Shown: positions 1-64,000 of the stretch, piece after piece
How positions within the stretch are numbered: position 1 is the stretch's first letter
How the letters are laid out: each line of letters begins with the position of its first letter
Assembly (NCBI RefSeq): GCF_000172155.1
Contig: NZ_ABIZ01000001.1
Span: 2,139,105 to 2,203,104, forward strand
DNA from: Verrucomicrobium spinosum DSM 4136 = JCM 18804
GTDB taxonomy: Bacteria; Verrucomicrobiota; Verrucomicrobiia; Verrucomicrobiales; Verrucomicrobiaceae
Reading direction: 5' to 3'
Length of the DNA: 64,000 nt
Made by a program: the position numbers and the translations under genes
Notes under the pieces: generated by a model
Told to the model about the DNA's origin: nothing
Databases searched by the model: none
Seen by the model: only the letters and a program-made list of their open reading frames with translations

Positions 1-294
1 CGGTATTCACTGACGGATCAGGTAAGAAGAAGCTCACGGGCCGTTGGAGCCAACATTGCTGAAGCCTGGTCCAAGAGGCGGTATGAAGCCCACTTTTTGA
101 GCAAGCTCACAGATGCCGATGGCGAGTTGCAAGAGACCCTCCACTGGCTGCGCACCGCCTACTCCTGCAAATACCTTTCCAAAGAAACGTGTGAAACCCT
201 CGTCAACCAGGCTTCTGAATTGGGGCGCATCCTTGGTTCCATGATAACCAACCATCGCAGATTCTGCATCATGCCCCCGACGTCGGAACACTGA
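1..294 (+). CDS. Four-helix-bundle protein (23S rRNA intervening-sequence protein family, TIGR02436-like); 5' end lies outside the window
   Basis: Frame-1 translation from position 1 (…GANIAEAWSKRRYEAHFLSKLTDADGELQETLHWLRTAYSCKYLSKETCETLVNQASELGRILGSMITN…) matches the conserved C-terminal helices of the family. Stop at 292-294. Confidence 0.65.
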   Translation, partial: RYSLTDQVRRSSRAVGANIAEAWSKRRYEAHFLSKLTDADGELQETLHWLRTAYSCKYLSKETCETLVNQASELGRILGSMITNHRRFCIMPPTSEH

Positions 295-344
295 CGCACT
301 GGCAACTGCCCACTGCCCACTGAACTCCTCCCCCCTGACTCCCC

Positions 345-1850
345 ATGTCCTCACCTGCCACAACAGCCCCTCTGAATACCCTCCCGCCTCCAGACTTTTC
401 CGATTGGCTCAGTCCTATCTTGGTCAAAGAACTCCGGCAGGGGTTGAAGACGAAGGCGTTTATTGCCATCTTCATTCTGGTGCAGGTGGTCATGACGTTG
501 CTGGTGGGCATGCAGCTGCTGGCGCTGGCCAACGGGGCTTCGCGAGGCGCGATGGTGGGCTTCGACGGATTCTTCTGGGCCTTTGTCTGGATTCCTCTGC
601 TGGTGCTGATGCCGGCGCGGGGGCTGTTGGCGGTGAGTGATGAGGTGAAGGCGAACACGCTGGACCTTGTGCAGCTCACCCGGATGAGTGCCTTCCGCAT
701 TGTGCTGGGGAAGTGGGTGGCGCTGGTGGCGCAGTCGTTGTTGCTGGTGGCGGCGGTGCTGCCCTATGCGGTGCTGCGTTACTTCTTCGGCCAGGTGAAC
801 GTGGTGGATGATCTGACGGTCATCGCCGTCATGGTGGCGGTTTCTTTTGTGTTCACGGCCTTCGCCGTGGCGCTCTCCAGTGCGCCCATGGTGTTTCGCA
901 TCATCGCCCTGGTGGTGTTTCTGCCCTTTATGTTTTCCGTCGGCATCAGCAGCCTGTTTGCCAACCGCCTTGGATTCATGGGCATGTCAGGCAGTGCGCC
1001 TTCGGTCTGGTTGATCGTCACGGTGGTGGGGCTCTATGTGTACCTGCTGCTGGAGATTGCGGCCACCCGGATTGCCCCAGTTTCCGAGAACCATTCGGCG
1101 CGGAAGCGTCTGACGGCCCTGGGCATGGCGGTGGTGGCCAATGTGCTGGCCTACACGGCGGATGAAGATGTGTCTGGCTTGTGGTTTCTGCTGTGCACCC
1201 CCATCTGGGGATGGATTATCCTGGAGGCGCTGTGTGAGCACACGGTGCGCCTGCCCAGCCTGTATTCGTCGTGGGCACGGCGGGGGCTTATGGGCCGGAT
1301 TGCGGGCCGGGTGCTTTATCCGGGTTGGGCGACAGCCCTGCTCTTCACGGGCATCCTGTACATCGCCCAGTTCAATGCGGTGTATCAGATCTCGCAGCAG
1401 GCCGGGTCCGGCCTGACCGATCTGAAGCAGATGGAGCTGATCGTCACCTTTGTGCTGATCTATGCCTCGGCCATCGCCCCGTTGCCGGTGTTGCTCCTGT
1501 TCCCGCGCGTGCGCCAGCCGATCTGGTTGTATGTGCTGATTCAGGCGCTCTTTGGCCTGCTGTTTGCCATTGCCTCCATTGTGGCGGGCACTCCTGGGGT
1601 GACCAAGGAAGCGGCCTACCGTTGGCTGGCCCCGTTCCCCCCCAGTGCTCTGTTCGCGTTCATGGAGGGGGGCACAGATGGCACACCGCTGGACTTCTAT
1701 TTCAAGGTGACGCTGGCGGTGGTGGTCGTGTTGGTGGGTTATCTGGGCTTCCGCATGATCAAGGAGTTTCGCGCCATCTCAGGCCTGGAAGATCAATCAC
1801 GGCCTGATGGCGAGGACCGCGTCACCCCAGCCTCACAGTCATCCTCATGA
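345..1850 (+). CDS. Polytopic membrane protein, ABC-2 family permease-like (NosY/GldF-type)
   Basis: 501 aa, at least 12 hydrophobic segments. N-terminal PILVKELRQGLKTKAF and EVKANTLDLVQLTRMSAFRIVLGKW resemble ABC-2 permease signatures. Overlaps the next gene start by 4 bp (ATGA). Confidence 0.45.
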   Translation: MSSPATTAPLNTLPPPDFSDWLSPILVKELRQGLKTKAFIAIFILVQVVMTLLVGMQLLALANGASRGAMVGFDGFFWAFVWIPLLVLMPARGLLAVSDEVKANTLDLVQLTRMSAFRIVLGKWVALVAQSLLLVAAVLPYAVLRYFFGQVNVVDDLTVIAVMVAVSFVFTAFAVALSSAPMVFRIIALVVFLPFMFSVGISSLFANRLGFMGMSGSAPSVWLIVTVVGLYVYLLLEIAATRIAPVSENHSARKRLTALGMAVVANVLAYTADEDVSGLWFLLCTPIWGWIILEALCEHTVRLPSLYSSWARRGLMGRIAGRVLYPGWATALLFTGILYIAQFNAVYQISQQAGSGLTDLKQMELIVTFVLIYASAIAPLPVLLLFPRVRQPIWLYVLIQALFGLLFAIASIVAGTPGVTKEAAYRWLAPFPPSALFAFMEGGTDGTPLDFYFKVTLAVVVVLVGYLGFRMIKEFRAISGLEDQSRPDGEDRVTPASQSSS

Positions 1851-2767
1851 GCACGGCATCACCCCAGATGGATCTGATGGCGGCGGACTTTCGGTCCCCA
1901 GCACTCGCGTCTGTGCACCAGCGGATGAAGGGCGCGGCGGCTGTGGCCCGGCTCCCTTTGCGCAGTGGTCACTGGAGCGGGGTGGCGGGCAGCGTGCTGG
2001 GGCAGGGTACGGGGAGCTCCATCGACTTTCAGGACCAGCGTCCCTACATCCCTGGGGATGACCCGCGCCACATCAACTGGCAGGCCTATGCGCGCACGGG
2101 GAACTACACCATGAAGCTCTACCGTCAGGAGGTGACGCCCAAGGTGGACCTGCTGCTGGACTTGAGCGCCTCCATGTTCCTCACGCCTGCCAAGGCGATG
2201 CGTACCTGGGAACTGGTGTACTTCTGCCTGGAAAGCGCCCTGCGGCTGGGTGCGGCGGTGCGGATTCACGCACTGGGCCGGGATGCGGTGGACGTGCCGC
2301 TCGAGCGGGCGCTGGCGCATGACTGGCCCGGTGGCGAAGTTTCAACGAACCCCAATGTCAAAGCCGATGTCGCAGGGATGTTGGAGCGGTGCCCGCTCCG
2401 CGCAGGATCTCTGCGGGTGCTGGTGAGCGATCTGCTGAGCGAGACCCCGCCGGAGCGGATGATGAACGCCCTACTGCATGGGAAGGGGCGGGCGCTGGTG
2501 TTTGCCCCTTTCTGCATTGAGGAGGCTCATCCGGCCTGGGACGGCAACATCGAGTTCGAAGAGTGCGAGTCGGCCCTTCGCGACAAGCGGCGCGTGGACA
2601 AGGACATCCTCGTCCGCTACCTCCGGGCGTACCAGATGCACTTCTCCCTCTGGCGTGAGCAGGCCGTGCGCCGTGGGGCGGGCCTGGCCAGGGTGGCGGC
2701 AGAGCCTCCCTTCCTGGTTGCCCTCCGGGCGGAGGCACTGAGCGCGGGTGTGGTGGAAATGGGCTGA
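1847..2767 (+). CDS. DUF58 domain protein (MoxR/Bat-associated)
   Basis: IDFQDQRPYIPGDDPRHINWQAYARTGNYTMKLYRQE matches the DUF58 core motif. Translationally coupled to the upstream gene. Confidence 0.75.
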   Translation: MSTASPQMDLMAADFRSPALASVHQRMKGAAAVARLPLRSGHWSGVAGSVLGQGTGSSIDFQDQRPYIPGDDPRHINWQAYARTGNYTMKLYRQEVTPKVDLLLDLSASMFLTPAKAMRTWELVYFCLESALRLGAAVRIHALGRDAVDVPLERALAHDWPGGEVSTNPNVKADVAGMLERCPLRAGSLRVLVSDLLSETPPERMMNALLHGKGRALVFAPFCIEEAHPAWDGNIEFEECESALRDKRRVDKDILVRYLRAYQMHFSLWREQAVRRGAGLARVAAEPPFLVALRAEALSAGVVEMG

Positions 2768-2882
2768 CCCGGACGCGGAGTTGATGTTGAATGAAACTTG
2801 ATCGTCTCCGCCTCGGGTGCCGCCCGAATCGGCTCCATCGTAACCTTCTCTGAATCCTACTAATCCCACTTTTCTCATCCAC

Positions 2883-3290
2883 ATGAAACTGATCCACTTC
2901 ACCGCAGCCGTCCTCCTGACCGTTGCACTGTCCTCCTGCAACAAGAAAACGGGAACCCAAGGCGACAGCACCGGCGCTGTTGTGCCTGCTGAGGACGGCC
3001 CCAGTTGCACGACTGGCGCTGGCGCGGCCCGCAGCCGCATGATCACTGGTGAAGACACCAAGGAAGCGGGGAGCGAGAAGGAGAAGCCTGCGGAGGGCGG
3101 CAGCCGCCTGAAAGAAGCGGCCCCCAATGCGCCTGCCAAGCTGGGCAGCACCGGAACCGAAGACAGCTCCGGTCCTGTCCCGGGTGAAAGCAAGGAGGTG
3201 GAGTTCGAGGTGAAAACCAAGGGCAATGATGACGCCACCCGGGCTGCCCTGGACAAGATCCTGGACAAGACCCCGACTGTGAAGCCCTGA
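2883..3290 (+). CDS. Small secreted lipoprotein
   Basis: Signal peptide with lipobox LSSC (MKLIHFTAAVLLTVALSSC). Low-complexity acidic and Gly-rich mature part. Confidence 0.5.
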   Translation: MKLIHFTAAVLLTVALSSCNKKTGTQGDSTGAVVPAEDGPSCTTGAGAARSRMITGEDTKEAGSEKEKPAEGGSRLKEAAPNAPAKLGSTGTEDSSGPVPGESKEVEFEVKTKGNDDATRAALDKILDKTPTVKP

Positions 3291-3324
3291 TGTGACCCTG
3301 GTGACCGACCGTTGATCCGCCCCC

Positions 3325-5127
3325 ATGCGACTGCTCCTCGCCAATCCTGCCGGCCTCTGGGCCCTCCTGGCCATCCCGGCTGTGTTGGTCATCCACTTCC
3401 TTCAGGAGCGCTCCCGGCGGCTGCGCGTGAGCACGCTCTTCCTCCTGGAAAGAGTGAGGCCGGAGAGCACGGGCGGGGCCAAGTTTGAGCGGCTGCGGAA
3501 CTCGGTGCCTCTCTGGCTCCAGCTCCTGGCGGCGCTCATCTTGACCTGGCTGCTGGTGGAGCCCCGCTGGATCAAGGAAGACTCCCGCCAGACGGTGGTG
3601 GTGGTGCTGGACAGCTCCGTCTCCATGGAGGCGTTCAAGGAGCCAACGCGTGAGCTGCTGGCAGAAAAACTGCGGGGCTGGAGCCGGGCGGCAGCGCGGA
3701 CGGAATGGCACCTGCTGGAGACGGATGTGCGCAAGCCCACTCTCTACACCGGGGCGGAGCTGGCCGGAGTGCTGCGGGCGTATGATGGCTGGAAGCCTGT
3801 GCTGGGCACTCACCGGCCGGATGAAGCCCTGCAAGTGGGCTCGGGTTTGGTGAAAGAACATGGCATCGTCATCTTTGTGACGGATCGCAAAGTGGACGTG
3901 GCTGCCGGAGTGGCGGTGCTCTCTGCGGGAGAGGAGATTGAGAACGTTGGCTGGGCCGGGGTGGAGACGACTCTGGTCAAGCCGGGGGTTGCCGACTCAG
4001 GCGTGAAGTGGTCGGTGCTGGTACGCAACTATGGCAAAGCACCGCAGACCCGCCAGTGGTGGGTGGAGCAGGAGGGGGGCACGGAGCCGAAGCGCTCCAG
4101 TCTGACCTTGGCCCCAGGACAGACCGGAGAACTGGGCGGCGAGCTGCCGCCGGGCGTGGATCGGGCCACGCTGGTGCTGAGCGGAGACCAGTTCACCTGG
4201 GATGATCGCATGCCCTTGCAACGCCCCGTGGAACGGGTGGTGAATCTTGCGTTTGAGGCGGGTTCGGCCCCTGGGGCGGTGCTCAAGAAGATGATGCAGG
4301 CGTTGGATGGCGTGGCCGTGACGCCCGTCACCCAAGCACCTGACCTCACGGTGGCGGAACTGGGCAACCCGGTGAACACGGATGCGGTGCAGATTCTGGG
4401 GGGCGGAGGCGAGAATCTGCCGCTGGACGGCAGCTACACCGTGGCGGAGGACCATCCGCTCACCCGGGACCTCAACTGGATGAGCCTGTTGACTCCTCGT
4501 CCCATGGAGCTGGGCCTGACAGACCGGGACGAACCGTTGCTCTGGAAGGGCGGGCGCCCGCTGGCCCTGCTCCGGCATGACCTCACCGCCACCGGCACGC
4601 CAGTGCGTCGCCTGCTCCTGGCCTGGGACCTCTCCCAGTCGAATGCCGCCCGGCACCCGGCGTTGCTCGTGATGCTGCATCGTTATGTGGAGCAGTTGCG
4701 CCGGGCGAAGCGCGAGCCGTGGGCAGGCAACTTCGAAGCGGGTCAGAATCTGGATGTGCCTCCGCCGCTGGCCGCTTCTGGGGCAGCCCCGGCTGCGCTC
4801 ACGCTGCGTCGCGATGATGGCACTCGCGCAGAGTTCACGGGGCGCGTTCCGGATGGAGTCGGCTTCTTTGACCTGAAGGAAGGTGGTAAAACCATGATCC
4901 GTGGGGCCATTCATTTTGCCGACACTCGTGAAGCAGATTTCCGTGAGGCCGCTCCGCTGGATACAGTGGATGCGCGGCGCTGGGAGGCCGCCCTCAAACA
5001 AACGGAGGCCGATCCGCTGACGGGCCTGTGGGTGCTGCTGGTGCTCGGCTGTCTGCTGGGGGCCTGGGGCTGGCGGTCCGGCCCGGCGCGTGCGTCTGCC
5101 GGCTCCATCGTCGCCGCCCGAAGCTGA
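3325..5127 (+). CDS. BatA-N-terminal-domain (aerotolerance regulator N-terminal) membrane protein
   Basis: N-terminus MRLLLANPAGLWALLAIPAVLVIHFLQERSRRLRVSTLFLL…LQLLAALILTWLLVEPRW has the typical BatA_N architecture. C-terminal TM helix. Confidence 0.65.
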   Translation: MRLLLANPAGLWALLAIPAVLVIHFLQERSRRLRVSTLFLLERVRPESTGGAKFERLRNSVPLWLQLLAALILTWLLVEPRWIKEDSRQTVVVVLDSSVSMEAFKEPTRELLAEKLRGWSRAAARTEWHLLETDVRKPTLYTGAELAGVLRAYDGWKPVLGTHRPDEALQVGSGLVKEHGIVIFVTDRKVDVAAGVAVLSAGEEIENVGWAGVETTLVKPGVADSGVKWSVLVRNYGKAPQTRQWWVEQEGGTEPKRSSLTLAPGQTGELGGELPPGVDRATLVLSGDQFTWDDRMPLQRPVERVVNLAFEAGSAPGAVLKKMMQALDGVAVTPVTQAPDLTVAELGNPVNTDAVQILGGGGENLPLDGSYTVAEDHPLTRDLNWMSLLTPRPMELGLTDRDEPLLWKGGRPLALLRHDLTATGTPVRRLLLAWDLSQSNAARHPALLVMLHRYVEQLRRAKREPWAGNFEAGQNLDVPPPLAASGAAPAALTLRRDDGTRAEFTGRVPDGVGFFDLKEGGKTMIRGAIHFADTREADFREAAPLDTVDARRWEAALKQTEADPLTGLWVLLVLGCLLGAWGWRSGPARASAGSIVAARS

Positions 5128-5162
5128 GCGGCGTGTCTGTTTCCTGAAACTCTGAATTTCTC

Positions 5163-7727
5163 ATGCGTCTCCTTTCCCCTGAATGGTTGCTTCTCATCCC
5201 CGTGCTGGCGGTGGCGGGGTGGTTCTGGCGTGGACTGAAGCTGGCGCGGCCGTTGCGTGTGCTTTGTCTCCTGGTCGTGACCGCTCTGCTGGTGCAGCCG
5301 CAGGTGCGCAAGCAAAGTGATGCGCTGGACCTCTGGGTGCTGGTGGACCAGTCGGAGTCGGCGGGCGATCTGTTGGGCCCCAGAATCTCGGAGTGGGAGA
5401 CCATTCTGGAGAAGTCCCGTCGCCCGTCTGACCGGCTCCACTTTGTGGACTTTGCAGGGGAGGCGGTGACTCGTGGAGCGCAGATTCGCGCGGGCTCCGG
5501 CACCCAGTATGCGGGCCCTCGTGGGGCCACGCGGCTGAAGTCGGCAGCTTCCTATACCCTGGCGCAGATCCCAGAGAGCCGGGCCAGTCGCCTGCTGGTG
5601 CTGACTGACGGTTTCAGTACGGAGCCTCTGGACGGCCTGGCCGAGCGCCTGCGTGAGCAGAGGGTGCCGCTTGACTACCGCCTCGCGGCCCAGAGCACCG
5701 TGGGGGACTGGCGCATTGCCGCGCTGGCCCTGCCGCGTCGCGTCCAGTTGCGTGAGGCCTTCCTGGCTGAGGTGGTGGTGCTGGGGGATCGCGATGGCAA
5801 GATCCCGGTGGAACTGACCCGGAACAACCAGAGCATTGGCCGGCGGGAAGTGGAGGTCATCAATGGCGTGGGACGTCTCCGCTTCACTGATCGTCTCGGC
5901 GTGGCAGGGGCCTTTCACTATGAGGCCCGGCTCATGGCGGCGGATGATGCGGTGGCAGGAAACAATGCGGCCTCCCAGTGGGTGGAGGTGCAGGGCGGCC
6001 CGCGCGTGGTGCTGGCGACTGCGTATGAGAATGACCCCCTGGCCCAGGCGCTCCGGGCCCAGGGGTTCGAGGTTGAAGCCATCACCGATCTGGGCCTGCT
6101 CAATGTGGGCACGCTCACCGGGACCAAGGTGGTGGTGCTCAACAACGTGCCCGCCTACCGCCTGGATCCTCGGTTCACCAAGGCCCTGGATTTCTTTGTC
6201 AACCATCAGGGCGGCGGTCTGGCGATGGTCGGCGGCAAGCACAGCTTCGCCGCGGGTGGCTATTTTGGATCCCCGGTGGAGCCGCTGCTGCCGGTGAGCA
6301 TGGAGTTGAAACAGGAGCACCGGAAGCTGGCGGTGGCCATGGCCATTGTCATGGATCGTTCTGGCAGCATGTCGATGACGGCCCCCGGCACCTCCCTGGT
6401 GAAGATGCAACTGGCCAACGAAGGCGCGGCACGCGGCATCGAACTGCTGGGGGACAGTGACATGGCCTGTGTCTATGCCGTGGACAGTGAGCCGCATGAA
6501 GTGAGTCCGTTGGTGGCGGTGGGGAGCAATCGTGGCACACTCCAGAATGCCGTGCGTCGCGTGGAGAGCACGGGCGGGGGCATCTATGTTTACCAGGGAC
6601 TGAAGCGGGCCTGGGCTGAGCTGGAAAAGGCAAAGGTGGGACAGCGCCACATCATCCTGTTCGCGGATGCGGCAGATGCTGAGGAGCCCGGCGAATACAA
6701 GGCCCTGCTGGAGAAGATGAGCAAGGAGAAGGGGACGGTAAGCGTCATTGGTCTGGGCACGGAGAAAGACAGTGACGCGGATTTCCTGAAGGATGTGGCG
6801 CTGCGCGGCAATGGGCGCATCTTCTTTAACTCCGACCCGAAGGAACTGCCCGCCCTCTTTGCGCAGGAGACGGTGGCCGTGGCGCGTTCAGCCTTCATCG
6901 AGGAGCCCATTGATCTGAAGGGTACCCCGGGTTGGATGGAGATGGCCTCGGGCAATCTGGAATGGCTGTCCAAGGTGGACGGCTACAACCTGAGCTATCT
7001 GCGGCCGGGGGCGACCCAAGCCGCCGTGAGTGGGGATGAGTACGCCGCGCCGCTGGTGGCCTTCTGGCAGCGGGGGGCGGGGCGGGTGGCTACGGTATCG
7101 TTTCCCCTGGGGGGCGATTTCTCGGCCACGACGCGGAGCTGGCCGGGTTACGGTGGGTTTGCCCAGAGCCTGGCCCGTTGGCTGATGGGGGAGACCGTGC
7201 CGCCTGGGGTGGGGCTGCGCACGGCTCTGGAAGGCAGCAAGCTGAGGGCCGATCTGTTCTATGATGAGAGCTGGAATCAGCGCATCGCCGCGCATGCGCC
7301 GGAGCTGGTCCTGGTTCAAGGGGATGACATCCAGGCGGCCCCGGCAGAGTGGGAGCGTCTGGCCCCGGGACACTACCGGGCGACGGTGGAGTTGGTGCCT
7401 GGAACCTATCTGCGTGGGGCGGTGAAGATCGGCGATGCAGCGTTCGCCTTCGGTCCCGTGAATGCCGTCACGAATCCCGAATGGAGCTTTGATCGCAAGC
7501 GGCTTGATGAACTGAAGTCCGTGAGCGCCCGCAGTGGTGGGGCGGAGCGGGTGGACCTGAGCGATGTGTGGAATGCGCCGCGCCCCCCGGCATGGAAGGA
7601 TTTCCAGAGATGGCTGGCAGTGGCTCTCGTGCTGGTCCTGCTGCTGGAGGCCTGGCAGACGCGGACGGGGTGGGGAGTGGGATGGTTCAAGCGGGCAGAC
7701 AAGCAGGCGCCCGAAGCCGTGTCTTGA
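5163..7727 (+). CDS. BatA-like von Willebrand factor A domain membrane protein
   Basis: N-terminal BatA_N-like TM segment. vWA core VAMAIVMDRSGSM…GGGIYVYQGLKRA. GATase1-like block VVVLNNVPAYRLD…GGGLAMVGG. C-terminal TM helix. 854 aa. Confidence 0.7.
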   Translation: MRLLSPEWLLLIPVLAVAGWFWRGLKLARPLRVLCLLVVTALLVQPQVRKQSDALDLWVLVDQSESAGDLLGPRISEWETILEKSRRPSDRLHFVDFAGEAVTRGAQIRAGSGTQYAGPRGATRLKSAASYTLAQIPESRASRLLVLTDGFSTEPLDGLAERLREQRVPLDYRLAAQSTVGDWRIAALALPRRVQLREAFLAEVVVLGDRDGKIPVELTRNNQSIGRREVEVINGVGRLRFTDRLGVAGAFHYEARLMAADDAVAGNNAASQWVEVQGGPRVVLATAYENDPLAQALRAQGFEVEAITDLGLLNVGTLTGTKVVVLNNVPAYRLDPRFTKALDFFVNHQGGGLAMVGGKHSFAAGGYFGSPVEPLLPVSMELKQEHRKLAVAMAIVMDRSGSMSMTAPGTSLVKMQLANEGAARGIELLGDSDMACVYAVDSEPHEVSPLVAVGSNRGTLQNAVRRVESTGGGIYVYQGLKRAWAELEKAKVGQRHIILFADAADAEEPGEYKALLEKMSKEKGTVSVIGLGTEKDSDADFLKDVALRGNGRIFFNSDPKELPALFAQETVAVARSAFIEEPIDLKGTPGWMEMASGNLEWLSKVDGYNLSYLRPGATQAAVSGDEYAAPLVAFWQRGAGRVATVSFPLGGDFSATTRSWPGYGGFAQSLARWLMGETVPPGVGLRTALEGSKLRADLFYDESWNQRIAAHAPELVLVQGDDIQAAPAEWERLAPGHYRATVELVPGTYLRGAVKIGDAAFAFGPVNAVTNPEWSFDRKRLDELKSVSARSGGAERVDLSDVWNAPRPPAWKDFQRWLAVALVLVLLLEAWQTRTGWGVGWFKRADKQAPEAVS

Positions 7728-7783
7728 AGTGTCGATCGCAAGGAATTGTGTTTTACCACGCATGCCTGTAGGCTGCGATCTCC

Positions 7784-8404
7784 ATGAAGCGTTCTTTTTC
7801 CCCTTTGGTTTTCGCCGGTCTTGTTGCCGTGGCCTCGCTGGGCATGGTGGGCTGCAACAGCCGGTTTGAGGTGAATGACAATGTCAGCAACACGGTGCCG
7901 ACAGCAGAGGCGAAGGCCCGGCTGGAGACGTTCATGAAGGAGGAGCTGGAACGTCTCTCCAAAGGCCCCGGTGCCGATCTGTCAGTCATCAAGGCCTGGT
8001 GTACCGTGGAGCTGGCCCATCTGCTGGAGGTTGAGGAAGCCCGCGGCAAGGCCTATGGCGAAGGCTTCGCCGCCGCCAAGGGTGACCCCGCCCATGTGGA
8101 GAAGCCACCGTTTGCCGATTCAGGTTATTTCATCAGTGCCACGATGGAGGGTGAGATGAGCGCGGCGGTGACGGAGGCGGAGGTGGCCAGCAAGGGGGAG
8201 GACAGGAGTCGGGCGCGCTTTGAGGTGAAGTTTACGTCCAGGGCGGATGGCAAGAGTTATGACCAGGGCCAGGAAGTGGTGGTCATGGCTCAGGAGAACG
8301 GAGCTTGGAGGATTGCCGAGGTGGAGTTCTCGGATGGCATGACGCTGACGAAGATGCTGAAGCGGCCAACGTACATGGAGCTGCCGGCTGAGGGGGCGAA
8401 GTGA
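7784..8404 (+). CDS. Hypothetical lipoprotein
   Basis: Signal peptide plus lipobox (LGMVGC). C-terminal NTF2-like flavour (ENGAWRIAEVEF). Confidence 0.5.
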   Translation: MKRSFSPLVFAGLVAVASLGMVGCNSRFEVNDNVSNTVPTAEAKARLETFMKEELERLSKGPGADLSVIKAWCTVELAHLLEVEEARGKAYGEGFAAAKGDPAHVEKPPFADSGYFISATMEGEMSAAVTEAEVASKGEDRSRARFEVKFTSRADGKSYDQGQEVVVMAQENGAWRIAEVEFSDGMTLTKMLKRPTYMELPAEGAK

Positions 8405-8467
8405 CCCAAAGTAGTCACAGGCTTCAGCCTGTTCAGGTGCGTGGCGGATGTGGTGCGTCGCCCGACC

Positions 8468-8578
8468 GCCGCAACTCCTTCGGAGTAGGAGTCATCGTTT
8501 CATGCACCCAACGTAGACTCGGTGGAAGCTCGTCAACGTTGGGCTTGTAGCCGCATCCTCTTCGAGGAACAATGACAA
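8468..8578. repeat. Solo fragment of the 630-bp repeat family (matches 21476-21580 and 22106-22211)
   Basis: ccgcaactccttcggagta…acccaacgtagactcg.tggaagctcgtcaacgttgggcttgtagcc.catcctcttcgaggaa is shared at about 90% identity with the tandem units. Confidence 0.6.
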
Positions 8579-8615
8579 ATGCCAGCGAACGATCCTCTGG
8601 AGCGTCGCGATAGGT

Positions 8616-8742
8616 GTAGTCCGATGGTCCCCATCGGCTCAGTCGCTGCGGGGATGTACAATCAAATGCCGAAGGACGGCAGTGGACCTTATGGTGTTGG
8701 CCTATGCCATCCCTTCGCTCCCCAACCGACGGGGACCGTCGG
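8616..8742. repeat. REPIN-like inverted doublet (GTAG + 7-bp-stem/3-nt-loop hairpins)
   Basis: gtGTAGtCCGATGGtccCCATCGGctcag (8616-8642) and CCGACGGggaCCGTCGGactac (8726-8747) are reverse complements of each other. Located in the 3' UTR of the protease gene. Confidence 0.45.
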
Positions 8743-8743
8743 A

Positions 8744-10963
8744 CTACAACGACTGATACAACGCATCAATGCGCTGCAGATCCAGTCCTGCGGGTGCGGT
8801 TTCGAGCAGTCGTTTCAGGTCCTCTTTGGCTCCGGGGCTGTCGCCGGTCTTCATGCGGGTGAAGGCGCGGTTCAAACGTTCGCCGGGTGAATCGGGCTCC
8901 AGGGCGAGGATCAGATCCAGATAGGGCAGGGACAGCTCCGGTTTCTTGGCGAAACTGGTCAGGTTGTAGAGCAGTCGCAAAATCATGGCCCTCGGCGTGG
9001 CAGGCTCCCGCTGGGCTTCGCTGACCACCTGCCCTGTGGTCTGGATGATGAACCGCTCGGCTTCGGAAGGTTGGAGGAATTTACCCCCGTCAAACACGTC
9101 GATGTAGGTCACCACCTTCTCGCCGCCAAACTGCTCGCGGTAGGCGACCATGAAACGTCCCGGGAGGGAGACGCCATAGACATCCGTGAGGCCAAGCTGA
9201 CGGGAAAGTTCGAGGAATACAATGGACAGTGTGATGGGGATTCCTTCGCGGTCATCCAGCACCTGGTTGAGGTAGCTGTTGGAGAGGTCGTCGATGGCAT
9301 CGCTGCGGGACCCGTGAAAACCGTTTTCCTTGAAGAGGTATTGCGCGAGCCGGGCCGCGGCCTTGGAGGTGGAGCCGGAGGTGATCTCGGGATCCTTCTT
9401 CAGCTCATTGGCCATGCGCTCCACGGCACGCAAGTAGGCATCGGTGTCCAGCTCGGCGTTGTCATGTCGCGCGACCAGCAGGGCGGCTCGCATCAGCTCG
9501 GTCTGGTCAGCGGGGCGTTGCAGCACTTTCACCAGTTCCTCCGCGGTGTTGCGGCGATGCACCTCCCGCCCGAGCTTGCGCAGCGTGGCGGCCTGCTCCT
9601 CCAAGGTCTTGGCGCGCTGCTCCAGCAGACTGCGGGAAGCGGCAGGCTCGGCCAGGAGCTTTTCCATCGTCTTGTCCTTGGGCCCCTTGTGCGCGAGGTA
9701 GTCGGTGAGTTCAGCGTTGAGCTGCAAGGCGAGCTGGTCAGAGATCTGGTTGTGTGAGACCTTTTCCCCGACCTGGAAATGTTTGAAGCAGGCCTTCGTC
9801 TGGCGGAACTTGCAGAGGCCCACCCGGCCGCCACGCAGTCCGGTGTCCTGCTGCTCCGTCACCAGGGTGTCATTCACGAAGCACTGGATCTTGTTCTCAT
9901 CCACCCGCACCCGGAGCGTGTTCCAGTCCCCGGAACGGTAGGCAGGGCTGGCGGCATCGCTGAGGATGGACCACGAGAAGACATCGGGTCCATTGAACCT
10001 GGTGAGGCGCAGTTTTCCAGCGCTGGGGTAGAAGCCGTAGTGCACATCTTTGCCGTCTGCGCAGAAACTCAGTCCTGCTGCTCCGCTCTCTTCATCCAGC
10101 TTTACGGTGACGCTGGCTTCAAACGGCGTGGCAGGCGGATTTTCTTTGCTGAGGCACAGTGAGCGGCCCCCAAAACCTTCACCGGATCCGTCCACCTGGA
10201 TGACTCCTGCGTGCTGGGTCCAGCTGGCTCCTTGCAGTGGTTCCCAGAGCCGGTCGTCCAGGCGGCCGATGGTGAGCCAGCGCTGCATGGGGATGGGGTT
10301 GGGCTTTTCCAGAAGGAGCCGCAGGTCATTCACCGAGTGGGCAAAGCCCAGATTGTTCGTGACGGCGCTCTTGAGCGTGATCACGCCCTGTACTTCGCCC
10401 TTGAGGTTGAGCAGGGGCCCGCCGCTGTTGCCCTCTTCGATCGGGATGGCGATCTGGATCATGTTGGACCCTTCCACCTCCCGGAGGGCAGAGATCACGC
10501 CCTCCACCACGCTGAATTCCAGTCCTTGGGGATTGCCCAGAGCGACCACAGGTTGGCCCTGTTTGATCGAGTCGGAGTCGCCCAAGGGCAGCGCGGTGAG
10601 GTCTTTCTTGCCGATGCGGATGATGGCGAGGTCTAGGGTGGGGTCGGTGGCATGCACCTCCGTGACCTCGTGCATGGAGCCATCGGAGAGCTGTACCTTG
10701 ATGCGGCGGGCGTTCCCGATGACGTGCAGATTCGTGGCGATGAGGCCATCCGTACTGATGATGAACCCGGTGCCCAGCGCCTCCTGACTGCCTCCGCGGC
10801 CGATCTGGGTGACTGTGACCAACGAGGGGCGAGCCGCCACGGTGAGCTCCTCCACGGAGTGGGCGTGCGTGCCTGCGGCCGAGTCGGCCTTGGGCTTGGG
10901 TTTGGCCAAAACCAGGCCGCTGCCGAGGGCCAGCCACAGCGCAGTGAAAAGCAACGGGCGCAT
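8744..10963 (-). CDS. Secreted multidomain protein: trypsin-like S1C serine protease + DUF1080/laminin-G-like domain + coiled coil + transglutaminase-like (SirB1/Transglut_core2) domain
   Basis: Start reassigned to the ATG at 10963 (MRPLLFTALWLALGSGLVLA signal peptide). Protease block LGTGFIISTDGLIATNLHVI…DLAIIRI…GNSGGPLLN contains the His/Asp/Ser triad motifs. GDWNTLRVRVDENKIQCFVNDTLV…GRVGLCKFRQTKACFKHFQV is DUF1080-like. SIVFLELSRQLGLTDVYGVSLPGRFMVAYRE is SirB1-like. Confidence 0.7.
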   Translation of the reverse strand: MRPLLFTALWLALGSGLVLAKPKPKADSAAGTHAHSVEELTVAARPSLVTVTQIGRGGSQEALGTGFIISTDGLIATNLHVIGNARRIKVQLSDGSMHEVTEVHATDPTLDLAIIRIGKKDLTALPLGDSDSIKQGQPVVALGNPQGLEFSVVEGVISALREVEGSNMIQIAIPIEEGNSGGPLLNLKGEVQGVITLKSAVTNNLGFAHSVNDLRLLLEKPNPIPMQRWLTIGRLDDRLWEPLQGASWTQHAGVIQVDGSGEGFGGRSLCLSKENPPATPFEASVTVKLDEESGAAGLSFCADGKDVHYGFYPSAGKLRLTRFNGPDVFSWSILSDAASPAYRSGDWNTLRVRVDENKIQCFVNDTLVTEQQDTGLRGGRVGLCKFRQTKACFKHFQVGEKVSHNQISDQLALQLNAELTDYLAHKGPKDKTMEKLLAEPAASRSLLEQRAKTLEEQAATLRKLGREVHRRNTAEELVKVLQRPADQTELMRAALLVARHDNAELDTDAYLRAVERMANELKKDPEITSGSTSKAAARLAQYLFKENGFHGSRSDAIDDLSNSYLNQVLDDREGIPITLSIVFLELSRQLGLTDVYGVSLPGRFMVAYREQFGGEKVVTYIDVFDGGKFLQPSEAERFIIQTTGQVVSEAQREPATPRAMILRLLYNLTSFAKKPELSLPYLDLILALEPDSPGERLNRAFTRMKTGDSPGAKEDLKRLLETAPAGLDLQRIDALYQSL

Positions 10964-11090
10964 GATAAAGAAGATGTAGCAAGTTTCGCGCAGGGTGGAC
11001 AGGGAAATTTCCCCTTGCAGGAGACGGTTTGGAAGTAACCCCGGAAACTCGCCAGGGCAGCAGAATTCAACGTTCCGGCCGGGGGCATTC

Positions 11091-11630
11091 TTATGCCTGA
11101 CCTTGCCGGGCGTCAGCAATCTGGCGGAGCAGGCGGTCACGCTGGGCCTGGTATTCCGCTTTCGCGGACTCCATTCCTTGGGCTTTCTGGAAGTTGGAGA
11201 AGAGCTGATAGGCAATGAAACCTGCCACCACCAGCCCGAAGATGGGGAACACTGCCGGAGCCCCCATGGAGGTGGCGGTGCTGATCCAAAAAATCAGGAA
11301 CGGGATGCCGATCACCGCCCCGATCACCGCTCCCGCGGGGCTGGGTGGGCTCCGGTGGCCGTTTTTCCCTGAGACGTAAAAGGTCTCCCGGTGGTCTGTC
11401 CATTCGCGATCGAGGCGCTCCAACTCGTTTTGGAGTTCGATCACCTTCAGGTTTCCCGCCATCTGGCTCGTGGTGGCCGCGATCTGCTCAATGACCTCCG
11501 TGTAGGCGGCCGAGCCGGTCTGTTTCACCGCGAGCTGGCTGTGGCAGAACTGGCAGGTGACAAACCGGGTGGCGGGGCCGACTTCGAGAGGGGCTCCACA
11601 GTGATTGCAGCGCAGGGCGACCGTTTCCAC
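11091..11630 (-). CDS. Zinc-ribbon membrane protein, hypothetical
   Basis: N-terminal CxxC…CxxC (CNHCGAPLE…CQFCHSQL), coiled coil, two TM helices and a C-terminal coiled coil. Confidence 0.5.
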   Translation of the reverse strand: METVALRCNHCGAPLEVGPATRFVTCQFCHSQLAVKQTGSAAYTEVIEQIAATTSQMAGNLKVIELQNELERLDREWTDHRETFYVSGKNGHRSPPSPAGAVIGAVIGIPFLIFWISTATSMGAPAVFPIFGLVVAGFIAYQLFSNFQKAQGMESAKAEYQAQRDRLLRQIADARQGQA

Positions 11631-11679
11631 GGGGACAGGGTAGGTGGGGGGGCGGGGTGTGGAAAGGGGATTTTTGGGT

Positions 11680-11789
11680 GTCAGTGCGTCAGTGCGTCAG
11701 TGCGTCAGTGCGTCAGTGCGTCAGTGCGTCAGTGCGTCAGTGCGTCAGTGCGTCAGTGCGTCAGTGCGTCAGTGCGTCAGTGCGTCAGT
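11680..11789. repeat. Octamer microsatellite (GTCAGTGC)x13.6
   Basis: 13 perfect tandem units read directly from the sequence. Followed by gtttttgggttcgaggtaa, the same right flank as the locus at 29045. Confidence 0.95.
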
Positions 11790-11842
11790 TTTTGGGTTCG
11801 AGGTAAGTTGTAGACATGGAGGGGGGCGCTGGGTGGAGGTAT

Positions 11843-11920
11843 CCTGACCGCGTAAACGCGGAACTCCAACCCTGCTGGCGGGAGCGGAGAGGGTTGGAGT
11901 ACCGACTTTAGTCGGCTCAG
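11843..11920. repeat. Hairpin element family A, copy 1 (CGCGTAAACGCG + GGAACTCCAACCCT…AGGGTTGGAGT + CCGAC-TTTA-GTCGG-CTCAG)
   Basis: Three stacked palindromes. The same roughly 78-bp element recurs at 13403 and 29158. Confidence 0.75.
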
Positions 11921-11960
11921 TGGGGCTGTAGGTCGCCGCTCCTGTGGCGGAGACTTTTCA

Positions 11961-13346
11961 TCAATTCCCGTACCCCGTGGAGATCGTGATTTCCAGGGTG
12001 GCGTTCTTAACATCGGTCAGTACTTCGTTGATCAAGTGGACGCTTCCCAAGTGGGTGTCAACTTTGGGGCCTTCTTCGGAGTTGGCGATGACATTGCCAG
12101 AGGGATCCAGCAGCCGGGCAGAGTCAAAGTTTGCACCAATGACATGGAATCCAGTACCCTTGATATCGCCGCCGAGGAAGATCATCACATTCCACTGCGT
12201 GAGCACGGGATGGTCGATGGGCGTGTTCCATTGGCCAGAGCTCCAGGGGACCTGGATGGTTTCGTGCTGAGGTTCAGCGACGAACTGAAAATCTGCGACC
12301 AAGCTAACAATGCTGCCGTCAGCAGCGAGGCCCCAATAGCAAGGTGACTCGCCGGAAGTATCGCCAGCATTTACACAGATTGCGTCTGGATTCTCCGGCG
12401 GTGTTGACCTCAAATGCATGGTCCGGTGCGTCTCAGTGATGTTCTTTCTTATCGGTTCGAGGTACGAGAGATTGAAAAGACGTTCTTTCTCTCTTTTCTC
12501 CAGTGACATCATGGCCCCGGCATCCACAAAGGCGAGATTCATATAGGCTATCTGCGTGTGGTGAGCGCCTCCGTTCACAGTTGGGGCTGGCACCCATGTG
12601 GCGACTTCGCGGTCGGGTTGGAAAACGACACGCGCGGCAGCTCCGTACCCATGGGCGATGGCGAGCTCTACGGGATAATCACCTGGCACAACTGAGCGGC
12701 TCAAGGGAAGGAAGTCATCATTGTCTCTCCCTAGGTCACAAACTCCAATGATACCGGAGGGCAGATGAAGAAGGCCAGCGGATGCCACCTTCAATGGGGT
12801 TTCGAGACCCATGACTCTGATCACCCGGTTGTCTTCAAAAAGCCGACCGCAATTTGGGCTGATGCCGGGCGGCAAATCTGGCAGGGGAGCATCGGGTTTC
12901 ACCATCGCCAGGACTTGGTTCTTGAGCGAGTCCGAGAACAATCGCTCGCCTTCCGGCGCATAGAAGGGTGATACCTTGGTGATCCGCCAGTCGTTGCCCA
13001 CGTGTTTCAACTCATACTCATAGAAGGCAGGAAAATGTTCGGCGTTCTCCGTTTCTATGACCGCGGAATCGATTTCTGCGCTGACATTGATGATGCATTC
13101 GTGCGCTGAATGGTGGGGAGGCTGGCTCCAGGAGAAGCCGAAGCCGAATTCATCTTTTGGGGCATCAGGGGTGAAGTGACGTTGGTGCACCTCTTTGCAG
13201 GCCTCGTTCCATTTCTGGAACGCCACCGGGTCGTAGTCAAAGGGTCCGCTGCCCATGGAGTCCCTGGCTGCAAGCCATTGGAGATACAAGTCGGAAATGT
13301 AGGCGCGGACGCGGGCCTCGGGGCTTTCGAAAATAGGGTCTGCCAT
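11961..13346 (-). CDS. Hypothetical cytoplasmic protein, possibly DUF4241-like middle domain
   Basis: 461 aa with no signal peptide. LLHLPSGIIGVCDLGRD resembles the LPSGxxxxxDP motif of DUF4241 (from memory, low certainty). Flanked by two copies of hairpin element A. Confidence 0.45.
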   Translation of the reverse strand: MADPIFESPEARVRAYISDLYLQWLAARDSMGSGPFDYDPVAFQKWNEACKEVHQRHFTPDAPKDEFGFGFSWSQPPHHSAHECIINVSAEIDSAVIETENAEHFPAFYEYELKHVGNDWRITKVSPFYAPEGERLFSDSLKNQVLAMVKPDAPLPDLPPGISPNCGRLFEDNRVIRVMGLETPLKVASAGLLHLPSGIIGVCDLGRDNDDFLPLSRSVVPGDYPVELAIAHGYGAAARVVFQPDREVATWVPAPTVNGGAHHTQIAYMNLAFVDAGAMMSLEKREKERLFNLSYLEPIRKNITETHRTMHLRSTPPENPDAICVNAGDTSGESPCYWGLAADGSIVSLVADFQFVAEPQHETIQVPWSSGQWNTPIDHPVLTQWNVMIFLGGDIKGTGFHVIGANFDSARLLDPSGNVIANSEEGPKVDTHLGSVHLINEVLTDVKNATLEITISTGYGN

Positions 13347-13402
13347 AGCGAGGTGGGTGGTGAGTCAGTCGGGGGCGAGATGCTTGTGCTCGGGGCCAGG
13401 AG

Positions 13403-13480
13403 CCTGACCGCGTAAACGCGGAACTCCAACCCTACTGGCGGGAACGGAGAGGGTTGGAGTTCCGCCTTTAGGCGGCTCAG
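13403..13480. repeat. Hairpin element family A, copy 2
   Basis: cctgaccgcgtaaacgcggaactccaaccctactggcgggaacggagagggttggagttccgcctttaggcggctcag. About 92% identical to copy 1. Confidence 0.75.
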
Positions 13481-13518
13481 GGAGAGAGTGAGATTGTCCA
13501 GCGGGTGCTAGTGGCCGC

Positions 13519-14838
13519 TCACACCGGATACTCCCACGGCCCGCGATAGGCGCGGCTGAGGAGCTTGTTGGCCTCGGCGTCGCCGGGGATCACTTCTTTT
13601 TCACCGTCCCAGGCAATGCTGCGGCCGAGCTTGTAGGAGAGCATGCCCAGGAGGGGCAGGCAGGAGGAGCGGTGGGCGCTTTCGATGCCGGCGACGGGCT
13701 CGCGCTTCTGCTCGATGGAATCGAGGAAGTCGGCCCAGAGGAGGGCGATGTTGTGACCGTCGGGCTCCTGGAGCTGGTGATCGCCGTGGGCACCGGCGTC
13801 CTTGCTGTTGGCCGGGTAGAAGGTCCAGCCATCCCGCCAGCCGATGTGGAGCACGCCTTTCTCGCCGAAGAAGCGGGTGCCGATGGGGTGCTTCTCGTCG
13901 CCGCTGCCGGCGAATTTGCGGTGCTCCCAGGTGGCGGTGAACTGCTCGAACTGGAAGACGGCGACCTGGTGGTCAGGGGCGTCGCTGGTCTGCTGTTTGT
14001 CTGTCAGCACGATGGGGCCGGCCACAGGGCGGCCGCCGGTGCAATAGACGCTCTTGGGTGCCTTCTCATCGGTCCAGAGGAGCACTTGATCCAGCCAGTG
14101 CACGCCCCAGTCGGCCATGGTGCCGTTGGCAAAGTCGAGGAAATTACGCCAGCCGCCGGGGTGGATCTTGGTGTTGAAGGGCCGCAGCGGGGCAGGGCCG
14201 CAGTACATGTCCCAGTCCATGCCGTCGGGTGGCTCGCTGTTGGGCTTGGGCACCTCTGGCCCCCCCTTGCCTGCGACGAGGCATCGCACTTCGCCGATCT
14301 TGCCCAGGGCTCCGCTCTTGAGGAACTTTATGGCCTCCACATGATGGGGGCCGATGCGGCGGTGCAGGCCCACCTGCACCTTCACCCCGGCGTCCCGGGC
14401 GGCCCGCACCATGGCGGAGCTTTCCTTCACTGTGTGGCCAGTGGGCTTCTCCACATAGATGTGCGCGCCCGCCATTGCGGCGGCAATGCTCTGCAGGGCG
14501 TGCCAGTGGTCCGGGGTGGCGATGATGACCACCTCTGGCTTCTCCTTGTCCAGCAGTTCGCGGTAGTCCTTGTAGGTCTTGGGTTCCTTGCCGGAATCGA
14601 TGGCCACATCCCCTGCGGCGTTGGTGAGGACGTTCTCATCCACATCGCAAAGCGCGACCACATCAATGCGCTTGGAGGCCATGGCCTCCCGCAGGATATT
14701 CATGCCCCACCAGCCCGAGCCGATGAGCGCGGTGCGGTATCTCTTGTCCGACTTCTGCCCCAGCAGGGGAATGGCACCGAAGGCGGCCGAGGCTGCGGCG
14801 GCGGATTGGAGGAAATGACGGCGTTGCATGAGGGACAA
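13519..14838 (-). CDS. Gfo/Idh/MocA family oxidoreductase, Tat-secreted
   Basis: Twin-arginine signal MQRRHFLQSAAAASAAFG. Rossmann motif LIGSGWWGMN…EKPEVVIIATPDHWH…VYVEKP. Confidence 0.8.
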   Translation of the reverse strand: MSLMQRRHFLQSAAAASAAFGAIPLLGQKSDKRYRTALIGSGWWGMNILREAMASKRIDVVALCDVDENVLTNAAGDVAIDSGKEPKTYKDYRELLDKEKPEVVIIATPDHWHALQSIAAAMAGAHIYVEKPTGHTVKESSAMVRAARDAGVKVQVGLHRRIGPHHVEAIKFLKSGALGKIGEVRCLVAGKGGPEVPKPNSEPPDGMDWDMYCGPAPLRPFNTKIHPGGWRNFLDFANGTMADWGVHWLDQVLLWTDEKAPKSVYCTGGRPVAGPIVLTDKQQTSDAPDHQVAVFQFEQFTATWEHRKFAGSGDEKHPIGTRFFGEKGVLHIGWRDGWTFYPANSKDAGAHGDHQLQEPDGHNIALLWADFLDSIEQKREPVAGIESAHRSSCLPLLGMLSYKLGRSIAWDGEKEVIPGDAEANKLLSRAYRGPWEYPV

Positions 14839-14874
14839 ACCAGAGGAGGAAGGCGAATGCGAGAAACGAGGGGA

Positions 14875-15120
14875 TTAACCGGGGAACTTCATCTTCTTCC
14901 ACCAGGCTTCCAGCTCATCGGCACCGAAGTCGGCCAGGATATGGCCATCGACATCGATGCTGGGGGCTTTGCTTTGACCGGTGAGTTCATGCATCTCGGC
15001 ACGGGCTTCGCGATCACTGGTGACGTCGAGCACTTCGTATTTCACGTTGTGGTCTTCGAGCCAGTCGATGGCTTCGTCACACCAAGGGCAGCCGGGTTTG
15101 ATGAAAAGGCGGATACTCAT
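14875..15120 (-). CDS. Glutaredoxin-family small redox protein
   Basis: MSIRLFIKPGCPWCDEAIDWLEDHNVKYEVLDV… contains a CPWC active site. The ORF-track N-terminal extension is rejected and the start set at the ATG at 15120. Confidence 0.7.
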   Translation of the reverse strand: MSIRLFIKPGCPWCDEAIDWLEDHNVKYEVLDVTSDREARAEMHELTGQSKAPSIDVDGHILADFGADELEAWWKKMKFPG

Positions 15121-15158
15121 TTGAAGAAAGGATGCGGGAAATAAAGGGGGGATGGGGG

Positions 15159-16364
15159 TCAGCCTTTCACGTCCAGGCAGACCACGTCGCCGGCGGCGTT
15201 GCGGCAGTAGATGCGGCCGTTGGCCAGCACAGGCACGGTCCAGCAGCGTCCGCTCAGCACCTGGGCGCGGGAGAGGGGCTTGAAGGCGTCCTTGGAAGCC
15301 TCGGCGATGATGAGCTCGCCTTTTTCGCTGAGCACGATGAGCTTCCCGTCCGCCACGGTGACGGACCCGGCTCCCGCGCTCTTCTCTGACCACTTCTCCG
15401 TGCCGGTGCTGAACTCGATGCACTTCAGCGAGGCGTCCTTGCCTTCATTGCCATCGATGCCGTAGAGATGCCCGTCGATCAGTACGGAGGGGTTCATCTG
15501 ATTGCGCATCACGCGGCTCTGCCAGACGACGTCGGCATTGCTGCCGGCGGTCTCGAGGAGGGCAGCCCCCTTGTTGTAGCCCGAGGAAATAAACACCAGA
15601 TCCCCCTGCGCGACCGGGTCGGCGGCATTCACGCCATAGCTGGTGTTCCACGGGTGCTCCCAGAGCTTCTGCCCATTCGCCGGGTCCACGGCCACGTAGG
15701 AACGTCCAGAGCCAAGGATGACCTCAGTCTTGCCGTTGCGCTCAATGGGATAAGGGGTGGAGTAGCCCGCGTTCCGGTCATCCGATTCCCACACGATCTT
15801 GCCGGAGGTTTTCTCCAGAGCCAGCCCGCCCTGGCCAACATTGAGGATGAGCAGATTCTTCCACACGAGAGGCGAGCCGCCAAAACCCCAGTCAGGGATG
15901 CGGGCGTCGGTCTCCTTTTGCACATTCTTGGACCAGACGATCTTGCCGGTGGCGGCTTCGAAACAGAAGACGTCCCCCCAGCGGCTCAGTTGATAGAGCT
16001 TGTCGCCATCGACGGCAGGCGTGCCGGTGGTCCCGCCTTCGAAATACTTGTCACCCAGATCGGCGTCGTAGGCGTGCTTCCAGATCTCCTTGCCTGTCGT
16101 CGCGTCGAAGCAGAAGACGGTGTCTTTGTTGTCGGCATTTCCCGTGGTGTAAACTTTGCCATGGGCCACCGTGAAGGAGGCGAAACCGGTGCCGACGTTG
16201 GCTTTCCAGAGGACCTTGGGAGCGGTGCTCCACCGGGCGTTCCAACCGCTCTCGGCGGAGATGCCATTGCGATTCGGGCCACGCCATTGCGGCCAGTCGG
16301 CAGCAAGAGCAGCCTGGGCGCAGAGGGCGGTGGCGAGACAGAGGGAGGTAGAGAAGGGGTTCAT
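15159..16364 (-). CDS. PQQ-like beta-propeller repeat protein, secreted
   Basis: Signal peptide. Repeated W-x-motifs (DWPQWRGPNRNG, KVLWKANVG…, GKEIWKH, GKIVWSK, GKIVWES, QKLWEH) typical of the BamB/PQQ propeller fold. Confidence 0.7.
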   Translation of the reverse strand: MNPFSTSLCLATALCAQAALAADWPQWRGPNRNGISAESGWNARWSTAPKVLWKANVGTGFASFTVAHGKVYTTGNADNKDTVFCFDATTGKEIWKHAYDADLGDKYFEGGTTGTPAVDGDKLYQLSRWGDVFCFEAATGKIVWSKNVQKETDARIPDWGFGGSPLVWKNLLILNVGQGGLALEKTSGKIVWESDDRNAGYSTPYPIERNGKTEVILGSGRSYVAVDPANGQKLWEHPWNTSYGVNAADPVAQGDLVFISSGYNKGAALLETAGSNADVVWQSRVMRNQMNPSVLIDGHLYGIDGNEGKDASLKCIEFSTGTEKWSEKSAGAGSVTVADGKLIVLSEKGELIIAEASKDAFKPLSRAQVLSGRCWTVPVLANGRIYCRNAAGDVVCLDVKG

Positions 16365-16447
16365 GGGGGGATCGATAGGGGCCCCGCCGACGGCGGGCGG
16401 TTGATTACGCTACGTTCCAGACGGGACTCCCGCAGGCATCCATTGCC

Positions 16448-17776
16448 TCACGGTTTCACGACTTTCACCAGATGGGTCTTGGTGCGGAAGAAGAGGGCGC
16501 CATCGGCCACGGCGGGCGAGGCGGTGACGGGTTCATTGAACTTGTTGCGGGCCAATACCTTGAACTCGGGGCTCGGCGCGATGACCGTGGCGTCACCCGT
16601 ATCACTCACGAAGTAGATGCGCTCCTTGGTGGCGATGGGCGCGGCGACGAATTTGCCGGGAGAGATGCGCTCACTCCAGACATCGGCACCATCCTGCAGG
16701 TTCACGCAGACGCCCACGCCTGCGCCGGTGGCCTGGAAGATATGGCCATTCACGAGCACGGGTGTGGAGAGGGTGGCGTTGCGCTTCTCACGATCCCAGA
16801 GCACGTGACTCTCTGTAATGTCACCCTTGGCCGTATCATCCAGCTTCACCGCCATGAGGTGGGCGCGCTCCGAGCCGGTGTTGATGTAGGCGATGTTGCC
16901 CAAGGAGAGGGGGCGGGCGGAGGCGTTGAACTCCTTGTGTCGGATGGTCCAGAGTTCCTTGCCGGTGTTCAGGTCATAGCCAAAGGCGGCACGGGAGCCA
17001 ACGGAGAGCAGTTGGAGCGTGTTGCCCACTTTCATGACGGAGGGCGTGCCATAGGCCTTGCGCAGGTCACCGTCACGGGTGGGCTTGCCTTCTTTGTCGA
17101 GGTCGCCGTAGTCGGTGGTCCGGTTCGTGGTCCAGAGCGTCTTGCCGGTGGCCTTGTCCAGCGCGGTGACGAACTGTTTGTCGATCCCGTCGAAGGTCAG
17201 GATCAGCAGACTGTCATAGATGATGGGGGAGGAACCTGGGCCGCGGAAGTGGCGCACATTGATGTCCCGCCGCTGCCACACGACCGCGCCTGTTTTGGGG
17301 TCGAGCCGGGCTGTGCCATAGGTGCCGAAGTGGGCGTACAGGGCGTCCTCCTCCAAGACGCAGGAGGGGGCCGCGTAGTTGTTGATGGGGTTGCCCAGTT
17401 CCTCGGGGGCCTCGTTTTGGAAGAGGAGCTTGTGGTGCACGATCTTCCCATCATGCCGGTTGATGGCGTAGAGGAACATCTTGTGACCGTCCTTGGTGGC
17501 GGAGGTGAACCAGATCAGATCGCCACCGATCACGGGTGTGGAGTGGCCTTCATCTTCGATCGGGGTGGACCAGGCAATGCCCTTGCCAGAGGCCTCGTCC
17601 CACTCCAGCGGCAGTTTGGCGGCCTCGGATTCCGGGATCAGGCAATCCTTCGTGGGACCCTGCCGGTCTGGCCAGAACAGCGGTGTCACCGCCGGAGTGG
17701 CCGCGTGGCTGCTGCTGACACCTACGGCGAGCAGAAGGGCGGCGAGACGGGAGGAAAGGAGGGCGTTCACAGGCAT
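16448..17776 (-). CDS. PQQ-like beta-propeller repeat protein, secreted
   Basis: Signal peptide plus repeated propeller blades (GAVVWQRRD, GKTLWTT, GKELWTI, GADVWSE). Confidence 0.7.
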   Translation of the reverse strand: MPVNALLSSRLAALLLAVGVSSSHAATPAVTPLFWPDRQGPTKDCLIPESEAAKLPLEWDEASGKGIAWSTPIEDEGHSTPVIGGDLIWFTSATKDGHKMFLYAINRHDGKIVHHKLLFQNEAPEELGNPINNYAAPSCVLEEDALYAHFGTYGTARLDPKTGAVVWQRRDINVRHFRGPGSSPIIYDSLLILTFDGIDKQFVTALDKATGKTLWTTNRTTDYGDLDKEGKPTRDGDLRKAYGTPSVMKVGNTLQLLSVGSRAAFGYDLNTGKELWTIRHKEFNASARPLSLGNIAYINTGSERAHLMAVKLDDTAKGDITESHVLWDREKRNATLSTPVLVNGHIFQATGAGVGVCVNLQDGADVWSERISPGKFVAAPIATKERIYFVSDTGDATVIAPSPEFKVLARNKFNEPVTASPAVADGALFFRTKTHLVKVVKP

Positions 17777-17887
17777 GGTTCAAAGGCAGGGATAAAGGTG
17801 TGGGCGAACAAGAAAAACAAAACGCTGACAGAATGGCAATCTCTCGCTGGTTGAAGGGATGTTCCCACCACCGCACCCGTTTCTCTC

Positions 17888-18868
17888 ATGAGCCCACTTT
17901 TACCCCGCTTTTTTGTCCTTGCAGGTTGCACCGGACTCGCCCTCGTCATGGCCACCCCCGGACGGGCAGAGCTCACGGCTGAGCAGCACCAGGTGCCACT
18001 GGAGGAGGAGAGCCCTGACCCCAAGCTGACCAAGATCGTCCTCATCGCCGGGACGCCGAGCAACAAACCGCTGCAGCACGAGTACTTCGCCGGATGTGCG
18101 CTCATGCGCCAGTGGCTGAAAGAGGTGCCGGGCGTGTGGCCCGTGCTGGTGGCGGAAGGATGGCCCAGGAATGAAAAAGTGCTGGACGGGGCCAAGGCCG
18201 TGCTCTGCTACATGGATGGCGGGGACAAGCTGGCCCTGCTGGAGCCCGCCCGGTGGGCGAAGATCAAAGGGCTCATGAATCAGAAGGCGGGGCTGGTGAT
18301 GCTGCATCAGGCTGTGGAGGTGCCAGCGGCCCAGGCCCAGGAGTTCCAATCCTGGCTGGGGGCGGTGTGGCAGAAGGACATCGGCTCCCGCGGGCACTGG
18401 GACATGGCTTTCAAGAGCATCCCCTCCCATTCGACCACACGTGGGGTGCAGGTCTTTGCTGCGCCCAAGGATGGGTGGTTGTTTAATCTGCACTTTGCCG
18501 AGAAAGGTGTGACGCCTCTCTTGGTGGGGGCAGTGCCGGACTCAGGGCGATCCACGGCGGATGCCAAAAGCCACACCGGGCGGGCGGAAGTGATCGCGTG
18601 GGCTTATGAACGCCCCAACGGCGGACGCAGTGTGGGCTTCACCGGTTGCGACCTGCACATCGGTTGGGGGTGGGAGAGCCAGCGTCGGTTCCTGTTGAAC
18701 TCCCTGCTCTGGAGTGCCGGGCTGGAGGTGCCTGCCGATGGTGTCACGGTGAAGTGGGACGCGACCTCGCTGAACACGAACCTGGACCGGAAGGTCTTTG
18801 CTGCCAAAACGAAGAAGGCGGCAGCGCCAGCGGAAGCTGCCAGCGTGCCGCCTGCGGTAGTGAAGTAG
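17888..18868 (+). CDS. Secreted ThuA-like / class-I glutamine-amidotransferase-like protein (tentative)
   Basis: Signal peptide. KIVLIAGTPSNKPLQHEY…AVLCYMDGGD…GLVMLHQA pattern resembles the ThuA family. The assignment is by recall only. Confidence 0.4.
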   Translation: MSPLLPRFFVLAGCTGLALVMATPGRAELTAEQHQVPLEEESPDPKLTKIVLIAGTPSNKPLQHEYFAGCALMRQWLKEVPGVWPVLVAEGWPRNEKVLDGAKAVLCYMDGGDKLALLEPARWAKIKGLMNQKAGLVMLHQAVEVPAAQAQEFQSWLGAVWQKDIGSRGHWDMAFKSIPSHSTTRGVQVFAAPKDGWLFNLHFAEKGVTPLLVGAVPDSGRSTADAKSHTGRAEVIAWAYERPNGGRSVGFTGCDLHIGWGWESQRRFLLNSLLWSAGLEVPADGVTVKWDATSLNTNLDRKVFAAKTKKAAAPAEAASVPPAVVK

Positions 18869-18879
18869 GGCTCGGAGGG

Positions 18880-19848
18880 TTACTCAGCAAGGAGGCGCTC
18901 GACCTCGCTCTCGACCTTGCCCCGGGCATTGGTCTGGGCGAGCAGGCCCTGCTTGTTGATGAGCCACATCACGGGGATCATCTCGATGCCGAAGCGCTTG
19001 CAGAGTTCCCCGTCGCCCCCTTTGCCATCGAAATGCTGGGGCCACTTTAGGTTGTTCTGGCGGACGAAGGTCTCCAATGCGCCGCGATCCTGGTCGAGGG
19101 AGATGGCGACGACTTCGAAGCCTTTGTCGCGGTACTTTTCATAGGCTTTCGTGACATGCGGGAGTTCCTCGACACATGGGCCACACCAGGTGGCCCAGAA
19201 GTCGATGAGCACCACCTTGCCCCGCAGGGTTTCGAGATTCACTTCACGGCCGTCCAGGGCCGTGAATTTCAGATCCAGAGGCTTGGTGCGATACGGGGTG
19301 GTGAGCTGACTGCTGGCGAGCAGACGCTTGATTATCGCGTTGCGTGGGGAGAGCGGGTATTTCTCCAGGTGCTCGGCGGCCAGCTTTTCCCAGGCGGCAG
19401 CGCTGGCAGTGCTGCCGTCATTGGTCTCGTCCTGCATCACGCGCAGGGCACTGGCTTCAGACTTCGTGCGGTTGTCGGCATCGGGGGCGTTCAGAATCTG
19501 GGCGATGGCGTCCTTGGAGCCCTCGCGTACGGGCACGCCCAGCTCCTCGCGGGAACTGTTGGTCTGGCTTTCAAAGAGCAGCGCGCTCCAGCGGCGTGGG
19601 TCGGTGGGGAACTTCTCCACGAGCTCGCTGTAGGCGGCGTCATAGGCTGCGATGCTGGTCTTGTAGTACTCCTTGGCTTCCTCCTTGTTCTGGAACTGCT
19701 TGGTGGGGCTGGTGAGAGCCTGACGTGCGGCGCTGACTTTCTCCCAGAGGGCGTCCGCAGAGGAGGCGTCTGCCGCATGGAGAGAGGAGGTGAGTGAAAG
19801 CAGCAGGGCGGCAAAGAGAGGCAGGGCAGGTTTCATGGAAGCGTTCAC
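18880..19848 (-). CDS. TlpA-family thiol:disulfide oxidoreductase (thioredoxin fold), secreted
   Basis: KVVLIDFWATWCGPCVEELPHV…VVAISLD… contains the WCGPC active site. N-terminal signal peptide. Confidence 0.75.
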   Translation of the reverse strand: MNASMKPALPLFAALLLSLTSSLHAADASSADALWEKVSAARQALTSPTKQFQNKEEAKEYYKTSIAAYDAAYSELVEKFPTDPRRWSALLFESQTNSSREELGVPVREGSKDAIAQILNAPDADNRTKSEASALRVMQDETNDGSTASAAAWEKLAAEHLEKYPLSPRNAIIKRLLASSQLTTPYRTKPLDLKFTALDGREVNLETLRGKVVLIDFWATWCGPCVEELPHVTKAYEKYRDKGFEVVAISLDQDRGALETFVRQNNLKWPQHFDGKGGDGELCKRFGIEMIPVMWLINKQGLLAQTNARGKVESEVERLLAE

Positions 19849-20025
19849 AGCAGGGGAGGGAATGGGGAGGCTATCGAAAGGGTCAGACTAAAACGTACGA
19901 TGCCACCGATCTCCGAACGTGTTTTTTGCCGAAACACAGCTTCAATGGCGCTGGGCGTGGGCAATTCTCCTGCAATCCAGTCCAACCTTGCGCGTATCCG
20001 GGGTCTTTACTACGATCCCTCTCCA

Positions 20026-20915
20026 TGATGAAAAGTCTGCCTCTCCTCACTGCCTCTGCAATTGGGCTCCTGGCCGGAGCTGTCTTGCTGACCTCCCAAG
20101 CCGCGGATGCGCCTGCCGCTGCCGCCGCCTCTGAAAAGCCGACCACTGGCCTGCAGCTCTACAGTCTGCGGAGCCAGTTCAAGCTGCGCGGGGTGGCCTG
20201 GACGCTGGACCAGGTCAAGAGCTTTGGCATCACCGAGGTGGAGCTGGCGGGCACCTATGACCAGACGCCGGAACAGTTCAAAGGCGAGCTGGAAAAGCGC
20301 GGTCTCAAGGCGGTGAGCTCCCACTTCCCCTTTGGCCGTCTGAAAGGCGACATCGCCGGTGTGGTGAAGGACGCCAAGGCGCTTGGGCTCAAATACGCAG
20401 GGTGTGCCTGGATCGACCACAAGGATGGGTTCGATGAAGCAGAATGTCGCGAAGCCGCCTCCGTCTTCAACAAAGCTGGCGAAGCGCTGGCGAAGGAAGG
20501 CATCACCTTCTTCTACCACCCGCACGGGTATGAGTTCGTGCCTCATGGTGAGGGCACGCTGTTCGACGTGCTCTTTGCCGAGACGAAGCCGGAGTTTGTG
20601 AGCTACCAGATGGACGTGCTCTGGATCATCTTCCCCGGCCAGGATCCGGTGAAGCTGCTGGAGAAATACAGCAACCGCTGGAAGCTGATGCACTTGAAGG
20701 ACCTGAAGAAGGGCGTGGCCACGGGCTCCCTGTCCGGCAAGACAGACCTGGAAAATGATGTGGTGCTGGGCTCCGGCCAGACCAACTATCCCTCCGTGCT
20801 GGAAACGGCCAAGAAGGTGGGCGTGAAACATTATTTCATCGAAGACGAATCCCCCTCCGTCATGGAGCAGGTGCCCCAGAGCCTGAAGTACATGAAGTCT
20901 CAGGGATTTGAGTGA
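20026..20915 (+). CDS. Sugar phosphate isomerase/epimerase (xylose-isomerase-like TIM barrel), secreted
   Basis: Start moved to MMKSLPLLTASAIGLLAGAVLLTSQAADA (signal peptide). Family resemblance over LQLYSLRSQF…GITEVELAG…FFYHPHGYEF. Confidence 0.7.
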
Positions 20916-20950
20916 GATTGGGTTGCGCGCTGATTAGCGAGTGAATTTAG

Positions 20951-20990
20951 AGGCCGGGGGTGCGAACCTCCGGCCTTTTTGTTTGAGGAG
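20951..20990 (+). terminator. Rho-independent terminator of the isomerase gene
   Basis: aggccgggggtgcgaacctccggcc followed by tttttgttt. Confidence 0.5.
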
Positions 20991-21020
20991 GTGAGGACTA
21001 GACGCCTGAACCAGTGCGCT

Positions 21021-22470
21021 GCGACACCATCGACACCCTTTTTGGAGGTTCACTGAGAAAGAGAGGAGGTGTTTTTTGGGGTAAGTTGTAAAAAGGGTGT
21101 CGATGGTGTCGCAGAGAGCGAGGTTTTGGGGGTGCTGACTGGATGGCCTGCTCCCTATTGCGCGAGCGCACAGGCTGCCTGCCAAGAAACCGACTCCGGT
21201 TCAGTTCGCAGTTTATCCCTGAAGGGGATATCTAGCACAGCCCAGTGGTTGGACGAGCCTTAAGCGAGTCAACCCTGGGTACCCTCCGCAGAGGATGATC
21301 AGGTGGGAAGGCTGACAGCATTCGCTTTCTTGCCACCGCTTTCAACGCCTCCACGTCAGACGGATGCGATGTCATGTGCTGTCTGACGTTCGCGGCAAGA
21401 TGCCGTGAACAGCACGCAGGGATGCGTGCGCTCCCCGAGCTTCCCATGCACAGGTCATGTTGAGGAACTGCCAGACCGCTACAACTCCTTCGGAGTAAAA
21501 ACCTCCAACACCCGTACCCAACGTAGACTCGCTGGAAGCTCGTCAACGTTGGGCTTGTAGCCCCATCCTCTTCGAGGAAGAACTTCGACTGAGGGCGTGG
21601 ACGGTTGGTGTCTTGGTGGCCACCCCGAGCGTGGGGCTTGGGCAGTTTTTCTTAGGTAGTCAACCACAGGGGTGTCTGTGAACAGGTGTTTTGCGACACC
21701 ATCGACACCCTTTTTACAACTTACCCCAAAAAATACCCCCTCTCTTTTTTTGTGAACCTCCAAAAAGGGTGTCGATGGTGTCGCAGAGAGCGAGGTTCTG
21801 GGTGTGCTGACTGGATGGCCTGCTTCCTATTGCGCGAGCGCACCGGCTGCCTGCCAAGAAACCGACTCCGGTTCAGTTCGCAGTTTATCCCCGAAGGGGA
21901 TATCTAGCACAGCCCAGTGGTTGGACGAGCCTTAAGCGAGTCAACCCTGGGTATCTCCGCAGAGGATGATCAGGTGGGACGGCCGACAGCATTCGCTTCT
22001 TGCCACCGCCATCAACGCCTCCACGTCAGACGGATGCGATGTCATGTGCTGCGTGCGCTCCCCGAGCTTCCCATGCACAGGTCATTTTGAGGAAATGCCA
22101 GACCGCTACAACTCCTTCGGAGTAAAAACCTCCAACGCCCGTGCCCAACGTAGACTCGCTGGAAGCTCGTCAACGGTGGGCTTGTGGCCCCATCCTCTTT
22201 GAGGAAGAACTTCGACTGAGCGCATGGACGGTTGGTGTCTTGGTGGCCACCCCGAGCGTGGGGCTTGGGCGGTTTCCCTTAGGTCGTCAACCACAGCGGC
22301 GTCTGTGAACAGGTATTCTGCGACACCATCGACACCCTTTTTACAACTTACACCAAAAAAACACCCCTCTCTTTTTCTGTGAACCTCCAAAAAGGGTGTC
22401 GATGGTGTCGCAGAGGGCGAGGTCCCGGGGGTGCTGACTGGATGGCCCGCTTCCTATCGCACCAACGCGC
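21021..22470. repeat. Tandem array of a roughly 630-bp unit (2.3 copies; periods 671 and 627 bp, about 94% identity), each unit starting with a 24-bp perfect inverted repeat enclosing a 46-bp loop
   Basis: IR arms TGCGACACCATCGACACCCTTTTT / AAAAAGGGTGTCGATGGTGTCGCA at 21021-21114, 21692-21785 and 22319-22412. The loop in copy 1 is the reverse complement of the loop in copies 2 and 3. Copy 1 has a 44-bp indel. Confidence 0.85.
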
Positions 22471-22540
22471 AGGCGGTCGGCGTGTTGTAGGCCGGGAGAC
22501 TCTGACCGGAACGGTGTGCCCGCGCCTCCTCTCAACCAAC

Positions 22541-22568
22541 AAAAAACCCCGGAAGCTGCCTTCCGGGG
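22541..22568 (-). terminator. Rho-independent terminator downstream of the PVC heme-binding protein gene (hairpin with U-tracts on both strands)
   Basis: aaaaaaCCCCGGAAGctgcCTTCCGGGGtcctttgaatttt. On the minus strand the hairpin is followed by TTTTTTGTTGG. Confidence 0.6.
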
Positions 22569-22611
22569 TCCTTTGAATTTTGACGTTTGAATTTTGAAGT
22601 TTTATTTCCTC

Positions 22612-25600
22612 CTACTGCCCTGGCAGCGCCACTTGGGAGTCGCTCGTCAAATAGGCCATGAGGTTGCGCACCTGCTCGTCGGTCAGCGCCAGCAGCAGTC
22701 CCTCGGGCATCAAGGACACGGGCAGCTCCTGGATGCTGGTGATGTCTCCGCGCTCCACGACCTGCTCCTGGCCCACCATCTTGATGGTGAGGGTGCGGTC
22801 GGTCTTCGCAGCGATGTTGCCACTGAGGATGCGGCCATCCTTGAGGTTCACCACGGACATCTTGTAGTCGGCGGCCAGCGTGGCGCTGGGATCCGCGATG
22901 TTCTCGATGAGGTAGTTCACGTCCTTGCGGCCGCTGCCGGTGAGGTCGGGGCCGATGAGGTTGCCCTCACCGTAGAGCTTGTGGCAGGCGGCGCACACCT
23001 GGTTGAAGATCACCCGCCCGGCGCTGGCGTCTGCCTTGGACACGAGTTCCTTGGTCAGCTTGCCTTTGAGGGCGGCGATGAGTTGCTGCTTGTCGGCACT
23101 GGATTCGCGGATGTCGCCCCACACTTCGGTGAGTTGCTTGTCCAGCTCGGCGTCCTTGAAGCTGCGCATCTGCCGGGCCTGGTAGGGGGTGATGTCCTTC
23201 CGGGGGATCTGGTTGGGAGCCGTGCCCACCTGCTTGAGCATCGCCTTGGCGAAGTTTGCCCGGGAGGTGAGGGTGTCCATCACCGCCGGTTGCTCGTTGG
23301 GGTAGAAGCTGCGGTAGCTCTTGGCCAGGGACTCGCCGATCTTCAGGTCGTCATACAGCGCCAGCCCGCGCACGGCGGTCATGTTCAGATCGCGCGTCTT
23401 GAGCAGCTTCTCGCACACCTCGCGCAGGCCGTCGGCCTTGGCAGCAATGAGGGACTGCAAAGCGTTGCGCCGGGCGGCGAAGTCTGCCTTGTCATCCAGC
23501 ACCAGTTTCTTGATGTCGTCGAGCGCGCGGCCGTCGCCAAAGAGGGCGCTCAGGGCGCGGAGCTGTTCCTGCTGGGTGGCCTCTGACACCTTTGCGGCAA
23601 AAGCATCCCAGGCGGCGGGCTTCTTCGCCTTGGCCCAGCCCTTGAGGCCGTCAGTCATCCCTTGCAGGATGTCGGCGGAGTTCGAGGGGGCAACGTTGCC
23701 CAGCAGGGTGTTGAGCGGAGCCGGGTTAGTCTCGATGTCCTCCGTGCAGCGGCGGGCGATGAACTGGCGGACCAGCGGGATCTGGCACCCGGGCTCCAGC
23801 TTGGCGAGCTCTGCCGGGGGCATGTCCATGATGCCATACCAGTACATCAGCGGCAGGTAGGCGTCCTTGGCATCGTCAGCATGACTTAGGAGCTGGTTGG
23901 CCAGGGCGGGCTTTTCTGCATCGGCCAGTCGGCCAAGAGCGGAGGCCAGATGCAGGCGGACGAATGCGCTGTCCTCCTCCTTGGCGAGGCTCGCCAAGAT
24001 GCGCGCGGTGCGGGGCGTGGGGCCCTCAGCCGTGATGGATTGCAGCACCCAGCGGCGCAGGAATTCGCTATCGGACTTGATCATCTCCGCCACCATGGCG
24101 GCGATGGCATCCTGGGCGGCGGGGGAGTCTGCTCCCAGCAGCCCGGCGTATCCCATGGTCCACCAGGCGTTGAGCTTCTTGGCGGGGGTGGGGGCGGTCT
24201 TGAAGGTGTCGAGCACCTGCTTGGCCACTGCGGGTACTTTGCCGCGGTGGGCGCGCTCGCGCAGCTCCCAGCGGGCCATGCGCACGAGCCACTCGTTGTC
24301 GCTGAGCTGGAGTTTCACCAGCTCTTCATCGCTGAGCTTGGTGACGTCTGTCTCCTTGGGCTTCACCGCATCGCCGTAGGTCACTTTGAAGATGCGGCCG
24401 GAGTTGCGATGCACGCCGTCATTCTCATGGCACTCGCCGATGTCGCTCCAGTCCAGGATATACACGCCGCCGTCCGGCCCGTAGGTGAGCTCCACGCCGC
24501 GGAACCACGTGTCGTCGCTCTTCAGGATGTCGGGCTCATGCTTGCCGACGAAGGTGCTGCCCTGGCGCTCCAGACGTTCCACATTGATGCGGCGTCCGTG
24601 CAGGTTCAGGGTCATCACCTTGTCCCGGTATTCTTTGGGCCAGTTCGTGCCCTGGTAGAGGATCATGCCGACGTGGGCGTGGCCGCCGCCCAACTGGTCG
24701 TTCACACCCACTCCGCCACGGGAGTCCGTCCAGCTCTTGCCGGTATCCCAGTGGTAGTGGTCGGCGATCTGGTCCATGAGCTGGTAGGCCCGGGGATTGA
24801 GATCCTGCCCGTGCATGCGCTTGAGGTGGGCTCCGTCAATGCCGTGCCAGAGGTGGCCGATGACGGTGTTGATGAAAATGAGGTCGCCTGTGGCGGTCCA
24901 GTCATGGCCCCAGGGGTTCGTGGTGCCGTAGCACACGATCTCAAACTTTTTCTGCCCGGGCTGGTAGCGCCACAGGCCTCCAGCAATTCCCTGGCGTTTC
25001 TCCACCGGGGTTTCCGGCGTGCCCACGTAGGACGTGCTGCTGATGCCGCAACGTCCGTAGAGCCAGCCATCTGGACCCCACTTCAGGCCGTTGGCAAAGG
25101 TGTGCCGACTGGCGGCCTGGGTGCTGAAGCCGTCCAGCATGACCTGCGGAGGACCGTCAGGCTTGTCGTCGCCGTCCTTGTCCGGGATGAAGAGCAAATG
25201 AGGCGGGCACACGGCCCAGACGCCACCCAGGCCACGCTCGATGCTGGTGAGCATCTGCACCTCATCTGAGAACACGGTGCGTTTGTCGTATTTGCCGTCG
25301 TTGTCCGTGTCCTCGAAGATGAGGATCCGGTCACGAAGCTTCATGTCGTAGCGCTCTTTGGTGTCGGAGTAGGTGAAGTTCTCCGCGACCCAGAGGCGGC
25401 CTTTCTCGTCCCAGCAGCAGGCGATGGGATTGTTGACGTCTGGCTCTGCGGCGAAGAGCGTGGCTTTGAAGCCCTGAGGAAGGTTCAGCTTCTTGAGCGA
25501 CTCTTCTGCGGTCGGGAAGGGTATGGTAAGAGGCTGGTTGTCTGGTGGTACCGGGAAGTCTCCCGTCGCGAAAACGGGCAGGGCCATCGCGACCGTCAGG

Positions 25601-25650
25601 CAGGACGCCCCTAAGAGGGCGATTCGTGAGAGGGTGTTGCAGTAGGGCAT
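22612..25650 (-). CDS. PVC-type heme-binding CxxCH protein / membrane-bound dehydrogenase domain protein (GSDH-like beta-propeller + HEAT repeats + C-terminal cytochrome c)
   Basis: 1012 aa. Signal peptide. N-terminal FAAEPDVNNPIACCWDEKGRLWVAE. HEAT-like LHLASALGRLADAEK. C-terminal CAACHKLYGEG heme motif. Confidence 0.8.
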   Translation of the reverse strand: MPYCNTLSRIALLGASCLTVAMALPVFATGDFPVPPDNQPLTIPFPTAEESLKKLNLPQGFKATLFAAEPDVNNPIACCWDEKGRLWVAENFTYSDTKERYDMKLRDRILIFEDTDNDGKYDKRTVFSDEVQMLTSIERGLGGVWAVCPPHLLFIPDKDGDDKPDGPPQVMLDGFSTQAASRHTFANGLKWGPDGWLYGRCGISSTSYVGTPETPVEKRQGIAGGLWRYQPGQKKFEIVCYGTTNPWGHDWTATGDLIFINTVIGHLWHGIDGAHLKRMHGQDLNPRAYQLMDQIADHYHWDTGKSWTDSRGGVGVNDQLGGGHAHVGMILYQGTNWPKEYRDKVMTLNLHGRRINVERLERQGSTFVGKHEPDILKSDDTWFRGVELTYGPDGGVYILDWSDIGECHENDGVHRNSGRIFKVTYGDAVKPKETDVTKLSDEELVKLQLSDNEWLVRMARWELRERAHRGKVPAVAKQVLDTFKTAPTPAKKLNAWWTMGYAGLLGADSPAAQDAIAAMVAEMIKSDSEFLRRWVLQSITAEGPTPRTARILASLAKEEDSAFVRLHLASALGRLADAEKPALANQLLSHADDAKDAYLPLMYWYGIMDMPPAELAKLEPGCQIPLVRQFIARRCTEDIETNPAPLNTLLGNVAPSNSADILQGMTDGLKGWAKAKKPAAWDAFAAKVSEATQQEQLRALSALFGDGRALDDIKKLVLDDKADFAARRNALQSLIAAKADGLREVCEKLLKTRDLNMTAVRGLALYDDLKIGESLAKSYRSFYPNEQPAVMDTLTSRANFAKAMLKQVGTAPNQIPRKDITPYQARQMRSFKDAELDKQLTEVWGDIRESSADKQQLIAALKGKLTKELVSKADASAGRVIFNQVCAACHKLYGEGNLIGPDLTGSGRKDVNYLIENIADPSATLAADYKMSVVNLKDGRILSGNIAAKTDRTLTIKMVGQEQVVERGDITSIQELPVSLMPEGLLLALTDEQVRNLMAYLTSDSQVALPGQ

Positions 25651-25950
25651 GGGCAGGTCTGGGAGCTGAAAAGCAAGGCATCGCCCGCTGGCAGCGGTGA
25701 GGGCGCTTCCGGGCGGGCGGGAGATTTACAACGGTCCCAAAACTGAAACCCTGTCGTGCAACTTGCTCAGAAGGGTGAGCACATCGTTGCATTCGGCAAG
25801 AGGAGGACGCCCCAATAAGCTGGGGGATGCTCTGTGAAGTGCTCAGAATGAGTGAATTACATCGCTTCTGGAGGCGTGGCATATTCACCGCTGGAAAGGG
25901 GTGAGAATGGTTGCCCCACCGGGCCGCCGGATTCCAACCCCTGTACCCAT

Positions 25951-26164
25951 GAAACTCATTCTTTCGGCACTGACCCTGGGAACCGCCCTCGCACTGAGCA
26001 GTTGCGAATCTCCGCCTCCTCCGCCGACGGTGACGACCCAGACGACGACGGAAACTGTTCGTACAACCTTAAGCCCGGTCACGACCACGACAGGCAACGT
26101 GACGACCTATCATAGTCCGGCACGGCGTTCAGTGACGACCACGGAGACCACGACCTTGCGCTAA
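25951..26164 (+). CDS. Small Thr-rich lipoprotein
   Basis: MKLILSALTLGTALALSSC lipobox, then PPPPPTVTTQTTTETVRTT…. A hairpin plus TCTTTCTT follows at 26208-26246. Confidence 0.4.
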
Positions 26165-26322
26165 GAACCTGCGGTCTATGCAGGTCGGGCGGCAGATGTC
26201 CCCTCTGAACAACCCGGTGGCGGCAATGCGCCCCACCGGGTCTTTCTTATACAAATGTGACATTTCAGACGGTGGTCTGGCAGTTTTTCAACAACCGTCT
26301 GGCGGGGGAAACCCGCTTCGGT

Positions 26323-26700
26323 TTAAGAACCGTGCTGGATCAGCTCGATCTCGTAACCTTCAGGGGCATCGATGAACGCAAATTTGCCGCTGGAGCTCTG
26401 GGTGGGGCCATCGGAAAGCGGGTAGCCCTTCTCAGCGGCATGCTTGGCAAACGCCTCCAGATCATCCACCTGGAAGGCCAGGTGAGTGAGGTCTGGGCCC
26501 ACGACCACAGGGCCGCTGGCAGGATAGCAGCAGATCTCCAGCAGTTCCTCGCTGCCGGGTGTTTTCAGGAAGACGAGCTCGGAGCCCCGCGGAGACTTGT
26601 GACGTCTCACCTCTTCCAGCCCCAGAACGTCTTTGTAGAAGGAGATCGTCTTGTCCAGATCGGCGACGCGATAGCGGGTGTGAAGGAGTTTGGTGACCAT
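26323..26700 (-). CDS. VOC family protein (glyoxalase/bleomycin-resistance fold)
   Basis: HTRYRVADLDKTISFYKDVLGLEEV…THLAFQVDDLEAF…GYEIELIQ. Confidence 0.75.
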   Translation of the reverse strand: MVTKLLHTRYRVADLDKTISFYKDVLGLEEVRRHKSPRGSELVFLKTPGSEELLEICCYPASGPVVVGPDLTHLAFQVDDLEAFAKHAAEKGYPLSDGPTQSSSGKFAFIDAPEGYEIELIQHGS

Positions 26701-26859
26701 GATTGGGAGCGATAGGGTAGAACTGGAATACGGGCAAGGACCGTTTGGTGGACTGGACGAGATGAAACAATCGTATTAGATAAGATTTCATGGCGGGCGG
26801 TAAAAGACCCCGCTATAGGCACGATTCGTCTCTCTTCTTCATCTCCTCACCTCACTTCC

Positions 26860-28365
26860 ATGTCCACCTATTACCTCGGCATCGACAGCGGCACCCAGAG
26901 CTCCAAAGCGATCGTGCTGGAATTTGAAACCGGTCGGATTGTTGCCCACGCGAAGCGGGAGTATGACCTGATCCCCGGCCTGCCGTCGGGCCATCTGGAG
27001 CAACATCCGCAGGACTGGATCGATGCCATCAACGGCTGCATCACGGACTGTCTGGATCAACTGGGCACCGGGCGATCCCAGGTGGCGGGCATTGGCGTGA
27101 GCGGCCAGCAGCACGGTCTGGTGGTGCTGGATGGGGAGGATCAGGTGGTGCGCCCTGCGAAACTGTGGTGTGACACCTCCACCCAGGAGCAGTGCGCGGA
27201 GATTGCCCACGAGTTCGGTGGGCAGCCGGGCTGCATTTCCCTGGCCGGGAATGCCATGCTGCCGGGCTACACCCTGCCGAAAATCCTCTGGCTGAAGCAG
27301 AACGAGCCGCAGAATTTTGACAAGGTGAAGACCATCCTGCTGCCGCATGACTACATCAACTTCTGGCTCAGCGGGGTGAAGCGCATGGAATACGGTGATG
27401 CCAGCGGCACGGCCCTGCTGGATGTGCGGACGCGGGAGTGGTCCAAGGAACTGGCCGACTTCATCGATCCGCGCTTGATCGACATGCTTCCTCCAGTGGG
27501 CTCCTCCAATGAGGTGCACGGGACCCTCCGCCCGGATCTGGCCAAGCAGTGGGGATTGAGCGAGAGCGTCATCATCAGCGCCGGTGGCGGTGACAACATG
27601 ATGGGCGCAATCGGCACCGGCAACGTGAAGCCCGGTGTGATCACTGCCAGCTTTGGCACCAGTGGCACGCTTTACGGCGTGGCGGATTCGCCCGTGGTGG
27701 ATGGTCAGGGCGAAGTGGCGGCTTTCTGCGACAGCACCGACCAATGGCTGCCGCTGGTGTGCACCATGAACGTCACCGTGGTGACGGAGCAGATCCGCGA
27801 GATGTTCGGCTGGACGATTCCGCAACTGGAAGCCGCGGTGGCCAGCGCTCCGGTGGGAGCGGGCGGCGTCACCTTCCTGCCGTATCTGAATGGCGAGCGC
27901 ACGCCGAACCTGCCCAACGGAACGGGCGTGCTCCACGGACTGCGCACCACGAACATGAGCCCGGCCCATCTGGCCCGCGCCGCGGTGGAAGGGGCCACGC
28001 TGGGCCTCGCCTATGGCTTGAAGCGTTTCCGCGAACTCGGCCTGTCTCCCAGTGAGATCCGTCTCACTGGCGGGGGCAGCCAGAGCGCCGTGTGGCGTCA
28101 AATTGCGGCCAACGTCTTCAATGCGGAAGTGGTCACTCTGGCCACGGCCGAGGGTGCGGCGCTGGGCTCCGCCATCCAGGCGGCATTCGCACTGCTCAAG
28201 CAGCAGGGCAAGGTGAGCAAGTATGAGGAACTAACGGACCGCCTCGTCGCGCTGGACGAAAGCACCCGCTGCAAGCCGGAGCCGGAGGCGGTGGCTTTCT
28301 ACGATGCGCAACTGGAAAAGTTCACCGGGCTGACACGGCGCCTGCACGAGGTGGAATACCTCTAG
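26860..28365 (+). CDS. xylB: Xylulokinase (FGGY carbohydrate kinase)
   Basis: YLGIDSGTQSSKAIV…GVSGQQHGLVVLD…FGTSGT…GGGSQSAVWRQIAANVF are canonical XylB blocks. Confidence 0.85.
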   Translation: MSTYYLGIDSGTQSSKAIVLEFETGRIVAHAKREYDLIPGLPSGHLEQHPQDWIDAINGCITDCLDQLGTGRSQVAGIGVSGQQHGLVVLDGEDQVVRPAKLWCDTSTQEQCAEIAHEFGGQPGCISLAGNAMLPGYTLPKILWLKQNEPQNFDKVKTILLPHDYINFWLSGVKRMEYGDASGTALLDVRTREWSKELADFIDPRLIDMLPPVGSSNEVHGTLRPDLAKQWGLSESVIISAGGGDNMMGAIGTGNVKPGVITASFGTSGTLYGVADSPVVDGQGEVAAFCDSTDQWLPLVCTMNVTVVTEQIREMFGWTIPQLEAAVASAPVGAGGVTFLPYLNGERTPNLPNGTGVLHGLRTTNMSPAHLARAAVEGATLGLAYGLKRFRELGLSPSEIRLTGGGSQSAVWRQIAANVFNAEVVTLATAEGAALGSAIQAAFALLKQQGKVSKYEELTDRLVALDESTRCKPEPEAVAFYDAQLEKFTGLTRRLHEVEYL

Positions 28366-28396
28366 CCTTGGCCCGGTTTCACTCGTAGAGAATTGC

Positions 28397-29044
28397 GTGG
28401 CAAAGATAAGGCTCAAGAATCCCGGACGTCCGGTGGCATGGTTGATCCGTGCCATCGGCAACACCCTGAAGTACCGCATCATCAACCGGGCTGGCATGGC
28501 TTACCCGACGGATGAGCGGCACATCTGGGTGTTCTGGCACAACCGCATGTTCCTCATTCCCTGGCTGCGGCAGAACTTGATTCCCGGTCAGGAGGGGGCC
28601 TTCCTCACCAGCCCCAGCGGGGATGGGCAGATTATTGCCGAGGCCTGCTCGGACTTCGGGCTCAAGCCGGTGCGCGGCTCCAGTTCCAAGCGGGGTGCGC
28701 AGGCCATGGTGGAGCTGGCGCATTATGTGAAGACCGGCCATGACATCGGCATCACCCCAGACGGACCCCGCGGGCCGAAGTACCACATGAACATGGGCGT
28801 GATCAAGCTGGCCCAGCTCACCGGTGGCAAGCTCATGCCGGTGCACATCCGCTACGACAAGGCGTTCACCTTTAAGACCTGGGACGGATTCCAGCTGCCC
28901 CTGCCGTTCTCTGGCGTGGAGATTGAGTTCGCTGAGCCGTTCTCGGTTCCCCGGAGGATGACCGAGGAGGAATGCGAGGCGCAACGTGCGGAACTGGAGC
29001 GGATCCTGCGGGAGGGAACGAGGGAATTTCCGGTGGATCGGTAG
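28397..29044 (+). CDS. DUF374 / lysophospholipid-acyltransferase-family protein
   Basis: VFWHNRMFLIPW…SPSGDGQIIAEACSDFGLKPVRGSSSKRGAQAM…ITPDGPRGP matches the DUF374 conserved core. Confidence 0.7.
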   Translation: MAKIRLKNPGRPVAWLIRAIGNTLKYRIINRAGMAYPTDERHIWVFWHNRMFLIPWLRQNLIPGQEGAFLTSPSGDGQIIAEACSDFGLKPVRGSSSKRGAQAMVELAHYVKTGHDIGITPDGPRGPKYHMNMGVIKLAQLTGGKLMPVHIRYDKAFTFKTWDGFQLPLPFSGVEIEFAEPFSVPRRMTEEECEAQRAELERILREGTREFPVDR

Positions 29045-29107
29045 GTCAGTGCGTCAGTGCGTCAGTGCGTCAGTGCGTCAGTGCGTCAGTGCGTCAGTGC
29101 GTCAGTT
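29045..29107. repeat. Octamer microsatellite (GTCAGTGC)x7.8, starting at the base after the TAG stop
   Basis: Direct reading. Same unit and same right flank (gtt.gggttcgaggtaa) as the locus at 11680. Confidence 0.95.
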
Positions 29108-29157
29108 GGGGTTCGAGGTAACCTTTATTGAATGGTAAGTCGTGGGCCGGAGTGGGG

Positions 29158-29307
29158 TGACCGGGTAAACGCGGAACTCCAACCCTCTCCGTTCCGCCAG
29201 CAGGGTTGGAGTTCCGTCTCGCATGCGGGACGGTCAGGGTACAAATACCCAGTGCGTTGCATTGCAGAAAGAACTCAGTTTTGGAGTATCGCCTTTAGGC
29301 GGCTCAG
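29158..29307. repeat. Hairpin element family A, copy 3 (inverted loop, 70-bp internal insertion)
   Basis: gaccgggtaaacgcggaactccaaccctctccgttccgccagcagggttggagttccg…cgcctttaggcggctcag. The loop is the reverse complement of the copy-2 loop. Confidence 0.65.
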
Positions 29308-29408
29308 GGAATTCTGAGTGGTGCGGGGGCATTGTGCTGAAATCGACGGTCGTCCCCATTTCCCACCCCGGGACTTGCCGCCCAGCCTGGCGCGTGTTAG
29401 GGACATTC

Positions 29409-30290
29409 ATGCAGTTGATCAAAGGATCTGAAGTGGCCGCCAAGGTGCTGGCGGAGTGCCAGCAGGACATCGCCGCCCTGGCTGCCCAGGGGCACAAGCC
29501 CGGGCTGGCCGTCGTGCTGGTGGGGGATGATCCCGCGTCCCGCGCCTATGTGCGCAGCAAGGACAAGAAGTGCCGCGATCTGGGGCTGCACTCGGTGAAG
29601 CTGGAACTGCCGGCCGAGACGACCCAGGAGGAACTGCTGGCGCACATCGCCTCCCTCAACGCCGATCCTGCCATTCACGGCATTCTCGTGCAGAGCCCGC
29701 CTCCCAAGCATATCGATGAGAGCGCCGTCGTGCTGGCCATTGATCCCCGCAAGGATGTGGATGGATTTCACCCGGTGAACGTGGCGAAGCTGGCGCTGGA
29801 GGATTCCTCCGGATTTGTGCCCTGCACGCCGGCGGGCTGCCAGCGGTTGCTGCTGGATGCCGGTGTGGAAACCAGCGGGGCCAAGGTGGTGGTGCTGGGA
29901 CGCAGCATGATCGTGGGCAAGCCCATGGCGTTGCTCCTCATGGCCAAAGGCAAAGGGGGGGACGCGACCGTGACGGTGGCTCATTCCCGTACGAAGAATC
30001 TGGCTGAAGTCACCCGCGAGGCCGACATCATCATCGCCGCCATCGGTCGGCCGAACTTTGTCCGCGCCGAGCATGTCAAGGAAGGTGCGGTGATCATCGA
30101 CGTGGGCATCAACCGCGTGGAAGACCCGGGTTCAGAAAAAGGCTACAAGATCGTGGGTGATGTGGCCTTCGACGAAGTGGCCCCCAAGTGCCGCGCCATC
30201 ACCCCGGTGCCCGGCGGTGTGGGCCCGATGACCATTGCCATGCTCATGGCGAACACGATCAAGGCCTGCAAGCAGTTGGTTGGGGCTTAG
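29409..30290 (+). CDS. folD: Bifunctional methylenetetrahydrofolate dehydrogenase/cyclohydrolase
   Basis: Start at [35 protein letters not shown]…[16 protein letters not shown]…[18 protein letters not shown]…[14 protein letters not shown]. Confidence 0.9.
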
Positions 30291-30292
30291 TC

Positions 30293-30420
30293 GGTGCGTT
30301 GGTGCGTTGGTGCGTTGGTGCGTTGGTGCGTTGGTGCGTTGGTGCGTTGGTGCGTTGGTGCGTTGGTGCGTTGGTGCGTTGGTGCGTTGGTGCGTTGGTG
30401 CGTTGGTGCGTTGGTGCGTT
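30293..30420. repeat. Octamer microsatellite (GGTGCGTT)x16, starting 2 bp after the folD stop
   Basis: 16 perfect units read directly. Confidence 0.95.
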
Positions 30421-30439
30421 GATTTGCGTGTTATCTCAT

Positions 30440-30704
30440 GAACCCGGAGGGTTCGCCATGAGTAGCCATGGGTCGGCGGAGCGTAGCGAGGCCTACCCAT
30501 GGAAGTCTGGACGAAGGTTTCTACCGCGCAGGGGTAGGCCGATCGCGTTGCGAACCCCACACGAGATCCCGCCACACCACCCACTCAGACTTTGGTCGCC
30601 ATGGGCCTACCGCTCCGCGGTAGAAATCTCCATGTTGCTGTCCACGGGTAGCCATCGCTTCGTTCGGTCCACCCGTGGCTACTCATGGTGAACCCTCCGG
30701 GTTC
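30440..30704. repeat. MITE-like element with 34-bp terminal inverted repeats and nested internal palindromes (265 bp)
   Basis: Left end gaacccggagggttcgccatgagtagccatgggt, right end acccgtggctactcatggtgaaccctccgggttc (32/34 complementary). Internal tctaccgcg…cgcggtaga and ggcctacccatgg…ccatgggcctac. Confidence 0.55.
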
Positions 30705-30766
30705 GGCGTATGATGGAAGGTTCTAGGTGGTGACGACTTGGTCAGGGTGGGAGGTTGTTCGTAGTT

Positions 30767-30840
30767 CAAACTTTAGTTTGCTCAGTTTGCGGAATATCCC
30801 CTGAGGCAAACTAAAGTTTGAACTACGAACAGAGCCTCGC
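30767..30840. repeat. Perfect long hairpin (25-bp arms, extendable to about 30 bp)
   Basis: gttcgtagttcaaactttagtttgc…gcaaactaaagtttgaactacgaac, with ctcag…ctgag extending the stem. Confidence 0.8.
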
Positions 30841-31020
30841 AAGCCATGTCAGGGGGCGATGGAGCGGTCGCGAGGTGAGTTGCCTGAGCTATCGTGAAAG
30901 GGGGAGGAGATTGTTTTCATGAATCACCTTCTTCCTCAGCCCAATCCTTCTGATTCTAGTGAGCCCTCTGTGTTCTCTGTGCCTCTTTGGTTAATCTTCA
31001 GGAACACTCTGGCATATCAA

Positions 31021-31070
31021 AAGCGGGCGGATTCTCCTCCGCCCGCTCTGTTTGGTTTTTGTTTTCGGTT
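31021..31070. terminator. Bidirectional rho-independent terminator (serves the flotillin gene on the minus strand)
   Basis: GCGGGCGGAttctccTCCGCCCGC with A/T tracts on both sides (tctgtttggtttttgttttc on +, ttttgatat on -). Confidence 0.5.
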
Positions 31071-31102
31071 TGGTTTTGGGGTGGGAAATCCTGTCGGCCA
31101 AC

Positions 31103-32899
31103 TTAGTTTAACTCACTTGCCGGGCGCTGTGGCAAGGTGTCGCGCTTCACCATCATGGCCATGAGGGCATCCAGGAGGCCGCTGCCACCCTGGGCACCTG
31201 TGACGGCGACATCGGGCACGACGCGGACGTTGCGCTCGCCGATGATCTGCATGAGCTGGAGCATGGCGTAGTTCTGGTGGCCCAGTGACTCAACACCTGC
31301 CGTATAGGCTTCGGCCTTGGCGGTACCGGTGGCTCGAATGGCGTCGGCTTCACCATTGGCCCGCAGGCGGATGCTTTCGGCCTCACCCTCGCTCTTGCGC
31401 ACGCTGGCACGGGCTTGAAGTTCGGCGATCTGCACGCCCTGCTCTGCGCCCACCACCTGATGCTGAATGTCTGCGAGTGAGGTCTGGCGTACCAACTGCT
31501 GGCGTTGGGTCTCCGCCGCCTCCTGCATCTCATAGGTCTTGCGCTGCTCCTCCGCAATCTTGCGATCCGTCTGCGTCTTCATGAGTTGCTCGGGCGGGGT
31601 GATGTCGCCGATCAAAGTGTCGATGGCCTCCACATCGTACTCGCGCAGGGCGGCGGCAATGTGTTCCGCGGCCTCCGACTGGCGGTGACTGCGGGCACTG
31701 AGGAAGTCGAGCACGGTGTAGTCCTGGGCGGAGTTTCGGAAGTAGTTGCCCACGATGGGCTGCAGCACGTGGTCGATGAGGTTTTGGAGCGAGCCGGCGC
31801 GGCTGATCACTTTGGGAGCTTCGAGGGCGCCAATGTGAATGATCTGGGACACGTCGAGATTGAAAGCGAAACCGTCACGCGAGCGCACGGTGATGGAGCT
31901 GAGCTTGGCATCAAACTGGTGCGACTCCGTGCGGGTGGCCCAGTTCAGGACGATGTTGGTGGTGGGAACCAGCTCCACGCGCATGATGCGGGTGTTGAGC
32001 GGGTGTTTGCCCGGGTAGAGAGGGGAGATCCAGACGCCCTTGTGCCCGGGCAGGACGAGGTCGCCGTGCTTGAAGTCCACGCCGCTCACGTCCTCATGGG
32101 CTTGTCCAACGTAGGAAATAACAACGCCAACGTGGCCGATGGGGATCTCCACCATGGGCACCTGCTCGACCTGGGCAAACCAGGGGTTGAGGTTCCACAC
32201 GCCGCTCAGCAGAACCTGCTCCTGCAGGCCGCGGTGGCCTTCACTGTCGAGGAAGGATTGCGCGTTCTGGAAGTTGTCGTGCCCGGGGATGCTCGTGCCC
32301 GCGATCTCACCTTCTGCGATGGGGGCACCGTCCAGGGTGGTGACAATGCCCACGCGATCAGGCTCTACCTTGTAGAGTCGCAGCATCTCGGGGTTCAGGC
32401 CGTGATCCGTGGCGTTCCAGGAGGTGATCACGGTGAAGAGGGCGGAGTTAATCCGGTAGGTGCCGGCGGTAAGGATGGCGAGCTGGCGGCCTTTCTCCCC
32501 GCCTGCCGCCAGGAACGCCCGGGCGTTCTCAAAGTGGTTGCAGGGCACGGTGCGACCGAGGATTCGACCCGGAGGGATGGGGGCGCCGGCGGCGGCCACG
32601 ACGAGGGCAATCTCACCGGAGGGCACATAGGTGAGCGGCAAGTGAAGGATTCGGTACTGCCACTTCCAGTAGAAGAAGTGCAGGCCGGGCGGGAGCACAT
32701 CCGCCTGGTAGCCGGCCTCGCCTTTCAGCGCGATGATCTGCCCCGGGGGGAGGTTGCGCATGGCGAAGCGCTTGATGACAATGCCGACCTTCTGCTCCCC
32801 GATGTAAACAACACCAAGGAAGTACCAGAGGGCGATGAGGCTGAGGGGGATTTTCAGCCACCAGCTGTTCCAAATGAACTCTAAGATGTTCGTGATCAT
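31103..32899 (-). CDS. Flotillin-family (SPFH/band-7) protein
   Basis: Start set at the ATG at 32899 (MITNILEFIWNSWW…, N-terminal TM). Long SPFH domain, then a coiled-coil AEA-rich tail (EAAETQRQQLVRQTSLADIQHQVVGAEQGVQIAELQARA…) typical of YqiK/FloA-like flotillins. Confidence 0.8.
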   Translation of the reverse strand: MITNILEFIWNSWWLKIPLSLIALWYFLGVVYIGEQKVGIVIKRFAMRNLPPGQIIALKGEAGYQADVLPPGLHFFYWKWQYRILHLPLTYVPSGEIALVVAAAGAPIPPGRILGRTVPCNHFENARAFLAAGGEKGRQLAILTAGTYRINSALFTVITSWNATDHGLNPEMLRLYKVEPDRVGIVTTLDGAPIAEGEIAGTSIPGHDNFQNAQSFLDSEGHRGLQEQVLLSGVWNLNPWFAQVEQVPMVEIPIGHVGVVISYVGQAHEDVSGVDFKHGDLVLPGHKGVWISPLYPGKHPLNTRIMRVELVPTTNIVLNWATRTESHQFDAKLSSITVRSRDGFAFNLDVSQIIHIGALEAPKVISRAGSLQNLIDHVLQPIVGNYFRNSAQDYTVLDFLSARSHRQSEAAEHIAAALREYDVEAIDTLIGDITPPEQLMKTQTDRKIAEEQRKTYEMQEAAETQRQQLVRQTSLADIQHQVVGAEQGVQIAELQARASVRKSEGEAESIRLRANGEADAIRATGTAKAEAYTAGVESLGHQNYAMLQLMQIIGERNVRVVPDVAVTGAQGGSGLLDALMAMMVKRDTLPQRPASELN

Positions 32900-33608
32900 A
32901 AAATGCAGGGTAATGAGGTGCGAGGGGAATCTTGGATGACGATATGAGTGGTAGTTTCCTGGTGTCCCGTTTGCAGACGAGAGAGCGAGGCGTGGGCCTT
33001 GGGCGCACGTATTCCCTGTGCCGTTGACCCGGAGGCGGACCTCCGGCGGAGACACCAGATGGAATTGGGGGCGTATTACCGCGAACCGTGTCGCGGTGGC
33101 ACGGGAAGATTCAGAACCTGAACCCTAGGGCGCGATGGGGCGCAGGAAGGGCTGGTGGGATGACGGACTGCCGTGCAGCCGTCGGTGAATGGCGTGGCGC
33201 CGGTGCGTTGAGCAGTTGGCGCTGGCTGGGTATTTCATGTTCTCGTTGACCTTGCCGAACGAGACGGTCACCCGCCACGTGCAGCATGTTGCTGTTGGGG
33301 AGACCATGAAGCCTGCGAAGCAGACCCCAGAGAGATCGTCCCTCCCAAAATTGCCTGCGAGGTTAGCTGACGGGCTGGACCTTGGAAGTGGTCCCTGCAA
33401 GCGGTTGCCCGCTTCGTTCGCCCCGTCCTGATTCTCTTGCGAAAACCAGGAGTTCGGTTCCCCCGCGCCACTACTGAGGAAGCAGTAATGACTTCGGCTG
33501 ACAGTGGGATGTTATTCCATGGACCTTTTTTGTCAAATGGAACCGGTGACACCCCGGGCGGACCCTGCGCAAGTCCTTGTGATTCATGCTTGAAGTTGCG
33601 GGCGTTCG

Positions 33609-34439
33609 TTGTCTTTATCGGGTGTGAGCGAAAGCATTTCCAATGCGCCATTGGGCGTCTTTGATTCCGGAGTGGGCGGCCTGACGGTGGTGCGCGCCCT
33701 GCTGGATCTTCTGCCGAACGAATCGATCATTTATCTCGGCGATACCGCCCGGGTGCCCTATGGATCCAAGTCGCCCGACACAATCCGCAAGTTCTCGGTG
33801 GAGGACACCCAGTTCCTGCTGAGCAAAGGGGTGAAGGCGGTGGTGGTGGCCTGCAACACCGCGACGGCCCACGCGTTGCCGCAGTTGCGGCAGATGTTTC
33901 GTGTGCCGGTGGTGGGCGTGTTGGAACCTGGTGTGGAGGCTACGCTGGCCGATCCTGCCTGTCAGCGGGTGGGGATCATCGGCACAGCGGGAACCATCAA
34001 GAGTCATGCCTATCAGCATGAGCTGGCCATGCGTCGTCCAGACCTGCAGATCTATGCCGAGGCGACGCCTCTGCTGGTGCCGCTGGTGGAGGAGGACTGG
34101 ATCGACCATCCGGCGACCAAGATGGTGCTGCGGGAGTATCTCAAGCCCATGCTGGACAAGGGCATGGACACTCTGGTCCTAGGGTGCACTCACTACCCCC
34201 TGCTGAAGCCCTTGTTAAAGCGGATCTTGAACAACAAGGTGCGGATGGTGGACTCTGCTCTGACCTGTGCCGAGCACGTCAAACGCATGCTGGCGGAGCA
34301 GGGGCTGGAACGCACCGCCAAGGGCAAGCCCAAGCTGGAGGTGTATCTGACGGACTTGTCAGAGCACTCTGAGGAGTTGGCGAAGCGGTTCCTGCATACC
34401 GAATTCGGCAAGGTGCAGCGCGCCAGCCTGGCATCGTAG
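33609..34439 (+). CDS. murI: Glutamate racemase
   Basis: GVFDSGVGGLTV…VVACNTATA…LVLGCTHYPLL are canonical MurI motifs. The start codon is uncertain (TTG at 33609 or GTG at 33624). Confidence 0.85.
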   Translation: MSLSGVSESISNAPLGVFDSGVGGLTVVRALLDLLPNESIIYLGDTARVPYGSKSPDTIRKFSVEDTQFLLSKGVKAVVVACNTATAHALPQLRQMFRVPVVGVLEPGVEATLADPACQRVGIIGTAGTIKSHAYQHELAMRRPDLQIYAEATPLLVPLVEEDWIDHPATKMVLREYLKPMLDKGMDTLVLGCTHYPLLKPLLKRILNNKVRMVDSALTCAEHVKRMLAEQGLERTAKGKPKLEVYLTDLSEHSEELAKRFLHTEFGKVQRASLAS

Positions 34440-34461
34440 GCACGGTGAGAGAGCGGGCGGC

Positions 34462-35115
34462 TCAGCCGCTCACGGCAGGGCGGATATTCAGGATGCCCTT
34501 GGCGATCGCTTCCGCCAGCTTTTGACGGTGGGAGGGGGTGTTGCAGAGGATCGCCTCGGCGGGATTGCTCAAGAAGCCGCACTCCACCAGAACGGCGGGG
34601 CCTTTGGTACGGGTGAGGACGGCAAAGTCCTGGTACGTGATACCCCGATCTACGCCGGGCACGTTTTCCTTGAGGGAGGTCTGGATGCTTTGGGCAATCT
34701 CCTTGCTCATAGCTCCCCGATAGAACGTCTCATACCCGGAGATGCCGGAGACGCGGATCGCATTGAAGTGAATGCTGACCAGCAGGGAGTTGGGGAACCG
34801 GTTGGCCATGATGGCCCGATCGTCCAGCGAGACGGTTTTATCATAGCGCCGGGTCATGACGGTGGTGACGCCTTGGTCCCGGAGAATTGTTTCGAGGCGC
34901 TTCGCGACGTCCAGCGTGAGCGTCTTCTCCAGCAATCCGTGCCAAGAAGTGCCTCCATCGGCACCTCCATGCCCAGGGTCAACAACGACCAGTTGAAAGG
35001 CTCGGGCAGGGGGCGTGCTGGCGAAGAGCGTCAAAAATCCCCAAACGAGAATGGCAGCGAGAGTGAGAGGGGGCCGCTGGGGGCGGGGAGAGACGAGCTT
35101 GCCTGGGAGGGACAT
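34462..35115 (-). CDS. N-acetylmuramoyl-L-alanine amidase (Amidase_3)
   Basis: VVVDPGHGGADGG…VSIHFNA…VLVECGFLSNPAEA. Confidence 0.8.
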   Translation of the reverse strand: MSLPGKLVSPRPQRPPLTLAAILVWGFLTLFASTPPARAFQLVVVDPGHGGADGGTSWHGLLEKTLTLDVAKRLETILRDQGVTTVMTRRYDKTVSLDDRAIMANRFPNSLLVSIHFNAIRVSGISGYETFYRGAMSKEIAQSIQTSLKENVPGVDRGITYQDFAVLTRTKGPAVLVECGFLSNPAEAILCNTPSHRQKLAEAIAKGILNIRPAVSG

Positions 35116-35188
35116 AAAGCTGTCGAGGTGAAGGGTGCTTTCTCGATGCTCGCGTGCTCCGGTGGTCTCCCGGCCTCAGTTGGAATTG

Positions 35189-35740
35189 CTAACGGGGAAC
35201 CTTTAGGGATTTTCCGATGCTCAAGAAGTCGGAGCTCATACCGTTGGCGGCCTTGAGTTTTGCGACTGTGGTGCCATTGCGCCGGGCGATGGCTGAGAGG
35301 GTGTCGCCTTTCTTCACCACATAGCTGCCACCGCCGCCTCCGCTGCTGCCGGACTTGGAGTTCCCTGACTTGGATTTGGAAGAGGCGGTCTTGGAGCTGG
35401 AGCTCTTGGACTTGGGGGTGGTCTTGATGACAATGCGTCGTCCCGTGGCGGCACCTTCGTGTGAACCGGACCATTTTTCCTGGTCGGCAGAGGTGGCAGC
35501 GGCGGCACGACCGGAACGACGCTCGCCTTCGGCTGCCCAATCACTGACGTAGCGACCATCGGAGTCGAACGGATAGGCATGGCTGGGCATCGAGTGGGGA
35601 GGGGTCCGAACGGTTCCTGTCAACGTGATCGGCGGGAGTTTGTCAGGAATGCCTTTGATCTTGGACGTGGAGGAGCACGAGCTCAGTCCGAGCATGGGCA
35701 GCGCAGCCAGGGCGATGAGGGCGAGGGTGCGGAGATTCAT
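35189..35740 (-). CDS. LysM peptidoglycan-binding lipoprotein
   Basis: Start moved to [22 protein letters not shown] (lipobox). C-terminal Lys[44 protein letters not shown]. Confidence 0.65.
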
Positions 35741-35934
35741 CCTAGAGGCGAAGGCAGACATGTCGGGAAGGATGCTAGCACGGAGAAGGAATTGCGCCAG
35801 CAGGCGATTTGAATCGCCGGGGAAGAGGCTTGAACTGGGGGAGTTCGTATTGCGGTCGCAAGAATCGCAACACCCACGGTCCCTGGCTGGTGGGATGGCC
35901 ATCAGCCGGGAGCTCGACGTGGGGGCAGGGAGGT

Positions 35935-37032
35935 CTAGTTCAACTTGGCCAGCTCTTTGGGCAGGAATTTGCCGTTCTTGCGGATCAGCACGTTGTCGAA
36001 CCAGATCTCACCCCCGCCGTAGTCGGGGCGCTGGATATTGACGAGGTCCCAATGCACCTGACTGCGGTTGCCATTGTCTGCCACACCTTCATAAGCCTGG
36101 CCGGGCGTGAAGTGGAAGGAGCCGGCGATCTTCTCGTCGAACAAAATGTCGCGCATGGGCTCGCGAATCTCGCGATTGAAGCCAATGGCGAACTCGCCGA
36201 TGTAGCGGGCGCCTTCGTCGCTGTCGAGGATCTTGTTGATGGCCTTCGTGTTGTTGGCCGTGGCATTGACGATCTTGCCCTTGCTAAACTCGAGGCGGAC
36301 GTTGTCGAAAGCGATGCCCTGGTAAACGGTCGGGGCATTATAGGAGATGACGCCCTCCACGCTGTCGCGGACCGGAGCAGAGAAGACTTCGCCGTCGGGG
36401 ATGTTGTGGGTGCCGCCACAGGCGATGGCCTTGAGACCCTTGAGGCTGAATTTCAGATCGGTGCCGGGCCCCTTGATGTGGACCTGGTTGGCTTTGTCCA
36501 TGAGCTTCTTCAGGGAGTTCATGGCGGGGAGGAGGGCCTTGTAGTCCAGCAGGCAGACGCGGAAGTAGAAGTCCTCGAAGGCCTCGGTGCTCATGCTCGC
36601 CTGTTGGGCCATGGCGGAAGTGGGCCAGCGCAGGACGCACCACCGGGTGTTGTTGACGCGCTCGTTGATGACGGGGCGCATCTTCTCCATGACCAGCTTC
36701 ATCTTGTCCGCGGGAACGTCCGCCATCTCGGTGATGTTATGGCTGCCGCGGATGGCGATGTACACCTCGATCTCCTTCATGAGATCGAGGTTGTTCTTGG
36801 CGAGGAGATCATAGCCATTCGGGTCCGCGTGCTTCATGAGCTCGCGGGTGATGGTGGCGTCGTGGAGTTTGACAACAGGAATGGCTTTGGCAGCGACGAC
36901 GGCACGGATCAGGGCCAGGCAGATGGAGTTCGGCGCGTCGTAAATGTCGAGTAGGACGCGGTCGCCTTTTTTCACACTGGTCGAATAGCGGACGAGTTGA
37001 GTGGCGAGTTGATCTATGCGTGGGTCGTGCAT
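35935..37032 (-). CDS. Aminopeptidase, M29 family (AmpS/aminopeptidase T-like)
   Basis: Length and blocks ([15 protein letters not shown]…HWDLV) are consistent with thermophilic-type M29 aminopeptidases. 48-bp gap to the polymerase gene upstream. Confidence 0.7.
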
Positions 37033-37080
37033 GGCGATTTTGTAACGGCAGCCCCAGCAAAGCGCAAGCCCGATGCGGCG

Positions 37081-38298
37081 TCAGCTTTCGGTTTCAGGAT
37101 CAGGGATGCGCGTGAAGGCGATTCGCATGGGGGTGTACTCCAAAGCCCCCAGAGCGCCGCCAAAGCACACGGCGTTCTGGCCGTAACGTTTGTTGATGGC
37201 ATCCATCAGTCCGCAGAGTTGCTGTTGTCGTTTGTCAAATTCCAGCAGGCTCGGCGTGACCTTGGTGGCAGGGGCAAGGCCGGAGAGGTTGACGCCGGTG
37301 GCCTTGGGCTCCAGGCCCGCTCGACGGGGACGTCGATCCCAGAGCACTTCGAAGGCTTCCAACAGGCGGAAGGTGTCCTGCGTATCACAGAAGGAGATGT
37401 CGGAGGACCAGGAGGGGCTGTTGGTGTACTTGATGAACAATTCAAGGCGGCAGGTGAAGTGGTCCATTTTCCTCAGGCGCATCGCCGCTTTCTGAAGAAG
37501 GCGGCAGCTCACGGCGTGAGTGCCAAGATCGTTCCGCAGCCGGGTGGGAAGCACGTGGGAATGGCCGATGACGCGGCGTTGGGTGGGCGGCGGTTCGGTC
37601 ACCTCGCCCCGAAGCCAGTGCCAGAGGTGGACGCCGCCAATACCACCCCAGACGTGATGGAGGGTTTCGCGAGTCGCGGAGGTGAGCTGCGCCACGGTGC
37701 GTATGCCGTGGGCGACCAGGCGGGTTTCCATTTTCTGGCCGATCCCGCAGAAGTCCCTGAGCTTCAACTGGTGCAGGCAGTGGGGGAGATCCGCCTGCTC
37801 GATCATGAAGAGGCCATCGGGCTTGCCCATATCCGAGGCGAGCTTGGCGAGGAAGCGATTCGGAGCGATGCCGATCGAGTAGGTGAGCCAGTCGCCCACC
37901 TGGCTGGTGAGCGTGGCCTTGAGCGAGCGTGCAAACGCCTCCGCCTGCGTGCGATTCGTCACGGATTTCGGCAGTAGGCACCAAGCTTCATCAATGGACA
38001 TGACCTCCGCCACCTGGATGCGAGACTCCAGAGCGGTGACGAAGCGCTGATGAAACTCCGTGTACAGACGCGGCCGGGATTCTACAAAGACGATCTCCGG
38101 GCACAACTGCCGGGCATCCCGCACGCGAGTGCCCGTCTTCACCCCAAACCGGCGGGCCTCCTTGCTCGCGGCAATGCAAGACGTGGACTCCGACTTCACC
38201 GGCACCACTCCCACCGGCCTTCCCCTCAGGCGTGGATCGAGCTGCTGCTCCACCGAGGCAAAGAAGCTATCCAGATCAAGAATAAGGTCCGGTCCCAT
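37081..38298 (-). CDS. Y-family translesion DNA polymerase (DinB/UmuC/ImuB-like) with C-terminal extension
   Basis: LILDLDSFFASVEQ…RGRPVGVV…IAASKEARRFGVKTG…SIDEAW is the Y-family palm. A LexA-box candidate lies 13 bp upstream. Confidence 0.75.
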   Translation of the reverse strand: MGPDLILDLDSFFASVEQQLDPRLRGRPVGVVPVKSESTSCIAASKEARRFGVKTGTRVRDARQLCPEIVFVESRPRLYTEFHQRFVTALESRIQVAEVMSIDEAWCLLPKSVTNRTQAEAFARSLKATLTSQVGDWLTYSIGIAPNRFLAKLASDMGKPDGLFMIEQADLPHCLHQLKLRDFCGIGQKMETRLVAHGIRTVAQLTSATRETLHHVWGGIGGVHLWHWLRGEVTEPPPTQRRVIGHSHVLPTRLRNDLGTHAVSCRLLQKAAMRLRKMDHFTCRLELFIKYTNSPSWSSDISFCDTQDTFRLLEAFEVLWDRRPRRAGLEPKATGVNLSGLAPATKVTPSLLEFDKRQQQLCGLMDAINKRYGQNAVCFGGALGALEYTPMRIAFTRIPDPETES

Positions 38299-38310
38299 TC
38301 TAAATAATAC

Positions 38311-38324
38311 TGTTCACAAGAACA
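38311..38324. promoter_or_regulatory. Candidate LexA operator, Verrucomicrobia type (TGTTC-N4-GAACA)
   Basis: TGTTCACAAGAACA is a perfect palindrome in the 73-bp divergent intergenic region between the Y-family polymerase and the RAYT-like gene. The motif class was reported for Verrucomicrobia SOS regulons (established knowledge, recalled). Confidence 0.55.
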
Positions 38325-38371
38325 TTTAAAATTGCATTTGCATCAATAAAGTGTCTGTCCCTTTATAAGGT

Positions 38372-39436
38372 ATGCGGCAATCTCGTTTGAAGGCTCCGAA
38401 GGAATGGCCGGTGGCTTACTACCACTGTGTGTCGCGGGTGGTGGATCGCCGATTCGTGTTTGAGAAGGAGGAGAAGCGCCGGTTCGTGGAGTTGATGCGG
38501 TTTTATGAGCGGTTCTGTCAGGTGCAGGTGGTCACGTTCTGCGTCATGTCGAACCACTTTCATCTCTTGCTGGAGGTGCCGCAGCGCCCGCAGGTAATGC
38601 CGTCGGAGGAGTGGCTGATCGGGCACATCAAGGGGTGCTTTGGTGAGGCGATGGCGGGGGTGGTCGCGGAGCAGATCCGTCAGTTTCGTCAGGTCGGGGC
38701 AGACGGAGCGGCGGCAGAGGTGATCCAGGGCTGGTTTTCCCGCATGTGGGATGTGAGCCAGTTCATGAAGACGCTGAAGCAGCGCTTCACGCAGTGGTTC
38801 AACAAGCACCATGAGCGCCGGGGGACGCTGTGGGAGGACCGGTACAAGAGCACGATGGTGGAGGGAGGGCCAGCAGCACTGGGCATCATGGCCGCTTACA
38901 TAGACCTGAATCCGGTGCGTGCTGGTTTGGTGAAGGACCCGAAGGACTACCCATGGAGTGGGTACGGTGCCGCAGTGGCAGGGGCGAGCCGAGCAGGGAG
39001 GGGGCTGGCGATCGTGGCGAACTGCCTGGCCCAGCGCGAATTGCGACCCGCAGAGGTTTTGGCTCTCTACAGGCAGATGCTTTATGTCGCGGGAAATGCA
39101 GGTGATGATCTCAGCATTCAGCTTCGCAGGGAAGCCGGGACACAGAAAGCGGGCCTCCACAACGACGAAGTGACCAAGGTGCACGCCCAAGGTGGAAAAC
39201 TCACGCTACAGGAGATGCTGCGCTGTCGGGTGCGCTACTTCACGGCAGGAGCGGCGGTGGGCAGTCGGGAGTTTGTGAATGCCGTGTTTGATTCTGCCCG
39301 CGGTCGTTTTGGGGCGACACGGATCGAAGGAGCCCGCCCCATGCGAGGAGCGGATTTCATGGGGCTGTGCAGCCTGCGTGATCTGCAAAAGCGCGTGATC
39401 ACCCATCCCTCAGACGCGGGTGGAGGCGTCAACTGA
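38372..39436 (+). CDS. IS200-like HuH Y1 transposase homologue (RAYT-like, transposase_17 family)
   Basis: CVMSNHFHLLLEVP is the HuH motif. LWEDRYKSTMVE is the Tyr region. YIDLNPVRAGLVKDPKDYPWSGY. 354 aa, single copy, no terminal IRs, so probably domesticated. Confidence 0.7.
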   Translation: MRQSRLKAPKEWPVAYYHCVSRVVDRRFVFEKEEKRRFVELMRFYERFCQVQVVTFCVMSNHFHLLLEVPQRPQVMPSEEWLIGHIKGCFGEAMAGVVAEQIRQFRQVGADGAAAEVIQGWFSRMWDVSQFMKTLKQRFTQWFNKHHERRGTLWEDRYKSTMVEGGPAALGIMAAYIDLNPVRAGLVKDPKDYPWSGYGAAVAGASRAGRGLAIVANCLAQRELRPAEVLALYRQMLYVAGNAGDDLSIQLRREAGTQKAGLHNDEVTKVHAQGGKLTLQEMLRCRVRYFTAGAAVGSREFVNAVFDSARGRFGATRIEGARPMRGADFMGLCSLRDLQKRVITHPSDAGGGVN

Positions 39437-39489
39437 AGCCTGGGTGATGCACTCAAGCACCGAGGGGCGTTGAGCCCAGATCTCCTGGC

Positions 39490-40566
39490 TTACGCCAACC
39501 CTGCCTCGGCAAGTCGGTCGTGGATCTCACTGGCCTGCAGCTTGTCCACCAAATCCCCAATGCGACCGTCCACGAACATATCCAGGTTGTAGAGCGTCAC
39601 ATCGATCCGGTGATCGGTGATGCGGTTCTGCGGGTAGTTGTAGGTGCGGATCTTCTCTTCGCGACCACCTCCACCGATGAGTGCCTTGCGGTGGGCGGAG
39701 TATTTGGCGGCCTCTTCCTGCTGCTTTTTTTCCAGCAGGCGGGACCGCATGATCGTGATCGCCTTTTCCTTGTTCTTGAGCTGGCTGCGGCCGTCCTGGC
39801 AGCGCACAATCATGCCCGTGGGAAGGTGCATCACCTGCACAGCGGAGTCGGTCGTGTTCACCCCCTGGCCGCCGTGACCGCTGGCGCGGCATACTTCAAT
39901 GCGAAGCTCGTCCGGCTTGAGTTGCAGGTCCACCTCCTCGGCCTCGGGCAGCACGGCCACCGTGGCGGCAGAGGTGTGAATGCGACCCTGAGCCTCGGTG
40001 GCTGGCACCCGCTGCACGCGGTGCACGCCGCTCTCATACTTCAAGGTGCGAAAGACGTCCTCGCCACTGACCTTGAACACCACTTCCTTGTACCCACCTG
40101 CGTCTGAAGGGCTGGCTTCCATGGACTCGATCTTCCAGCCGCGCTCCTCCGCATAGCGGTTGTACATGCGGTAGAGATCGCCGGCGAAAATGGCGGCTTC
40201 GTCGCCGCCGGTACCAGCGCGGATTTCCATGATGACATCGCGACCTTCCAGCGGGTCAGGGGGCAGGATGTGCCGTTGGACTTCGCCTTCCAGTTCCAAC
40301 AGACGTGCCTGTAGCGTCGGCAGTTCTTCTTCGGCCAGGGCTGCCAGTTCGGCATCGCCAGACTTCGCCAGTTCCTGGTTGTCGGCAATCTGCTGCTCCG
40401 TGCGCTGATATTCGCTCCAAGCTTTGACGAGAGCTTCAAGCGAGCGGTGCTCCCGAAGCAGGTCGCCAGCTTTGCGGTTGTCGTCGTAGAAGTTTGGGTG
40501 GCCCATCATCTCTTCCAACTCAGAGAAGCGGTCCTTCTTCTTTTCGATGATCGAGGAATAGTCCAT
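39490..40566 (-). CDS. prfA: Peptide chain release factor 1
   Basis: Start at MDYSSIIEKKKDRF. PATEAQGRIHTSAATV (the RF1 PxT tripeptide) and GGQ in SGHGGQGVNTTDSAV. Confidence 0.9.
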   Translation of the reverse strand: MDYSSIIEKKKDRFSELEEMMGHPNFYDDNRKAGDLLREHRSLEALVKAWSEYQRTEQQIADNQELAKSGDAELAALAEEELPTLQARLLELEGEVQRHILPPDPLEGRDVIMEIRAGTGGDEAAIFAGDLYRMYNRYAEERGWKIESMEASPSDAGGYKEVVFKVSGEDVFRTLKYESGVHRVQRVPATEAQGRIHTSAATVAVLPEAEEVDLQLKPDELRIEVCRASGHGGQGVNTTDSAVQVMHLPTGMIVRCQDGRSQLKNKEKAITIMRSRLLEKKQQEEAAKYSAHRKALIGGGGREEKIRTYNYPQNRITDHRIDVTLYNLDMFVDGRIGDLVDKLQASEIHDRLAEAGLA

Positions 40567-40725
40567 GGCGGGGAAAGGAGAGAGCTGAGATTGGGGATCC
40601 GAGGGCAGAGTCGGGGGGGAACCGAATCCGTATCCGAATCTGGTAGCCGGGATGCAACCCAACAAGTTGACAAAAGAACTTACGGCAGCCGAAGCAGCGA
40701 AAACAATGGGACAGGCAGACGAGAA

Positions 40726-40770
40726 ACAAAAAACGGTGACGCGCCACCAAGGGCGCGATCACCGTTTTTC
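40726..40770. terminator. Bidirectional terminator downstream of rpmE
   Basis: aaaaaaACGGTGAcGCGCCaccaaGGGCGCgATCACCGTttttt. Confidence 0.55.
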
Positions 40771-40791
40771 TGAAAAGCAAAGATGCCGTCG

Positions 40792-41037
40792 CTAGGCCGT
40801 GGGGGCAGCAGCCTTGGGCTTGGTGCGGCGGGTGGCGGAGGTCGAACCGTAACGCTGGGCGAACTTGTCAACGCGACCAGCGGTGTCCACGAAGCGCTGC
40901 TCACCGGTGAAGAACGGGTGGCACTGGGCGCAAATACCGATACGGAGGTTTTTCACCGTGGAGAGCGTATGATAGACCGCTCCACAAGTACAGGTGATCG
41001 TGGTTTCGTGAGTTTCGGGATGAATTTCCTTTTTCAT
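40792..41037 (-). CDS. rpmE: 50S ribosomal protein L31
   Basis: MKKEIHPETHETTITCTCGAVYHTLST…GICAQCHPFFTGEQRFVDTAGRVDKFAQRYG is the canonical L31 with a Zn-ribbon. Confidence 0.9.
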   Translation of the reverse strand: MKKEIHPETHETTITCTCGAVYHTLSTVKNLRIGICAQCHPFFTGEQRFVDTAGRVDKFAQRYGSTSATRRTKPKAAAPTA

Positions 41038-41247
41038 GGCAGGGATCGAATGTTATGGGGCATTCGGGGCCGCGCGTTGGCGCGGAAAGGGAAGCGACTG
41101 TACACATCTTACCACCTGGGTCAAGTTTATTTCCCCGTCTGCGGAATGTGCCGGGAAACGGTGAGATTGTCATTCGGATGCAAAACGCCGCGTCTCAGGC
41201 CGTTGTACGCGTGATTGCTCCACGCGATCCTTTTCCAAAACGGTGTC

Positions 41248-44200
41248 ATGTCCAGACCCAGTTTGCCCCTGACCCACCTCACCCTGCTTGGGATTGGGGT
41301 GATTTCGCTTCCATTGATGGGGGCGGGCGCGGAGCGAACGCCTGATTTCGACCGCGATGTGCGCCCGATCCTCGCAGAGCATTGCCTGGAGTGCCACAGT
41401 CTGGACAAGGCCAAGGGCGGGCTGGCCCTTACCACAAAGGGCGGTGCCATGAAGGTGCTCAAGAGCGGGCATGCTGGCATTGTCCCGGGCGATGCCGGGG
41501 CCAGTGCGGTGATTGCCCGGGTGGAAACGCATCAGATCGACGAACGCATGCCTCCCGAGGACCGCAAGCCTCTCACACCCAGCCAAGTGGCCACCCTGCG
41601 GGCTTGGGTGGCGGCGGGTGCCGACTGGCCGGCGCACTGGGCCTATCGTCCTCTGGCCCAGCCCATCCTGCCTGAGGTGCGAAACACTCAGTGGCCTCGG
41701 GGAGAGATCGACCGATTCGTCCTGGCCAAACTGGAGGCCGCTGGCATTCAGCCCTCCCAGGAGGCGAGCCGTGCCACGCTCATTCGCCGGGTCTATTTGG
41801 ATCTTCTAGGCCTGCCTCCCACTCCCAGACAGGTGGAGGACTTCGTAGGAGATTCTTCTTCTGATGCCTATGAGAGGATCGTGGATGCCGCTCTGGCCTC
41901 CCAGCACTTTGGCGAACGTTGGGGCCGACACTGGCTGGACATGGCCCGCTATGCGGACAGTGACGGGTATGAGAAAGACCGGCCACGACCTGATGCTTGG
42001 CGTTATCGCGACTGGGTGATCCAGGCCTTCAATGACGATCTGCCGTTCGACCGCTTCACCATTGAGCAGCTGGCGGGGGACCTGCTTCCAGCGGCAGGAC
42101 CTGAGCAGGTGCTGGCCACCGCCTTTCATCGGCAGACGCTGACGAACACCGAAGGAGGGGCTGATCAGGAGCAGTTCCGAGTCGAAGCCGTGTTTGATCG
42201 GACTGAGACGACAGGCTCCGTTTGGCTGGGGCTGAGCGTTGGATGCGCCCGCTGCCATTCGCACAAGTACGACCAGATCTCCCACCAGGAGTACTTCCAG
42301 CTATACGCCTTCTTCAACAATAGCGATGAGGCGACCCGGCAGGTCGCCACCTCCCAGCGTGCCTGGCAGGAGTATGAGAAACAACACGGCGCTGACGCCG
42401 CCAAGCTCGGTGTCCTGCAGAAGCGGCTGGATGAGGCACGGGCCGATCTTCGCGGCCGTCTGGCCGAATGGGAGAGAGTTTTGCAGGAGCGGCTGGCGGC
42501 CGCCCGTCGAAATCCGGCCAAGGCCATTTATGAACCGCTGGTGGTTTCAGGCGTGCACTCGTCAGGCAGGCAGACCACCTTCACCCGCCAGGAGGATGGC
42601 TCCTGGCTGGCCGGCAGTGAGCAATCGAAACAAGAGATCTATGAAATCACGGTGGACTCCTGGCGCGAGCCGCTGGTGGCCCTGCAATTGGAAGTGTTGC
42701 CTGACTCTTCCCTACCCGGCGGTGGACCCGGACGGGCCGGGAAGGGAAACTTTGTGCTGAGCGAGCTCAAGGTTTCCCTGGGGCGGGATGCGGCCTCCGC
42801 CGTGCCGGTGGCATTGCACTCTCCAGCGGCGGATTTTGAACAAAAAAGCTTCACCGGCAAAGCTGCGGTGGACGGGGATCGCGAGACGGGATGGGCCGTG
42901 CAACCCCAGTTTGGCAAGGCTCACCAGCTTACGGTTCAGTTCGAGGAGCCCGCCAAACCAAGTCCGGGAATGAAGCTCTTCGTCAACCTGCACCAGGCCT
43001 ACAAAAGCGGGAACCACAACATCGGACGGTTCAGACTGCTGGGGAGTGCGGTGCTCACGGAGGAGTCGGTGGTGCCGGCAGAAGTGCTGCGGGTGTTGAA
43101 TGAGGAGCCGCTCCGCCGCAACGAGGTCGTGATCAAACCGCTGCTGGACTGGGTGGAGAAGCGCGACCCGCAGACCAAGGCTGCGACCGACGCCCTGGAG
43201 GCAGCCCGTGGACGACTGCCGAAGGCCCCGCTCATGGATGTCCGGGTCATCGCCCAGCGAACTCAGGACACCAGGGTCACGCATCGTCTGCACCGTGGTG
43301 ATTTCCTGAGCCCCGCGGAGACCGTTTCTCCGGGTGGGCTCGCGGTCCTGCCAGCGCTGGCCGGGCGGAGCGGGAATGGCAGGGCGGCAGACCGCCTGGA
43401 TCTGGCGCAGTGGTTGGTAAGTCAGGAGAACCCGCTGACTCCCCGTGTCGCCGTGAACCACATCTGGGCTCGTCTCTTTGGTGAAGGATTGGTTCGCACG
43501 GTGAATGACTTCGGGGTGCGGGGCGAGCGCCCGTCTCATCCTGAACTGCTCGACTGGCTGGCTGGGGATTTTGTGTCTCGAAAAGGCTGGAGCCGCAAGC
43601 GCTTCATCAAGACCATCCTGATGTCCGCCACCTACCGGCAGTCCAGCGGCCATCGGCCGGAGCTGGCCGATGTTGATCCCTTGAACCGCCTGCTGCATCG
43701 CCAGAACCGCCTGCGCGTGGAGGCGGAGATTGTGCGGGATCTTCATCTGTCCGCCAGCGGGCTGCTGTGCCCCAGGGTGGGCGGCCCCAGCGTCTATCCG
43801 CCCCTGCCGCCGAACATCGCGGAGTTGAGCTATGCCAACAACTTCAAGTGGGCCACCAGCAGCGGGGAAGATCGCTATCGGCGCGGGATGTACACGTTTT
43901 TCAAACGGACTGCGCCCCATCCCGACCTGACGACCTTTGACTGTCCAGACGCCAACACGACCAACGTGAAACGCACGGTGAGCAACACCCCGTTGCAGGC
44001 ACTCACAACACTCAATGCCGGCACCTTTGCGGATGCGGCGAAGGGGCTGGCTACGCGCGTGCTAAAGGAAGGGCCGACCGCCGATGCCCAGGGGTTGGAC
44101 CGGTTGCTGGTCATTTGTCTCTCCCGCCATGGCGCGGCTGGTGAACTGGCTTCACTCCAGGGGTTGCTGAACGATTCTCGCCGCTGGTATCTCGCGCACC

Positions 44201-44325
44201 CGGAGGAGGCGGCAAAGTTCGTGAAGGGGTTCGAGGTGTCATCCGTGGCTCCCGCCGAGCTCGCCGCCTGGGCGGCCACGGCGCGCATGGTGCTGAATCT
44301 GGACGAATTCATCACGCGAGAATAA
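41248..44325 (+). CDS. DUF1549/DUF1553 domain protein (PSCyt1 + PSCyt2 + PSD1; Planctomycete-type cytochrome domain protein)
   Basis: Start at MSRPSLPL (signal peptide). CLECHS heme-like motif. VYLDLLGLPPTPRQVEDF (DUF1549). C-terminal DUF1553 blocks (FDCPDANTTNVKRTVSNTPLQALTTLN). Confidence 0.85.
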   Translation: MSRPSLPLTHLTLLGIGVISLPLMGAGAERTPDFDRDVRPILAEHCLECHSLDKAKGGLALTTKGGAMKVLKSGHAGIVPGDAGASAVIARVETHQIDERMPPEDRKPLTPSQVATLRAWVAAGADWPAHWAYRPLAQPILPEVRNTQWPRGEIDRFVLAKLEAAGIQPSQEASRATLIRRVYLDLLGLPPTPRQVEDFVGDSSSDAYERIVDAALASQHFGERWGRHWLDMARYADSDGYEKDRPRPDAWRYRDWVIQAFNDDLPFDRFTIEQLAGDLLPAAGPEQVLATAFHRQTLTNTEGGADQEQFRVEAVFDRTETTGSVWLGLSVGCARCHSHKYDQISHQEYFQLYAFFNNSDEATRQVATSQRAWQEYEKQHGADAAKLGVLQKRLDEARADLRGRLAEWERVLQERLAAARRNPAKAIYEPLVVSGVHSSGRQTTFTRQEDGSWLAGSEQSKQEIYEITVDSWREPLVALQLEVLPDSSLPGGGPGRAGKGNFVLSELKVSLGRDAASAVPVALHSPAADFEQKSFTGKAAVDGDRETGWAVQPQFGKAHQLTVQFEEPAKPSPGMKLFVNLHQAYKSGNHNIGRFRLLGSAVLTEESVVPAEVLRVLNEEPLRRNEVVIKPLLDWVEKRDPQTKAATDALEAARGRLPKAPLMDVRVIAQRTQDTRVTHRLHRGDFLSPAETVSPGGLAVLPALAGRSGNGRAADRLDLAQWLVSQENPLTPRVAVNHIWARLFGEGLVRTVNDFGVRGERPSHPELLDWLAGDFVSRKGWSRKRFIKTILMSATYRQSSGHRPELADVDPLNRLLHRQNRLRVEAEIVRDLHLSASGLLCPRVGGPSVYPPLPPNIAELSYANNFKWATSSGEDRYRRGMYTFFKRTAPHPDLTTFDCPDANTTNVKRTVSNTPLQALTTLNAGTFADAAKGLATRVLKEGPTADAQGLDRLLVICLSRHGAAGELASLQGLLNDSRRWYLAHPEEAAKFVKGFEVSSVAPAELAAWAATARMVLNLDEFITRE

Positions 44326-44347
44326 CCCGCCACCTCACCCCATCCCG

Positions 44348-45850
44348 ATGACCGCCATGCACCCCCTTGCAGCCCAGACCCGCCGGGAATTTCTGACCAC
44401 CACCGCCAGCGGTCTGGGCATGATGGCGCTGGGATCCATGCTCACGCAGGAGGGGCTCTTGGTGCCTGCCAGCGCCGCGGCCGATGGGCAGGGAGGCGTG
44501 GTGTTGGATCCGCTGGCGCCACGCCTTCCGCACTTCCCGGCCCGGGCCAAGAATTGCATCTGCATTTTCATGGAGGGGGCTCCCAGCCAGATGGATCTCT
44601 TCGATCCCAAACCCAAGCTCAATGAACTGCATGGCCAGCCGTTGCCGGAGAGCATGACGAAGAACGTCCGGTTCGCCTTCATCAAGAAGGAGACCGCCCG
44701 CCTGTTGGGGAGTCCGCGCACTTTCAGCAAACACGGCGAGTGCGGCATGGATTTTAGCGACCTGCTGCCGCATCTGGCGACCTGTGCCGACGATCTGCTC
44801 ATGGTGCGGTCGATGCACACGGACCAGTTTAATCACCACCCAGGCCAGCTTCTTTTGCACAGTGGACGGGCCACGTTTGGCCTGCCAACGATGGGTTCGT
44901 GGTTAAACTACGGCCTGGGCAGCGAGTCCCAAAATTTGCCGGGCTATGTCGTGCTGACCGCCGGGCGGGGGACCAGCGGGGGGGCTTCCCTCTGGCAGAG
45001 CGGATTCCTGCCCAGCCACTATGCCGGAGTGCTGTTCCGCAATCAGGGTGAGCCGGTGCTCAATTTGCAAAATCCGGAAGGGCTTCCACCAGAGTTGCAA
45101 CGCCGCGGGTTGGACGCGCTGATGGAGCTGAACCAGGCCCGATTTGACCAGTTCAAGGATCCCGAGATTCGCAGCCGCATCTCAGCTTACGAACTGGCCT
45201 TCCGCATGCAGAGTGCCGCGCCGGAGCTTATCGATCTAAAAGGGGAGACGGCGCAGACGTTGGAGATGTACGGGGTGAACCGCAAAGACATGGACGTGAA
45301 GGCCTCCCGGGCCGGCGGTCCCGGCCAGTACAAGAGTTTTGCCTCGAACTGTCTGGTGGCCCGACGCCTTGTGGAGCGCGGGGTGCGCTTCGTCAGCATC
45401 ATGCATGCGTCCTGGGATCATCACTCCAACCTGAACCCGGAGCTGGCCTTTAACTCCGGCATGGCGGACCAGCCGATTGCCGCGCTCATCAAAGATCTGA
45501 AAGACCGCGGCCTGCTGGACTCCACCATGGTCATCTGGTGCAGCGAGTTTGGCAGGACTCCGCTCGGTGAGAACCGGGGTGGCAATCCCAATGTTACAGG
45601 GCGGGATCATCATCCCTTTGCCTTCACCATGCTCATGGCCGGCGGCGGCATCAAGGGCGGGCAGACCTATGGTGAGACGGATGAAATCGGCTGGAGCATC
45701 ACCAAGGATCCCGTGCATATCAATGACTTCCACGCCACGCTGTTGCACCTCTTTGGTCTGGATCACCTGAAACTCACGCATCGGTTCCAGGGCCGGGACT
45801 TCCGGCTGACCGATGTGGGGGGCAGGGTGATTCCGGAGTGGGTGGCGTGA
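44348..45850 (+). CDS. DUF1501 domain protein (sulfatase-like), Tat signal
   Basis: RREFLTTTASGLGMMALG is a twin-arginine signal. FMEGAPSQMDLFDPKP…WCSEFGRTP…GRDHHP are hallmarks of DUF1501. The canonical partner of DUF1553 proteins. Confidence 0.85.
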   Translation: MTAMHPLAAQTRREFLTTTASGLGMMALGSMLTQEGLLVPASAAADGQGGVVLDPLAPRLPHFPARAKNCICIFMEGAPSQMDLFDPKPKLNELHGQPLPESMTKNVRFAFIKKETARLLGSPRTFSKHGECGMDFSDLLPHLATCADDLLMVRSMHTDQFNHHPGQLLLHSGRATFGLPTMGSWLNYGLGSESQNLPGYVVLTAGRGTSGGASLWQSGFLPSHYAGVLFRNQGEPVLNLQNPEGLPPELQRRGLDALMELNQARFDQFKDPEIRSRISAYELAFRMQSAAPELIDLKGETAQTLEMYGVNRKDMDVKASRAGGPGQYKSFASNCLVARRLVERGVRFVSIMHASWDHHSNLNPELAFNSGMADQPIAALIKDLKDRGLLDSTMVIWCSEFGRTPLGENRGGNPNVTGRDHHPFAFTMLMAGGGIKGGQTYGETDEIGWSITKDPVHINDFHATLLHLFGLDHLKLTHRFQGRDFRLTDVGGRVIPEWVA

Positions 45851-45884
45851 TTGCCGGATCTTGTGAGAGTTGCGGAGCAGGGTT

Positions 45885-46550
45885 GTGGGGAAGAGCCGTC
45901 CCGGCTCTTGGGGGAGCTGGGTGGTGCGTGGACAAGAACCGAGACGGTTCTTCTACCATGGCGGTTGCCCGCGAGAGAGAAGGTAGAGGAGCCGTCCCGG
46001 CTCTTGGGTGCGCTGGATGGTGCGGGGACAAGAACCGGGACGGTTCTTCTACCCTGGCTGATGTCCGCGAGAGGGAATGTGGAAGAGCCGTCCCGGCTCT
46101 TGGGTGCGCTGGGTGACGCGTGGACAAGAACCGGGACGGTTCTTCTACCGTGGCGGTTGCCCGCGAGAGAGAAGGTAGAAGAGCCGTCCCGGCTCTTGGG
46201 TGCGCTGGATGGTGCGTGGACAAGAACCGGGACGGTTCTTCTACCGTGGCGGTTGCCTGCGAGAGAGAAGGTAGAGGAGCCGTCCCGGCTCTTGGGTGCG
46301 CTGGATGGTGCGGGGACAAGAACCGAGACGGTTCTTCTACCGTGGCGGTTGCCTGCGAGAGAGAATGTAGAAGAGCCGTCCCGGCTCTTGGGTGCGCTGG
46401 GTGACGCGTGGACAAGAACCGGGACGGTTCTTCTACCGTGGCGGTTGCCCGAGAGAGAGAATGTAGAAGAGCCGTCCCGGCTCTTGGGTGCGCTGGGTGA
46501 CGCGTGGACAAGAACCGGGACGGTTCTTCTACTATGGCGGATTTCCGCAC
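45885..46550. repeat. REPIN array: 7 tandem 96-bp units, each GTAG + AGAGCCG-TCC-CGGCTCT hairpin, 26-nt spacer and inverted AGAACCG-GGA-CGGTTCT hairpin
   Basis: Unit starts at 45890, 45986, 46082, 46178, 46274, 46370 and 46466 (exact 96-bp period). Fills the whole DUF1501-RAYT intergenic space. Confidence 0.9.
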
Positions 46551-46573
46551 GTAGCTTAGAGCTGTGAGGATAT

Positions 46574-47302
46574 TCAAGTGTTGGTTCCTTCGCTCAACTG
46601 CCTATTGCTCCCCACATATTCTGGATGTTCGCGAATGTAGTTCCGGATTCGCTCCAGACTGGCGCGGCTGCGCACGATGTGGTCGAAAGACTCGCGTTGC
46701 CATACCCTGCGATTCGGAAAATGAGATCGCAGCCCAGGCAGATGATCATCGATGATTTTGTTGAGTCGATGCGCTGAGTAGGACTTCCAAGAATGCAGAA
46801 TCTTGGAGAGATCATGTTCGGGATTTGGCGTCAAGATGGCGTGGACATGGTTTGACGCTACGACGTACTCGTCCAACTCGTAGCGAGCTCCAGCAAAATG
46901 ACGGATGGTTTGGGATGCGGAGTCCTTTGCGGGTTGATGGCTTAAAAGGCATGAACCACTGTTTGCATCCAACCAGCGCTGGAGACGCCTGGGAAATCGA
47001 TCATAGTACTCCTGACGGGTTAGCTTGTCATGAGGTTCGGGATGGCGCTTGAGCCAGTCTTCTCGATCCAGATGCCATTGATGTAGCTTGTCTTGAGGCA
47101 AAGCATCAGCCAGTCGAAAGGTGATGAAATAGGTCGTCGAGGCCTGCCTCCAATGTGGAAGATTCCCCGAAAGCACTTCTGTCGGAACGAGCTCTGAGTA
47201 GTAGACCCGGCTCTCATCTGGATTGGGAACGGGTTTATCCGGGGAATCCATGCGAAAACGAAGTGGCAGGTGTGCGGTAAAAGCCTGCCCATGTTGCGCC
47301 AT
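46574..47302 (-). CDS. REP-associated tyrosine transposase (RAYT; IS200-like HuH Y1 family)
   Basis: YYSELVPTEV… leads into the N-terminal TnpA_REP-like segment. HuH motif VVASNHVHAIL. WQRESFDHIVRS Tyr region. 242 aa, typical RAYT size. Flanked on both sides by REPIN arrays. Confidence 0.8.
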   Translation of the reverse strand: MAQHGQAFTAHLPLRFRMDSPDKPVPNPDESRVYYSELVPTEVLSGNLPHWRQASTTYFITFRLADALPQDKLHQWHLDREDWLKRHPEPHDKLTRQEYYDRFPRRLQRWLDANSGSCLLSHQPAKDSASQTIRHFAGARYELDEYVVASNHVHAILTPNPEHDLSKILHSWKSYSAHRLNKIIDDHLPGLRSHFPNRRVWQRESFDHIVRSRASLERIRNYIREHPEYVGSNRQLSEGTNT

Positions 47303-47319
47303 GGTTTGGTTGGGCGCAA

Positions 47320-47575
47320 CCGACTCTTGGGAGTGCTGAGCCGTGCGGGGGCAAGAACCGGGACGGTTCTTCTACCCTGGCTGATGTCCGCGAGGGGGAA
47401 AGTGGAAGAGCCGTCTCGGCTCTTGATGGCGCTGAGCCGTGCGGGGGCAAGAACCGGGACGGTTCTTCTACCCTGGCTGATGTCCGCGAGGGGGGAAAGT
47501 GGAAGAGCCGTCTCGGCTCTTGATGGCGCTGGGCCGTGCGGGGCCAAGAACCGGGACGGTTCTTCTACTGTCCGG
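47320..47575. repeat. REPIN array (2.5 units of the same 96/97-bp unit) on the other side of the RAYT gene
   Basis: caagaaccgggacggttcttctaccctggctgatgtccgcgagggggaaagtggaagagccgtctcggctcttgatggcgctg repeats at 47352, 47448 and 47545. Confidence 0.85.
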
Positions 47576-47582
47576 GATTCAC

Positions 47583-48296
47583 TCAGGCCGTACCCCGTGG
47601 TACCGTCAGGCGGGCAATCACATCTGCCTCATTGCGCCAGGCAGTGTAGGCATTCATCTGGCTCTGCATGTGTTTTTCAATCCAGTGGGCGATGTCCTGG
47701 GCGGCCATAACGAGTTCAGGACGTGACTGTGGAAATCTCTCGGAGGCGTCTCTCAGGAGGGAGAGGGCGGGCTCGGTGGCGAGGTTGGCTCCCAGAACTC
47801 GAAAGCGCAGCATGGCAGATGCTGCGGTGTCGGGCAGTTCGGGGCTGCGGTGCAGTTCATCCAGGGCCTGGGAGGGCATTCCGAGTTCGAGGTAACCTTC
47901 GATGACACCGGCGATGGCCAGGCTTTCGTCGAGGGGCTCAGGCTTGTCCTTGAGGATCACGCCTTGAAGTCGCTGGGTGATGGCCTTGGGGAGCTGCCCG
48001 TTCTGAACCGTGGTGGTGCTGCCTGCTTCGTCCTCGGTGGTGACCATGTAAACCCAGCCGTCGCCCTCTTTGTTCAGCCGCCACTGGTTGTAGGTCAGGA
48101 CGACGACGAGACCGATGATTGCCACGGTGGTCTCCAGGATGAAGGGCGTGGCGAAGATCGAAAACAGCATGGCCACCGCATCGCGAGTGACTTCGCGCGC
48201 GGAGGGGCTGTAGATCAGGAGGGCAGTGAACCCTGCCACGCTCAGGAACGTCCAGATCCAGGGCCAGAGATGTCGCATTGAGGTGGGGGATGACAT
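47583..48296 (-). CDS. Membrane protein, hypothetical
   Basis: Three predicted TM helices at the N-terminus. No recognisable family. Confidence 0.45.
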   Translation of the reverse strand: MSSPTSMRHLWPWIWTFLSVAGFTALLIYSPSAREVTRDAVAMLFSIFATPFILETTVAIIGLVVVLTYNQWRLNKEGDGWVYMVTTEDEAGSTTTVQNGQLPKAITQRLQGVILKDKPEPLDESLAIAGVIEGYLELGMPSQALDELHRSPELPDTAASAMLRFRVLGANLATEPALSLLRDASERFPQSRPELVMAAQDIAHWIEKHMQSQMNAYTAWRNEADVIARLTVPRGTA

Positions 48297-48351
48297 GGTG
48301 GTGCGGCGGAGCCCGTCTGCCCCGCATCCACTAATATATAAGCCTCTTGGG

Positions 48352-48999
48352 CTACTTGACCAGTTCGGCTTTTACCACCGGTGGGTCAGGGGCGACAGGG
48401 ATTGCCTTTGGGGGGCTCACTGATGGCGGGGGCACTTGGAAGGTCTGCGTCGCCGTCTGGCGGATTTCACCCGACCTGGCGGCGACGGAATCGGACGGCT
48501 CGAGGTGATCAGTCGTCGCTGGGGCAGGAGGGGGCGCTTCCCGGTTCTGCTGGAAGGCTTGGGCTACCAAATAGGAAGCACCTAAAAGAAGTGTGATGGC
48601 GCAGGCGATGGCCATGGCCTTGAGTTCGCGCCCGAGGGGGTCTCTGGCCCCAATGGCCTTGTTGAGGGGGCGACCTGGGGTGGAGGTTCGGCGGCGAGCA
48701 AACGCGGAGGGCAACACCCACTCCGGAGTCCGTCGCAACCCAGGCAGGTCCGACTTGGAGTCTGGAGGGTGTGGAGCGGCCAGCCGGGCCAATGCCTCGC
48801 CAGCATCGACCTCCAGCCGGGCCGCGTAGGCCTTGAGGGACATCCGGACGTAAGCGATGCCGCCAAAGGTCGTGTACTCGTCGTTTTCCAGATCCCTGAG
48901 ACGGGACACCGGGATACGGGTCTCATGGGCCAGATCGGCCAACGTGAGGTACTGGAGTTCCCGAGCCCTGCGAAGCTGCTGACCGAGAGTTGGGGACAT
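48352..48999 (-). CDS. Helix-turn-helix (XRE-type) domain protein with TM segment, RodZ-like architecture
   Basis: N-terminal LGQQLRRARELQYLTLADLAHETRIPVSRLRDLEND, then TM AIACAITLLLGASYLV, then a Pro-rich tail. Confidence 0.5.
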   Translation of the reverse strand: MSPTLGQQLRRARELQYLTLADLAHETRIPVSRLRDLENDEYTTFGGIAYVRMSLKAYAARLEVDAGEALARLAAPHPPDSKSDLPGLRRTPEWVLPSAFARRRTSTPGRPLNKAIGARDPLGRELKAMAIACAITLLLGASYLVAQAFQQNREAPPPAPATTDHLEPSDSVAARSGEIRQTATQTFQVPPPSVSPPKAIPVAPDPPVVKAELVK

Positions 49000-49047
49000 G
49001 GGAGGGGAGGTTCCCTTGGGTTACGCGCGACAAGGCGTACTTGGCGG

Positions 49048-51591
49048 TCAGAGTTCCACAAGAATTTCGCGGGGCTTGGCCCCTTCTCCTGGCCCGATGA
49101 TCCCACGCTCCTCCAAGATATCCATCATGCGGGCGGCCCGGGTGTAGCCGAGGCGCAGACGCCGCTGAATGAGGCTGGTGGAGGCCTTCTTTTCAGTGCT
49201 GATGACATCCAGTACTTTCTCCAGAATGGCTTCATCCTCAGGGGTGACTTCCTCCCCGCCTTCGCCGTCCATTTCGTCAAAGCTGTCCGCCAAGGTGGCC
49301 TCGAAGACTGGTTTGCCTTGGGCGCAGGCGTGATCTACAAGGTCGTGCAGCTCGTCGTCGGTCACCATGGTGCCCTGGGCACGGATGAGCTGGCTGGTCC
49401 CGGGAGGGAGGTAGAGCATATCCCCTTTGCCCACGAGGCGGTCGGCCCCTTTGCGGTCCAGAATGACGCGGCTGTCGAGCGCCGAAGCCACCTGGAAGGC
49501 AATTCGGGAGGGGACGTTGGCCTTGATGATGCCGGTGACCACGTCAGCGCGGGGCGTCTGGGTGGCGAGAATGAGGTGAATGCCGGCCGCACGGGCCTTC
49601 TGGGCGATACGGGCGATGGCCACCTCAATATCGGCGGGGGCCGTCTGCATGAGGTCTGCCAGCTCGTCCACAATCACCACGATGTAGGGCATGGAGTCTG
49701 GGATCTCGAGCTCGGGCTCCTTGCGCTTGGGCGGCTCCGAGCTGCCTGCCCAGACGGAGGCGTCCGTGGTGTCAGTGCGGAAATCTGGCTCCTCCTCCAT
49801 GGGATCGTAGTCGTCCGGCAGGACGGGCGCGGCAGCGGGAACGGGCACTGCTTTGGCCTTGTTGCCAGCACCCACCCGTGACGTGGTGCGGGGCGAGGAC
49901 TTGCGATTGTTGAAGGTCTCGAAGTTGCGGCACCCTTCCTGGGCGAAGATCTGGTACCGCTTTTCCATCTCATTCACCACCCAGCGCAGGGCCAGGAGGG
50001 CCTGCTTGGGATCGGTCACTACGGGCAGGGCGAGGTGGGGCAGGTCTTTGTAGCCCTGCATTTCCACGACCTTCGGGTCGATCATGATGAACCGGAGCTC
50101 ATCCGGCGCGAACCGGCAGAGGAGGCTGGTGATGATGCTGTTGATGCAGACGGACTTCCCTGAACCGGTGGCCCCAGCGACGAGGAGGTGCGGCATGGTC
50201 GCCAGATCGGCGATGATGGCCTTGCCGTACACGTCTTTGCCCAGTGCGAGCGGCAGTTTGGCCTTGCCCTTCTGAAACTCGTCGTCCTCCAGGAGTTCCC
50301 GGATGGGCACCACGATCTTGTCGCGGTTGGGGAGTTCGATGCCCACGGTGTCTTTGCCTGGGATGGGGGCCAGGATGTTGAGCCGCTCCGCTTTCGTGGC
50401 GCGGGCGATGTCGGCCTCCAGGTTGGCGATGCGGCTGACGCGGAGACCTTCGCTGGGATAGACCTCATAGCGCGTGATCGCAGGCCCCTTGGTGATGTCA
50501 CCCGGGGTGACATTGATCCCAAAGGTGGAAAGGGTCTTGATGATGTTGCTCTGGGTCTCGCGCAGGATGGCCTCGTCCGCAGGGGTGCGAGCCTTCACTT
50601 CCGGCCACTGCAGCAGGTCCAGCGGCGGCACCGAGTAGCCCTTGTAGCGGGCGGTGAGGCTGGCAGGCTTGGCAAAGAGCGCCCGTTCATCCTTCTGAGC
50701 CTGCCGCTTCTGCCACACCTCAGCGAGCTGTGGCTTGGCCTTGGGCTCTTTCGGGAAAGAGGAATCGATGATCTTCGGCAGAGGATGCACCTCCGGCAAT
50801 TCCAGCTGTGTGGCGGGGCCAGAGGGGAACTCCTTCTCTTCCTCATCGTCCAGCATCGCGGCGGCAGCAGCTTTCTTCCGCCCTCTGGTCTTGGCAGGCG
50901 GAGGGGCGCTAAGGGGCAGGATGGCTTCTTCTTCCGCTTCCAGACGACGGCGCTGGCGCTCGGTCCACCAGTTCACAAACGCGCGGCCCGCCATGTCCTT
51001 GCCCTGCACCAGGACCTGCACGGGGTGCATACCGGTGACAAAGATCATCCCAACAAGGTAAATCACCCCCATTACGAGAAGGGAGCCCACTTCGCCCAAA
51101 ATGCCGAGCAACAGAATGCCCGCCACCACGTGGCCGAGGCCGCCGCCCGCGCCATAGGGGGTGACACGGTGATTGTCCCACTCCCAGAAGTTCTGGAGGT
51201 ACAGGATGCCTGCTCCACAAACGATCATGAGGCAGAAGCCCACCCAGGAGCGGAGAGTGATCTTGGTATGGGAGGCCAGCTTGCAGACGCCGAACCAGGT
51301 GAGGCAGGCGGGGATGATGTAGTTCGCACCCCCGAACATCCAGAAAGTGTAGCCCGCCATCACGGCCCCCAGGCGACCGATGAGGTTGTGCGCCATGGGG
51401 GTGGCCGTATCACTCAGGGCCAGGTGACACCAAGTGGGAAGATCCGCTGGGTCATAAGAAACCAGCGCCAGAAAGTAAAAAAGGGCCGCAACGATGAACA
51501 GAAACCCGACCGACACATGCCACGTGGGGCTCTCAGCGGGCGGCTCGGTGGAGCGGCTGCGGGTCTGGCGCTGAGGGGTGCGGGCGGACAT
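49048..51591 (-). CDS. ftsK: DNA translocase FtsK
   Basis: N-terminal 4-5 TM helices, linker, motor domain with Walker A LLVAGATGSGKSV, and a C-terminal gamma winged helix. Confidence 0.9.
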   Translation of the reverse strand: MSARTPQRQTRSRSTEPPAESPTWHVSVGFLFIVAALFYFLALVSYDPADLPTWCHLALSDTATPMAHNLIGRLGAVMAGYTFWMFGGANYIIPACLTWFGVCKLASHTKITLRSWVGFCLMIVCGAGILYLQNFWEWDNHRVTPYGAGGGLGHVVAGILLLGILGEVGSLLVMGVIYLVGMIFVTGMHPVQVLVQGKDMAGRAFVNWWTERQRRRLEAEEEAILPLSAPPPAKTRGRKKAAAAAMLDDEEEKEFPSGPATQLELPEVHPLPKIIDSSFPKEPKAKPQLAEVWQKRQAQKDERALFAKPASLTARYKGYSVPPLDLLQWPEVKARTPADEAILRETQSNIIKTLSTFGINVTPGDITKGPAITRYEVYPSEGLRVSRIANLEADIARATKAERLNILAPIPGKDTVGIELPNRDKIVVPIRELLEDDEFQKGKAKLPLALGKDVYGKAIIADLATMPHLLVAGATGSGKSVCINSIITSLLCRFAPDELRFIMIDPKVVEMQGYKDLPHLALPVVTDPKQALLALRWVVNEMEKRYQIFAQEGCRNFETFNNRKSSPRTTSRVGAGNKAKAVPVPAAAPVLPDDYDPMEEEPDFRTDTTDASVWAGSSEPPKRKEPELEIPDSMPYIVVIVDELADLMQTAPADIEVAIARIAQKARAAGIHLILATQTPRADVVTGIIKANVPSRIAFQVASALDSRVILDRKGADRLVGKGDMLYLPPGTSQLIRAQGTMVTDDELHDLVDHACAQGKPVFEATLADSFDEMDGEGGEEVTPEDEAILEKVLDVISTEKKASTSLIQRRLRLGYTRAARMMDILEERGIIGPGEGAKPREILVEL

Positions 51592-51787
51592 GGGCGGGGC
51601 AGGGGACCAGGAAAGCAGCGGTTCCGGTGAAAATTAGCGGTGAATTCTAAACGATCAATCTTAGTAGAATTTCCGGAGTTATTCAAGGGGGGAGCTAAAA
51701 CGAGTCGAAACTAGCTGGCCACCGACAAATCCGAACGACGGCCGGGAAGGGGGTTGACCCCTCCCAAAGACCCGGTAACCGTATTGA

Positions 51788-52759
51788 ATGATCGCGTCCC
51801 ATGAACTTTCCGTTTTGCAGTTCGCGCCGATTTATCAGGAACGGGTGTGGGGGGGGCGGAATCTTGAGCGCCTCTATGGCCGCCACCTTCCTGAGGCGGG
51901 CCCTCCCTACGGAGAAAGCTGGGAAATTTGTGATCGGGAAGAGGCTCAGAGTGTGGTGACCGCAGGTCCTCTGCAAGGGTGGAGCCTGCATGATCTCTGG
52001 ACGCAAGCCCGGAATGAAGTCTTCGGCTTTGCCTATGCCGGGCATTCCTCGCCGCGGTTTCCGCTGCTGATCAAGATTCTGGATGCCCAGGAGGATCTCT
52101 CCATGCAGGTGCACCCAGATGATGCTTCCGCGGCCGGGGTGGGTGGGGAGGCCAAGAGCGAGGCATGGTACGTGACTCACACCCAGCCGGGTGCCACCCT
52201 GTATGCGGGCATGCGTCCCGGCACCACCTCAGAGATATTTAGGCAGGCCATGGTGGAGGGTTCGGTTGCTGAGCATGCGCTCTCGCTGAAGGTCGCCCCT
52301 GGGGATTGCCTGGCGGTCCCGGGCGGCACGCTGCACGCCATTGGAGCTGGGGTCGTTATTTTTGAGATTCAGCAGAACAGCGACACGACCTACCGGGTGT
52401 TTGACTGGAATCGCTTGGGGCTGGATGGCAAGCCCCGCGCCCTCCATCAAGAGGAGGCCATGAAGGTGCTCCATTTTGACGCTGAGCCGCCTGATCTTCA
52501 GAAACCGCAAGGGGGCCGCCTGCTGGACTGGCCCTACTTTAAGATCGACCGCTGGGAGATGACCAAGTTCGAAGGGCGCTCCGTGATCGGCCGTTCCCGT
52601 TTCAAGATCGGGGCGGTGGTGGATGGGGAGATTTCCTGGCGCAAGGGGAATACCATGAAGGCAGGGGACTTCTTCCTGGTGCCTGCCTGCCTCGGGGACG
52701 AACAACGACAATTCAAATGCACCAGTGCGCGGGCGACGTTGTTGTGGATCTCCCTCTGA
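51788..52759 (+). CDS. manA: Mannose-6-phosphate isomerase, class I (cupin)
   Basis: QFAPIYQERVWGG…FPLLIKILDAQEDLSMQVHPDD…EAWYV…GDCLAVPGGTLHAIGAG. Confidence 0.75.
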   Translation: MIASHELSVLQFAPIYQERVWGGRNLERLYGRHLPEAGPPYGESWEICDREEAQSVVTAGPLQGWSLHDLWTQARNEVFGFAYAGHSSPRFPLLIKILDAQEDLSMQVHPDDASAAGVGGEAKSEAWYVTHTQPGATLYAGMRPGTTSEIFRQAMVEGSVAEHALSLKVAPGDCLAVPGGTLHAIGAGVVIFEIQQNSDTTYRVFDWNRLGLDGKPRALHQEEAMKVLHFDAEPPDLQKPQGGRLLDWPYFKIDRWEMTKFEGRSVIGRSRFKIGAVVDGEISWRKGNTMKAGDFFLVPACLGDEQRQFKCTSARATLLWISL

Positions 52760-52985
52760 GTGGGATTGCCCATCGGAGAGTGGAACCGCGAAGCCAAACC
52801 CAGCAGCGCAAGGTGCTTTGTTCCGGCAGTCTTGATGATGCAGGGCAGGCTGCCCACTTGATCCCTGTGTTCCTGACCGGGTGCCACCCGCGAGGGGAAT
52901 TTGTCCGGGATTGTGGTTGAGTGGTCCTCTTTTGCTTGACCGGGTTGGTACTGCGTGATGAATTTCGGGGAACACTTGATTTTTC

Positions 52986-53432
52986 ATGAAGAAACCAGCC
53001 ATTATCTTGTTCGCCGCCAGTGCTTTTGGCGGGCTCGCCCTGCTTGCCCAAACTCCCGCTGCACCCGCCGGGGGGAAGGTGGACTTCGAAAAGGAGATCT
53101 ACCCGATCTTCAAGACGAAGTGCCTGAAGTGCCATGAGACTGAGCACACGGATGCCACGGGCAAGCTGAAGAAGCCCAAGGGTGGTCTGATTATGGACAC
53201 AGTGGAAGGCTTGAAAAAGGGTGGCAAGGAGTCCGGGGAGAAGACCCTTGTGGCAGGCAAGGCCGCCGAGAGCGAGCTCTACAAGGTGACGACGCTGCCC
53301 GTCAGCGACGAGATGGCCATGCCCCCAGAGGGCAAGGGCGACCCGCTCACCGATGCAGAAAAAGAACTGCTGAAGAAGTGGATCGACCAGGGTGCTGATT
53401 TTGGTGCCTGGAAGGGTGCTCCGGCCAAGTAA
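52986..53432 (+). CDS. Secreted c-type cytochrome domain protein (PSCyt1-like)
   Basis: Signal peptide. CLKCHETEH heme-binding motif. Lys/Glu-rich. Confidence 0.7.
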   Translation: MKKPAIILFAASAFGGLALLAQTPAAPAGGKVDFEKEIYPIFKTKCLKCHETEHTDATGKLKKPKGGLIMDTVEGLKKGGKESGEKTLVAGKAAESELYKVTTLPVSDEMAMPPEGKGDPLTDAEKELLKKWIDQGADFGAWKGAPAK

Positions 53433-53462
53433 TTTTTGGAACGACTCCAAGTATTTTAAGCT

Positions 53463-53500
53463 GCCCGGTCTCTGGAAACGGAGCCGGGCAGTTCTTTTTT
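53463..53500 (+). terminator. Rho-independent terminator
   Basis: GCCCGGtCTCtggaaacGGAGCCGGGC followed by agttcttttttgggtt. Confidence 0.6.
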
Positions 53501-53615
53501 GGGTTCCCGGGATACGTGAAAGAAAACCAGCATTCGTCTCACAAATGCCTTGCGCCTGCCCCGCACCAGGTTAACCTCCCGACCCTCTTTTTAACGGCAA
53601 ACCTTTTACTCAGCC

Positions 53616-53774
53616 ATGTCCCAGCATCGTAGTCTCAAGTCTTCCGGTGGTTCCGTCGGCACCAAGCGCAGCGTCCTCAAGCGTGGCGAACGTATCAAGC
53701 TGATGAAAGCCCGTGGCCAGTGGAATGAAGGCCGCAGCCTTTACAACCTGCCCAAGACCAAGCCGGAAGCTTAA
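53616..53774 (+). CDS. Small basic protein (52 aa), hypothetical; not in the ORF track because it is under 60 aa
   Basis: ATG…TAA ORF: MSQHRSLKSSGGSVGTKRSVLKRGERIKLMKARGQWNEGRSLYNLPKTKPEA. 9 bp upstream of the pseudouridine synthase gene, same strand, preceded by a 115-bp untranslated region. Confidence 0.4.
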   Translation: MSQHRSLKSSGGSVGTKRSVLKRGERIKLMKARGQWNEGRSLYNLPKTKPEA

Positions 53775-53783
53775 TCCCGCCGA

Positions 53784-54881
53784 GTGCGTCTTAATCGCTA
53801 TCTCAGTTCCTGCGGTCTTGGTTCTCGCCGAGGCTGCGAGCAGTTGGTTCGCGATGGCAGAGTCATCCTGAACGGGAAGATCTGCACCAATTTGTCCACC
53901 ACGGTCACGGACTCCGATGACGTCGTGGTGGATGGAAACAAGGTCCGCCCTCACAAAGGGGTCGTGATTGTGCTGCACAAGCCGAGAGGTCTGGTGTGCA
54001 GCCGCCGCGATGAACGAGACCGCGACACGATTTACAGCCTTCTCCCAGAGAAGTTTCATACCCTGCATCACGTAGGGCGTCTGGACAAGGAGAGCGAAGG
54101 CCTCCTGCTCATGACCAACCGCGGGGAAGTCTCCCAGCGGCTCCTGCACCCCAGCCAGGGCGTGGAGAAGGAGTACGAAGTGATCCTTGAGACTCGCTTC
54201 GACCCTGAGAACCTCACCCGGCTCACCAAGGGATTCCACACCGAAGACGGTTATGCCAAGGCGGAACGTGCCTGGATGATCGGCGACTACAAGATCGGCA
54301 TGGTGCTGAAGCAGGGGCTCAAGCGACAGATTCGCATGATGCTCTATTTCCTCGGCTACGAGGTGAAGCGCCTCGTGCGAGTGCGCATCGGCAATCTGGC
54401 CATCAAAGGCATCCTCGAAGGCAACTGGAAGGAGCTCAGTGACAAGGATGTGGACAAGATGCTCCTCAATCCGCTGGCCAAAGACCGGCCGAAGATGAGC
54501 AAGCCGAAAACGGCCTCCGTCCGCAAAAGCCTGGAGATTCACCGCCAGAAGGAAGCCAAGCGCAGCAGCCGAAAGACTGGTGCGCGGAAGCGGACTGGCG
54601 GCACGAGCCCGGCCTCTGGGGCGGGTGCGGGTAGCAGCTTCGGTGGTGATCGTGGCCAAAGTGCTGGCGAAGGCGCTGCGCGTGGCCCTCGTGGTGGGAG
54701 TATCCGTGGTCGTGAACGTGATGGAGGTTCCAAAGGTTCCAGGGGTCCCAAAAGTGAAAGCGGCCCAAGAAGTGGCAGCAGTCCCAGGGGCGGTCGTGAC
54801 GGTGACAGCAGCGGCCGTGGCGGCAAAAGCGGTGGCACCGGCCCGACCGGGCGTCGTCGTTCGCCCCGGCGTGAGGTCTGA
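53784..54881 (+). CDS. Pseudouridine synthase, RsuA/RluB family (S4 domain + catalytic domain) with Arg/Gly/Ser-rich C-terminal tail
   Basis: MRLNRYLSSCGLGSRRGCEQLVRDGRVILNGK (S4). HHVGRLDKESEGLLLMTN (catalytic Asp). GTG start. Confidence 0.85.
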   Translation: MRLNRYLSSCGLGSRRGCEQLVRDGRVILNGKICTNLSTTVTDSDDVVVDGNKVRPHKGVVIVLHKPRGLVCSRRDERDRDTIYSLLPEKFHTLHHVGRLDKESEGLLLMTNRGEVSQRLLHPSQGVEKEYEVILETRFDPENLTRLTKGFHTEDGYAKAERAWMIGDYKIGMVLKQGLKRQIRMMLYFLGYEVKRLVRVRIGNLAIKGILEGNWKELSDKDVDKMLLNPLAKDRPKMSKPKTASVRKSLEIHRQKEAKRSSRKTGARKRTGGTSPASGAGAGSSFGGDRGQSAGEGAARGPRGGSIRGRERDGGSKGSRGPKSESGPRSGSSPRGGRDGDSSGRGGKSGGTGPTGRRRSPRREV

Positions 54882-54923
54882 TTTTTTTTCCGGCAAAGTT
54901 GTCGGAAATGGAGAAGTTGATGC

Positions 54924-55424
54924 ATGAGTTCCCTCGTGCCCTTTGATGCCCTATGGAAGCGGGTGATTGCGGAATGCGCGCCCAAGTGGATGTCAGTCCA
55001 CGGGCCGGATCACTGGCGGCGGGTGGAGCGGAACGCGCTGATTCTTACCACCCAGACCGGGGCGGACGTTGATGTCGTGCGGCTGTTCGCCTTGTTCCAC
55101 GATTCCCAACGGCTGAATGATGGCTTTGATCTGGAGCATGGTCCCCGGGCGGCGGTGTATGTCCGCAGTCTGCGGGGGCCTGCGTTTGAGCTTCCGGACG
55201 AGGCTTTTGAGAAGCTGGTGTATGCCTGTGAATGGCATACGACGGGATTGCATCATGTGGATCCCACGATCGCGACCTGCTGGGACGCGGATCGCCTGGA
55301 CCTGGGCCGGGTGAGTATCATCCCCAATGAGAAATTCATGAGCACAGCATTCGGGAAGGAGATAGCCAGGTATGGCTCGTTGCAGCCTTGGGCGCATCTG
55401 GCACCTCCGATCTTTGGATCGTAG
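54924..55424 (+). CDS. HD-domain-like metal-dependent phosphohydrolase (tentative)
   Basis: HGPDHWRRVERNA … FALFHDSQR … WDADRLDLG fit the H…HD…D spacing. Confidence 0.45.
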   Translation: MSSLVPFDALWKRVIAECAPKWMSVHGPDHWRRVERNALILTTQTGADVDVVRLFALFHDSQRLNDGFDLEHGPRAAVYVRSLRGPAFELPDEAFEKLVYACEWHTTGLHHVDPTIATCWDADRLDLGRVSIIPNEKFMSTAFGKEIARYGSLQPWAHLAPPIFGS

Positions 55425-55485
55425 TCCCAAGTTCCTCTTTTCCCAATCTGGGGCTTTAGCTCGTCAGGATGACCGAGGCCCGCGA

Positions 55486-56523
55486 TCACTCTGCCTGGCG
55501 TAGTGTCGAGCCGTGTGTCTCTCTCTGGCCAGCAAGCCTTACCGCCAGCTTGACCGCGTGGCTCATGCTGCCCGCGTTGGCCTTACCCTGCCAGGCGATG
55601 TCCAGGGCGGTGCCGTGGTCCACGCTGGTGCGGATGACTGGCAGACCGAGGGTCGTGTTGACGGCGTTGTCAAAGGCCAGTGCCTTGACGGGGATGTGCC
55701 CCTGGTCGTGATACATGCAGACGAAGGCGTCGGTGCTGCGACGTTTCCACGGGAGGAAGGCGGTATCAGGAGGCAACGGCCCCTCGACATCCAGACCCTG
55801 GGCGCGGGCGGCTTCGATGGCGGGGATGATGATGCGCTCTTCCTCACGGTTGCCAAAGAGGCCGTGCTCCCCGGCGTGAGGGTTCAAGCCACAGACCACG
55901 ATCTTAGGGGCGCGACCCCGGATCTTCTGAAGCGCTTCCGCCGTGAGTTCGATCACCTCCAGAATACGCTTGAGGGTGAGCAGCGCGGGCACCTCCGCGT
56001 ACCCGCAATGCACGGTGACAAAGGTGCAGGTAATTTCCTCAGAGTACTGCATCATGCACCACCGGTCGGAGGATGTGCGGGAGGCGAAGATTTCCGTGTG
56101 ACCGGGGAAATGGATGCCGGCCATGTGCATGGCCTCCTTGTTCAGCGGGCCCGTGGCCACGGCAGCGACCTCACCAGCCAGGGCGGCATCGATGGCTAGG
56201 TTCACATACCCATAGGCGGCAGCTCCAGTGTGAGCACCGATGATGCCAGGTGTCACCGAGGATGGGTTCACTTCGCCGAGGTCCAGGATCGCGGGAGTAT
56301 CCAACGTGGTGTGCGCCTGTGACCACGCATCCCTTGGGATCAATCTGGCTGGGATGGGGAATCCTGTGGCCTTGGAAACTCTCTCCAAAATGGCAGCACT
56401 GCCGAAGATGACCGGGGAGCACTGGGAGGTGACTTCCTCATTGGCGAGCAGTTGCAGGCTGACCTCCGGACCGACGCCGGCGGGGTCGCCCATGGTGATG
56501 GCGATGATGGGTTTTCTGGACAT
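55486..56523 (-). CDS. pdxA: 4-hydroxythreonine-4-phosphate dehydrogenase
   Basis: Start at MSRKPIIAITMGDPAGVGPEV. GPLNKEAM…HTEIF…GLNPHAGEHG…MYHDQG. Confidence 0.85.
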   Translation of the reverse strand: MSRKPIIAITMGDPAGVGPEVSLQLLANEEVTSQCSPVIFGSAAILERVSKATGFPIPARLIPRDAWSQAHTTLDTPAILDLGEVNPSSVTPGIIGAHTGAAAYGYVNLAIDAALAGEVAAVATGPLNKEAMHMAGIHFPGHTEIFASRTSSDRWCMMQYSEEITCTFVTVHCGYAEVPALLTLKRILEVIELTAEALQKIRGRAPKIVVCGLNPHAGEHGLFGNREEERIIIPAIEAARAQGLDVEGPLPPDTAFLPWKRRSTDAFVCMYHDQGHIPVKALAFDNAVNTTLGLPVIRTSVDHGTALDIAWQGKANAGSMSHAVKLAVRLAGQRETHGSTLRQAE

Positions 56524-56636
56524 GAGCGGGGAGTGCGTCGGCACCAGTACACTCCATGGCAGGGGGCGCGCAAGGGAGGCCATGCTGCTCCTTGTCACAG
56601 GGGGGAATCTGCGTCAGGCTCAAGCAACCTTTTCCT

Positions 56637-57125
56637 ATGCCCACTCTGAGACTTGCCCGGCGCGACGACCTCGGTGCCATCAACGACATCTACAACCACT
56701 ACGTGCTGCACTCAACGTGCACCTATCAGACCGAGCCCTCCACGCTGGAAGAGCGGCAGGCCTGGTTTGAGGTGCACGGCGTTCGTCATCCGGTGACGGT
56801 GTTGGAGGAAGAGGGCCGGGTCATTGGCTGGGGTGCCTTGAATAAGTTTCACCCCCGGGCAGCGTATGGGCACACGGTGGAAAATTCCGTCTATCTGCAT
56901 CACGATCAGCAGGGGCGCGGGTTGGGGAGTGTATTGCTGGCGGACTTGATGGATCGGGCAGCGCAACTGGGGCACCACGTGGTCATTGCGGTCATTGATG
57001 CCAGCCAGGCTCCCAGCGTGGGACTGCATGCCAAGTTTGGCTTTGTGCAATGTGGCCATTTTCGTGAGGTCGGGTTCAAGTTCGGCCAGTGGCTGGATGT
57101 GGTCTATATGCAGAAGGTGATTTAG
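56637..57125 (+). CDS. GNAT family N-acetyltransferase
   Basis: MPTLRLARRDDLGAINDIYNHYV…QGRGLGSVLL… acetyl-CoA-binding motif. Confidence 0.75.
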   Translation: MPTLRLARRDDLGAINDIYNHYVLHSTCTYQTEPSTLEERQAWFEVHGVRHPVTVLEEEGRVIGWGALNKFHPRAAYGHTVENSVYLHHDQQGRGLGSVLLADLMDRAAQLGHHVVIAVIDASQAPSVGLHAKFGFVQCGHFREVGFKFGQWLDVVYMQKVI

Positions 57126-57146
57126 GTGGGGGGGGCGGGAGCGGGA

Positions 57147-57226
57147 GTGATGGAGTGATGGAGTGATGGAGTGATGGAGTGATGGAGTGATGGAGTGATG
57201 GAGTGATGGAGTGATGGAGTGATGGA
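57147..57226. repeat. Octamer microsatellite (GTGATGGA)x10, 22 bp after the GNAT stop
   Basis: 10 perfect units read directly. Confidence 0.95.
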
Positions 57227-57356
57227 GTGGGCTTCTGGGAAGCTTGGGGAGCGCACGCATCTTGCGTGCTGTTCTCGGCATCTTGCCGGGAACGTCAGTC
57301 AGGGCGTTGTCGCGAAATGCACGTCCATATGGGAATGTGTCGTCGCTGCTGGAAAT

Positions 57357-57385
57357 GGTAGAAGAGCCGTCCCGGCTCTTGGCTT
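57357..57385. repeat. Solo REP (same family as the RAYT-flanking arrays)
   Basis: gGTAGAAGAGCCGTCCCGGCTCTTGG is identical to the array consensus, including GTAG. Confidence 0.65.
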
Positions 57386-57957
57386 TGGAAGAGGGAGACG
57401 TCGATCAATGACTGATGGCCATGGAGATGCAGAAGGCACCGGGCTGGGCGCAAGTCTTGTCGCCCTCCCCACCTGATCACCTTCTCCGGAGATACCCAGG
57501 GTCTCCGTCCACTTCGTGGCCTTTGCTCCTGGGCTGGGCTCTGAGGGCCTTTCAGGCACCAAACCCGCTCCGGAGACTATCAACGGAGGACCGACCCGCC
57601 AAGGAACCGCCTCCAGGGCGTTCGAATGCGATGTTGCACGAATGTTTGGTTGCGCCTCACGAGGCCCCCCGCTGACTGACGTTCCCGGCAGGATGCCGGA
57701 AACAGCACGCAAGATGCGTGCGCTCCCCAGGCTGCTCCCCCGGCACCCCTTTTCGTGCATTACCCTGAGTCAGCCATCAGGTTTAAGGAATTGACGAAAA
57801 TGAGTTGATAGAAGGTTCTGTTTTACTGGGCATCTATTGTGGCTGGCAACCAACAGGCCGCATTCCAAAATTCTGGGATTAGATCCATCCGTGTGGAGTC
57901 AAGAGAGCGATCCCCCAGTGTTGTCGATGACGTCAACAACACCAAACAAACTGACCC

Positions 57958-58479
57958 ATGAAAATACTGACCCTACCCACCATCGCCGCAGCCCTGTTCG
58001 CCGGTTTTGCCATGCTTGCTACCGCCTCTGCTGAGGAAAAGAGCGCTTTGAGCGCTGCTGACCAAACGTTCGTGAAGACTGCCTCCCAGAGCGGAATGAG
58101 CGAAGTGAAGGTCGCAGAGCTTGGAGTGAAAAAGGCCGAAAACTCCGAGGTGAAGTCCTTCGCTGAGATGCTGGTCAAGCATCACACCGAGGCCAACACC
58201 GAACTTGGCAAGCTGGCCGAGGCCAAAGGAGTGCAACTCTCGGCCTCCGCACCGGCAGAAGCCGCTGACAAGGTCCAAGGCCTTGAGAAACAGAGTGGCA
58301 AGAACTTCGACAAAGAGTTCCTGCAAGGCTTGATTTCAAGCCACAAGAAGTCCATCAATAATTTTGAGAACGTCTCAGCTGAATCGAAGGATAGCGAGCT
58401 CAAGTCCTGGGTGGACAAAACCCTGCCGACTCTGAAGGCGCACCTTGAGCAGGCGCAGGCATTGGAAGCCAAGTACTAA
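57958..58479 (+). CDS. DUF4142 domain protein, secreted
   Basis: Signal peptide. DQTFVKTASQSGMSEVKVAELGVKKA…MLVKHHTEANTELGKLA is characteristic of DUF4142. Confidence 0.7.
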   Translation: MKILTLPTIAAALFAGFAMLATASAEEKSALSAADQTFVKTASQSGMSEVKVAELGVKKAENSEVKSFAEMLVKHHTEANTELGKLAEAKGVQLSASAPAEAADKVQGLEKQSGKNFDKEFLQGLISSHKKSINNFENVSAESKDSELKSWVDKTLPTLKAHLEQAQALEAKY

Positions 58480-58623
58480 CGGCTCCAACGAAGTCCCGCA
58501 GCGTCTGTGGGCTTTCGAGAATAAATCCCCGGCCCCCTTGCTGATCCCTATTTGTGATTGGTGAGGGGGTTTTTTTGAAGGGAAAGGGATCCTCCCCAAA
58601 CAAAAACACAACCCACTGAGATC

Positions 58624-59421
58624 ATGGTTATTCCTACAGACAGCTTGAAGGGAAAGGTAGCTGTGGTGACGGGTGCCGGTTCTGGACTGGGCAAAGCCAC
58701 TGCAAAGGTCCTGGCACATGCCGGGGCCAGGGTGCTGGTGTTGGGGCGTACCGCAGAGGAGATTCAGTGCACCGCAGAGGAGATCCATCACGGTGGCGGC
58801 GAGGCCATGGCTATCGAGGCAGATGTGGCCAAGGATGCAGATGTGAAGGCTGCCATGGCCCGGGCGGTAGGGACGGAGGGGCGAATTGACGTGGTATTTG
58901 CCAACGCCGGGATCAATGGCGTCTGGGCACCCATTGAGCTGATTGAGGAGAAAGAATGGGATGAGACCCTGGCCATCAATCTCAAGGGGACCTTCCTGAC
59001 GATCAAGCATGCCCTGCCTTTCATGAGGCAAGAGGGCGGTTCCGTGGTGGTGACCGCTTCGATCAATGGTACTCGCATTTTCAGCAACTCAGGAGCAACG
59101 GCCTATGCGTGCTCCAAGGCGGGGCAGGTGGCGCTGGTGAAGATGCTGGCGCTGGAACTGGCGCGCCATCGCATTCGGGTGAATGTCATTTGTCCTGGAG
59201 CGATTGAGAGCCGGATCGATGAGTCAACTGAGAAGCGGGAGCTGGAAGGGATTCACCTCCCGGTCGAGTTTCCGCAGGGGAATGTGCCCCTGACGGGAGG
59301 CGGGGCGGGGGCTGCAGGTCAGGTGGCAGAGCTGGTGTGGTTTCTGGCTTCTGACCTTTCATCGCACATTACGGGGACCGAGGTTTATATTGATGGGGCG
59401 CAGTCGTTGTTGCAGGGGTGA
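58624..59421 (+). CDS. SDR family oxidoreductase
   Basis: VTGAGSGLGKA (TGxxxGxG), NAG, and YxxxK (YACSKAGQVALVK). Confidence 0.85.
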   Translation: MVIPTDSLKGKVAVVTGAGSGLGKATAKVLAHAGARVLVLGRTAEEIQCTAEEIHHGGGEAMAIEADVAKDADVKAAMARAVGTEGRIDVVFANAGINGVWAPIELIEEKEWDETLAINLKGTFLTIKHALPFMRQEGGSVVVTASINGTRIFSNSGATAYACSKAGQVALVKMLALELARHRIRVNVICPGAIESRIDESTEKRELEGIHLPVEFPQGNVPLTGGGAGAAGQVAELVWFLASDLSSHITGTEVYIDGAQSLLQG

Positions 59422-59429
59422 GGGGGAAG

Positions 59430-59503
59430 GAATTAGAAATTAGAAATTAGAAATTAGGAATGATGAATTAGGAATGATGAATTAGGAATGATGAATTAGG
59501 AAT
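59430..59503. repeat. Compound microsatellite (GAAATTA)x4 + (GAATGATGAATTAG)x3, 9 bp after the SDR stop
   Basis: Direct reading. Confidence 0.9.
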
Positions 59504-59508
59504 GGGGG

Positions 59509-60125
59509 CACGAGCTTCAAGCTCCCTCCTGGTGCGGCCTTGCTCGTGACTCGTGGCTGCGTTTGTCAAAACGCGGTCAGAGGCGTTGCTTGCACCTCAA
59601 GGCAGCAAGCCATCCTTTACGGTCGCCTGCACCCACGCATTCTTACGAATGCGTCCACGAGCTTCAAGCTCCCTCCTGGTGCGGCCCTGTTCGTGACTCG
59701 TGGCTGCGTTTGTTAAAACGCGGTCAGCGGCGTTTCTTGGACCTTAGGGAAGCAAGCCATCCGTTACCGTCGCCCGCACCCACGCATTCTTACGAATGCA
59801 TCCACGAGCATCGAGTTGCCTCGTGGTGCGGCCCTGTTCGTGACTCGTGGCTGCGTTTGTTAAAACGCGGTCAGCGGCGTTTCTTGGACCTTAGGGAAGC
59901 AAGCCATCCGTTACCGTCGCCCGCACCCACGCATTCTTACGAATGCATCCACGAGCATCGAGTTGCCTCGTGGTGCGGCCCTGTTCGTGACTCGTGGCTG
60001 CGTTTGTCAAAACGCGGTCAGAGGCGTCGCTTGCACCTCAAGGCAGCAAGCCATCCCGCATGGTCGCCCGCACCTACGCATTCTTACGAATGCGTCCACG
60101 AGCTTCGAGTTCGCCCTCGTGATCG
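59509..60125. repeat. Tandem array of a 147-bp hairpin-rich unit, 4.2 copies, in an A-B-B-A variant order
   Basis: Unit starts (cacgagc…) at 59509, 59656, 59803, 59950 and 60097. Each unit carries CACGAGC…GCTCGTG, GCGTTTG-TYAA-AACGC and CGCATTC-TTAC-GAATGCG palindromes. Units 2 and 3 are identical. Confidence 0.9.
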
Positions 60126-60162
60126 GTGTCCACTTCAGGGATGAATTGCAGAAAAGCCCGCG

Positions 60163-60948
60163 TTACCGCTCATACAAATCCGTCGCATCTGCCGCAGCGA
60201 GTTCGACCAAATAACTCGCAAGACGGCTGGAGAGCAGGGCGGCGTATTGGGCGCCTTTTTCCGCGGTGGATGCCGCTGGCGTGCCGCTGCCGGTGTCTTG
60301 GGTGGCCTGGGTCCAGGCACGTTGTGCCCAGGCCCATTTCTCCTTCATGGCCTGGAGCTTCCAGGCGTTGGCTTTGCCGTCGCCCCAGGTCTCTTTGGGC
60401 AGCACCAGCTCGGGATGAAAGTGGAGCATGAGGCTGGTCTCGCGTTCGTCGGCGTGATCCCCGAGCACGTCGAAGATGCCGGCACCGCTGTCGATATTGG
60501 GCCAGAAGACGGTGCTGAGAAAGATCTGGGGCCACTTGGCCTGGAGCTCCCGGAGCATCTGCTTGAAGTCACTTCCTCCGTGCCCGTTAAAGACCACGAG
60601 CTTGGGGATGCCTACGCCGACCAGGGAGGCAATGACATCATTCAAAAGCGCCAGCTGGGTGCTGGGGTTCATGTTGATGCAGAAGGGGATGTCGAGCTGA
60701 CCCGTCTGCACGCCGAAGGGGATGTTGGGCAGGATGGCCACCTTGGCCCCTTGTTCCCAGGCCTGGCGACCGGCTTCAGAGCAGAGGGCGACGTTCTGAA
60801 AGCTGTCGGTTCCGTAGGGAAGGTGCCAGTTGTGGGCCTCGGTGGCGCCCATGGGGAGCACGGCCACCTCATACTTGGTGGACTGGACCTGCTTCCAGTT
60901 GGTCTCGGCAATGATCCAGGGGCGGGGGGCGGAGGATGAGGTGGACAT
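60163..60948 (-). CDS. Creatininase-family amidohydrolase
   Basis: VAVLPMGATEAHNWHLPYGTDS…VVFNGHGG…DHADERETS are creatininase family blocks. Confidence 0.75.
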   Translation of the reverse strand: MSTSSSAPRPWIIAETNWKQVQSTKYEVAVLPMGATEAHNWHLPYGTDSFQNVALCSEAGRQAWEQGAKVAILPNIPFGVQTGQLDIPFCINMNPSTQLALLNDVIASLVGVGIPKLVVFNGHGGSDFKQMLRELQAKWPQIFLSTVFWPNIDSGAGIFDVLGDHADERETSLMLHFHPELVLPKETWGDGKANAWKLQAMKEKWAWAQRAWTQATQDTGSGTPAASTAEKGAQYAALLSSRLASYLVELAAADATDLYER

Positions 60949-60986
60949 GGCAGGAAGAGATTGGCGGGCCGACAGGCTGTGGGTGC

Positions 60987-61724
60987 CTACCGGTAGCGAG
61001 TGAGGGATTCCAGGAAATGACGCGCCAGGTCGGTTCCGGGCTGCTCGAAGAACTGGCTGGCAGGTGCCGACTCGACGACAACACCGTGGTCAAGAAACAC
61101 CACCCAGTCTGCAACCTTGCGGGCAAAGGTGATCTCATGCGTGGAGAGCACGGTGCGCTGGCCGTCTTCCGCCAGACGGAGGATGAGGTCGAGCACCTCC
61201 TGTGTCATGACGGGATCGAGGGCTGAGGTGGGCTCATCCAGCAGGAGCAGGCCGGGCTTGGGAGCGATGGCGCGGGCCAGGGCGACGCGCTGCTGCTGAC
61301 CGCCGGACATTTCTGCGGGCCGCTTCTTCACATGCTCGGCCAGGCCAAACTTTTCGAGCGTCTCATGGGCCTGGTGAAGGGCCACCCGGGCGTTGATATC
61401 GTGAACCTCCCGCAGCGGCAGGGCGACATTTTCCTCGGCGCTGAGGTGGGGAAAGAGGTTGAAGCTCTGGAAGACGAACCCATTGCCGCGTCGCTGTTTG
61501 AGCATGGCCTCGTCTGTCCAACCCAAGGCAGTTCCGTTGATGTGGATGCTGCCTGAATCGGGAGTGAGCAGTGAGCCGAGAACTCGAAGCAGGGTGGACT
61601 TGCCGCTGCCCGATGCCCCCAACAGGACGAGGCAGTCCACATCAGCGGGCACCTCAAATGAGGCTCCGTCGAGAGCGACGTGGCTGCCGTAGCGTTTGAC
61701 GAGCTGGCTGACCTGAATATGCAT
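60987..61724 (-). CDS. Amino-acid ABC transporter ATP-binding protein
   Basis: Start at MHIQVSQLVKRYG. Walker A GASGSGKST. LSGGQQQRVALARA signature. Walker B LLLDEPTSALD. Confidence 0.85.
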   Translation of the reverse strand: MHIQVSQLVKRYGSHVALDGASFEVPADVDCLVLLGASGSGKSTLLRVLGSLLTPDSGSIHINGTALGWTDEAMLKQRRGNGFVFQSFNLFPHLSAEENVALPLREVHDINARVALHQAHETLEKFGLAEHVKKRPAEMSGGQQQRVALARAIAPKPGLLLLDEPTSALDPVMTQEVLDLILRLAEDGQRTVLSTHEITFARKVADWVVFLDHGVVVESAPASQFFEQPGTDLARHFLESLTRYR

Positions 61725-61761
61725 GCAGCGAAAGGTGGTGGGGCGGAAGCGGCAGCGTGAC

Positions 61762-62526
61762 CTAGGTTTCAAACTTGTAGCGTTCCTCGATCCGACGGGT
61801 CCACCAGGAAAGGGGGATGGTGAGCAGGATGTAAAGCACGGCCAGGGGGATGAACCCCTCCAGCGCCGTGTAGGCCTGGGCATTGGCGGCACGCACCATC
61901 TGCGTTAACTCCTCGACGCCAATCACGCTGAGGAGGGAGGAGTCCTTGATGAGCGAGACCATCTGGCCGGCGGTGCCCGGCAGGGCGCGGCGGAAGGCCT
62001 GGGGAAAGATGACAAAACGCCAGGTCTGCTGCTGATTGAAGCCCACCGCGCGAGCGGCCTCCAGCTGGGAGGCACCGATGGACTCCCAAGCACCGCGGAA
62101 GATCTCGGAGAGGTAGGAACTGTGGAACAGTGCCAGGAGGCAGACCCCGGGCAGCCAGGGCTTGGCGATGCCGAGGGCATTGGCCACGCCATAGTAGCCG
62201 ATGAGCAGCAGCACGAGCAGCGGGGTGCCCCGCACGAGCTCCACACATCCCCGGCAGGCCAGACGCACGGGGATCCACCGGCTGCGCTGGCCAAACATGA
62301 GAAGCAGCCCCAAGGGGACGCTGACCATGAGGGCCAGTGCGGAGACTACGACGGTAGCGCCCCAGCCACGGAGAATGAGCCACCGCCACTTCCACAGGGA
62401 TTCCCAGTGCCAGTTGTACTTGATGGCGTGGAAGACGAACCAGATTCCGAGAAGCATTCCCAAGCCCAGAAGGAGGTTCCAGACAACCTCTGCGAGAAGG
62501 GTTCGAGGTTTGGATTCTGGGGTCAT
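61762..62526 (-). CDS. Amino-acid ABC transporter permease (His/Gln/Glu/ectoine-type)
   Basis: Start at MTPESKPR. EAARAVGFNQQQTWRFVIFPQA EAA loop. Five TM helices. Confidence 0.8.
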   Translation of the reverse strand: MTPESKPRTLLAEVVWNLLLGLGMLLGIWFVFHAIKYNWHWESLWKWRWLILRGWGATVVVSALALMVSVPLGLLLMFGQRSRWIPVRLACRGCVELVRGTPLLVLLLIGYYGVANALGIAKPWLPGVCLLALFHSSYLSEIFRGAWESIGASQLEAARAVGFNQQQTWRFVIFPQAFRRALPGTAGQMVSLIKDSSLLSVIGVEELTQMVRAANAQAYTALEGFIPLAVLYILLTIPLSWWTRRIEERYKFET

Positions 62527-62575
62527 GAAGGAAGGCGGGGCACGGTGAAGTTGCCCCGGCGGATGGTCAAGCGAT

Positions 62576-63541
62576 TCAAGGGGGAGGGGGCTCTGGTGCC
62601 GGAGAGGCATCCGCTGCCACGGGGGGCGCGGCCCCTGGCGAAGGGGTTCCTTCAGCCGGGGTGACCGGCGCTTCCGGCGTAGCAGAGTTTTCCGGATCAG
62701 GTTTGGGCTCCGGTTCCATGGCGGGGTCCTGTTCGTCCACCAACACAGGTGGGGGCTCAAACCGCAGCCCCCGCCGGGGATTCATCTGGATGGCGCGCAG
62801 GTACTGCACGACGCCGTTGGCGACGGCTCCGATTACGCCGTCTTTGTACCCGTTGTCCGTGAAACAGAGCGACTCTGCCTGATGGGTGAGGTAGCCGCAC
62901 TCCACAAGGATGGCGGGGCATTCAGTCTGCATCACCACGATGAACTGGCAATCCCGCACATTCCGATCCGGTGCGCCGGTGGTACGGCAGACCCGGCTGT
63001 GAACCATTCCTGCGAGCCATTCACTGCGCACGTCTCGCACCGGGATGTCATGCCTCAAGCCCAGTAGCTCTCTGAGAGGGGCCATGCTGAACAGTTTTTT
63101 GCGAGAGCTGTAGTAGGTCTCGATCCCGTGAGTCTCAGCCGACTTGGCATCCGCATTGAGATGGAGGCTGATGAAGACTGCCGCCTTGGCCTGGTTTGCC
63201 ACCTCGCAACGCTCCTCCAGGGTCAGGTAGGTGTCGTCTTTTCGGGTCATGAGCACCTGACAGCCAGCCTCCTGCAGGCGTTTCTCCAGGCGGAGCGCCA
63301 GATCCAGGGAGATTTCTTTTTCCAATTGGCCAAAGCCCTGAGTACCCCCGTCGATCCCACCGTGGCCGGCGTCCACCACGACCAGAAATGGCAGCGGATC
63401 CGCTGCGGCCGCCTCGCTGAGCTGCTTTACGAGCCGTTCTTGCTCGTCGTCCCAGCTTTTTTCCACCATCCACAGGCAGACAACTGCCCCCAGCAGAGCG
63501 CTGGACGACAGGAACAGGCGGATGGCACCTCCGGGTGACAT
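62576..63541 (-). CDS. N-acetylmuramoyl-L-alanine amidase (Amidase_3) with Pro-rich C-terminal tail, membrane-anchored
   Basis: LVVVDAGHGGIDGG…VFISLHLNA…ILVECGYLTH. N-terminal TM. Confidence 0.75.
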   Translation of the reverse strand: MSPGGAIRLFLSSSALLGAVVCLWMVEKSWDDEQERLVKQLSEAAAADPLPFLVVVDAGHGGIDGGTQGFGQLEKEISLDLALRLEKRLQEAGCQVLMTRKDDTYLTLEERCEVANQAKAAVFISLHLNADAKSAETHGIETYYSSRKKLFSMAPLRELLGLRHDIPVRDVRSEWLAGMVHSRVCRTTGAPDRNVRDCQFIVVMQTECPAILVECGYLTHQAESLCFTDNGYKDGVIGAVANGVVQYLRAIQMNPRRGLRFEPPPVLVDEQDPAMEPEPKPDPENSATPEAPVTPAEGTPSPGAAPPVAADASPAPEPPPP

Positions 63542-63621
63542 GAAGGGGGGAAGACTTAAGCGCGATGGGAGCTTACAAAATTTCCGGTGGATTTGATGAT
63601 TAAATTTTATAAAATGGTCTC

Positions 63622-64000
63622 ATGCGTCCGCCTGGTCTCCACCTTTGCGGCATCGTGGCTCTGGCGTTCATGGCCAGCCCGATTCATGCCGCCAGCAAAA
63701 GCTCCTCTGCCAAACCCAAAACCCCGGCGAAGAGCAGTACGGTGAAGGCCGATACCGCGAAGTCGAAGTCTGGAAAGGACTCCGACGCGAAAGAACATGT
63801 CGTGAAAAAGGGGGAGACGCTCTGGAGCATCTCCCAGAAATACAGCACCAGCGTGGGCGAGGTGATGGAGCTCAACAAGCTGCCCAAGGAGTATGTGCGG
63901 GAGGGCATGAAGCTCAAGATACCGCCACGCGGCGGGTTGGTGGACCCCCGTACGGAGCGGCGCAAGGTCCACGTAGTGGATGATGAGGAGACGTTTTGGA
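63622..64000 (+). CDS. Secreted LysM domain protein (3' end lies outside the window)
   Basis: MRPPGLHLCGIVALAFMASPIHAA signal peptide. LysM HVVKKGETLWSISQKYSTSVGEVMELNKLPKEYVREGMKLKIP. Runs off the window end. Confidence 0.6.
   Translation, partial: MRPPGLHLCGIVALAFMASPIHAASKSSSAKPKTPAKSSTVKADTAKSKSGKDSDAKEHVVKKGETLWSISQKYSTSVGEVMELNKLPKEYVREGMKLKIPPRGGLVDPRTERRKVHVVDDEETFW

Follow-up and report, generated by a model that had tools for sequence, protein, structure and literature searches.

A putative REP/BIME-like hairpin repeat family with an attached octamer microsatellite in the Verrucomicrobium spinosum clade

The window is a stretch of 64,000 nucleotides from Verrucomicrobium spinosum DSM 4136 (contig NZ_ABIZ01000001.1, positions 2,139,105 to 2,203,104). 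It harbors two intergenic loci at which a perfect octamer microsatellite, a conserved 15-mer, a variable linker and a triple-hairpin module follow each other in the same order (11680–11920 and 29045–29240, hereafter locus 1 and locus 2; Table 1). This order was described in an earlier note on the same DNA, and it holds at both loci. On the minus strand, a 179-aa gene has its GTG start at 11630, about 50 nt from the array of locus 1, which lies upstream of it. The array of locus 2 starts 1 nt past the stop codon of a DUF374 acyltransferase gene. Both arrays finish in the partial unit GTCAGT, which is followed by T(T)TTGGGTTCGAGGTAA / TGGGGTTCGAGGTAA. The sequence TTTTTGGGT, which had been noticed on either side of the first array, is also seen there in the orthologous locus of Verrucomicrobium BvORR106.

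As also reported earlier, a module without an array is present at 13403–13480. It has no 15-mer, and it has the 3′ end of an oxidoreductase gene (13519) on one side and the start of a DUF4241 gene (13346) on the other. The DUF4241 gene (11961–13346) is indeed bracketed by two module copies, both in the same orientation, and the same arrangement is found in BvORR106. One assignment had to be changed. The sequence CGCCTTTAGGCGGCTCAG at 29290–29307 had been taken as the third hairpin of locus 2; it belongs instead to a separate solo half-unit at 29274–29307, about 40 nt downstream of the module.

Table 1. Coordinates of the arrays, spacer motifs, linkers and hairpin modules in the window.
Feature	Position	Strand	Remarks
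Octamer microsatellite (GTCAGTGC), locus 1	11680..11789	+	×13.75 (13.8), 100% matches, Tandem Repeats Finder
Spacer motif TTTTGGGTTCGAGGTAA, locus-1 variant of the 15-mer TGGGGTTCGAGGTAA	11790..11806	+	
Variable linker, locus 1	11807..11842	+	~36 nt
Triple-hairpin module, locus 1	11843..11920	+	four-way junction fold, z −5.4; covariance model 98.5 bits
CCTGA	11843..11847		
Mini-hairpin CCGCG-TAAA-CGCGG	11848..11861		
Arm AACTCCAACCCT	11862..11873		
Loop	11874..11889		16 nt
Arm AGGGTTGGAGTA	11890..11901		
Mini-hairpin CCGAC-TTTA-GTCGG	11902..11915		
CTCAG	11916..11920		
Triple-hairpin module alone	13403..13480	+	layout as locus 1; fold z −8.6; 99.1 bits
Octamer microsatellite (GTCAGTGC), locus 2	29045..29106	+	×7.75 (7.8), 100% matches, Tandem Repeats Finder
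Spacer 15-mer TGGGGTTCGAGGTAA, locus 2	29107..29121	+	
Variable linker, locus 2	29122..29157	+	
Triple-hairpin module, locus 2	29158..29238	+	loop reverse-complemented relative to array side; fold z −3.7
Mini-hairpin	29161..29174		
Arm	29175..29186		
Loop	29187..29201		
Arm	29202..29213		
Third hairpin CCGTCTCGCATGCGGGACGG	29214..29233		long variant
Linker of second mosaic type	29239..29273	−	octamer-like seed ACCCAGTGCGTTGC; conserved with L005 and L011
Solo half-unit (REP-like singlet) CTGAGCCGCCTAAAGGCGATACTCCAAAACTGAG	29274..29307	−	weak covariance-model match, 29259–29308

Structure prediction supports the hairpins: as single strands, all three modules fold far better than shuffled sequences (z values in Table 1). 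The predicted fold of locus 1 is a four-way junction made of a closing stem and three hairpins. The 14-nt hairpin arm GGAACTCCAACCCT, with up to two mismatches allowed, is found six times in the window as three inverted pairs, while shuffles give an expectation of 0.54 and none of 100 reached six. A covariance model (R1) was built from 16 module copies. It matches the module of locus 2 best on the minus strand, with 79.6 bits versus 47.5 on the plus strand. Elsewhere in the window, a c-di-AMP riboswitch is the sole Rfam match at the gathering threshold.

The basic unit of the module is about 30 nt long (CTGACCGCGTAAACGCGGAACTCCAACCCT). It consists of CTGA(G), a 5-bp mini-hairpin CCGNN-TRAA-N′N′CGG and a tail (A/T)ACTCCAACCCT. 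The module of about 80 nt is composed of two such REP-like units, inverted around an asymmetric loop of 15–16 nt, GCTGGNGGNNCGGAG. In the fold, the long central stem arises from pairing of the two tails, and the mini-hairpins form independently. The arms of the doublets, 26 nt long and 16 nt apart with 81–92% complementarity, have the architecture of a REPIN. Solo units also occur, at 29274–29307 in the window and at four loci of relatives (L005, L009, L011 and L032). A 29-codon open reading frame runs through two of the window copies, but coding potential was rejected because no frame is conserved, the loop being 15 nt in some copies and 16 nt in others and the mini-hairpins carrying compensatory changes.

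The mini-hairpins vary in a compensated manner. Short units keep perfect 5-bp stems in 29 of 34 cases with a constant TRAA loop, and six compensated stem variants exist at positions 4–5 (CG, CA, AC, CT, CC and TC). Five units have a longer 8-bp mini-hairpin, CCGTCCCG-CATG-CGGGACGG. In the alignment of the 16 modules, 95% of the cells are paired, compared with 28–46% when the partners are slid, and 18 cells show double-sided changes versus 5.5 ± 2.0 in shuffles (0/500 reach 18). GC, AU, CG and UA are all seen at column pairs 17–23 and 72–83, and CG, AU and UA at 71–84. All covarying pairs in this alignment are Watson-Crick, with no G-U intermediates among them; such covariation could also stem from the shuffling of a few hairpin variants that already existed, and not from selection acting on each copy. 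The central stem shows no covariation among the 16 modules, an invariance that says little, since it is partly due to the gathering of the copies by an exact match to that stem.

Relative to the commonest left flank, CCTGACCGCRTAAAYGCGG, the loop reads one way in 14 of the 16 modules and is reversed in two, at 29158 in the window and in L011. The loop at 29158 had been called inverted, with the module either inserted in the opposite orientation or flipped. Its sequence CTCCGTTCCGCCAGC is indeed the reverse complement of the loop type of the other two window copies; it is nevertheless in the usual orientation when locus 2 is read on the other strand, as a second mosaic type. This type, a solo unit, a linker with ACGCACTGGGT and a doublet, is common to locus 2 (minus strand), L005 and L011. 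Judging from these alignments, the reversed loop may stem from an in situ inversion of the segment between the 14-bp arms or from a mosaic assembled the other way round. Small hairpin-associated inversions and template switching at quasi-palindromes are known in chloroplast non-coding DNA and in E. coli mutagenesis. The present case resembles them in having a loop that, among the copies, takes either orientation between perfect inverted arms of 14–15 bp, and differs in that locus 2 also permits a reading as a mosaic built on the other strand.

The module is not confined to the window. A search for the exact 24-nt core of the central hairpin, with one genome per species, identified 11 loci, all of them in Verrucomicrobium (six in BvORR034, four in BvORR106 and one in a metagenome-assembled genome, MAG). 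In all, the module is present on at least ten other contigs from two related species, a MAG and one metagenome contig. Tolerating mismatches adds nearby copies, for example three within 8 kb of L010. The covariance model recognizes 21 full copies in the 246 kb of DNA examined; within the 64-kb window, to which the V. spinosum count refers, there are three doublets and one singlet. Relatives at about 80–85% amino acid identity (L026–L030 and L033–L035, about 65 kb) contain no module by the covariance model, and a mismatch-tolerant scan for the arms agrees. The metagenome scan yielded one true member, L018. The other nine metagenome matches, of which seven are distinct, were discarded, as they represent a widespread hairpin unrelated to the module, ACTCCAACCCTCTCC...GGAGAGGGTTGGAGT, in taxa with a GC content of 46–70%. 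A phage origin was also considered and rejected, as viral contigs gave no match to the module or to the junction of array and 15-mer. The repeat is thus a dispersed family of a narrow clade, and the possibility raised in the earlier note, a local duplication with no further copies in the genome, does not apply. We found no paper on Verrucomicrobium repeats or on octanucleotide arrays.

Every copy sits between called genes. The full composite of array, 15-mer and module was found at four independent loci: locus 1 and its BvORR106 ortholog, locus 2, L001 and its ortholog L006, and L002 and its ortholog L004. It represents one sub-type, in which the 15-mer TGGGGTTCGAGGTAA is preceded by the seed GGTGCGTCAGT and separated by 24–36 nt from the side of the module. 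The linker is unconserved; that of locus 1 differs from those of paralogous loci and shows about 70% identity between orthologs. The 15-mer was seen only between array and module, and most modules are without it. Other readings of the 15-mer were rejected. It is not a relic of a tRNA T-arm, as no tRNAs are present in the window, and it is not a promoter or a Shine-Dalgarno and start pair, as there is no promoter consensus and no conserved start codon downstream.

It was proposed earlier that the first array expanded in situ. Comparison of orthologs agrees with this, for array length changes between them, indicating that the arrays expand and contract in place. The BvORR106 ortholog of locus 1 has (GTCGGTGC) ×11, with every unit changed, compared with 13.75 GTCAGTGC units here. 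The array after folD is (GGTGCGTT)16 in the window and (GTCGGTGC) with at least 18 units at the orthologous place in BvORR034. L002 has 1.4 units and its ortholog L004 has 14, and the 7.75 units at locus 2 compare with none in a relative at 95% amino acid identity. These differences in length and unit sequence point to rapid changes in length together with homogenization, as slippage would produce. Perfect head-to-tail units, differing in number between related genomes, place the arrays among microsatellites (VNTRs). The V. spinosum assembly GCA_001313125.1 is identical base for base at locus 2, array included; it is taken as the same strain and is therefore uninformative on polymorphism between strains.

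Relatives with 97, 89 and 75% amino acid identity also retain the locus-1 array, at a distance of about 55 nt before the 179-aa gene, and their contigs end inside it. The window contains four long octamer arrays, at 11680, 29045, 30293 and 57144. The one at 57144 is (GGAGTGAT)10.8, and the other three share the unit family RGTGCGTY. Similar octamer arrays occur in the related loci, and the RGTGCGTY arrays recur at about one per 15–20 kb. In six of seven independent cases the array starts 1–19 nt past a stop codon with its G/T-rich strand as the sense strand. This closeness to stop codons may be explained by very short ancestral spacers. The G/T-rich strand folds as single-stranded DNA (−23.4 kcal/mol, z −4.5), in contrast to its complement (z +3.9). 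The GC skew is positive over the whole window, and the G-rich strand is the plus strand for all four arrays. That replication sets the orientation of loops and arrays is nevertheless doubtful, because L002 and L004 each have two opposed arrays or remnants within 300 bp, each in the sense direction of its own gene.

The spacer between the DUF374 gene and folD gives information on how locus 2 arose. In relatives at about 85% protein identity this spacer is only 40–66 nt long, without array or module, versus 364 nt here. The relative at 95% identity has a rearranged remnant, in which the array is absent and what remains is a motif resembling the 15-mer, a degenerate mini-hairpin and a solo unit. 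Because the spacer of the relatives is compact and free of the element, the 266-nt composite at locus 2 is most simply read as an insertion in this clade, with loss in the relatives as the alternative. Neither a target-site duplication nor a clean empty-site junction was recovered, and for this reason we infer, rather than observe, the mobility of the composite as a discrete unit.

Once in place, the module changes slowly. Between V. spinosum and BvORR106 the module core is 94–98% identical, compared with 74% at third codon positions of the neighboring gene and about 70% in the linker. The 23-nt sequence TTTTTGGGTTCGAGGTAAGTTGT around the 15-mer (11789–11811) is 100% identical. The ortholog of the solo module (BvORR106 L007, 115–194) is about 95% identical across 80 nt and shows one difference, CTGACC to GTTCC. 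The module and the 15-mer, which evolve more slowly than synonymous sites, are thus under constraint, through selection or through gene conversion among copies.

The family had been suggested to be a MITE/REP-like family with an attached microsatellite, and possibly the REP partner of a RAYT-like gene at 38372. The REP side of the first suggestion stands, in view of the palindromic units, the inverted doublets, the solo units and the intergenic location; the MITE side does not, since the composite shows neither terminal inverted repeats nor a consistent duplication of the target. The partnership is not borne out either. The Y1 gene at 38372–39436 has the HUH (HFH) and LWEDRYKS motifs. Its score of 67 is below the value of 80 that NCBIfam requires of REP-associated transposases, no module lies within 9 kb of it, and no inverted repeat flanks it. 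The dinB-Y1-prfA synteny is kept in BvORR034 and BvORR106, where the flanks are equally without module or inverted repeat.

A second Y1 gene, at 46574–47302, has tandem units of 96/97 nt on both flanks (region 45881–47570). The unit is made of two inverted GTAG-headed palindromes, GTAG-AAGAGCCG-TCC-CGGCTCTT ... AAGAACCG-GGA-CGGTTCTT-CTAC. Gene and repeats match the published definition of a RAYT flanked by REPs (PMC2817692), in which the gene of the cognate Y1 transposase lies between inverted REPs. Their family is a different one from the triple-hairpin family, and the two sequences are unrelated. No Y1 homologs were found in the module-bearing loci. By the criterion of flanking, the triple-hairpin family is an orphan, because no Y1 gene is flanked by the module.

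The family shares several traits with the REP, BIME and REPIN elements of Proteobacteria (Nunvar 2010, PMC2817692; Bertels & Rainey 2011, PMC3116915; Di Nocera 2013, PMC3733652). Its units are short GC-rich extragenic palindromes and, at about 30 nt, agree with the REP description of a short imperfect extragenic palindrome of 20–40 nt. They occur as inverted doublets that form a longer hairpin, as solo units and, together with other motifs, in mosaic clusters; the small stems are preserved by compensatory changes, and copies are vertically retained at orthologous sites. There are also differences. A conserved GTAG (or CGTC) head defines the known REP super-families (PMC2817692, PMC3733652), whereas no such head is found beside the module hairpin, the units starting with CTGACC, CTGAGCC or CTTCACC, and no Y1 gene is flanked by the units. 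REPs usually exceed 100 copies per genome (PMC2817692), whereas the present family apparently has tens and not hundreds (six and four exact cores in the two draft genomes). One sub-type here also has the extra conserved 15-mer and the octamer microsatellite.

We therefore favor, with a probability of roughly 0.55, the reading that the composite belongs to a mosaic, non-coding, intergenic repeat family of the V. spinosum clade, which is REP/BIME-like, carries a slippage-prone array and is spread by insertion. As an untagged REP/BIME-like family that flanks no Y1 gene in the loci examined and has an attached microsatellite and 15-mer, it is new in this combination. A scheme for its history can be proposed. 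From the ortholog comparisons, the seed GGTGCGTCAGT would expand and collapse by replication slippage into perfect octamer arrays, which would be repeatedly homogenized to a single unit variant. Copies would be inserted into short intergenic spacers, usually just past a stop codon, as the comparison at locus 2 suggests. By analogy with REPINs, single-stranded hairpin DNA would most likely be mobilized in trans by an enzyme of the HUH/Y1 type. Candidate functions are that of a protein-binding site and that of a hairpin, in DNA or RNA, at the ends of transcripts.

Other explanations were weighed against this reading. The module might be a selected cis-acting RNA structure, such as a 3′-end stabilizer, a U-tract-independent terminator or a protein-binding UTR element, spread by rare duplication. 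It evolves more slowly than synonymous sites between species, it has a strong predicted structure with covariation, and it follows the ends of genes, in many cases where two genes converge or lie in tandem, but one copy (L010, 5104–5182) lies between divergent gene starts. On the sense strand the loop reads CTCCG..CCAGC at seven of the ten unambiguous loci, including both "flipped" copies, and one stem change in BvORR106 is G-U compatible on the sense strand only. The 7:3 bias is however not significant, so that a loop orientation tracking transcription (CTCC..CAGC as sense) was rejected, and the covarying pairs lack G-U intermediates. No U-tract or terminator consensus is present at any module, the hairpins being followed by CTCAG, TCAGG or TGAAG, and Rfam 15 gives no match even at E values up to 5 (chance miRNA-type hits only). 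Function alone also leaves the solo half-units and the mosaic shuffling of hairpins unexplained, and we consider this explanation unlikely. A small-RNA gene, with the triple hairpin as its RNA body and the 15-mer contributing to a promoter or to a processing signal, would account for the fold and for a conserved 15-mer at a fairly fixed 24–36 nt from a conserved structure across an unconstrained linker. It is highly improbable given that most modules have no 15-mer, that no sigma-70-like promoter or terminator consensus is found, that the structure is near-symmetric on both strands without a strand-specific G-U signal, and that loop sequence and length differ among copies.

Two explanations invoke other kinds of mobility. 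A MITE, that is, a deletion derivative of an IS with ends of the CTGACCGCGTAAACGCGG... type, moved by the IS transposase through terminal inverted repeats, would be small, non-coding, intergenic and multicopy, as the composite is; the locus-2 insertion is missing in relatives, and TTTTTGGGT is repeated on each side of the first array. The composite, however, begins with an array and terminates in a hairpin, and thus has no terminal inverted repeats. TTTTTGGGT brackets the array alone and was not observed at the remaining three composite loci, and the only transposases among the called genes of the window are the two Y1 genes, neither linked to the module. A MITE is thus very unlikely. Modules acting as attC-like recombination sites around mobile gene cassettes, of which the DUF4241 gene with its two direct copies would be an example, seem scarcely tenable. 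In V. spinosum as in BvORR106, this gene lies between two modules that point the same way, and its GC3 is 0.64 versus 0.78–0.86 in its neighbors. But the arrangement is stable across species, other copies do not flank single genes, the ends are CTGACC/GGTCAG without core sites of the RYYYAAC/GTTRRRY type, and no integrase or tyrosine recombinase is present among the window genes scanned.

The arrays can also be considered in their own right. The RGTGCGTY arrays (GTCAGTGC, GTCGGTGC and GGTGCGTT), with or without the 15-mer, would then be a selected functional class of intergenic sequence and not passive products of slippage, a proposal that we regard as doubtful at best. They could serve as a length-variable platform for protein or RNA binding that tunes the expression of neighboring genes. 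Recurrence, sense placement after stop codons, persistence to 75% protein identity and unit replacement across whole arrays fit with selection on the arrays. Alternatively, the arrays could be the microsatellite "tail" of a new bacterial mobile element, with the hairpin module at its other end. The closest described analog is the STRR heptamer arrays of heterocystous cyanobacteria, whose original description is reportedly that of Mazel et al. in 1990. They too are dispersed intergenic arrays of one unit family (here RGTGCGTY), hairpin-forming and present at many loci per lineage. The arrays described here differ in having units of 8 nt and not 7 nt, in belonging to a different phylum, in that a conserved 15-mer and a hairpin module are attached to some of them, and in that orthologous arrays swap the unit variant across the whole array. 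The function of the cyanobacterial arrays is likewise not known (PMC2670836).

The arrays also matter in practice. Short-read assemblies are broken at them: three Logan contigs from relatives end within the locus-1 array, and three of the four assemblies that carry the DUF374 gene end within the locus-2 array. The octamer arrays would provide practical markers for strain typing, and their persistence close to genes, on either the upstream or the downstream side, makes them candidate sites of length-dependent regulation. Should the family prove to be merely selfish or neutral DNA, its value would lie mainly in annotation. To our knowledge, the biology of REPs and REPINs has been worked out almost wholly in Proteobacteria, with the GTAG head and the flanking RAYT gene as the defining marks. 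Here, a bacterium of the PVC group has a canonical GTAG-REP/Y1 pair alongside an untagged orphan hairpin family with covariation and conservation across species, which raises the question of by what means REP-like repeats lacking a cognate transposase are mobilized or maintained.

The GTAG-headed REPs of the window are accompanied by a Y1 transposase gene (46574-47302), which encodes a Y1_Tnp product of 242 aa and is flanked by tandem 96/97-nt units, 6.8 copies on one side and 2.4 on the other. Each unit carries two inverted GTAG-headed palindromes, GTAGAAGAGCCGTCCCGGCTCTT ... AAGAACCGGGACGGTTCTTCTAC. The region is a canonical REPtron; an additional singlet of the GTAG-headed REP lies at 57352-57382. 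An earlier note had proposed the other Y1 gene, which begins at 38372, as the RAYT candidate and overlooked this REP-flanked one.

Coordinates of repeats, palindromes and RNA features in the window
Feature	Position	Strand	Remarks
Partial copy of 627-672-nt unit	8460-8572		13 kb from the tandem copies
627-672-nt unit, three tandem copies	21007-22481		Repeat families D5, D7-D9, D13, D17, D18
(GGTGCGTT)16 array	30293-30421		Begins 2 nt past the folD stop codon
Long palindrome, 265 nt	30440-30704		Follows the (GGTGCGTT)16 array; arms 108 nt, 79% complementary
c-di-AMP riboswitch	33337-33509	minus	Rfam RF00379, 60.8 bits
Palindrome TGTTCACAAGAACA	38311-38324		In the 73-nt divergent dinB/Y1 intergenic region
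REPtron	45881-47570		Y1_Tnp gene on minus strand
(GGAGTGAT) x10.8 array	57144-57229		Begins 19 nt past the GNAT acetyltransferase gene stop codon
AT-rich 7/14-nt array, short	59428-59504		Non-coding stretch 59428-60121
147-nt tandem repeat x4.2	59509-60121		Next after the AT-rich array; non-coding

In two of the compared loci, L003 (2511-2587) and L008 (about 287-340), half-units of the triple-hairpin module, the orphan family lacking the GTAG head, are fused with a different type of palindrome that does carry this head (GTAGTCCGGCTGTCCCCAGCCGG). The orphan family and the GTAG REPs thus share mosaic clusters. Unrelated metagenome contigs that range from 46 to 70% in GC (L016, L017, L019, L021, L023, L024 and L025) contain a perfectly paired hairpin, ACTCCAACCCTCTCC(C)-loop-(G)GGAGAGGGTTGGAGT. 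The hairpin has an 11-nt arm core in common with the Verrucomicrobium module, in part as an ascertainment effect of the search pattern. The CTCTCC extension, which is also shared, nevertheless suggests that the hairpin is a widespread motif.

The DUF4241 gene between two modules (11961-13346) has a GC3 of 0.64, versus 0.78-0.86 in its neighbours, and may have been acquired horizontally; its ortholog in the related BvORR106 has an equal GC3. At the BvORR034 site orthologous to the folD array (start of L037), array and long palindrome are both kept, with GTCGGTGC as the array unit. The (GGAGTGAT) array is the fourth octamer array in the window, its unit being unrelated to those of the other three.

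The riboswitch is the sole Rfam match at the gathering threshold across the window. The 627-672-nt repeat, tandem and partial copies alike, has no Rfam match, and its unit contains no convincing ORF; it may encode a non-coding RNA or be the remnant of an element.

The 354-aa Y1 gene starts at 38372 on the plus strand, divergently from dinB (37081-38298, minus strand). The palindrome between them is similar to a LexA (SOS) box. Given this putative LexA-like site, both dinB and the 354-aa Y1 gene may be damage-inducible.

Follow-up and report, generated by a model that had tools for sequence, protein, structure and literature searches.

A tandem array of hairpin-rich, non-coding repeats with one reversed palindrome loop in Verrucomicrobium spinosum

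Introduction

An intergenic array of Verrucomicrobium spinosum is built from repeats, each headed by a palindrome, and the loop of the first palindrome runs in the opposite direction to the loops of the others. Is such a loop part of a DNA-inversion switch in operation, or does it record recombination within a palindrome? Both had been offered in an initial annotation of the 64-kb stretch of DNA analyzed here (the window), which also named a satellite-like family and a structured non-coding RNA family as candidates. Nothing relevant was found in the literature on V. spinosum repeats.

Layout and borders of the array

The 1.7-kb region separates two convergent genes, stop codon to stop codon. 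The upstream gene (20025-20915) encodes a sugar-phosphate isomerase/epimerase, and the downstream gene (22612-25650, minus strand) encodes a PVC-type haem-binding DUF7133 protein. A repeat search of the window found direct repeats spaced by 672 and 627 bp, and the tandem copies of a palindrome-headed unit of about 630 bp proposed initially are indeed present: 2.27 copies (672, 627, and ~175 bp) span 21007-22481, between the inward-facing terminators of the two neighbors. The elements of the locus are as follows.

20949..20985, plus strand: terminator hairpin and T-run of the upstream gene (13-pair stem with a T tail), left border
21007..21678, no strand assigned: tandem unit copy 1, 672 bp
21020..21113, no strand assigned: palindrome P1, with a loop (21044-21089) in the "GGAGG..." orientation between arms 21020-21043 and 21090-21113
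21679..22305, no strand assigned: tandem unit copy 2, 627 bp
21692..21785, no strand assigned: palindrome P2, loop in the "ACAAC..." orientation
22306..22481 (end approximate), no strand assigned: partial unit copy 3, from the repeat alignment
22319..22412, no strand assigned: palindrome P3, loop in the "ACAAC..." orientation
22536..22575, minus strand: terminator hairpin and T-run of the downstream gene, right border

No sigma-70-like promoter was found in 20800-22700, loop included, and neither tRNA nor tmRNA was found. An origin or terminus of replication was rejected because GC skew is uniformly positive.

Palindromes with a reversed loop

Every copy begins with a 94-bp palindrome, in which arms of 24-26 nt, 100% complementary to each other, enclose a loop of 46 nt. 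P1 matches the reverse complement of P2 and P3 with 93-95% identity over 95-97 nt. The inversion of the first loop seen in the initial annotation is therefore real, while its coordinates, given as 21045-21090, had to be shifted to 21044-21089, and the loop is not an exact reverse complement of the others: after reversal, loops 1 and 2 are identical at 41 of 46 positions and differ at five, and loops 2 and 3 themselves differ at 5/46. Loops are thus reversed between identical arms whose flanks are homologous in direct orientation, which is the pattern of a hairpin-mediated small inversion. As DNA hairpins, the palindromes have folding energies between -29 and -34 kcal/mol, with z-scores of -9.7 to -12 relative to shuffled sequences.

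The arm, TGCGACACCATCGACACCCTTTTT, contains two direct heptamers (CGACACC-N2-CGACACC), mirrored across the loop, and is not self-complementary. Its 17-mer core occurs exactly six times in the 64 kb, always in the palindromes; with up to three mismatches allowed, seven sites are found (the seventh with three mismatches), against 0.44 expected by chance. The ends of the palindrome read 5'-TG...CA-3', and the whole has a MITE-type architecture, with perfect terminal inverted repeats of 24-26 bp around a non-coding core of 46 bp.

Loop orientation in related lineages

The same locus carries no unit in strain BvORR106, 1.27 units in BvORR034, at least two in a metagenome lineage (L130/L134), and 2.27 in V. 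spinosum. In BvORR034 the order is P1 (GGAGG), unit, P2 (ACAAC), and partial unit; its single unit is a mosaic of copies 1 and 2. The metagenome lineage shows the same orientation pattern, and the right-hand end point of partial copy 3 is common to both. In BvORR106 an unrelated sequence of 320 bp replaces the array. Both terminators are kept there, the left one being present in all lineages. A further lineage, L135, also lacks the array.

In all eight palindromes of the three array-bearing lineages (V. spinosum, BvORR034, and L130/L134), the first loop is inverted and the later loops are all in the other orientation. Furthermore, substitutions in the loops of these eight palindromes co-segregate with orientation and are diagnostic of it. 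The constancy of orientation at each position, together with the linked substitutions, shows that the inversion of the P1 loop is fixed and older than the split of the three lineages.

These observations bear directly on the idea that a site-specific recombinase flips the palindrome as an active switch, an idea to which perfect inverted repeats around an asymmetric segment, found in both orientations within one genome, lend some appeal. However, orientation follows position and not strain, and the substitutions are tied to it. Unitigs of four independent sequencing runs reach 5 nt into the GGAGG loop without an earlier branch, at the arm-loop junction or before. The loop has no promoter and no gene to regulate; with both neighboring genes directed inward and closed by terminators, there is nothing to switch. 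The nearby recombinase sought at the suggestion of the initial annotation did not appear: Pfam scans and pre-computed annotations of the ORFs from 345 to 47302 (~47 kb) gave no invertase or integrase, no recombinase was found within about 15 kb of the array, and the sole recombinase-like ORFs encode RAYT-like Y1 proteins at 38372-39436 and 46574-47302, 16 and 24 kb away. In addition, the two sites lie ~70 bp apart from center to center, which is too short for recombinase synapsis. Typical invertons measure a few hundred bp, and more than 75% of those catalogued are under 300 bases (PMC11602134). An active switch is extremely improbable; of the two original proposals, recombination within the palindrome stands, as a one-off historical event.

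Two Logan contigs (L121 and L132), in which the flanks of P3 and P1 are joined to a P2-type loop, were rejected as evidence for switching or conversion, because with k = 31 and arms of 24-26 bp the three loops form parallel bubbles that the assembler collapses.

Divergence of the array and constancy of the arms

Between V. spinosum and BvORR034 the array is 96.4% identical (986/1023), whereas third codon positions are 82% identical (3675/4480) and other long intergenic regions 82-88%; the divergence of the array is three to five times below that of third codon positions. Inside the upstream gene, BvORR034 is 96-99% identical to the array-less BvORR106, and from ~20830 it switches to 98% identity with V. 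spinosum and L130, which marks a recombination breakpoint adjoining the array. The haplotype that bears the array has moved between lineages by homologous recombination. The low divergence might instead mean purifying selection and not recent recombinational spread, and to that extent it counts against the explanation favored below; purifying selection was considered as its cause and not adopted, because the breakpoint directly adjoins the array.

Of the 16 arms from the three lineages, 15 share one sequence, whereas the loops are variable at 10 of 47 columns (Fisher p = 0.014). This pattern, which also counts against the favored explanation, hints at a sequence-specific constraint on the arms. 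The array could, for instance, be a DNA-level element under selection, whose arms bind a protein or extrude as cruciforms and which insulates the convergent genes from each other or forms a topological barrier. The constant arms, the low divergence, the very stable hairpins, and a position exactly between two inward-facing terminators would all agree with it. Nevertheless, BvORR106 and the L135 lineage have no such array, its copy number varies freely, and its low divergence is explained by the breakpoint beside it. Nor do the arms differ significantly in variability from the unit body (p = 0.30); one L130 arm holds an uncompensated change, and the heptamer pair is absent from the rest of the 64-kb window. 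Selection on such an element is unlikely. It is highly unlikely that the arms are the recognition site of a hairpin- or cruciform-binding protein (a transposase, a resolvase-like enzyme, or a nucleoid factor) that flips the loop at low frequency in an array selected as an insulator. If the arms were a protein-binding site, the element would be more interesting; as known, it is ordinary repeat DNA.

The unit body and its modules

Outside the palindromes, three further features are needed to describe the unit.

21380..21423, no strand assigned: extra 44-nt segment, in copy 1 only, at the dyad center of the unit
8460..8579, plus strand: dispersed copy of unit positions ~407-526 (hairpin module "b"), 80-83% identity
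57236..57733, minus strand: sequence related to the central part of the unit but diverged, with inverted repeats and an internal match

The bodies, the ~530 bp that follow the palindrome in each unit, have 94.9% identity over 533 aligned nt, apart from the extra segment of 44-45 nt in copy 1, in agreement with the figure of about 94% and the indel reported initially. Neither copy 2 nor any unit of BvORR034 or L130 has this segment, which completes a hairpin module of ~65 nt that recurs at 57236-57302 and 57671-57728. The body of copy 2 (21786-22318) is a degenerate palindrome centered near 22048, with nested arms that are 79% and 71% complementary. The identity of the unit to its own reverse complement is 66-67%, with a score of 156 against 70 +/- 20 in shuffles (z = 4.3). 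The unit body is an old, decayed palindrome assembled from smaller hairpin modules.

Pieces of the unit are also found apart from the array. The recurrence first placed at 8468-8578 was recovered as a piece of 113-120 nt at 8460-8579, which occupies another gap between convergent genes. Near 57 kb, inverted repeats of 62 nt (57241-57302 and 57672-57733; 93.5% identity), homologous to the central module, are separated by ~370 bp, and this interior includes a 45-nt match to the unit at 57458-57502; the unit pieces there run 57236-57302 (minus), 57458-57502 (minus), and 57671-57728 (plus).

Absence of coding and RNA signals

Neither of two ORFs in the units (ORF94 and ORF104) is on record as a called gene by exact look-up. 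ORF94, the 94-codon frame already dismissed in the initial annotation, has 15 nonsynonymous against three synonymous codon changes, with differences distributed as 8/8/4 over the codon positions. A protein-coding gene was rejected on this lack of purifying selection, on a frameshift of ORF94 in L130, and on five single-nucleotide indels among the four units.

Alternatively, each unit might give rise to one large, rod-like structured RNA or to several small RNAs. UUCG- or GAA-type loops cap many local hairpins, the unit is predicted to fold back on itself, half against half, over a long range (182 pairs), divergence is low, and G.T mismatches slightly exceed A.C mismatches on the plus strand (15-23 vs. 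8-16). These counts, however, give no clear strand preference, the asymmetry not being significant. The scan against Rfam 15 proposed initially gave no gathering-level match in the region; the best matches are generic miRNA-hairpin models with 24-30 bits against cut-offs of 57-105 bits. As RNA, the units gain nothing over shuffled sequences in folding energy (z = -1.66 and -0.54). Compensatory changes are found at none of the 182 predicted pairs, a count of low power with four full units at 94-97% identity, and several substitutions disrupt hairpins. Moreover, there is no promoter-like site, and the terminators wall the array off from neighboring transcription. A structured RNA, as proposed at the outset, is very unlikely, while the satellite-like, repeated nature of the unit is borne out.

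Relation to mobile and palindromic repeats

The 94-bp palindrome might be a miniature transposable element that was inserted into the center of a pre-existing palindrome, with the loop orientations reflecting independent insertions either way. Its size and terminal repeats resemble bacterial MITEs of the Correia/RUP type, another palindrome, at 30756-30831, is about as long and has 25-nt arms, and the orthologous site of BvORR106 is without the array. On the other hand, none of the eight copies has a target-site duplication at its flanks, and homology between the flanks of different copies means that palindrome and unit were duplicated as one. The 64 kb contain no solitary copy, exact 20-22-mer arm matches are missing from the viral and JGI metagenome collections, and no parent IS with matching ends was seen. 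Insertion of a miniature element is therefore rather unlikely to account for the two orientations.

The MITE component of our own reading faces some of the same evidence. Mobility is the defining property of a MITE, and the lack of target-site duplications counts against it. So does the lack of a second full copy in the 64-kb window and in ~45 kb of the loci of relatives; the only dispersed pieces are the sub-modules at 8460-8579 and 57236-57733. The outside collections, which likewise count against mobility, gave no real match: BLASTN of the palindrome and the unit against plasmids and phages in distant mode found nothing, viral collections held neither the 22-mer arm nor a 32-mer of module b, and the 20-mer arm had one chance match, in a Pseudomonas-like coding region, in the JGI metagenome collection. 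The 17-mer core, too short a pattern for a collection of 596 Gb of genomes, gave 120 chance matches there, none with the palindrome.

Different repeats accompany the two RAYT-type ORFs; one of these ORFs is flanked by tandem arrays in which GTAG-hairpin REPs form inverted pairs (45890-46540 and 47335-47568). With RAYT-like genes and REP arrays in the same window, palindromic repeat proliferation is active in this genome. The array resembles REPINs in having two inverted short repeats around a spacer and RAYT-like genes in the same window. Unlike those of REP/REPIN-RAYT systems, however, its arms are not hairpins, have no GTAG motif, share no sequence with the GGTAG-hairpin REPs that flank the RAYT gene, and are not adjacent to such a gene.

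Probable origin and comparison with known systems

All things considered, we think it reasonably probable that the array is a non-coding, hairpin-rich, MITE/BIME-like repeat, lineage-specific, with a copy number set by unequal recombination and with one historical loop inversion. It would be confined to the V. spinosum-like lineage, in a transcriptionally insulated space between two terminators, where the number of units would change by unequal homologous recombination or replication slippage between them. By analogy with plastid inversions (PMC12371153), the loop may have been reversed once without a dedicated enzyme; likely routes would be intrastrand template switching, or recombination between the two 24-bp arms once a hairpin or cruciform had been extruded. 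Or the two palindromes may have started as inverted ends of one ancestral element. Such an array would probably have no regulated function and would at most keep convergent transcription units passively apart through its strong hairpins.

Hairpin-associated small inversions in plastid non-coding DNA were reportedly described by Kelchner and Wendel in 1996. As in plastids, where inversions of 4-50 bp are put down to the hairpin itself, with no need of a dedicated enzyme (PMC12371153), a short asymmetric loop (46 bp here) is reversed between perfect inverted repeats while the flanks are unchanged. Unlike the plastid cases, the V. spinosum palindrome is found in a bacterial chromosome, has longer arms (24-26 bp), and belongs to a tandem array; plastid phylogenies show recurrent flip-flop, whereas orientation in the array is stable across three lineages.

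With bacterial MITEs and mosaic repeats (Correia/CREE, RUP, ERIC, and BIME/REP) the array shares its non-coding, hairpin-forming nature, modules that recur elsewhere, an intergenic position downstream of convergent genes, and a presence that varies among close relatives. Its unit, however, is far larger (~630 bp) and tandem instead of dispersed, and unlike MITEs it shows no target-site duplication, parent transposase, or multiple full copies in the 64-kb window and the loci of relatives. Like the invertons (fimS, hin, and those of Bacteroides), it has inverted repeats that flank a segment known in two orientations, but the segment is only 46 bp, with no promoter, adjacent recombinase, or downstream gene, and its orientation at each position is fixed across strains. 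It is thus a clean bacterial case of hairpin-loop inversion that resembles a phase-variation switch and yet is fixed, a caution for pipelines that predict invertons from inverted repeats alone.

The window is also rich in other palindromic and tandem intergenic repeats, which documents this property of V. spinosum intergenic DNA. Such repeats break short-read assemblies: de Bruijn contigs of several runs end in the arms or collapse the three loops.

Location and anatomy of the array

The array of V. spinosum occupies the interval separating the stop codons of two convergent genes (20916-22611), whose products are the Verrucomicrobium spinosum proteins WP_009960008.1 and WP_009960009.1, and it is wholly enclosed by two intrinsic terminators, both facing inward. 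The array probably represents a MITE- or BIME-like palindromic repeat, non-coding and specific to the lineage, residing in this transcriptionally insulated gap.

Features of the array locus
20025 (true start)-20915, upstream gene, sugar-phosphate isomerase/epimerase with AP_endonuc_2 fold
20949-20985, plus strand, intrinsic terminator at the left border of the gap
21020-21113, palindrome heading copy 1 (P1)
21692-21785, palindrome heading copy 2 (P2)
22319-22412, palindrome heading the partial copy 3 (P3)
22536-22575, minus strand, intrinsic terminator at the right border of the gap
22612-25650, minus strand, downstream gene, PVC-type haem-binding DUF7133 protein of 1012 aa

Direct repeats with spacings of 672 and 627 bp cover 21007-22481 and amount to 2.27 copies, bearing out the tandem units headed by a perfect-armed palindrome that were described in the initial annotation. 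Each palindrome has perfectly complementary arms of 24-26 nt around a 46-nt loop, and the CGACACC heptamer is found twice per arm in direct orientation, at a distance of 9 bp. Folded as DNA hairpins, the palindromes reach -29 to -34 kcal/mol, 10-12 sd past shuffles. The unit bodies are 94.9% identical and copy 1 has an additional segment of 44-45 nt, as expected from the earlier estimate of about 94% with an indel in copy 1. The unit body of ~530 bp is itself a decayed palindrome, with nested arm pairs that are 71-79% complementary and a centre near 22048; its identity to its own reverse complement is 64-67%, scoring 4.3 sd over shuffles. This dyad centre is where the 44 nt peculiar to copy 1 lie, completing a two-hairpin module of ~65 nt; two further copies of the module, inverted relative to each other, are found at 57241-57302 and 57672-57733. 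Another module (unit positions ~407-526) recurs at 8460-8579, likewise between convergent genes, where a partial recurrence had indeed been noticed (8468-8578). The region 57236-57733 consists of 62-nt inverted repeats, 93.5% identical, around ~370 bp; its arms share homology with the array's central module, the 44 nt specific to copy 1 included, and within its interior 45 nt match a separate part of the unit, differently arranged.

P1 matches the reverse complement of P2 and P3 at 93-95% over 95-97 nt while the flanks are collinear, and therefore the inversion of the loop is real. The loops had been reported as exact reverse complements, but the inversion is inexact: once reversed, loop 1 has 5 mismatches to loop 2 among 46 positions, as many as separate loops 2 and 3. 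A reversed palindrome between collinear flanks might also be seen if the 94-bp palindrome were an independent MITE inserted in two orientations, which we consider unlikely; the 17-nt arm core has exactly six exact occurrences in the window, all in the palindromes, and seven sites at up to three mismatches (0.44 expected).

The same locus in related lineages

The related strain Verrucomicrobium sp. BvORR034 harbors P1 (loop GGAGG...), one 627-bp unit, P2 (loop ACAAC...) and a partial unit of ~70 nt, i.e., 1.27 copies; the partial unit and the right junction are the same as those of V. spinosum, and the 44-nt segment is absent. One JGI metagenome lineage (contigs L130 and L134) has an inverted P1, unit 1, a forward P2, another unit and a forward last palindrome, with at least two units across the two contigs and the right junction as elsewhere. 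In strain BvORR106, both terminators are retained with an unrelated 320 bp between them, and the array is wholly absent. Another lineage has ~2.4 kb of genes inserted at the array site: in the BvORR106-like contig L135 (Logan SRR29660192, 1726-4447), the insert carries a 193-aa ORF and a TauD-family gene, and after it the 3′ end of the upstream gene and its terminator occur a second time. The array site looks like a hot spot of rearrangement. Nothing related to the array came up in scans of viral contigs, JGI metagenomes, plasmids or phages, and a scan of the genome collection with the 17-mer arm core, a short pattern, gave chance matches only.

Unit number probably shifts through unequal recombination or slippage, as judged from the spread of copy numbers among lineages (0, 1.27, at least 2 and 2.27) together with the mosaic unit of BvORR034, whose 5′ end is like V. 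spinosum copy 1 and whose 3′ end is like copy 2, a pattern expected if a unit was lost by unequal crossing-over. Across eight complete palindromes, arms are identical in 15 of 16 cases, the first palindrome always has one orientation and every later palindrome has the opposite one. Because orientation is constant by position and first-position loops have common substitutions absent from the other loops, the orientation difference is older than the split of these lineages, with no flip since. The loop of the first palindrome was probably reversed a single time in the distant past, likely by template switching or by recombination across the arms once a hairpin had been extruded. The same process has been invoked for hairpin-loop inversions of 4-50 bp in plastid DNA (PMC12371153), a range to be compared with the 46-nt loop of the array. 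Alternatively, P1 and P2 may once have been the inverted ends of one element of ~720 bp; in BvORR034 they form a 97-nt inverted repeat (96%) around 529 bp.

An invertible switch had been proposed from the reversed loop, and a recombinase-driven switch that is still active is hardly credible. Besides the constant orientation, no invertase or integrase was found among the ORFs examined (345-47302), and no sigma-70-like promoter is present at the array. Only two recombinase-like ORFs were seen there, at 16 and 24 kb from the array; they encode RAYT-like Y1 proteins and have GTAG-hairpin repeats of their own, unrelated to it. Furthermore, the two sites would be only ~70 bp apart, and synapsis usually needs DNA far longer than this. 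There is no indication of a regulated function. Two further suggestions of the initial annotation, recombination within the palindrome and a satellite-like repeat, are supported.

Short-read assemblies add a caution on the loops. In four independent runs, Logan unitigs cross from unique sequence on the left through the arm and end 5 nt inside the GGAGG loop, an obligatory stop of the k = 31 graph, with no earlier branch. Since k exceeds the arm length (24-26 bp), the three loops become interchangeable and collapse as bubbles; the P2-type loops set in other flanks in Logan contigs L121 and L132 were treated as an assembly artefact for this reason, one that imitates exchange of sequence among the copies. 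De Bruijn contigs from at least five runs (L122-L124, L131, L133) stop within or just beyond the first palindrome arm.

Conservation and recombination

Identity between V. spinosum and BvORR034
Third codon positions of 12 genes, 82% (3675/4480)
Other long intergenic regions, 82-88%
Array region, 96.4% (986/1023)

Taken alone, these figures would suggest constraint on the array. A sliding comparison of four lineages points elsewhere: in the upstream gene, BvORR034 has 96-99% identity to BvORR106, which lacks the array, and from ~20830 on it abruptly becomes 98% identical to V. spinosum and L130. Third-position identity also climbs towards the array in both neighboring genes. Homologous recombination has therefore exchanged the array-bearing haplotype between lineages, which accounts for the low divergence with no need for selection, though selection might act in addition. 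Variable columns are fewer in arms than in loops (2/48 vs. 10/47, p = 0.014), but the difference from the unit body is not significant (50/534, p = 0.30). A selected protein-binding or cruciform insulator is quite unlikely. Fine-scale mosaicism among Verrucomicrobium lineages is also seen on comparing 18880-21019 with L126, L127 and L130; BvORR034 is ~99% identical to the metagenome lineage in the thioredoxin-like gene, closest to BvORR106 in the isomerase gene and closest to V. spinosum from ~20830 on. Such mosaicism points to frequent homologous recombination in tracts of <1 kb.

Coding, RNA and origin tests

As noted earlier, the 94-codon ORF evolves without purifying selection: codon changes between copies are 15 nonsynonymous and 3 synonymous, differences by codon position are 8/8/4, and one lineage has a frameshift. 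Together with the five single-nucleotide indels that set apart the four full units, these changes led us to reject a coding array. A structured non-coding RNA encoded by the array, another earlier candidate, is very unlikely. Folding z-scores are -1.66 (plus strand) and -0.54 (minus strand), none of 182 pairs in the consensus structure has compensatory changes, local hairpins are broken by several substitutions, and a promoter is lacking as described. The asymmetry of G.T vs. A.C mismatches between unit halves is weak (15-23 vs. 8-16). The Rfam scan of the region yielded nothing at gathering score, with only generic miRNA-hairpin noise at the palindromes, and the tRNA/tmRNA search found none. 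A replication origin or terminus is ruled out by GC skew that is positive throughout.

Other repeats and features in the window

The window, part of an 8.2-Mb genome, is rich in intergenic repeats, including microsatellites, tandem arrays (96/97-bp and 147-bp) and other long palindromes. Perfect 8-bp microsatellites of three kinds are found at four intergenic sites.

Microsatellites
11680-11789, GTCAGTGC, 13.8 copies
29045-29106, GTCAGTGC, 7.8 copies
30293-30421, GGTGCGTT, 16 copies
57144-57229, GGAGTGAT, 10.8 copies

The sequences adjoining the first two share homology (83%), also with 13403-13481, and these microsatellites therefore belong to a dispersed repeat. A 147-bp unit is repeated in tandem at 59509-60121 (4.2 copies, 92% match), preceded by short AT-rich repeats of 7, 14 and 28 bp at 59428-59504.

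The RAYT-like ORF at 46574-47302 (minus strand) has a Pfam match to Y1_Tnp and, below cut-off, a best NCBIfam match to REP-associated tyrosine transposase. It is flanked on both sides by 96/97-bp tandem arrays (45890-46540, 6.8 copies; 47335-47568, 2.4 copies), whose unit contains two inverted REPs, each GGTAG plus a hairpin with an 8-bp stem, differing by a compensatory G-C to A-T pair; this arrangement resembles a REPIN. A solitary copy of the GGTAG-hairpin REP lies at 57357-57382. The second, longer RAYT-like ORF (38372-39436, plus strand, 354 aa, N-terminal Y1_Tnp match) is tightly packed between the genes for a DinB-type polymerase and a release factor, without flanking repeats.

A c-di-AMP riboswitch of the ydaO type (33337-33509, minus strand; 60.8 bits, gathering score 38) is located upstream of a minus-strand SPFH/Band 7 gene (31103-33055, 650 aa). 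At 30440-30704 there is a 265-nt quasi-palindrome, 70% self-complementary with well-matched ends of ~45 nt, and after it comes a near-perfect palindrome of 76 nt whose arms measure 25 nt (30756-30831); both are further hairpin elements in the intergenic DNA of V. spinosum.

Follow-up and report, generated by a model that had tools for sequence, protein, structure and literature searches.

Tandem arrays of 7- to 8-nt units that begin just past stop codons in Verrucomicrobium spinosum form a genuine pattern that is not random, and other bacteria are known to show patterns of this kind. The arrays belong to the long simple-sequence repeats with 5–11 nt units (LSSR/VNTR type). With moderate confidence, we read them as long-unit repeats kept by slippage and copied between loci, not as gene-specific 3' UTR elements.

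Arrays in the 64-kb window

The window, meaning the whole 64,000-nt stretch of DNA that was analysed, holds five arrays, delimited by TRF, four of them next to genes identified by Pfam:

28397–29044, plus strand: DUF374 gene (Pfam)
29045–29106, plus strand: perfect array of (GTCAGTGC)x7.8 (TRF), 0 nt past the TAG stop of the DUF374 gene
29409–30290, plus strand: folD gene (Pfam)
30293–30421, plus strand: perfect array of (GGTGCGTT)x16.1 (TRF), 2 nt past the folD TAG stop
11680–11789, plus strand: perfect array of (GTCAGTGC)x13.8 (TRF), between two minus-strand genes
56556–57125, plus strand: GNAT acetyltransferase ORF (Pfam), true start probably near 56637, from homologues
57144–57229, plus strand: perfect array of (GGAGTGAT)x10.8 (TRF), 18 nt past the GNAT TAG stop
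58624–59421, plus strand: SDR oxidoreductase gene (Pfam), product 100% identical to a V. spinosum protein
59428–59504, plus strand: compound heptamer/14-mer array, AGAAATT then AATTAGGAATGATG (TRF), 6 nt past the SDR TGA stop

The initial annotation had placed four arrays 0–22 bp past the stops of plus-strand DUF374, folD, GNAT and SDR genes, and both the genes and the distances (0, 2, 18 and 6 nt as measured) are borne out. It had listed the array at 11680 as a fifth case; that array does not follow a plus-strand gene but lies between minus-strand genes, 50 nt upstream of the minus-strand ORF 11091–11630, which starts with GTG, and 171 nt from the stop of a second minus-strand gene, 11961–13346. 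This array is an exception to the post-stop rule, yet has the strand polarity of the other arrays; that it breaks the rule had been overlooked. The 8-nt unit proposed as common to all is found in four arrays, while the SDR array has a 7/14-nt period.

The four octamer arrays comprise 7.8–16.1 copies at 100% identity (TRF), and all five arrays are intergenic by ORF and Pfam mapping and by two gene-calling schemes. The unit lengths (7–8 nt) are not divisible by three. Sense units contain little C, 0–2 per 7–8 nt. The folD array opens with the unit TCGGTGCG, a type seen in a sister species. The last seven codons of the DUF374 gene resemble degenerate octamer units (TCCGGTGG ATCGGTAG); the arrays mark the edge of fast-evolving intergenic zones in which the 3' ends of genes can be remodelled, as this tail illustrates. 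A separate short-read contig (L001, from SRR9495412), independent of the window, carries folD and terminates in both of the arrays. Arrays of this type break short-read assemblies at gene ends.

Anchoring at stop codons and strand polarity

The array pattern was seen again at 17 loci in three related genomes and at about 120 metagenome loci. In the Verrucomicrobium set, a sample made up of the 64-kb window and of loci picked for holding an array, 16 of the 25 arrays begin no more than 25 nt past a sense-strand stop, and no antisense stop bears an array (16:0). Metagenome arrays of GGAGTGAT likewise gave a ratio of 26:0 for sense versus antisense stops. At 14/14 independent lineage loci the 5' ORF boundary is closer than the 3' one (p = 6e-5), and the distance asymmetry over these loci has a combined p of 2e-12. 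On the G+T-rich strand, the median distance is 5 nt to the 5' ORF end versus 292 nt on the 3' side. Stop-proximal placement by chance is excluded. The earlier argument that placement and strand are not fortuitous holds beyond the window, and when other loci were searched for arrays lacking positional bias, the bias was present there too. Exceptions to the positional rule lie 24–81 nt from a divergent gene start.

The G+T richness of the sense strand, also pointed out in the initial annotation, is seen, but it is confounded with the G-skewed strand, GC skew being positive over the whole window, for plus- and minus-strand genes alike. In Verrucomicrobium the G+T-rich strand is the G-skewed strand in 16/17 cases, and the G-skewed strand is probably the leading strand. 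A trivial strand effect, arising from mostly plus-strand genes, was ruled out, as the window has about 24 plus-strand and about 22 minus-strand genes. That array orientation follows the replication strand had escaped the initial annotation. Outside Verrucomicrobium, no consistent relation to the replication strand was found in Wenzhouxiangella, Longimicrobium or Streptomyces.

TAG is in excess at array junctions (9/11 vs 22/93, p = 2.5e-4). Five independent loci have in common a junction in which cGGTAG runs directly into GTCAGTGC; GGTAG stands directly before the array at 29040–29044 and in L019, L117, L119 and L058. G precedes TAG frequently at stops of the V. spinosum genome anyway (19/35).

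The octamers GTGCGTCA and GGAGTGAT were found at gene ends in Verrucomicrobiota, Gemmatimonadota, Chloroflexota, Gammaproteobacteria, Actinobacteria and cyanobacteria, extending the positional rule to the octamers of Verrucomicrobiota and, from scans, to many other phyla. Actinobacteria have the same octamer in inverted orientation, with the gene's TGA inside the array, often as the array's first TGA. Because orientation is reversed there, a single simple polarity rule fails to span all taxa.

Turnover at orthologous loci and shared junctions

Unit counts differ between relatives. The DUF374 array has 7.8 copies versus 6.8 in the BvORR034 orthologue (L113), where it follows a TAA stop, and a pair of orthologous arrays, L109 and L090, has 16.2 versus 5.1 copies. 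A series at the GNAT site runs from 1.75 copies (L244) through 4.9 (L245) to the 10.8 of the window. Units differ as well: the folD array, GGTGCGTT x16.1 in the window, is (GTCGGTGC)x13.4 or more in L113, the unit differing array-wide (GTGCGTTG vs GTGCGTCG) in this sister species at 91.5% nucleotide identity. Perfect arrays have been kept across 8.5% nucleotide divergence, a persistence with which selection is also compatible. The compound pattern of the SDR array is repeated in L073 and L027, L245 has a heptamer array at this site, and a compound AATTAGG/AATGATG array was found again at unrelated loci.

More distant syntenic relatives, with FolD 88–90% identical, carry none of these octamer arrays at the corresponding gene ends, and their spacers around folD are just 5–181 nt. 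Another relative has AATTAGG x2.3 at the folD stop instead of an octamer array. This separate acquisition of arrays of different units at the folD stop in two lineages suggests a hotspot or selection. More generally, lineages differ in the unit that they carry at one and the same gene end. The absence in syntenic relatives and the unit turnover mean that the arrays do not qualify as conserved 3' UTR elements of the neighbouring genes, one of the functions that had been suggested for them.

On the 3' side of the arrays, the sequences of relatives bear no relation to one another, and at the GNAT site an 80-bp module is inserted exactly at the 3' end of the array. The junctions of the arrays with shared linkers and dispersed repeat modules had gone unremarked in the initial annotation. 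In the window, these neighbours, together with a transposase gene elsewhere in it, are:

29107–29121, plus strand: linker A0 (TGGGGTTCGAGGTAA), fixed-phase junction with the array end (array ..GTGCGTCAGT, then T..)
11790–11806, plus strand: linker A0, second copy
29158–29310, plus strand: module A, a dispersed hairpin element (GTAAACGCGGAACTCCAACCCT..AGGGTTGGAGT)
30422–30444, plus strand: linker B0 (ATTTGCGTGTTATCTCATGAACC), directly after the folD array
30440–30704, no strand assigned: palindromic, MITE-like element 'B'; its terminal inverted repeats are long, ~34 nt
46574–47302, minus strand: gene for a Y1 transposase (IS200-like / REP-associated), with tandem REP-hairpin units on its flanks

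Eleven of 12 GTGCGTCA arrays end in one phase (..GTCAGT) on linker A0 or B0, and array junctions have a fixed 3' phase and a variable 5' phase. Further copies of module A lie at 11845–11923 and 13405–13483. Element B, copies of which were found in L117, L109, L090, L085 and L042, has the terminal inverted repeats, small size and many copies of a MITE. In other genomes an octamer array lies on the same side of its copies wherever the contig covers that side, and arrays of four different units occur on that side. No direct repeat indicating a target-site duplication was found around the aligned element B copies. The flanks of the Y1 gene are REP hairpin units bearing GT(A/G)G, not octamer arrays, and the genuine REP hairpins of the V. 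spinosum genome are a family different from the arrays. The Y1 protein scores 57 bits against a curated cut-off of 80 for REP-associated transposases, and a search of solved structures with it gave no match. The Y1 gene shows that machinery for single-strand-DNA repeats is present in the V. spinosum genome. At the Rfam gathering threshold, arrays and modules were unmatched; the sole match in the window was a c-di-AMP riboswitch elsewhere.

Possible origins and known repeat systems

The perfection of the arrays and the array-wide unit sweeps point to slippage as the mechanism. On the G+T-rich strand, the 5' end of an array touches an ORF boundary, in V. spinosum nearly always the stop of a gene transcribed along the G-skewed strand, and the 3' end leads into a fast-turnover stretch, in which short linkers common to several loci stand alongside REP hairpins and palindromic MITE-like modules. 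Slipped-strand mispairing would keep the arrays perfect through continual expansion, contraction and homogenisation, and would let a single substitution spread through an entire array. Units from a small set, frequently together with the neighbouring linker, would be copied to new gene ends, and shared units and junctions suggest such copying between loci, with a variable zone that probably grows at the array 3' end. The arrays would then be a lineage-specific repeat load and not a regulatory part of the upstream genes, for which they probably have no gene-specific function and which give no indication of requiring them. Any effect on transcripts would be generic, i.e., a C-poor, weakly structured 3' tail on the sense side and a C-rich, unstructured antisense RNA.

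Replication slippage, already named in the initial annotation as a possible cause, fits the copy-number series but leaves the stop anchoring unexplained. Slippage and neutral drift alone do not account for starts 0–7 nt from the stop, for the TAG excess, or for the same few units across unrelated phyla. There is a small chance that stop anchoring reflects a general, strand-specific bacterial process with a dedicated, previously undescribed cause. The cause might be an enzyme or element that draws on a small genomic set of units and places them at ORF ends, or it might be a birth of repeats tied to translation termination. Either would jointly explain the cross-phylum octamers, the TAG excess, the in-array TGA of Actinobacteria and the separate acquisitions at the folD stop.

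It is possible, though doubtful, that the array and its linker, with or without a palindromic module, are a non-autonomous mobile element that inserts 3' of stops, preferably (G)TAG, in one orientation. The route might be single-strand DNA transposition by an IS200/IS605 or REP-associated Y1 enzyme, or a one-ended or retro-type process leaving a variable repeat tail. IS608-type elements use the lagging-strand template, and their orientation follows the replication strand, as array orientation does here. Mobility of the array-linker unit may also be read from the cGGTAG junction to GTCAGTGC at five independent loci and the enrichment of TAG stops, from the fixed 3' and variable 5' junction phases, from the element B copies with an array on one side, from the same units at new loci in relatives, and from the Y1 transposase and GT(A/G)G-flanked REP hairpins in the same window. 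However, the arrays are not palindromic and lack a subterminal hairpin, some follow TGA or TAA, and the aligned element B copies gave neither a target-site duplication nor a clean empty/filled pair with defined ends. The 1.75-unit proto-array at the GNAT site, which lacks the module, looks like growth in situ; nothing links Y1, with its 57 bits against 80, to the octamers. An unlikely alternative is that the arrays are selected 3'-end signals, whatever their unit. In one form, the C-poor sense RNA would resist Rho while the C-rich, G-poor antisense RNA loads it, halting transcripts that arrive from downstream; in another, the arrays would be site arrays for a single-strand RNA-binding protein. 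The Rho site suggested in the initial annotation is not supported as stated, since the sense strand contains little C, contrary to what Rho loading calls for. The antisense form is favoured by that same C-poor sense strand and by antisense RNAs that fold weakly (about 0 to -11 kcal/mol), and a signal of either form by the strict orientation to the gene in several phyla and metagenomes, by the survival of perfect arrays across the 8.5% divergence, and by different units at the same post-stop position in different lineages. In addition, Rehm et al. found that transcripts start or stop at repeats more than at control repeats (PMC4692102). Against such signals, close syntenic relatives lack the octamer arrays at these gene ends, and no arrays lie past lagging-strand genes, which would need equal protection. 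Convergent gene pairs are not favoured either (~6 convergent vs 6 co-directional, the chance expectation), GCACUGAC lacks the YC dinucleotide that is Rho's preferred contact, and the arrays of Actinobacteria run the other way.

In bacteria, R-loops are favoured where RNA is untranslated and where the non-template strand is rich in G, and they destabilise repeats. Arrays could on this basis be born by coupling to the end of translation: ribosome-free G-rich RNA would form an R-loop, and the exposed G+T-rich non-template strand would slip and expand. Both the position, in the first post-stop nucleotides, and the strand, the G-rich non-template, would follow; but shared linkers and recurring units, the lack of arrays past lagging-strand genes and the arrays near divergent gene starts would stay unexplained, and units of the AATTAGG type are not G-rich. 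We regard this origin as highly improbable, and the proposal that the arrays are G-quadruplexes, phase-variation switches or ordinary intrinsic terminators as scarcely credible, although their positional rule is that of published G-quadruplex repeats and the 11680 array does lie 50 nt upstream of a gene start. Array RNA is free of special structure and of G runs. Quadruplex formation is impossible for these units because the longest G run within any of them is 1–2. Sense array RNA folded no better than dinucleotide shuffles, except for the GGAGTGAT array with its weak fold (-6 kcal/mol), and RNA structure as a common property was ruled out by that comparison. Intrinsic terminators were rejected, as the arrays contain no G+C-rich hairpin with a U tract; a terminator/promoter scan found no hairpin plus U tract in the arrays beyond G-T-wobble self-pairing within the folD array. 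About 600 nt past that array, the same spacer has a canonical bidirectional terminator, at 31022–31047. Phase variation was rejected as well for the four of the five arrays that lie past stops, where unit changes cannot shift a frame or promoter spacing; the 11680 array is the sole one upstream of a start.

Whatever their origin, the arrays are ready-made, high-resolution typing markers. A literature search on V. spinosum repeats returned nothing relevant. Like REP/BIME sequences, the arrays are extragenic and clustered at gene 3' ends, and the GGTAG-array junction recalls the GT(A/G)G of REP; they differ in being direct repeats and not imperfect palindromes of 20–40 nt. Eukaryotic MITEs and SINEs that bear microsatellites have a variable simple-repeat head or tail in fixed phase to a conserved dispersed body, and the V. 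spinosum arrays are likewise joined in fixed phase to a dispersed body; we know of no bacterial equivalent. The STRR heptamers of cyanobacteria are comparable perfect short-unit tandem repeats. Long simple-sequence repeats with 5–11 nt units were described by Mrazek, Guo and Shah in 2007; as summarised in PMC4679880, they resemble the present arrays in being perfect, head-to-tail, intergenic, many per genome, from free-living bacteria and attributed to polymerase slippage. Stop anchoring, replication-strand polarity and fixed junctions to other repeats set the V. spinosum arrays apart from the descriptions of these repeats and of STRRs that we found, for the former in that summary. The TAACTGA heptamers of Beggiatoaceae, cyanobacteria and Bacteroidetes (MacGregor 2015, PMC4679880) are also short-unit intergenic direct repeats with a strict position at ORF boundaries, common to distant phyla. 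Some overlap upstream stops because the unit holds stops in all frames, but they lie just upstream of starts, apparently replacing the ribosome-binding site (PMC4679880), whereas the arrays here are post-stop.

The heptamers for which Rehm et al. proposed G-quadruplexes in Xanthomonas (GGGAATC) and Nostoc (GGGGAYT) (2015, PLoS One e0144275; PMC4692102) share several features: they are intergenic tandem arrays whose unit length is not divisible by three, their distance to the 5' ORF is far shorter than to the 3' ORF (28 nt vs 160 nt), they vary in length and sequence at the same sites between close species, and they form inverted array pairs (PMC4692102). The V. spinosum arrays differ in their mostly 8-nt units lacking the four or more runs of at least three G needed for a quadruplex, in their bias to the G-skewed strand (16/17; Rehm et al. 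saw none, PMC4692102), and in their joining to shared linkers and MITE-like modules. Stop-proximal, strand-specific placement is independent of G-quadruplex formation, and octamers that form no quadruplex yet have the same placement remove the main published rationale for it.

Tandem arrays and their neighbouring genes

Five arrays of perfect, GT-rich repeats had been claimed in the initial annotation, and all five were borne out by Tandem Repeats Finder, with 100% copy-to-copy identity in all four octamer arrays.

Arrays of the window (Tandem Repeats Finder) and the genes preceding them (Pfam)
11680-11789: GTCAGTGC x13.8, between two minus-strand genes
28397-29044: DUF374 gene
29045-29106: GTCAGTGC x7.8, 0 nt after the DUF374 stop
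29409-30290: folD gene
30293-30421: GGTGCGTT x16.1, 2 nt after the folD stop
56556-57125: GNAT acetyltransferase ORF
57144-57229: GGAGTGAT x10.8, 18 nt after the GNAT stop
58624-59421: SDR oxidoreductase gene, its product 100% identical to a V. spinosum protein
59428-59504: compound heptamer/14-mer array, 6 nt after the SDR stop

Adjacency to a stop held for the DUF374, folD, GNAT and SDR arrays, but not for the array at 11680, which has two minus-strand neighbours: the GTG start of ORF 11091-11630 is 50 nt away, and the stop of gene 11961-13346 is 171 nt away. The two arrays flanking folD form the ends of an independent short-read contig containing that gene (L001, from SRR9495412). The folD contigs are about 1.0-1.2 kb in short-read assemblies of close relatives (L001; contigs of P0001-P0003), and we infer that arrays are linked to assembly fragmentation at gene ends in contigs other than L001.

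Placement at gene ends and strand polarity

Called genes in the window are divided about evenly between the strands (roughly 24 plus and 22 minus), so array placement is no by-product of one dominant gene strand. The scan for (GTCAGTGC)3 took one genome per species. Placement was then examined in 8-kb blocks of three relatives (Verrucomicrobium sp. BvORR034, BvORR106 and one metagenome-assembled genome), analysed with TRF and two home-made gene callers (codon log-odds; GC3), with arrays oriented so that the G+T-rich strand read 5' to 3'. In the Verrucomicrobium set, 16 of 25 arrays started no more than 25 nt past the stop of a same-strand gene, and not one of the 25 was next to an antisense stop. 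Four arrays without a sense stop (window 11680, L073, L075, L085) had a divergent gene start 24-81 nt away on their 5' side. The 5' distance was shorter than the 3' distance at all 14 independent loci (medians 5 vs 292 nt; p = 6e-5 by sign test and 2e-12 combined). A second, independent scan of metagenomes, for (GGAGTGAT)3, placed 26 arrays at sense stops and 0 at antisense stops, the own stop preceding the array in 14 of the 26. TAG stops were in excess (9/11 vs 22/93, p = 2.5e-4). The placement of arrays at stops is real and non-random: positional bias, whose absence was to count against the shared mechanism or function proposed initially, was found at 14 of 14 loci and, with a sense to antisense ratio of 26:0, in the metagenomes.

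GC skew stays positive from one end of the window to the other, with no change of sign between plus- and minus-strand genes, so that the plus strand is most likely the leading strand. The G+T-rich strand was the G-skewed strand in 16 of the 17 arrays of the Verrucomicrobium set with a usable skew estimate, and the rule was obeyed by all five window arrays, including 11680, which does not follow a plus-strand gene. A G+T-rich mRNA strand and a G+T-rich leading strand are inseparable in the Verrucomicrobium lineage, where arrays seem confined to leading-strand gene ends. Array orientation showed no such relation to skew in other phyla.

Multi-locus arrays of the octamer GTCAGTGC were also found in Longimicrobium, Wenzhouxiangella, Dehalococcoidia, a Chloroflexia genome and Streptomyces. 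In the first groups of these unrelated genomes, long sense ORFs stop at or just inside the array. In Actinobacteria (Streptomyces and others, L007-L116) the orientation is opposite to that in Verrucomicrobium, the sense strand being (TGACGCAC)n at gene 3' ends, and the TGA stop of the gene lies within the array, where it is frequently the first TGA (e.g., L008, L054, L060, L062, L074). In the metagenomes, many GGAGTGAT arrays have, a few bases downstream, an inverted array built of the complementary unit, e.g., GGAGTGAT..ATCACTCC; such pairs, found right after stop codons (L130, L139, L168, L184, L198 and L221 among others), would form a long hairpin. The cyanobacterium Moorena producens 3L carries (GGAGTGAT)x5 (L103, 5895-5934), which shares its unit with the GNAT array of V. 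spinosum, as well as GAGTGCT/GTGAGTGC-type arrays.

Orthologous loci and associated repeats

BvORR034 (L113) is 91.5% identical in nucleotide sequence to window 22389-30395, and both the DUF374 and folD arrays are in place and perfect there. The DUF374 array has 6.8 copies vs 7.8 in V. spinosum, and the folD array is entirely GTGCGTCG vs GTGCGTTG. In V. spinosum the folD array still opens with a C-type unit, so a single substitution has swept the array. Orthologues L109 and L090 have 16.2 and 5.1 copies. The GNAT site has only GGAGTGATGGAGTG, without the 80-bp module, in L244 (82-84% identity), 4.9 copies plus the module in L245 (88-94% identity), and 10.8 copies followed by the module in V. 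spinosum. The SDR site of L245 carries a short heptamer array and then (GGAGTGAT)x3.9, the latter absent there in V. spinosum, and on the 3' side of the arrays L245 and V. spinosum have unrelated DNA. A 147-bp tandem repeat directly 3' of the V. spinosum SDR array (59509-60121, x4.2, 92% identity) is absent from the corresponding L245 spacer.

Among more distant syntenic relatives (L122, L123, L247; FolD 88-90% identical), the DUF374 and folD ends of L122 and L123 are without arrays. L247 has a heptamer-built hairpin after the DUF374 stop (2421-2495) and nothing after the folD stop. In another relative, L246, whose FolD is 92% identical, AATTAGGAATTAGGAA sits at the folD stop and takes in the TAG with its first unit. 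A tail of 7 codons on the V. spinosum DUF374 protein, missing in L122 and L123, looks to be built from degenerate octamers (TCCGGTGG ATCGGTAG); the BvORR034 tail contains TCGGTGAG twice. To judge from these comparisons, the arrays are lineage-specific and fast-changing, can rewrite the extreme 3' end of an ORF, and have occupied the post-stop position repeatedly, with different units.

The GTGCGTCA-type arrays have a variable 5' junction phase and, in 11 of 12 cases, a common 3' phase (..GTGCGTCAGT) followed by linker A0 or B0.

Linkers and elements at array 3' ends
29107 and 11790: linker A0, TGGGGTTCGAGGTAA; also in L019, L046, L068, L113, L119
11845, 13405 and 29158: module A, a dispersed hairpin element, behind A0
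30422: linker B0, TTGCG.GTTATCTCATGAACC; also in L042, L058, L059, L090, L109, L117
30440-30704: 265-bp palindromic, MITE-like element behind B0; terminal inverted repeats GAACCCGGAGGGTTCGCCATGAGTAGCCATGGGT / ACCCGTGGCTACTCATGGTGAACCCTCCGGGTTC

The aligned copies of the 265-bp element are all flanked on one and the same side by an octamer array, whose unit is GTCAGTGC, GGTGCGTT, GGTGCGTC or GGAGTGGT; no target-site duplication was found around the copies. The unit repertoire is small (GTGCGTNN, GGAGTGRT, AATTAGG), and the compound array GAATTAGGAATGATGAATTAGGAATG was found again at unrelated loci of other genomes. The loop and stem of module A are inverted between copies 11852-11905 and 29165-29215 (also 13412-13465; GCTGGCGGGAGCGGAGA vs CTCCGTTCCGCCAGCA) within flanks of the same orientation, as if the palindrome had been flipped in place. 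Degenerate octamers with one stop codon each (GACGGTAA GTCGGTAA ATCAGTAA TTCAGTAG ACCGGTAG) lie between gene and perfect array in L058 (7354-7393) and L042 (700-737 and 1004-1052), giving stops in all three frames; L042 also has an inverse array, (TTTACCGT)n, on the far side of its half MITE.

The 812-bp spacer between folD and Band_7 consists of repeats nested and stacked on one another, including a near-perfect 69-bp palindrome (30760-30828; GTAGTTCAAACTTTAGTTTGC ... GCAAACTAAAGTTTGAACTAC) also present in L119. Syntenic relatives have extra genes in this interval and very short folD spacers; in L122 the gap between DUF374 and folD is 29 nt, and that between folD and the next gene 5 nt. The 650-aa SPFH/Band_7 protein gene (31103-33055, minus strand) has a c-di-AMP (ydaO-type) riboswitch upstream (33337-33509, minus strand; Rfam RF00379, 60.8 bits, E = 1e-11). 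A unit of 627-672 bp occurs in three tandem copies (21007-22600; pieces 86-96% identical), flanked by genes whose ends are at 20915 and 22612, and shares sub-modules with repeat 8460-8572 and with the 80-bp module beside the GNAT array. A REPtron-like unit (45890-47568) contains a 242-aa Y1 (IS200-like) transposase gene (46574-47302, minus strand), whose best NCBIfam match is the REP-associated tyrosine transposase (57 bits, below the cut-off of 80). Tandem units of 96/97 bp lie on both sides of the gene (x6.8 and x2.4), and every unit combines two inverted REP hairpins with GT(A/G)G in front (GGTAGAAGAGCCGTCCCGGCTCTTGG and GGTAGAAGAACCGTCCCGGTTCTTG); an additional REP copy lies at 57352-57382.

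Explanations and precedents

Several identities were rejected. Sense array RNA was no more structured than shuffled sequence, two array units hardly folded as sense RNA, antisense array RNAs were essentially unstructured, and no Rfam family matched the arrays. No array is a hairpin-plus-U terminator; the canonical bidirectional intrinsic terminator of the folD spacer is at 31022-31047, near the Band_7 gene end. G-quadruplexes were rejected on array G runs of at most 2, and phase-variation switches because four of the five arrays lie after stops, which excludes action via frame shifts.

On the best-supported account, the arrays are simple-sequence repeats of long unit length that slippage keeps perfect, with the 5' end anchored at ORF boundaries. 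The 3' ends would open into a zone in which further repeats build up and are turned over, and units and array-linker junctions would be copied between loci. The arrays are best regarded as lineage-specific genomic load, not as a regulatory part of folD, DUF374, GNAT or SDR. The slippage account does not explain the tightness of anchoring (0-7 nt), the TAG-stop excess or repeated acquisition at one stop, and these features keep three rivals alive. One is a stop-targeting mobile element: given the Y1 transposase with its GT(A/G)G-flanked REP hairpins at 45890-47568, a single-strand-DNA mechanism is conceivable, and it would fit the replication-strand bias, a bias established for IS608-type elements. 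The others are a generic strand-specific function at the transcript 3' end, and R-loop-driven genesis at the first untranslated nucleotides.

Rehm et al. (2015) described the same positional rule for GGGAATC (Xanthomonas) and GGGGAYT (Nostoc) repeats, which have mean distances of 28 nt to the 5' ORF and 160 nt to the 3' ORF, irrespective of ORF orientation, and differ between close species; G-quadruplexes were proposed and function was left open (PMC4692102). MacGregor (2015) summarized the class of long simple-sequence repeats whose units are 5-11 nt and the polymerase-slippage idea, and noted that TAACTGA heptamers sit just upstream of start codons (PMC4679880). A 2025 survey found tandem repeats to be generally enriched downstream of prokaryotic stop codons (PMC12418385). 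A literature search for V. spinosum itself found nothing. In sum, long-unit repeats at stops are a kind already known, and what is new is a non-quadruplex member from the Verrucomicrobiota.

Follow-up and report, generated by a model that had tools for sequence, protein, structure and literature searches.

At the promoters of E. coli dinB and of the B. subtilis polY-type genes, a single LexA dimer binds a site lying over the core promoter, and the promoter is freed when RecA stimulates the autocleavage of LexA. The operators of other phyla read CTGT-N8-ACAG or GAAC-N4-GTTC and thus differ from that of V. spinosum, TGTTC-N4-GAACA. This sequence is the LexA motif of the Verrucomicrobia, as defined by Erill, Campoy, Kilic and Barbe in 2016 (PMC4951493). 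They derived it by MEME on the lexA, recA and imuA promoters, and by EMSA after base-by-base mutagenesis of the V. spinosum recA promoter, where single substitutions in the arms abolished the binding. The same study reported an EMSA in which V. spinosum LexA bound to the promoter of VSP_RS08510, a Pol IV homologue assigned to COG0389. It also described a LexA regulon of the phylum that includes two groups of Pol IV homologues, with small regulons in the Opitutae (PMC4951493).

The gene that lies head-to-head with this polymerase, VSP_RS39135, encodes an HUH enzyme of the Y1 type. For this gene, the closest described systems are the E. coli RAYT (TnpA_REP, PDB 4ER8) and the TnpA_Y1 subclass 2.3. 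According to Quentin et al. (2018; PMC6006769), subclass 2.3 is RAYT-related, REP-less and of unknown function. Its members carry the motifs NHYH / WE / YVDLNP and a ∼55-aa insertion between β3 and αC (Table 1 of that paper), have a median length of 325 aa and a two-part C-terminal tail, lack REP sequences, and occur as ∼4 diverged copies per genome. Here, we compare the V. spinosum locus with these systems, using the whole stretch of 64,000 nucleotides that was analysed (the window).

Results

The palindrome is contained in a published LexA probe

We located the sequence TGTTCACAAGAACA at positions 38311–38324 of the window, as a palindrome to which no strand is assigned, with the spacer ACAA between perfect TGTTC and GAACA arms. 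It lies in the 73 bp that constitute the entire intergenic region between the polymerase gene (dinB) and the HUH gene, 13 bp from the ATG of the former and, from its end, 48 bp from the ATG of the latter. This placement is within a promoter region (−250 to +50) and overlaps predicted promoter elements. The coordinates and the Pfam matches agreed with the preliminary description in all its distances and motifs (the box at 38311–38324, the 13 and 48 bp, the HFHLL motif, the length of 354 aa and a 48-bp gap behind the polymerase gene).

TGTTC-N4-GAACA has a single match in the window, also when one mismatch is tolerated. An exact box is expected 0.06 times per 64-kb window by chance and was seen in 6 of 100 shuffles; the lone match is, therefore, only modestly unlikely as a chance event. 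The decisive support for the box comes from outside the window, namely from the identity with a published LexA probe and from the conservation upstream of orthologous genes.

The first 99 bases of the EMSA probe “VSRS08510R” match positions 38270–38368 with zero mismatches and occur once in the 64-kb window. The supplementary site table of the same paper gives TACTGTTCACAAGAACATTT at NZ_ABIZ01000001.1 2177411–2177431 (PMC4951493), and this entry agrees exactly with the window in the gene lengths and in placing the site 9 and 44 bp from the two genes. By this agreement, the window comes from V. spinosum DSM 4136 or from a strain nearly identical to it. The 44 bp are the distance listed upstream of VSP_RS39135, and the score of the site is 20.3–20.4, the highest-scoring V. 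spinosum site reaching 23.5 (PMC4951493, supplementary Table 4). The operator published for VSP_RS08510 and the palindrome at 38311–38324 are the same DNA, the operator showing no difference at all. Hence, the LexA operator upstream of VSP_RS08510 is already known and is not new.

The assignment of this motif class to the Verrucomicrobia LexA operator in the preliminary description agrees with the published motif definition, and its proposal that the translesion polymerase is SOS-regulated is supported by the in vitro LexA EMSA on the identical 99-bp fragment (PMC4951493). The two checks it had named, the presence of the motif at lexA, recA and imuA and an EMSA with purified LexA, were already positive in that paper. 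The EMSA result is one of in vitro LexA binding, which is distinct from in vivo repression.

We also considered that the palindrome could be a chance occurrence or a non-LexA element, for example one bound by a different regulator or serving the HUH enzyme as a hairpin. Exact matches arise in about 6% of the shuffles per 64 kb, and HUH enzymes do bind hairpins. However, LexA binding has been published for the identical DNA (PMC4951493), genomes that lack the HUH gene keep the half-sites upstream of dinB, a separate dyad is conserved in the HUH family, and a single strand of the box folds into just a 5-bp stem. On this evidence, we regard such an origin as extremely improbable.

The box follows dinB and not the HUH gene

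A scan with the polymerase as query, using one genome per species, yielded 80 loci. In four of these, a perfect box precedes the polymerase start by 26–30 bp: Verrucomicrobium sp. BvORR034 (L001; polymerase identity 97%, spacer GTGC), a Verrucomicrobium MAG (L061; 82%, ACAC), a Verrucomicrobia MAG (L002; 64%, ATAT) and a Verrucomicrobiota MAG (L003; 55%, AAAA). In a Luteolibacter MAG (L026), a perfect box with the spacer ATTT lies at −85, and a BvORR106-like contig (L101) has one at the position seen in the first four, with the spacer TTAC. Related genomes thus keep the operator in front of the orthologous gene. At the level of the sequence, such a combination of invariant arms and free spacers is the signature of a protein-binding dyad. 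Upstream of the Opitutae dinB orthologues the box was absent, in agreement with the small Opitutae regulons of PMC4951493.

Besides V. spinosum, only L001, L061 and L101/L102 have the HUH gene next to dinB, which confines this arrangement to the genus Verrucomicrobium. The loci L002, L003 and L026 keep the box and have no HUH neighbour. We also analysed HUH homologues of 37–60% identity in nine other contexts (listed as L081/L082, L083, L103, L104, L105, L107, L108, L109, L113 and L115) and found no box between −300 and +50, with one mismatch tolerated. As the dinB orthologues without the HUH gene keep the box and the HUH homologues elsewhere are without it, we concluded that the operator belongs to dinB.

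A predicted leaderless dinB promoter with the operator as its spacer

VSP_RS08510 (37081–38298, minus strand, 405 aa) matches Pfam IMS (2.4e-38), IMS_C and IMS_HHH. It has the IMS catalytic domain, the little-finger domain and the acidic residues of the DNA polymerase IV (DinB) Y family, with the catalytic-type motifs DLDSFFASVE and SIDEA. The NCBIfam Pol IV models also match, all under their equivalog cut-offs, and for this reason we describe the protein as a divergent Pol IV-like member. Its dN/dS among the Verrucomicrobium lineages is 0.04–0.13.

We assigned the putative −10 hexamer of dinB to TATTAT (38304–38309, minus strand), leaving 1 nt to the box and 5 nt to the ATG, following the conservation of a TATnnT pattern. 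The four Verrucomicrobium lineages have TATTAT (V. spinosum), TATTCT, TATCGT and TATTGT, and the same position reads TATATC in L002 and TTAATC in L003. The distance from this −10-like hexamer to the start codon is 5–6 nt in the Verrucomicrobium lineages and in L002, and no Shine-Dalgarno sequence precedes the dinB start. A scan of the intergenic region with the sigma-70 consensus called zero promoters, so that the positions of the dinB promoter elements are set by conservation alone. The leaderless pattern TTG..-17-TA...T-ATG was found in 4 of 40 genes of the window, and is therefore not a general rule there. In the literature searched, we found no transcription start, RNA-seq or damage-induction data for V. 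spinosum.

From this arrangement, the dinB promoter is probably leaderless, with the operator filling its −35/−10 spacer. The box would fill the interval from a weak AT-rich −35 to the conserved TATnnT −10, and a −10 lying 5–6 nt before the start codon would give a leaderless mRNA. A LexA dimer on the box would block RNA polymerase in the classical occlusion arrangement, and following DNA damage the RecA-stimulated self-cleavage of LexA would release the transcription of the translesion polymerase. With its predicted promoter, the locus resembles the E. coli dinB and B. subtilis polY-type promoters in that a single LexA site and the core promoter of a Y-family polymerase gene overlap. Its transcript is probably leaderless, unlike those of the LexA-repressed dinB/Pol IV promoters of other phyla. 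Taking the published binding and the conservation together, we identify the palindrome with confidence as the LexA operator of the V. spinosum dinB promoter.

The HUH gene is a stable, REP-less relative of RAYTs

VSP_RS39135 (38372–39436, plus strand, 354 aa) carries a Y1_Tnp (IS200-like) domain (Pfam 1.6e-16) with an SNHFHLL motif. In an alignment of 22 homologues, H62 and H64 (NHFH), W154-E155 (LWED) and Y176-I-D-L-N180-P are invariant. Residue 158, a tyrosine in V. spinosum, is Y or F among the 22 members, and because of this variation it is not the catalytic tyrosine. Most homologues are 338–359 aa long.

The AlphaFold model of the protein (pLDDT 85.8, pTM 0.84) has the E. coli RAYT–REP complex, 4er8, as its best PDB match (Foldseek E 2.6e-5, target TM 0.76, rmsd 2.7), followed by the TnpA proteins of IS608 and ISDra2. 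Three extra helices, residues 79–122, follow the HUH strand in the model. Searches of PDB with the HUH sequence and with a profile of the family gave no meaningful match. The NCBIfam model REP_Tyr_transpos (NF047646) scored 67.2 bits, under its cut-off of 80, and was matched only in its C-terminal half.

The preliminary description had called this gene RAYT-like. This holds for the fold and for the catalytic motifs, as judged from the match to 4er8 and from the 22-member alignment; the Y1 HUH catalytic core and the Y1 fold are both present, and the HUH and Y...N motifs are shared with E. coli RAYT. It does not hold for the REP sequences: neither the flanking nor the dispersed REP palindromes of a REPtron were found for this gene in the 64-kb window, and a search for inverted and direct repeats around the gene revealed no IS ends or REPs. 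VSP_RS39135 further differs from E. coli RAYT by ∼190 extra residues. Elsewhere in the window, another Y1 gene (46574–47302) belongs to a different, REP-associated family and is a genuine RAYT, accompanied by REP arrays with GTAG tags (17 REP copies).

By the Table 1 description in PMC6006769, VSP_RS39135 best fits the TnpA_Y1 subclass 2.3, with subclass 2.1 as the alternative. The family resembles subclass 2.3 in its motifs NH[F/Y]H, WE and Y[I/V]DLNP, in the ∼55-aa insertion after β3, in a length of ∼325–354 aa that includes a long C-terminal tail, in having no REPs and in the diverged copies within a genome. They differ in distribution, subclass 2.3 being given in PMC6006769 as mainly from Chromatiales and Alteromonadales, whereas the HUH family is abundant in the Verrucomicrobiaceae. 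The family is very large, with at least 7972 members at E < 1e-5 among 8000 candidates scored. A scan of metagenomes that used the single HUH protein as query recovered few close relatives. Family members are variously named “transposase”, “RayT” and, wrongly, “CheW”. Two copies in Phragmitibacter flavus are 84% identical, and searches of the window by tblastn and by the family HMM on six-frame fragments gave no second member of the 354-aa family.

The dN/dS of the HUH gene among the four Verrucomicrobium lineages is 0.09–0.19, with dS reaching 1.5. These sequence comparisons indicate that VSP_RS39135 is under purifying selection and is a stable resident rather than an active insertion sequence.

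Classification as an IS200/IS605 insertion sequence was rejected. Such elements come in several near-identical copies, carry subterminal hairpins at either end and are often accompanied by tnpB. The gene is a single syntenic copy in the four lineages with dS up to 1.5, there is no tnpB neighbour, no right-end motif and no downstream k-mer common to the HUH homologues, and the examined paralogues are 45–86% identical to one another. We propose that VSP_RS39135 is a vertically inherited and selectively maintained, REP-less Y1 enzyme related to RAYTs, and that it became the head-to-head neighbour of dinB in the ancestor of the genus Verrucomicrobium.

The HUH family has its own upstream dyad and a likely promoter downstream of the box

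The intergenic region of 73 bp is almost frozen in the genus Verrucomicrobium, where the synonymous sites are near saturation. A 30-nt block, TTTGCATCAATAAAGTGTCTGTCCCTTTAT (38337–38366, plus strand), which includes the −35-like TTGCAT (38338–38343), is invariant in the four Verrucomicrobium lineages, with exact matches in L001, L061, L101 and L102. Between the more distant lineages, the synonymous sites of the flanking genes differ by 49–65%, yet this block does not vary.

The block contains a family-specific dyad, ATAAAGTGTC-T-GTCCCTTTAT (38346–38366, plus strand), which recurs upstream of homologues and is imperfect in V. spinosum. We observed it in eight unrelated contexts of HUH homologues, at −56 to −58 from the ATG, where it is followed by an invariant TTGC, ∼17 nt, a TAC..T-like hexamer, 6–8 nt and the ATG. 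In Verrucomicrobium, the dyad is 5 nt before the HUH ATG and TTGCAT is just upstream of it. The dyad of L115 is a perfect 23-nt palindrome that forms a stable hairpin (z = −3.7). In V. spinosum, single-stranded DNA folding gave weak hairpins for both the dyad (−1.7 kcal/mol) and the box, with z-scores that were not significant. No further copies of the dyad are present in the window, and the available part of PMC6006769 contains no mention of such an upstream dyad.

The likeliest HUH promoter, predicted from these sequences, is TTGCAT-17 nt-CTTTAT-5 nt-ATG. It would lie wholly downstream of the box, with CTTTAT being a poor −10. The box is ∼14 bp upstream of the likely −35, and its centre is near −54 from the ATG. 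With the likely promoter downstream of the box, LexA would not cover the HUH core promoter.

The preliminary description had suggested that the HUH gene may share the operator, which would mean that one LexA dimer represses both dinB and the HUH gene and that both are damage-induced. Several observations would be in line with this: the 73-bp intergenic region forces two promoters back to back, the spacing from the box to the HUH start is fixed at −61/−62 in four lineages, in which there are also no indels between the box and the dyad, the head-to-head arrangement has persisted while the synonymous sites neared saturation (dS 1.2–1.5), and supplementary Table 4 of Erill et al. lists the site 44 bp upstream of VSP_RS39135. 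However, the box tracks dinB, being kept in L002, L003 and L026 without the HUH neighbour and lacking in the nine other contexts of the HUH homologues. The TTGC-17-TAnnnT block of the family is also directly before the ATG, so the V. spinosum TTGCAT is downstream of the box, and LexA near −54 would be outside the predicted HUH core promoter. We therefore consider a shared bidirectional operator possible, and rather unlikely. An effect of LexA on the HUH gene is conceivable through the crowding of back-to-back promoters or through interference with the AT-rich upstream segment. On LexA-controlled IS200-type genes, we found nothing relevant in the literature searched.

A still bolder version is that LexA co-represses dinB together with a REP-less, RAYT-fold HUH single-strand DNA nuclease, whose DNA target or autoregulatory site is the dyad. 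We hold this to be somewhat less likely again.

The aminopeptidase downstream of dinB may have its own promoter

An M29 aminopeptidase gene (35935–37032, minus strand, 365 aa; Pfam Peptidase_M29 6e-55) lies 48 bp past the polymerase gene. The preliminary description had proposed that it may be co-transcribed with dinB, and it would then be SOS-inducible. The common strand, the 48-bp gap without a minus-strand terminator-like hairpin, and the same gene order in L002 with a 42-bp gap fit such an operon. However, the gap (37033–37080, minus strand) contains a promoter-like block, TTGCGC-17 nt-TACAAA-6 nt-ATG, whose conservation in L001, L101 and L002 suggests an independent promoter of the leaderless type. 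The L002 aminopeptidase is 90% identical as compared with 64% for DinB, a better fit to a housekeeping gene than to an SOS accessory, and in L003 dinB is followed by a gene on the opposite strand. In addition, VSP_RS08505, the locus tag beside dinB, and the word “aminopeptidase” are absent from the supplements of Erill et al. (2016).

These observations make the operon doubtful. Judged from the conserved block, the aminopeptidase most likely has its own promoter, and some read-through from dinB is possible because there is no terminator between the genes. The proposed co-transcription is, thus, weakened, and what persists of it is the possible read-through.

Discussion

The operator studied here belongs to the sites with experimental support by which the Verrucomicrobia SOS regulon is defined, and in this respect our analysis adds nothing new. 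Erill et al. (2016) had VSP_RS39135 in table rows only, as an uncommented “hypothetical protein”, and the words transposase, IS200 and COG1943 are absent from the text and the supplements (PMC4951493). Unlike the present analysis, that paper does not identify the HUH/Y1 protein or deal with the promoter geometry; it has no in vivo induction test.

What is new is, first, that dinB orthologues lacking an adjacent HUH gene retain the upstream box, its half-sites intact and its spacers variable. Second, it is the head-to-head HUH gene itself, which is limited to the genus, under selection, RAYT-like in its fold without REPs, and equipped with its own upstream dyad. Third, it is the predicted leaderless dinB promoter with the box as spacer, along with the conserved promoter-like block of the aminopeptidase.

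If LexA does control both genes, an enzyme that nicks and joins single-stranded DNA would be induced by DNA damage alongside the translesion polymerase. If the HUH gene is not SOS-controlled, it would be a neighbour gene that merely abuts a LexA-regulated promoter. Were it SOS-controlled, this would provide the first physiological cue for the REP-less class of RAYT-related enzymes, and would tie single-stranded DNA processing to the damage response.

Conserved dyad upstream of the REP-less Y1 HUH genes

We observed that members of the REP-less Y1 HUH family, the RAYT-related relatives of VSP_RS39135, are preceded in unrelated genomic contexts by a conserved imperfect dyad, ATAAAGKGWC-T-GTCCCTTTAT. 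It lies at 38346–38366 in the window, at 3935–3960 and 4571–4596 in L103, at about 2185–2210 in L104 and, in two copies, at 3895–3960 in L105; it was also found in L107, L108, L109, L113 and L115. At all these comparison loci from other genomes the distance from dyad to gene start is about 57 nt, and downstream of the dyad there is usually TTGC-17 nt-TAC..T-6 to 8 nt-ATG. The L115 version is a perfect 23-nt palindrome.

L103 (Luteolibacter sp. Populi, CP161812.1) carries an annotated 572-aa 'transposase' (4001–5719), which appears to be a truncated copy joined to a full copy. Within this ORF (∼4571–4636), the family dyad and TTGC block occur again, immediately 5′ of a second start at 4637. The dyad may serve as a regulator site or as the DNA target of the HUH enzyme itself; we found no mention of it in the parts of the literature that were searched.

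A classical REPtron in the same window

A second Y1_Tnp gene (46574–47302, minus strand; 242 aa; Pfam 7e-11) has a low GC3 of 0.55 and is bordered on both sides by arrays of GTAG-tagged palindromes, GTAGAAGAACCGTCCCGGTTCTTG (45933–46532 and 47352–47568; also at 57358–57381). Seventeen copies were observed versus 0 expected (≤3 mismatches), alternating in orientation with a period of ∼96–97 nt. The gene and its palindromes form a classical RAYT/REPtron. Inside the array lies an ORF at 45851–46567 (plus strand), which is probably not a gene. A PSCyt1-PSCyt2-PSD1 (DUF1549/DUF1553) gene followed by a DUF1501 gene occupies 41215–45850; such pairs are typical of Planctomycetes and Verrucomicrobia, and this one is ordinary for the lineage of V. 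spinosum.

The dinB–aminopeptidase gap and the distribution of the dinB subtype

Between them, dinB and the M29 aminopeptidase gene leave 48 bp (37033–37080, minus strand) that contain TTGCGC-17 nt-TACAAA-6 nt-ATG, which looks like a leaderless-type promoter for the aminopeptidase gene. This block is kept in a Verrucomicrobia MAG (L002, 3298–3339) whose DinB is only 64% identical; the M29 aminopeptidases are 90% identical.

Relatives of the Pol IV-like polymerase (40–53% identical; L004–L080) are dispersed across several phyla, occurring in Pseudomonadota (Thiobacillus, Variovorax, Pseudoxanthomonas), Opitutae, Planctomycetota, Acidobacteriota and Bacteroidota. A distribution as patchy as this suggests that the dinB subtype spread horizontally.
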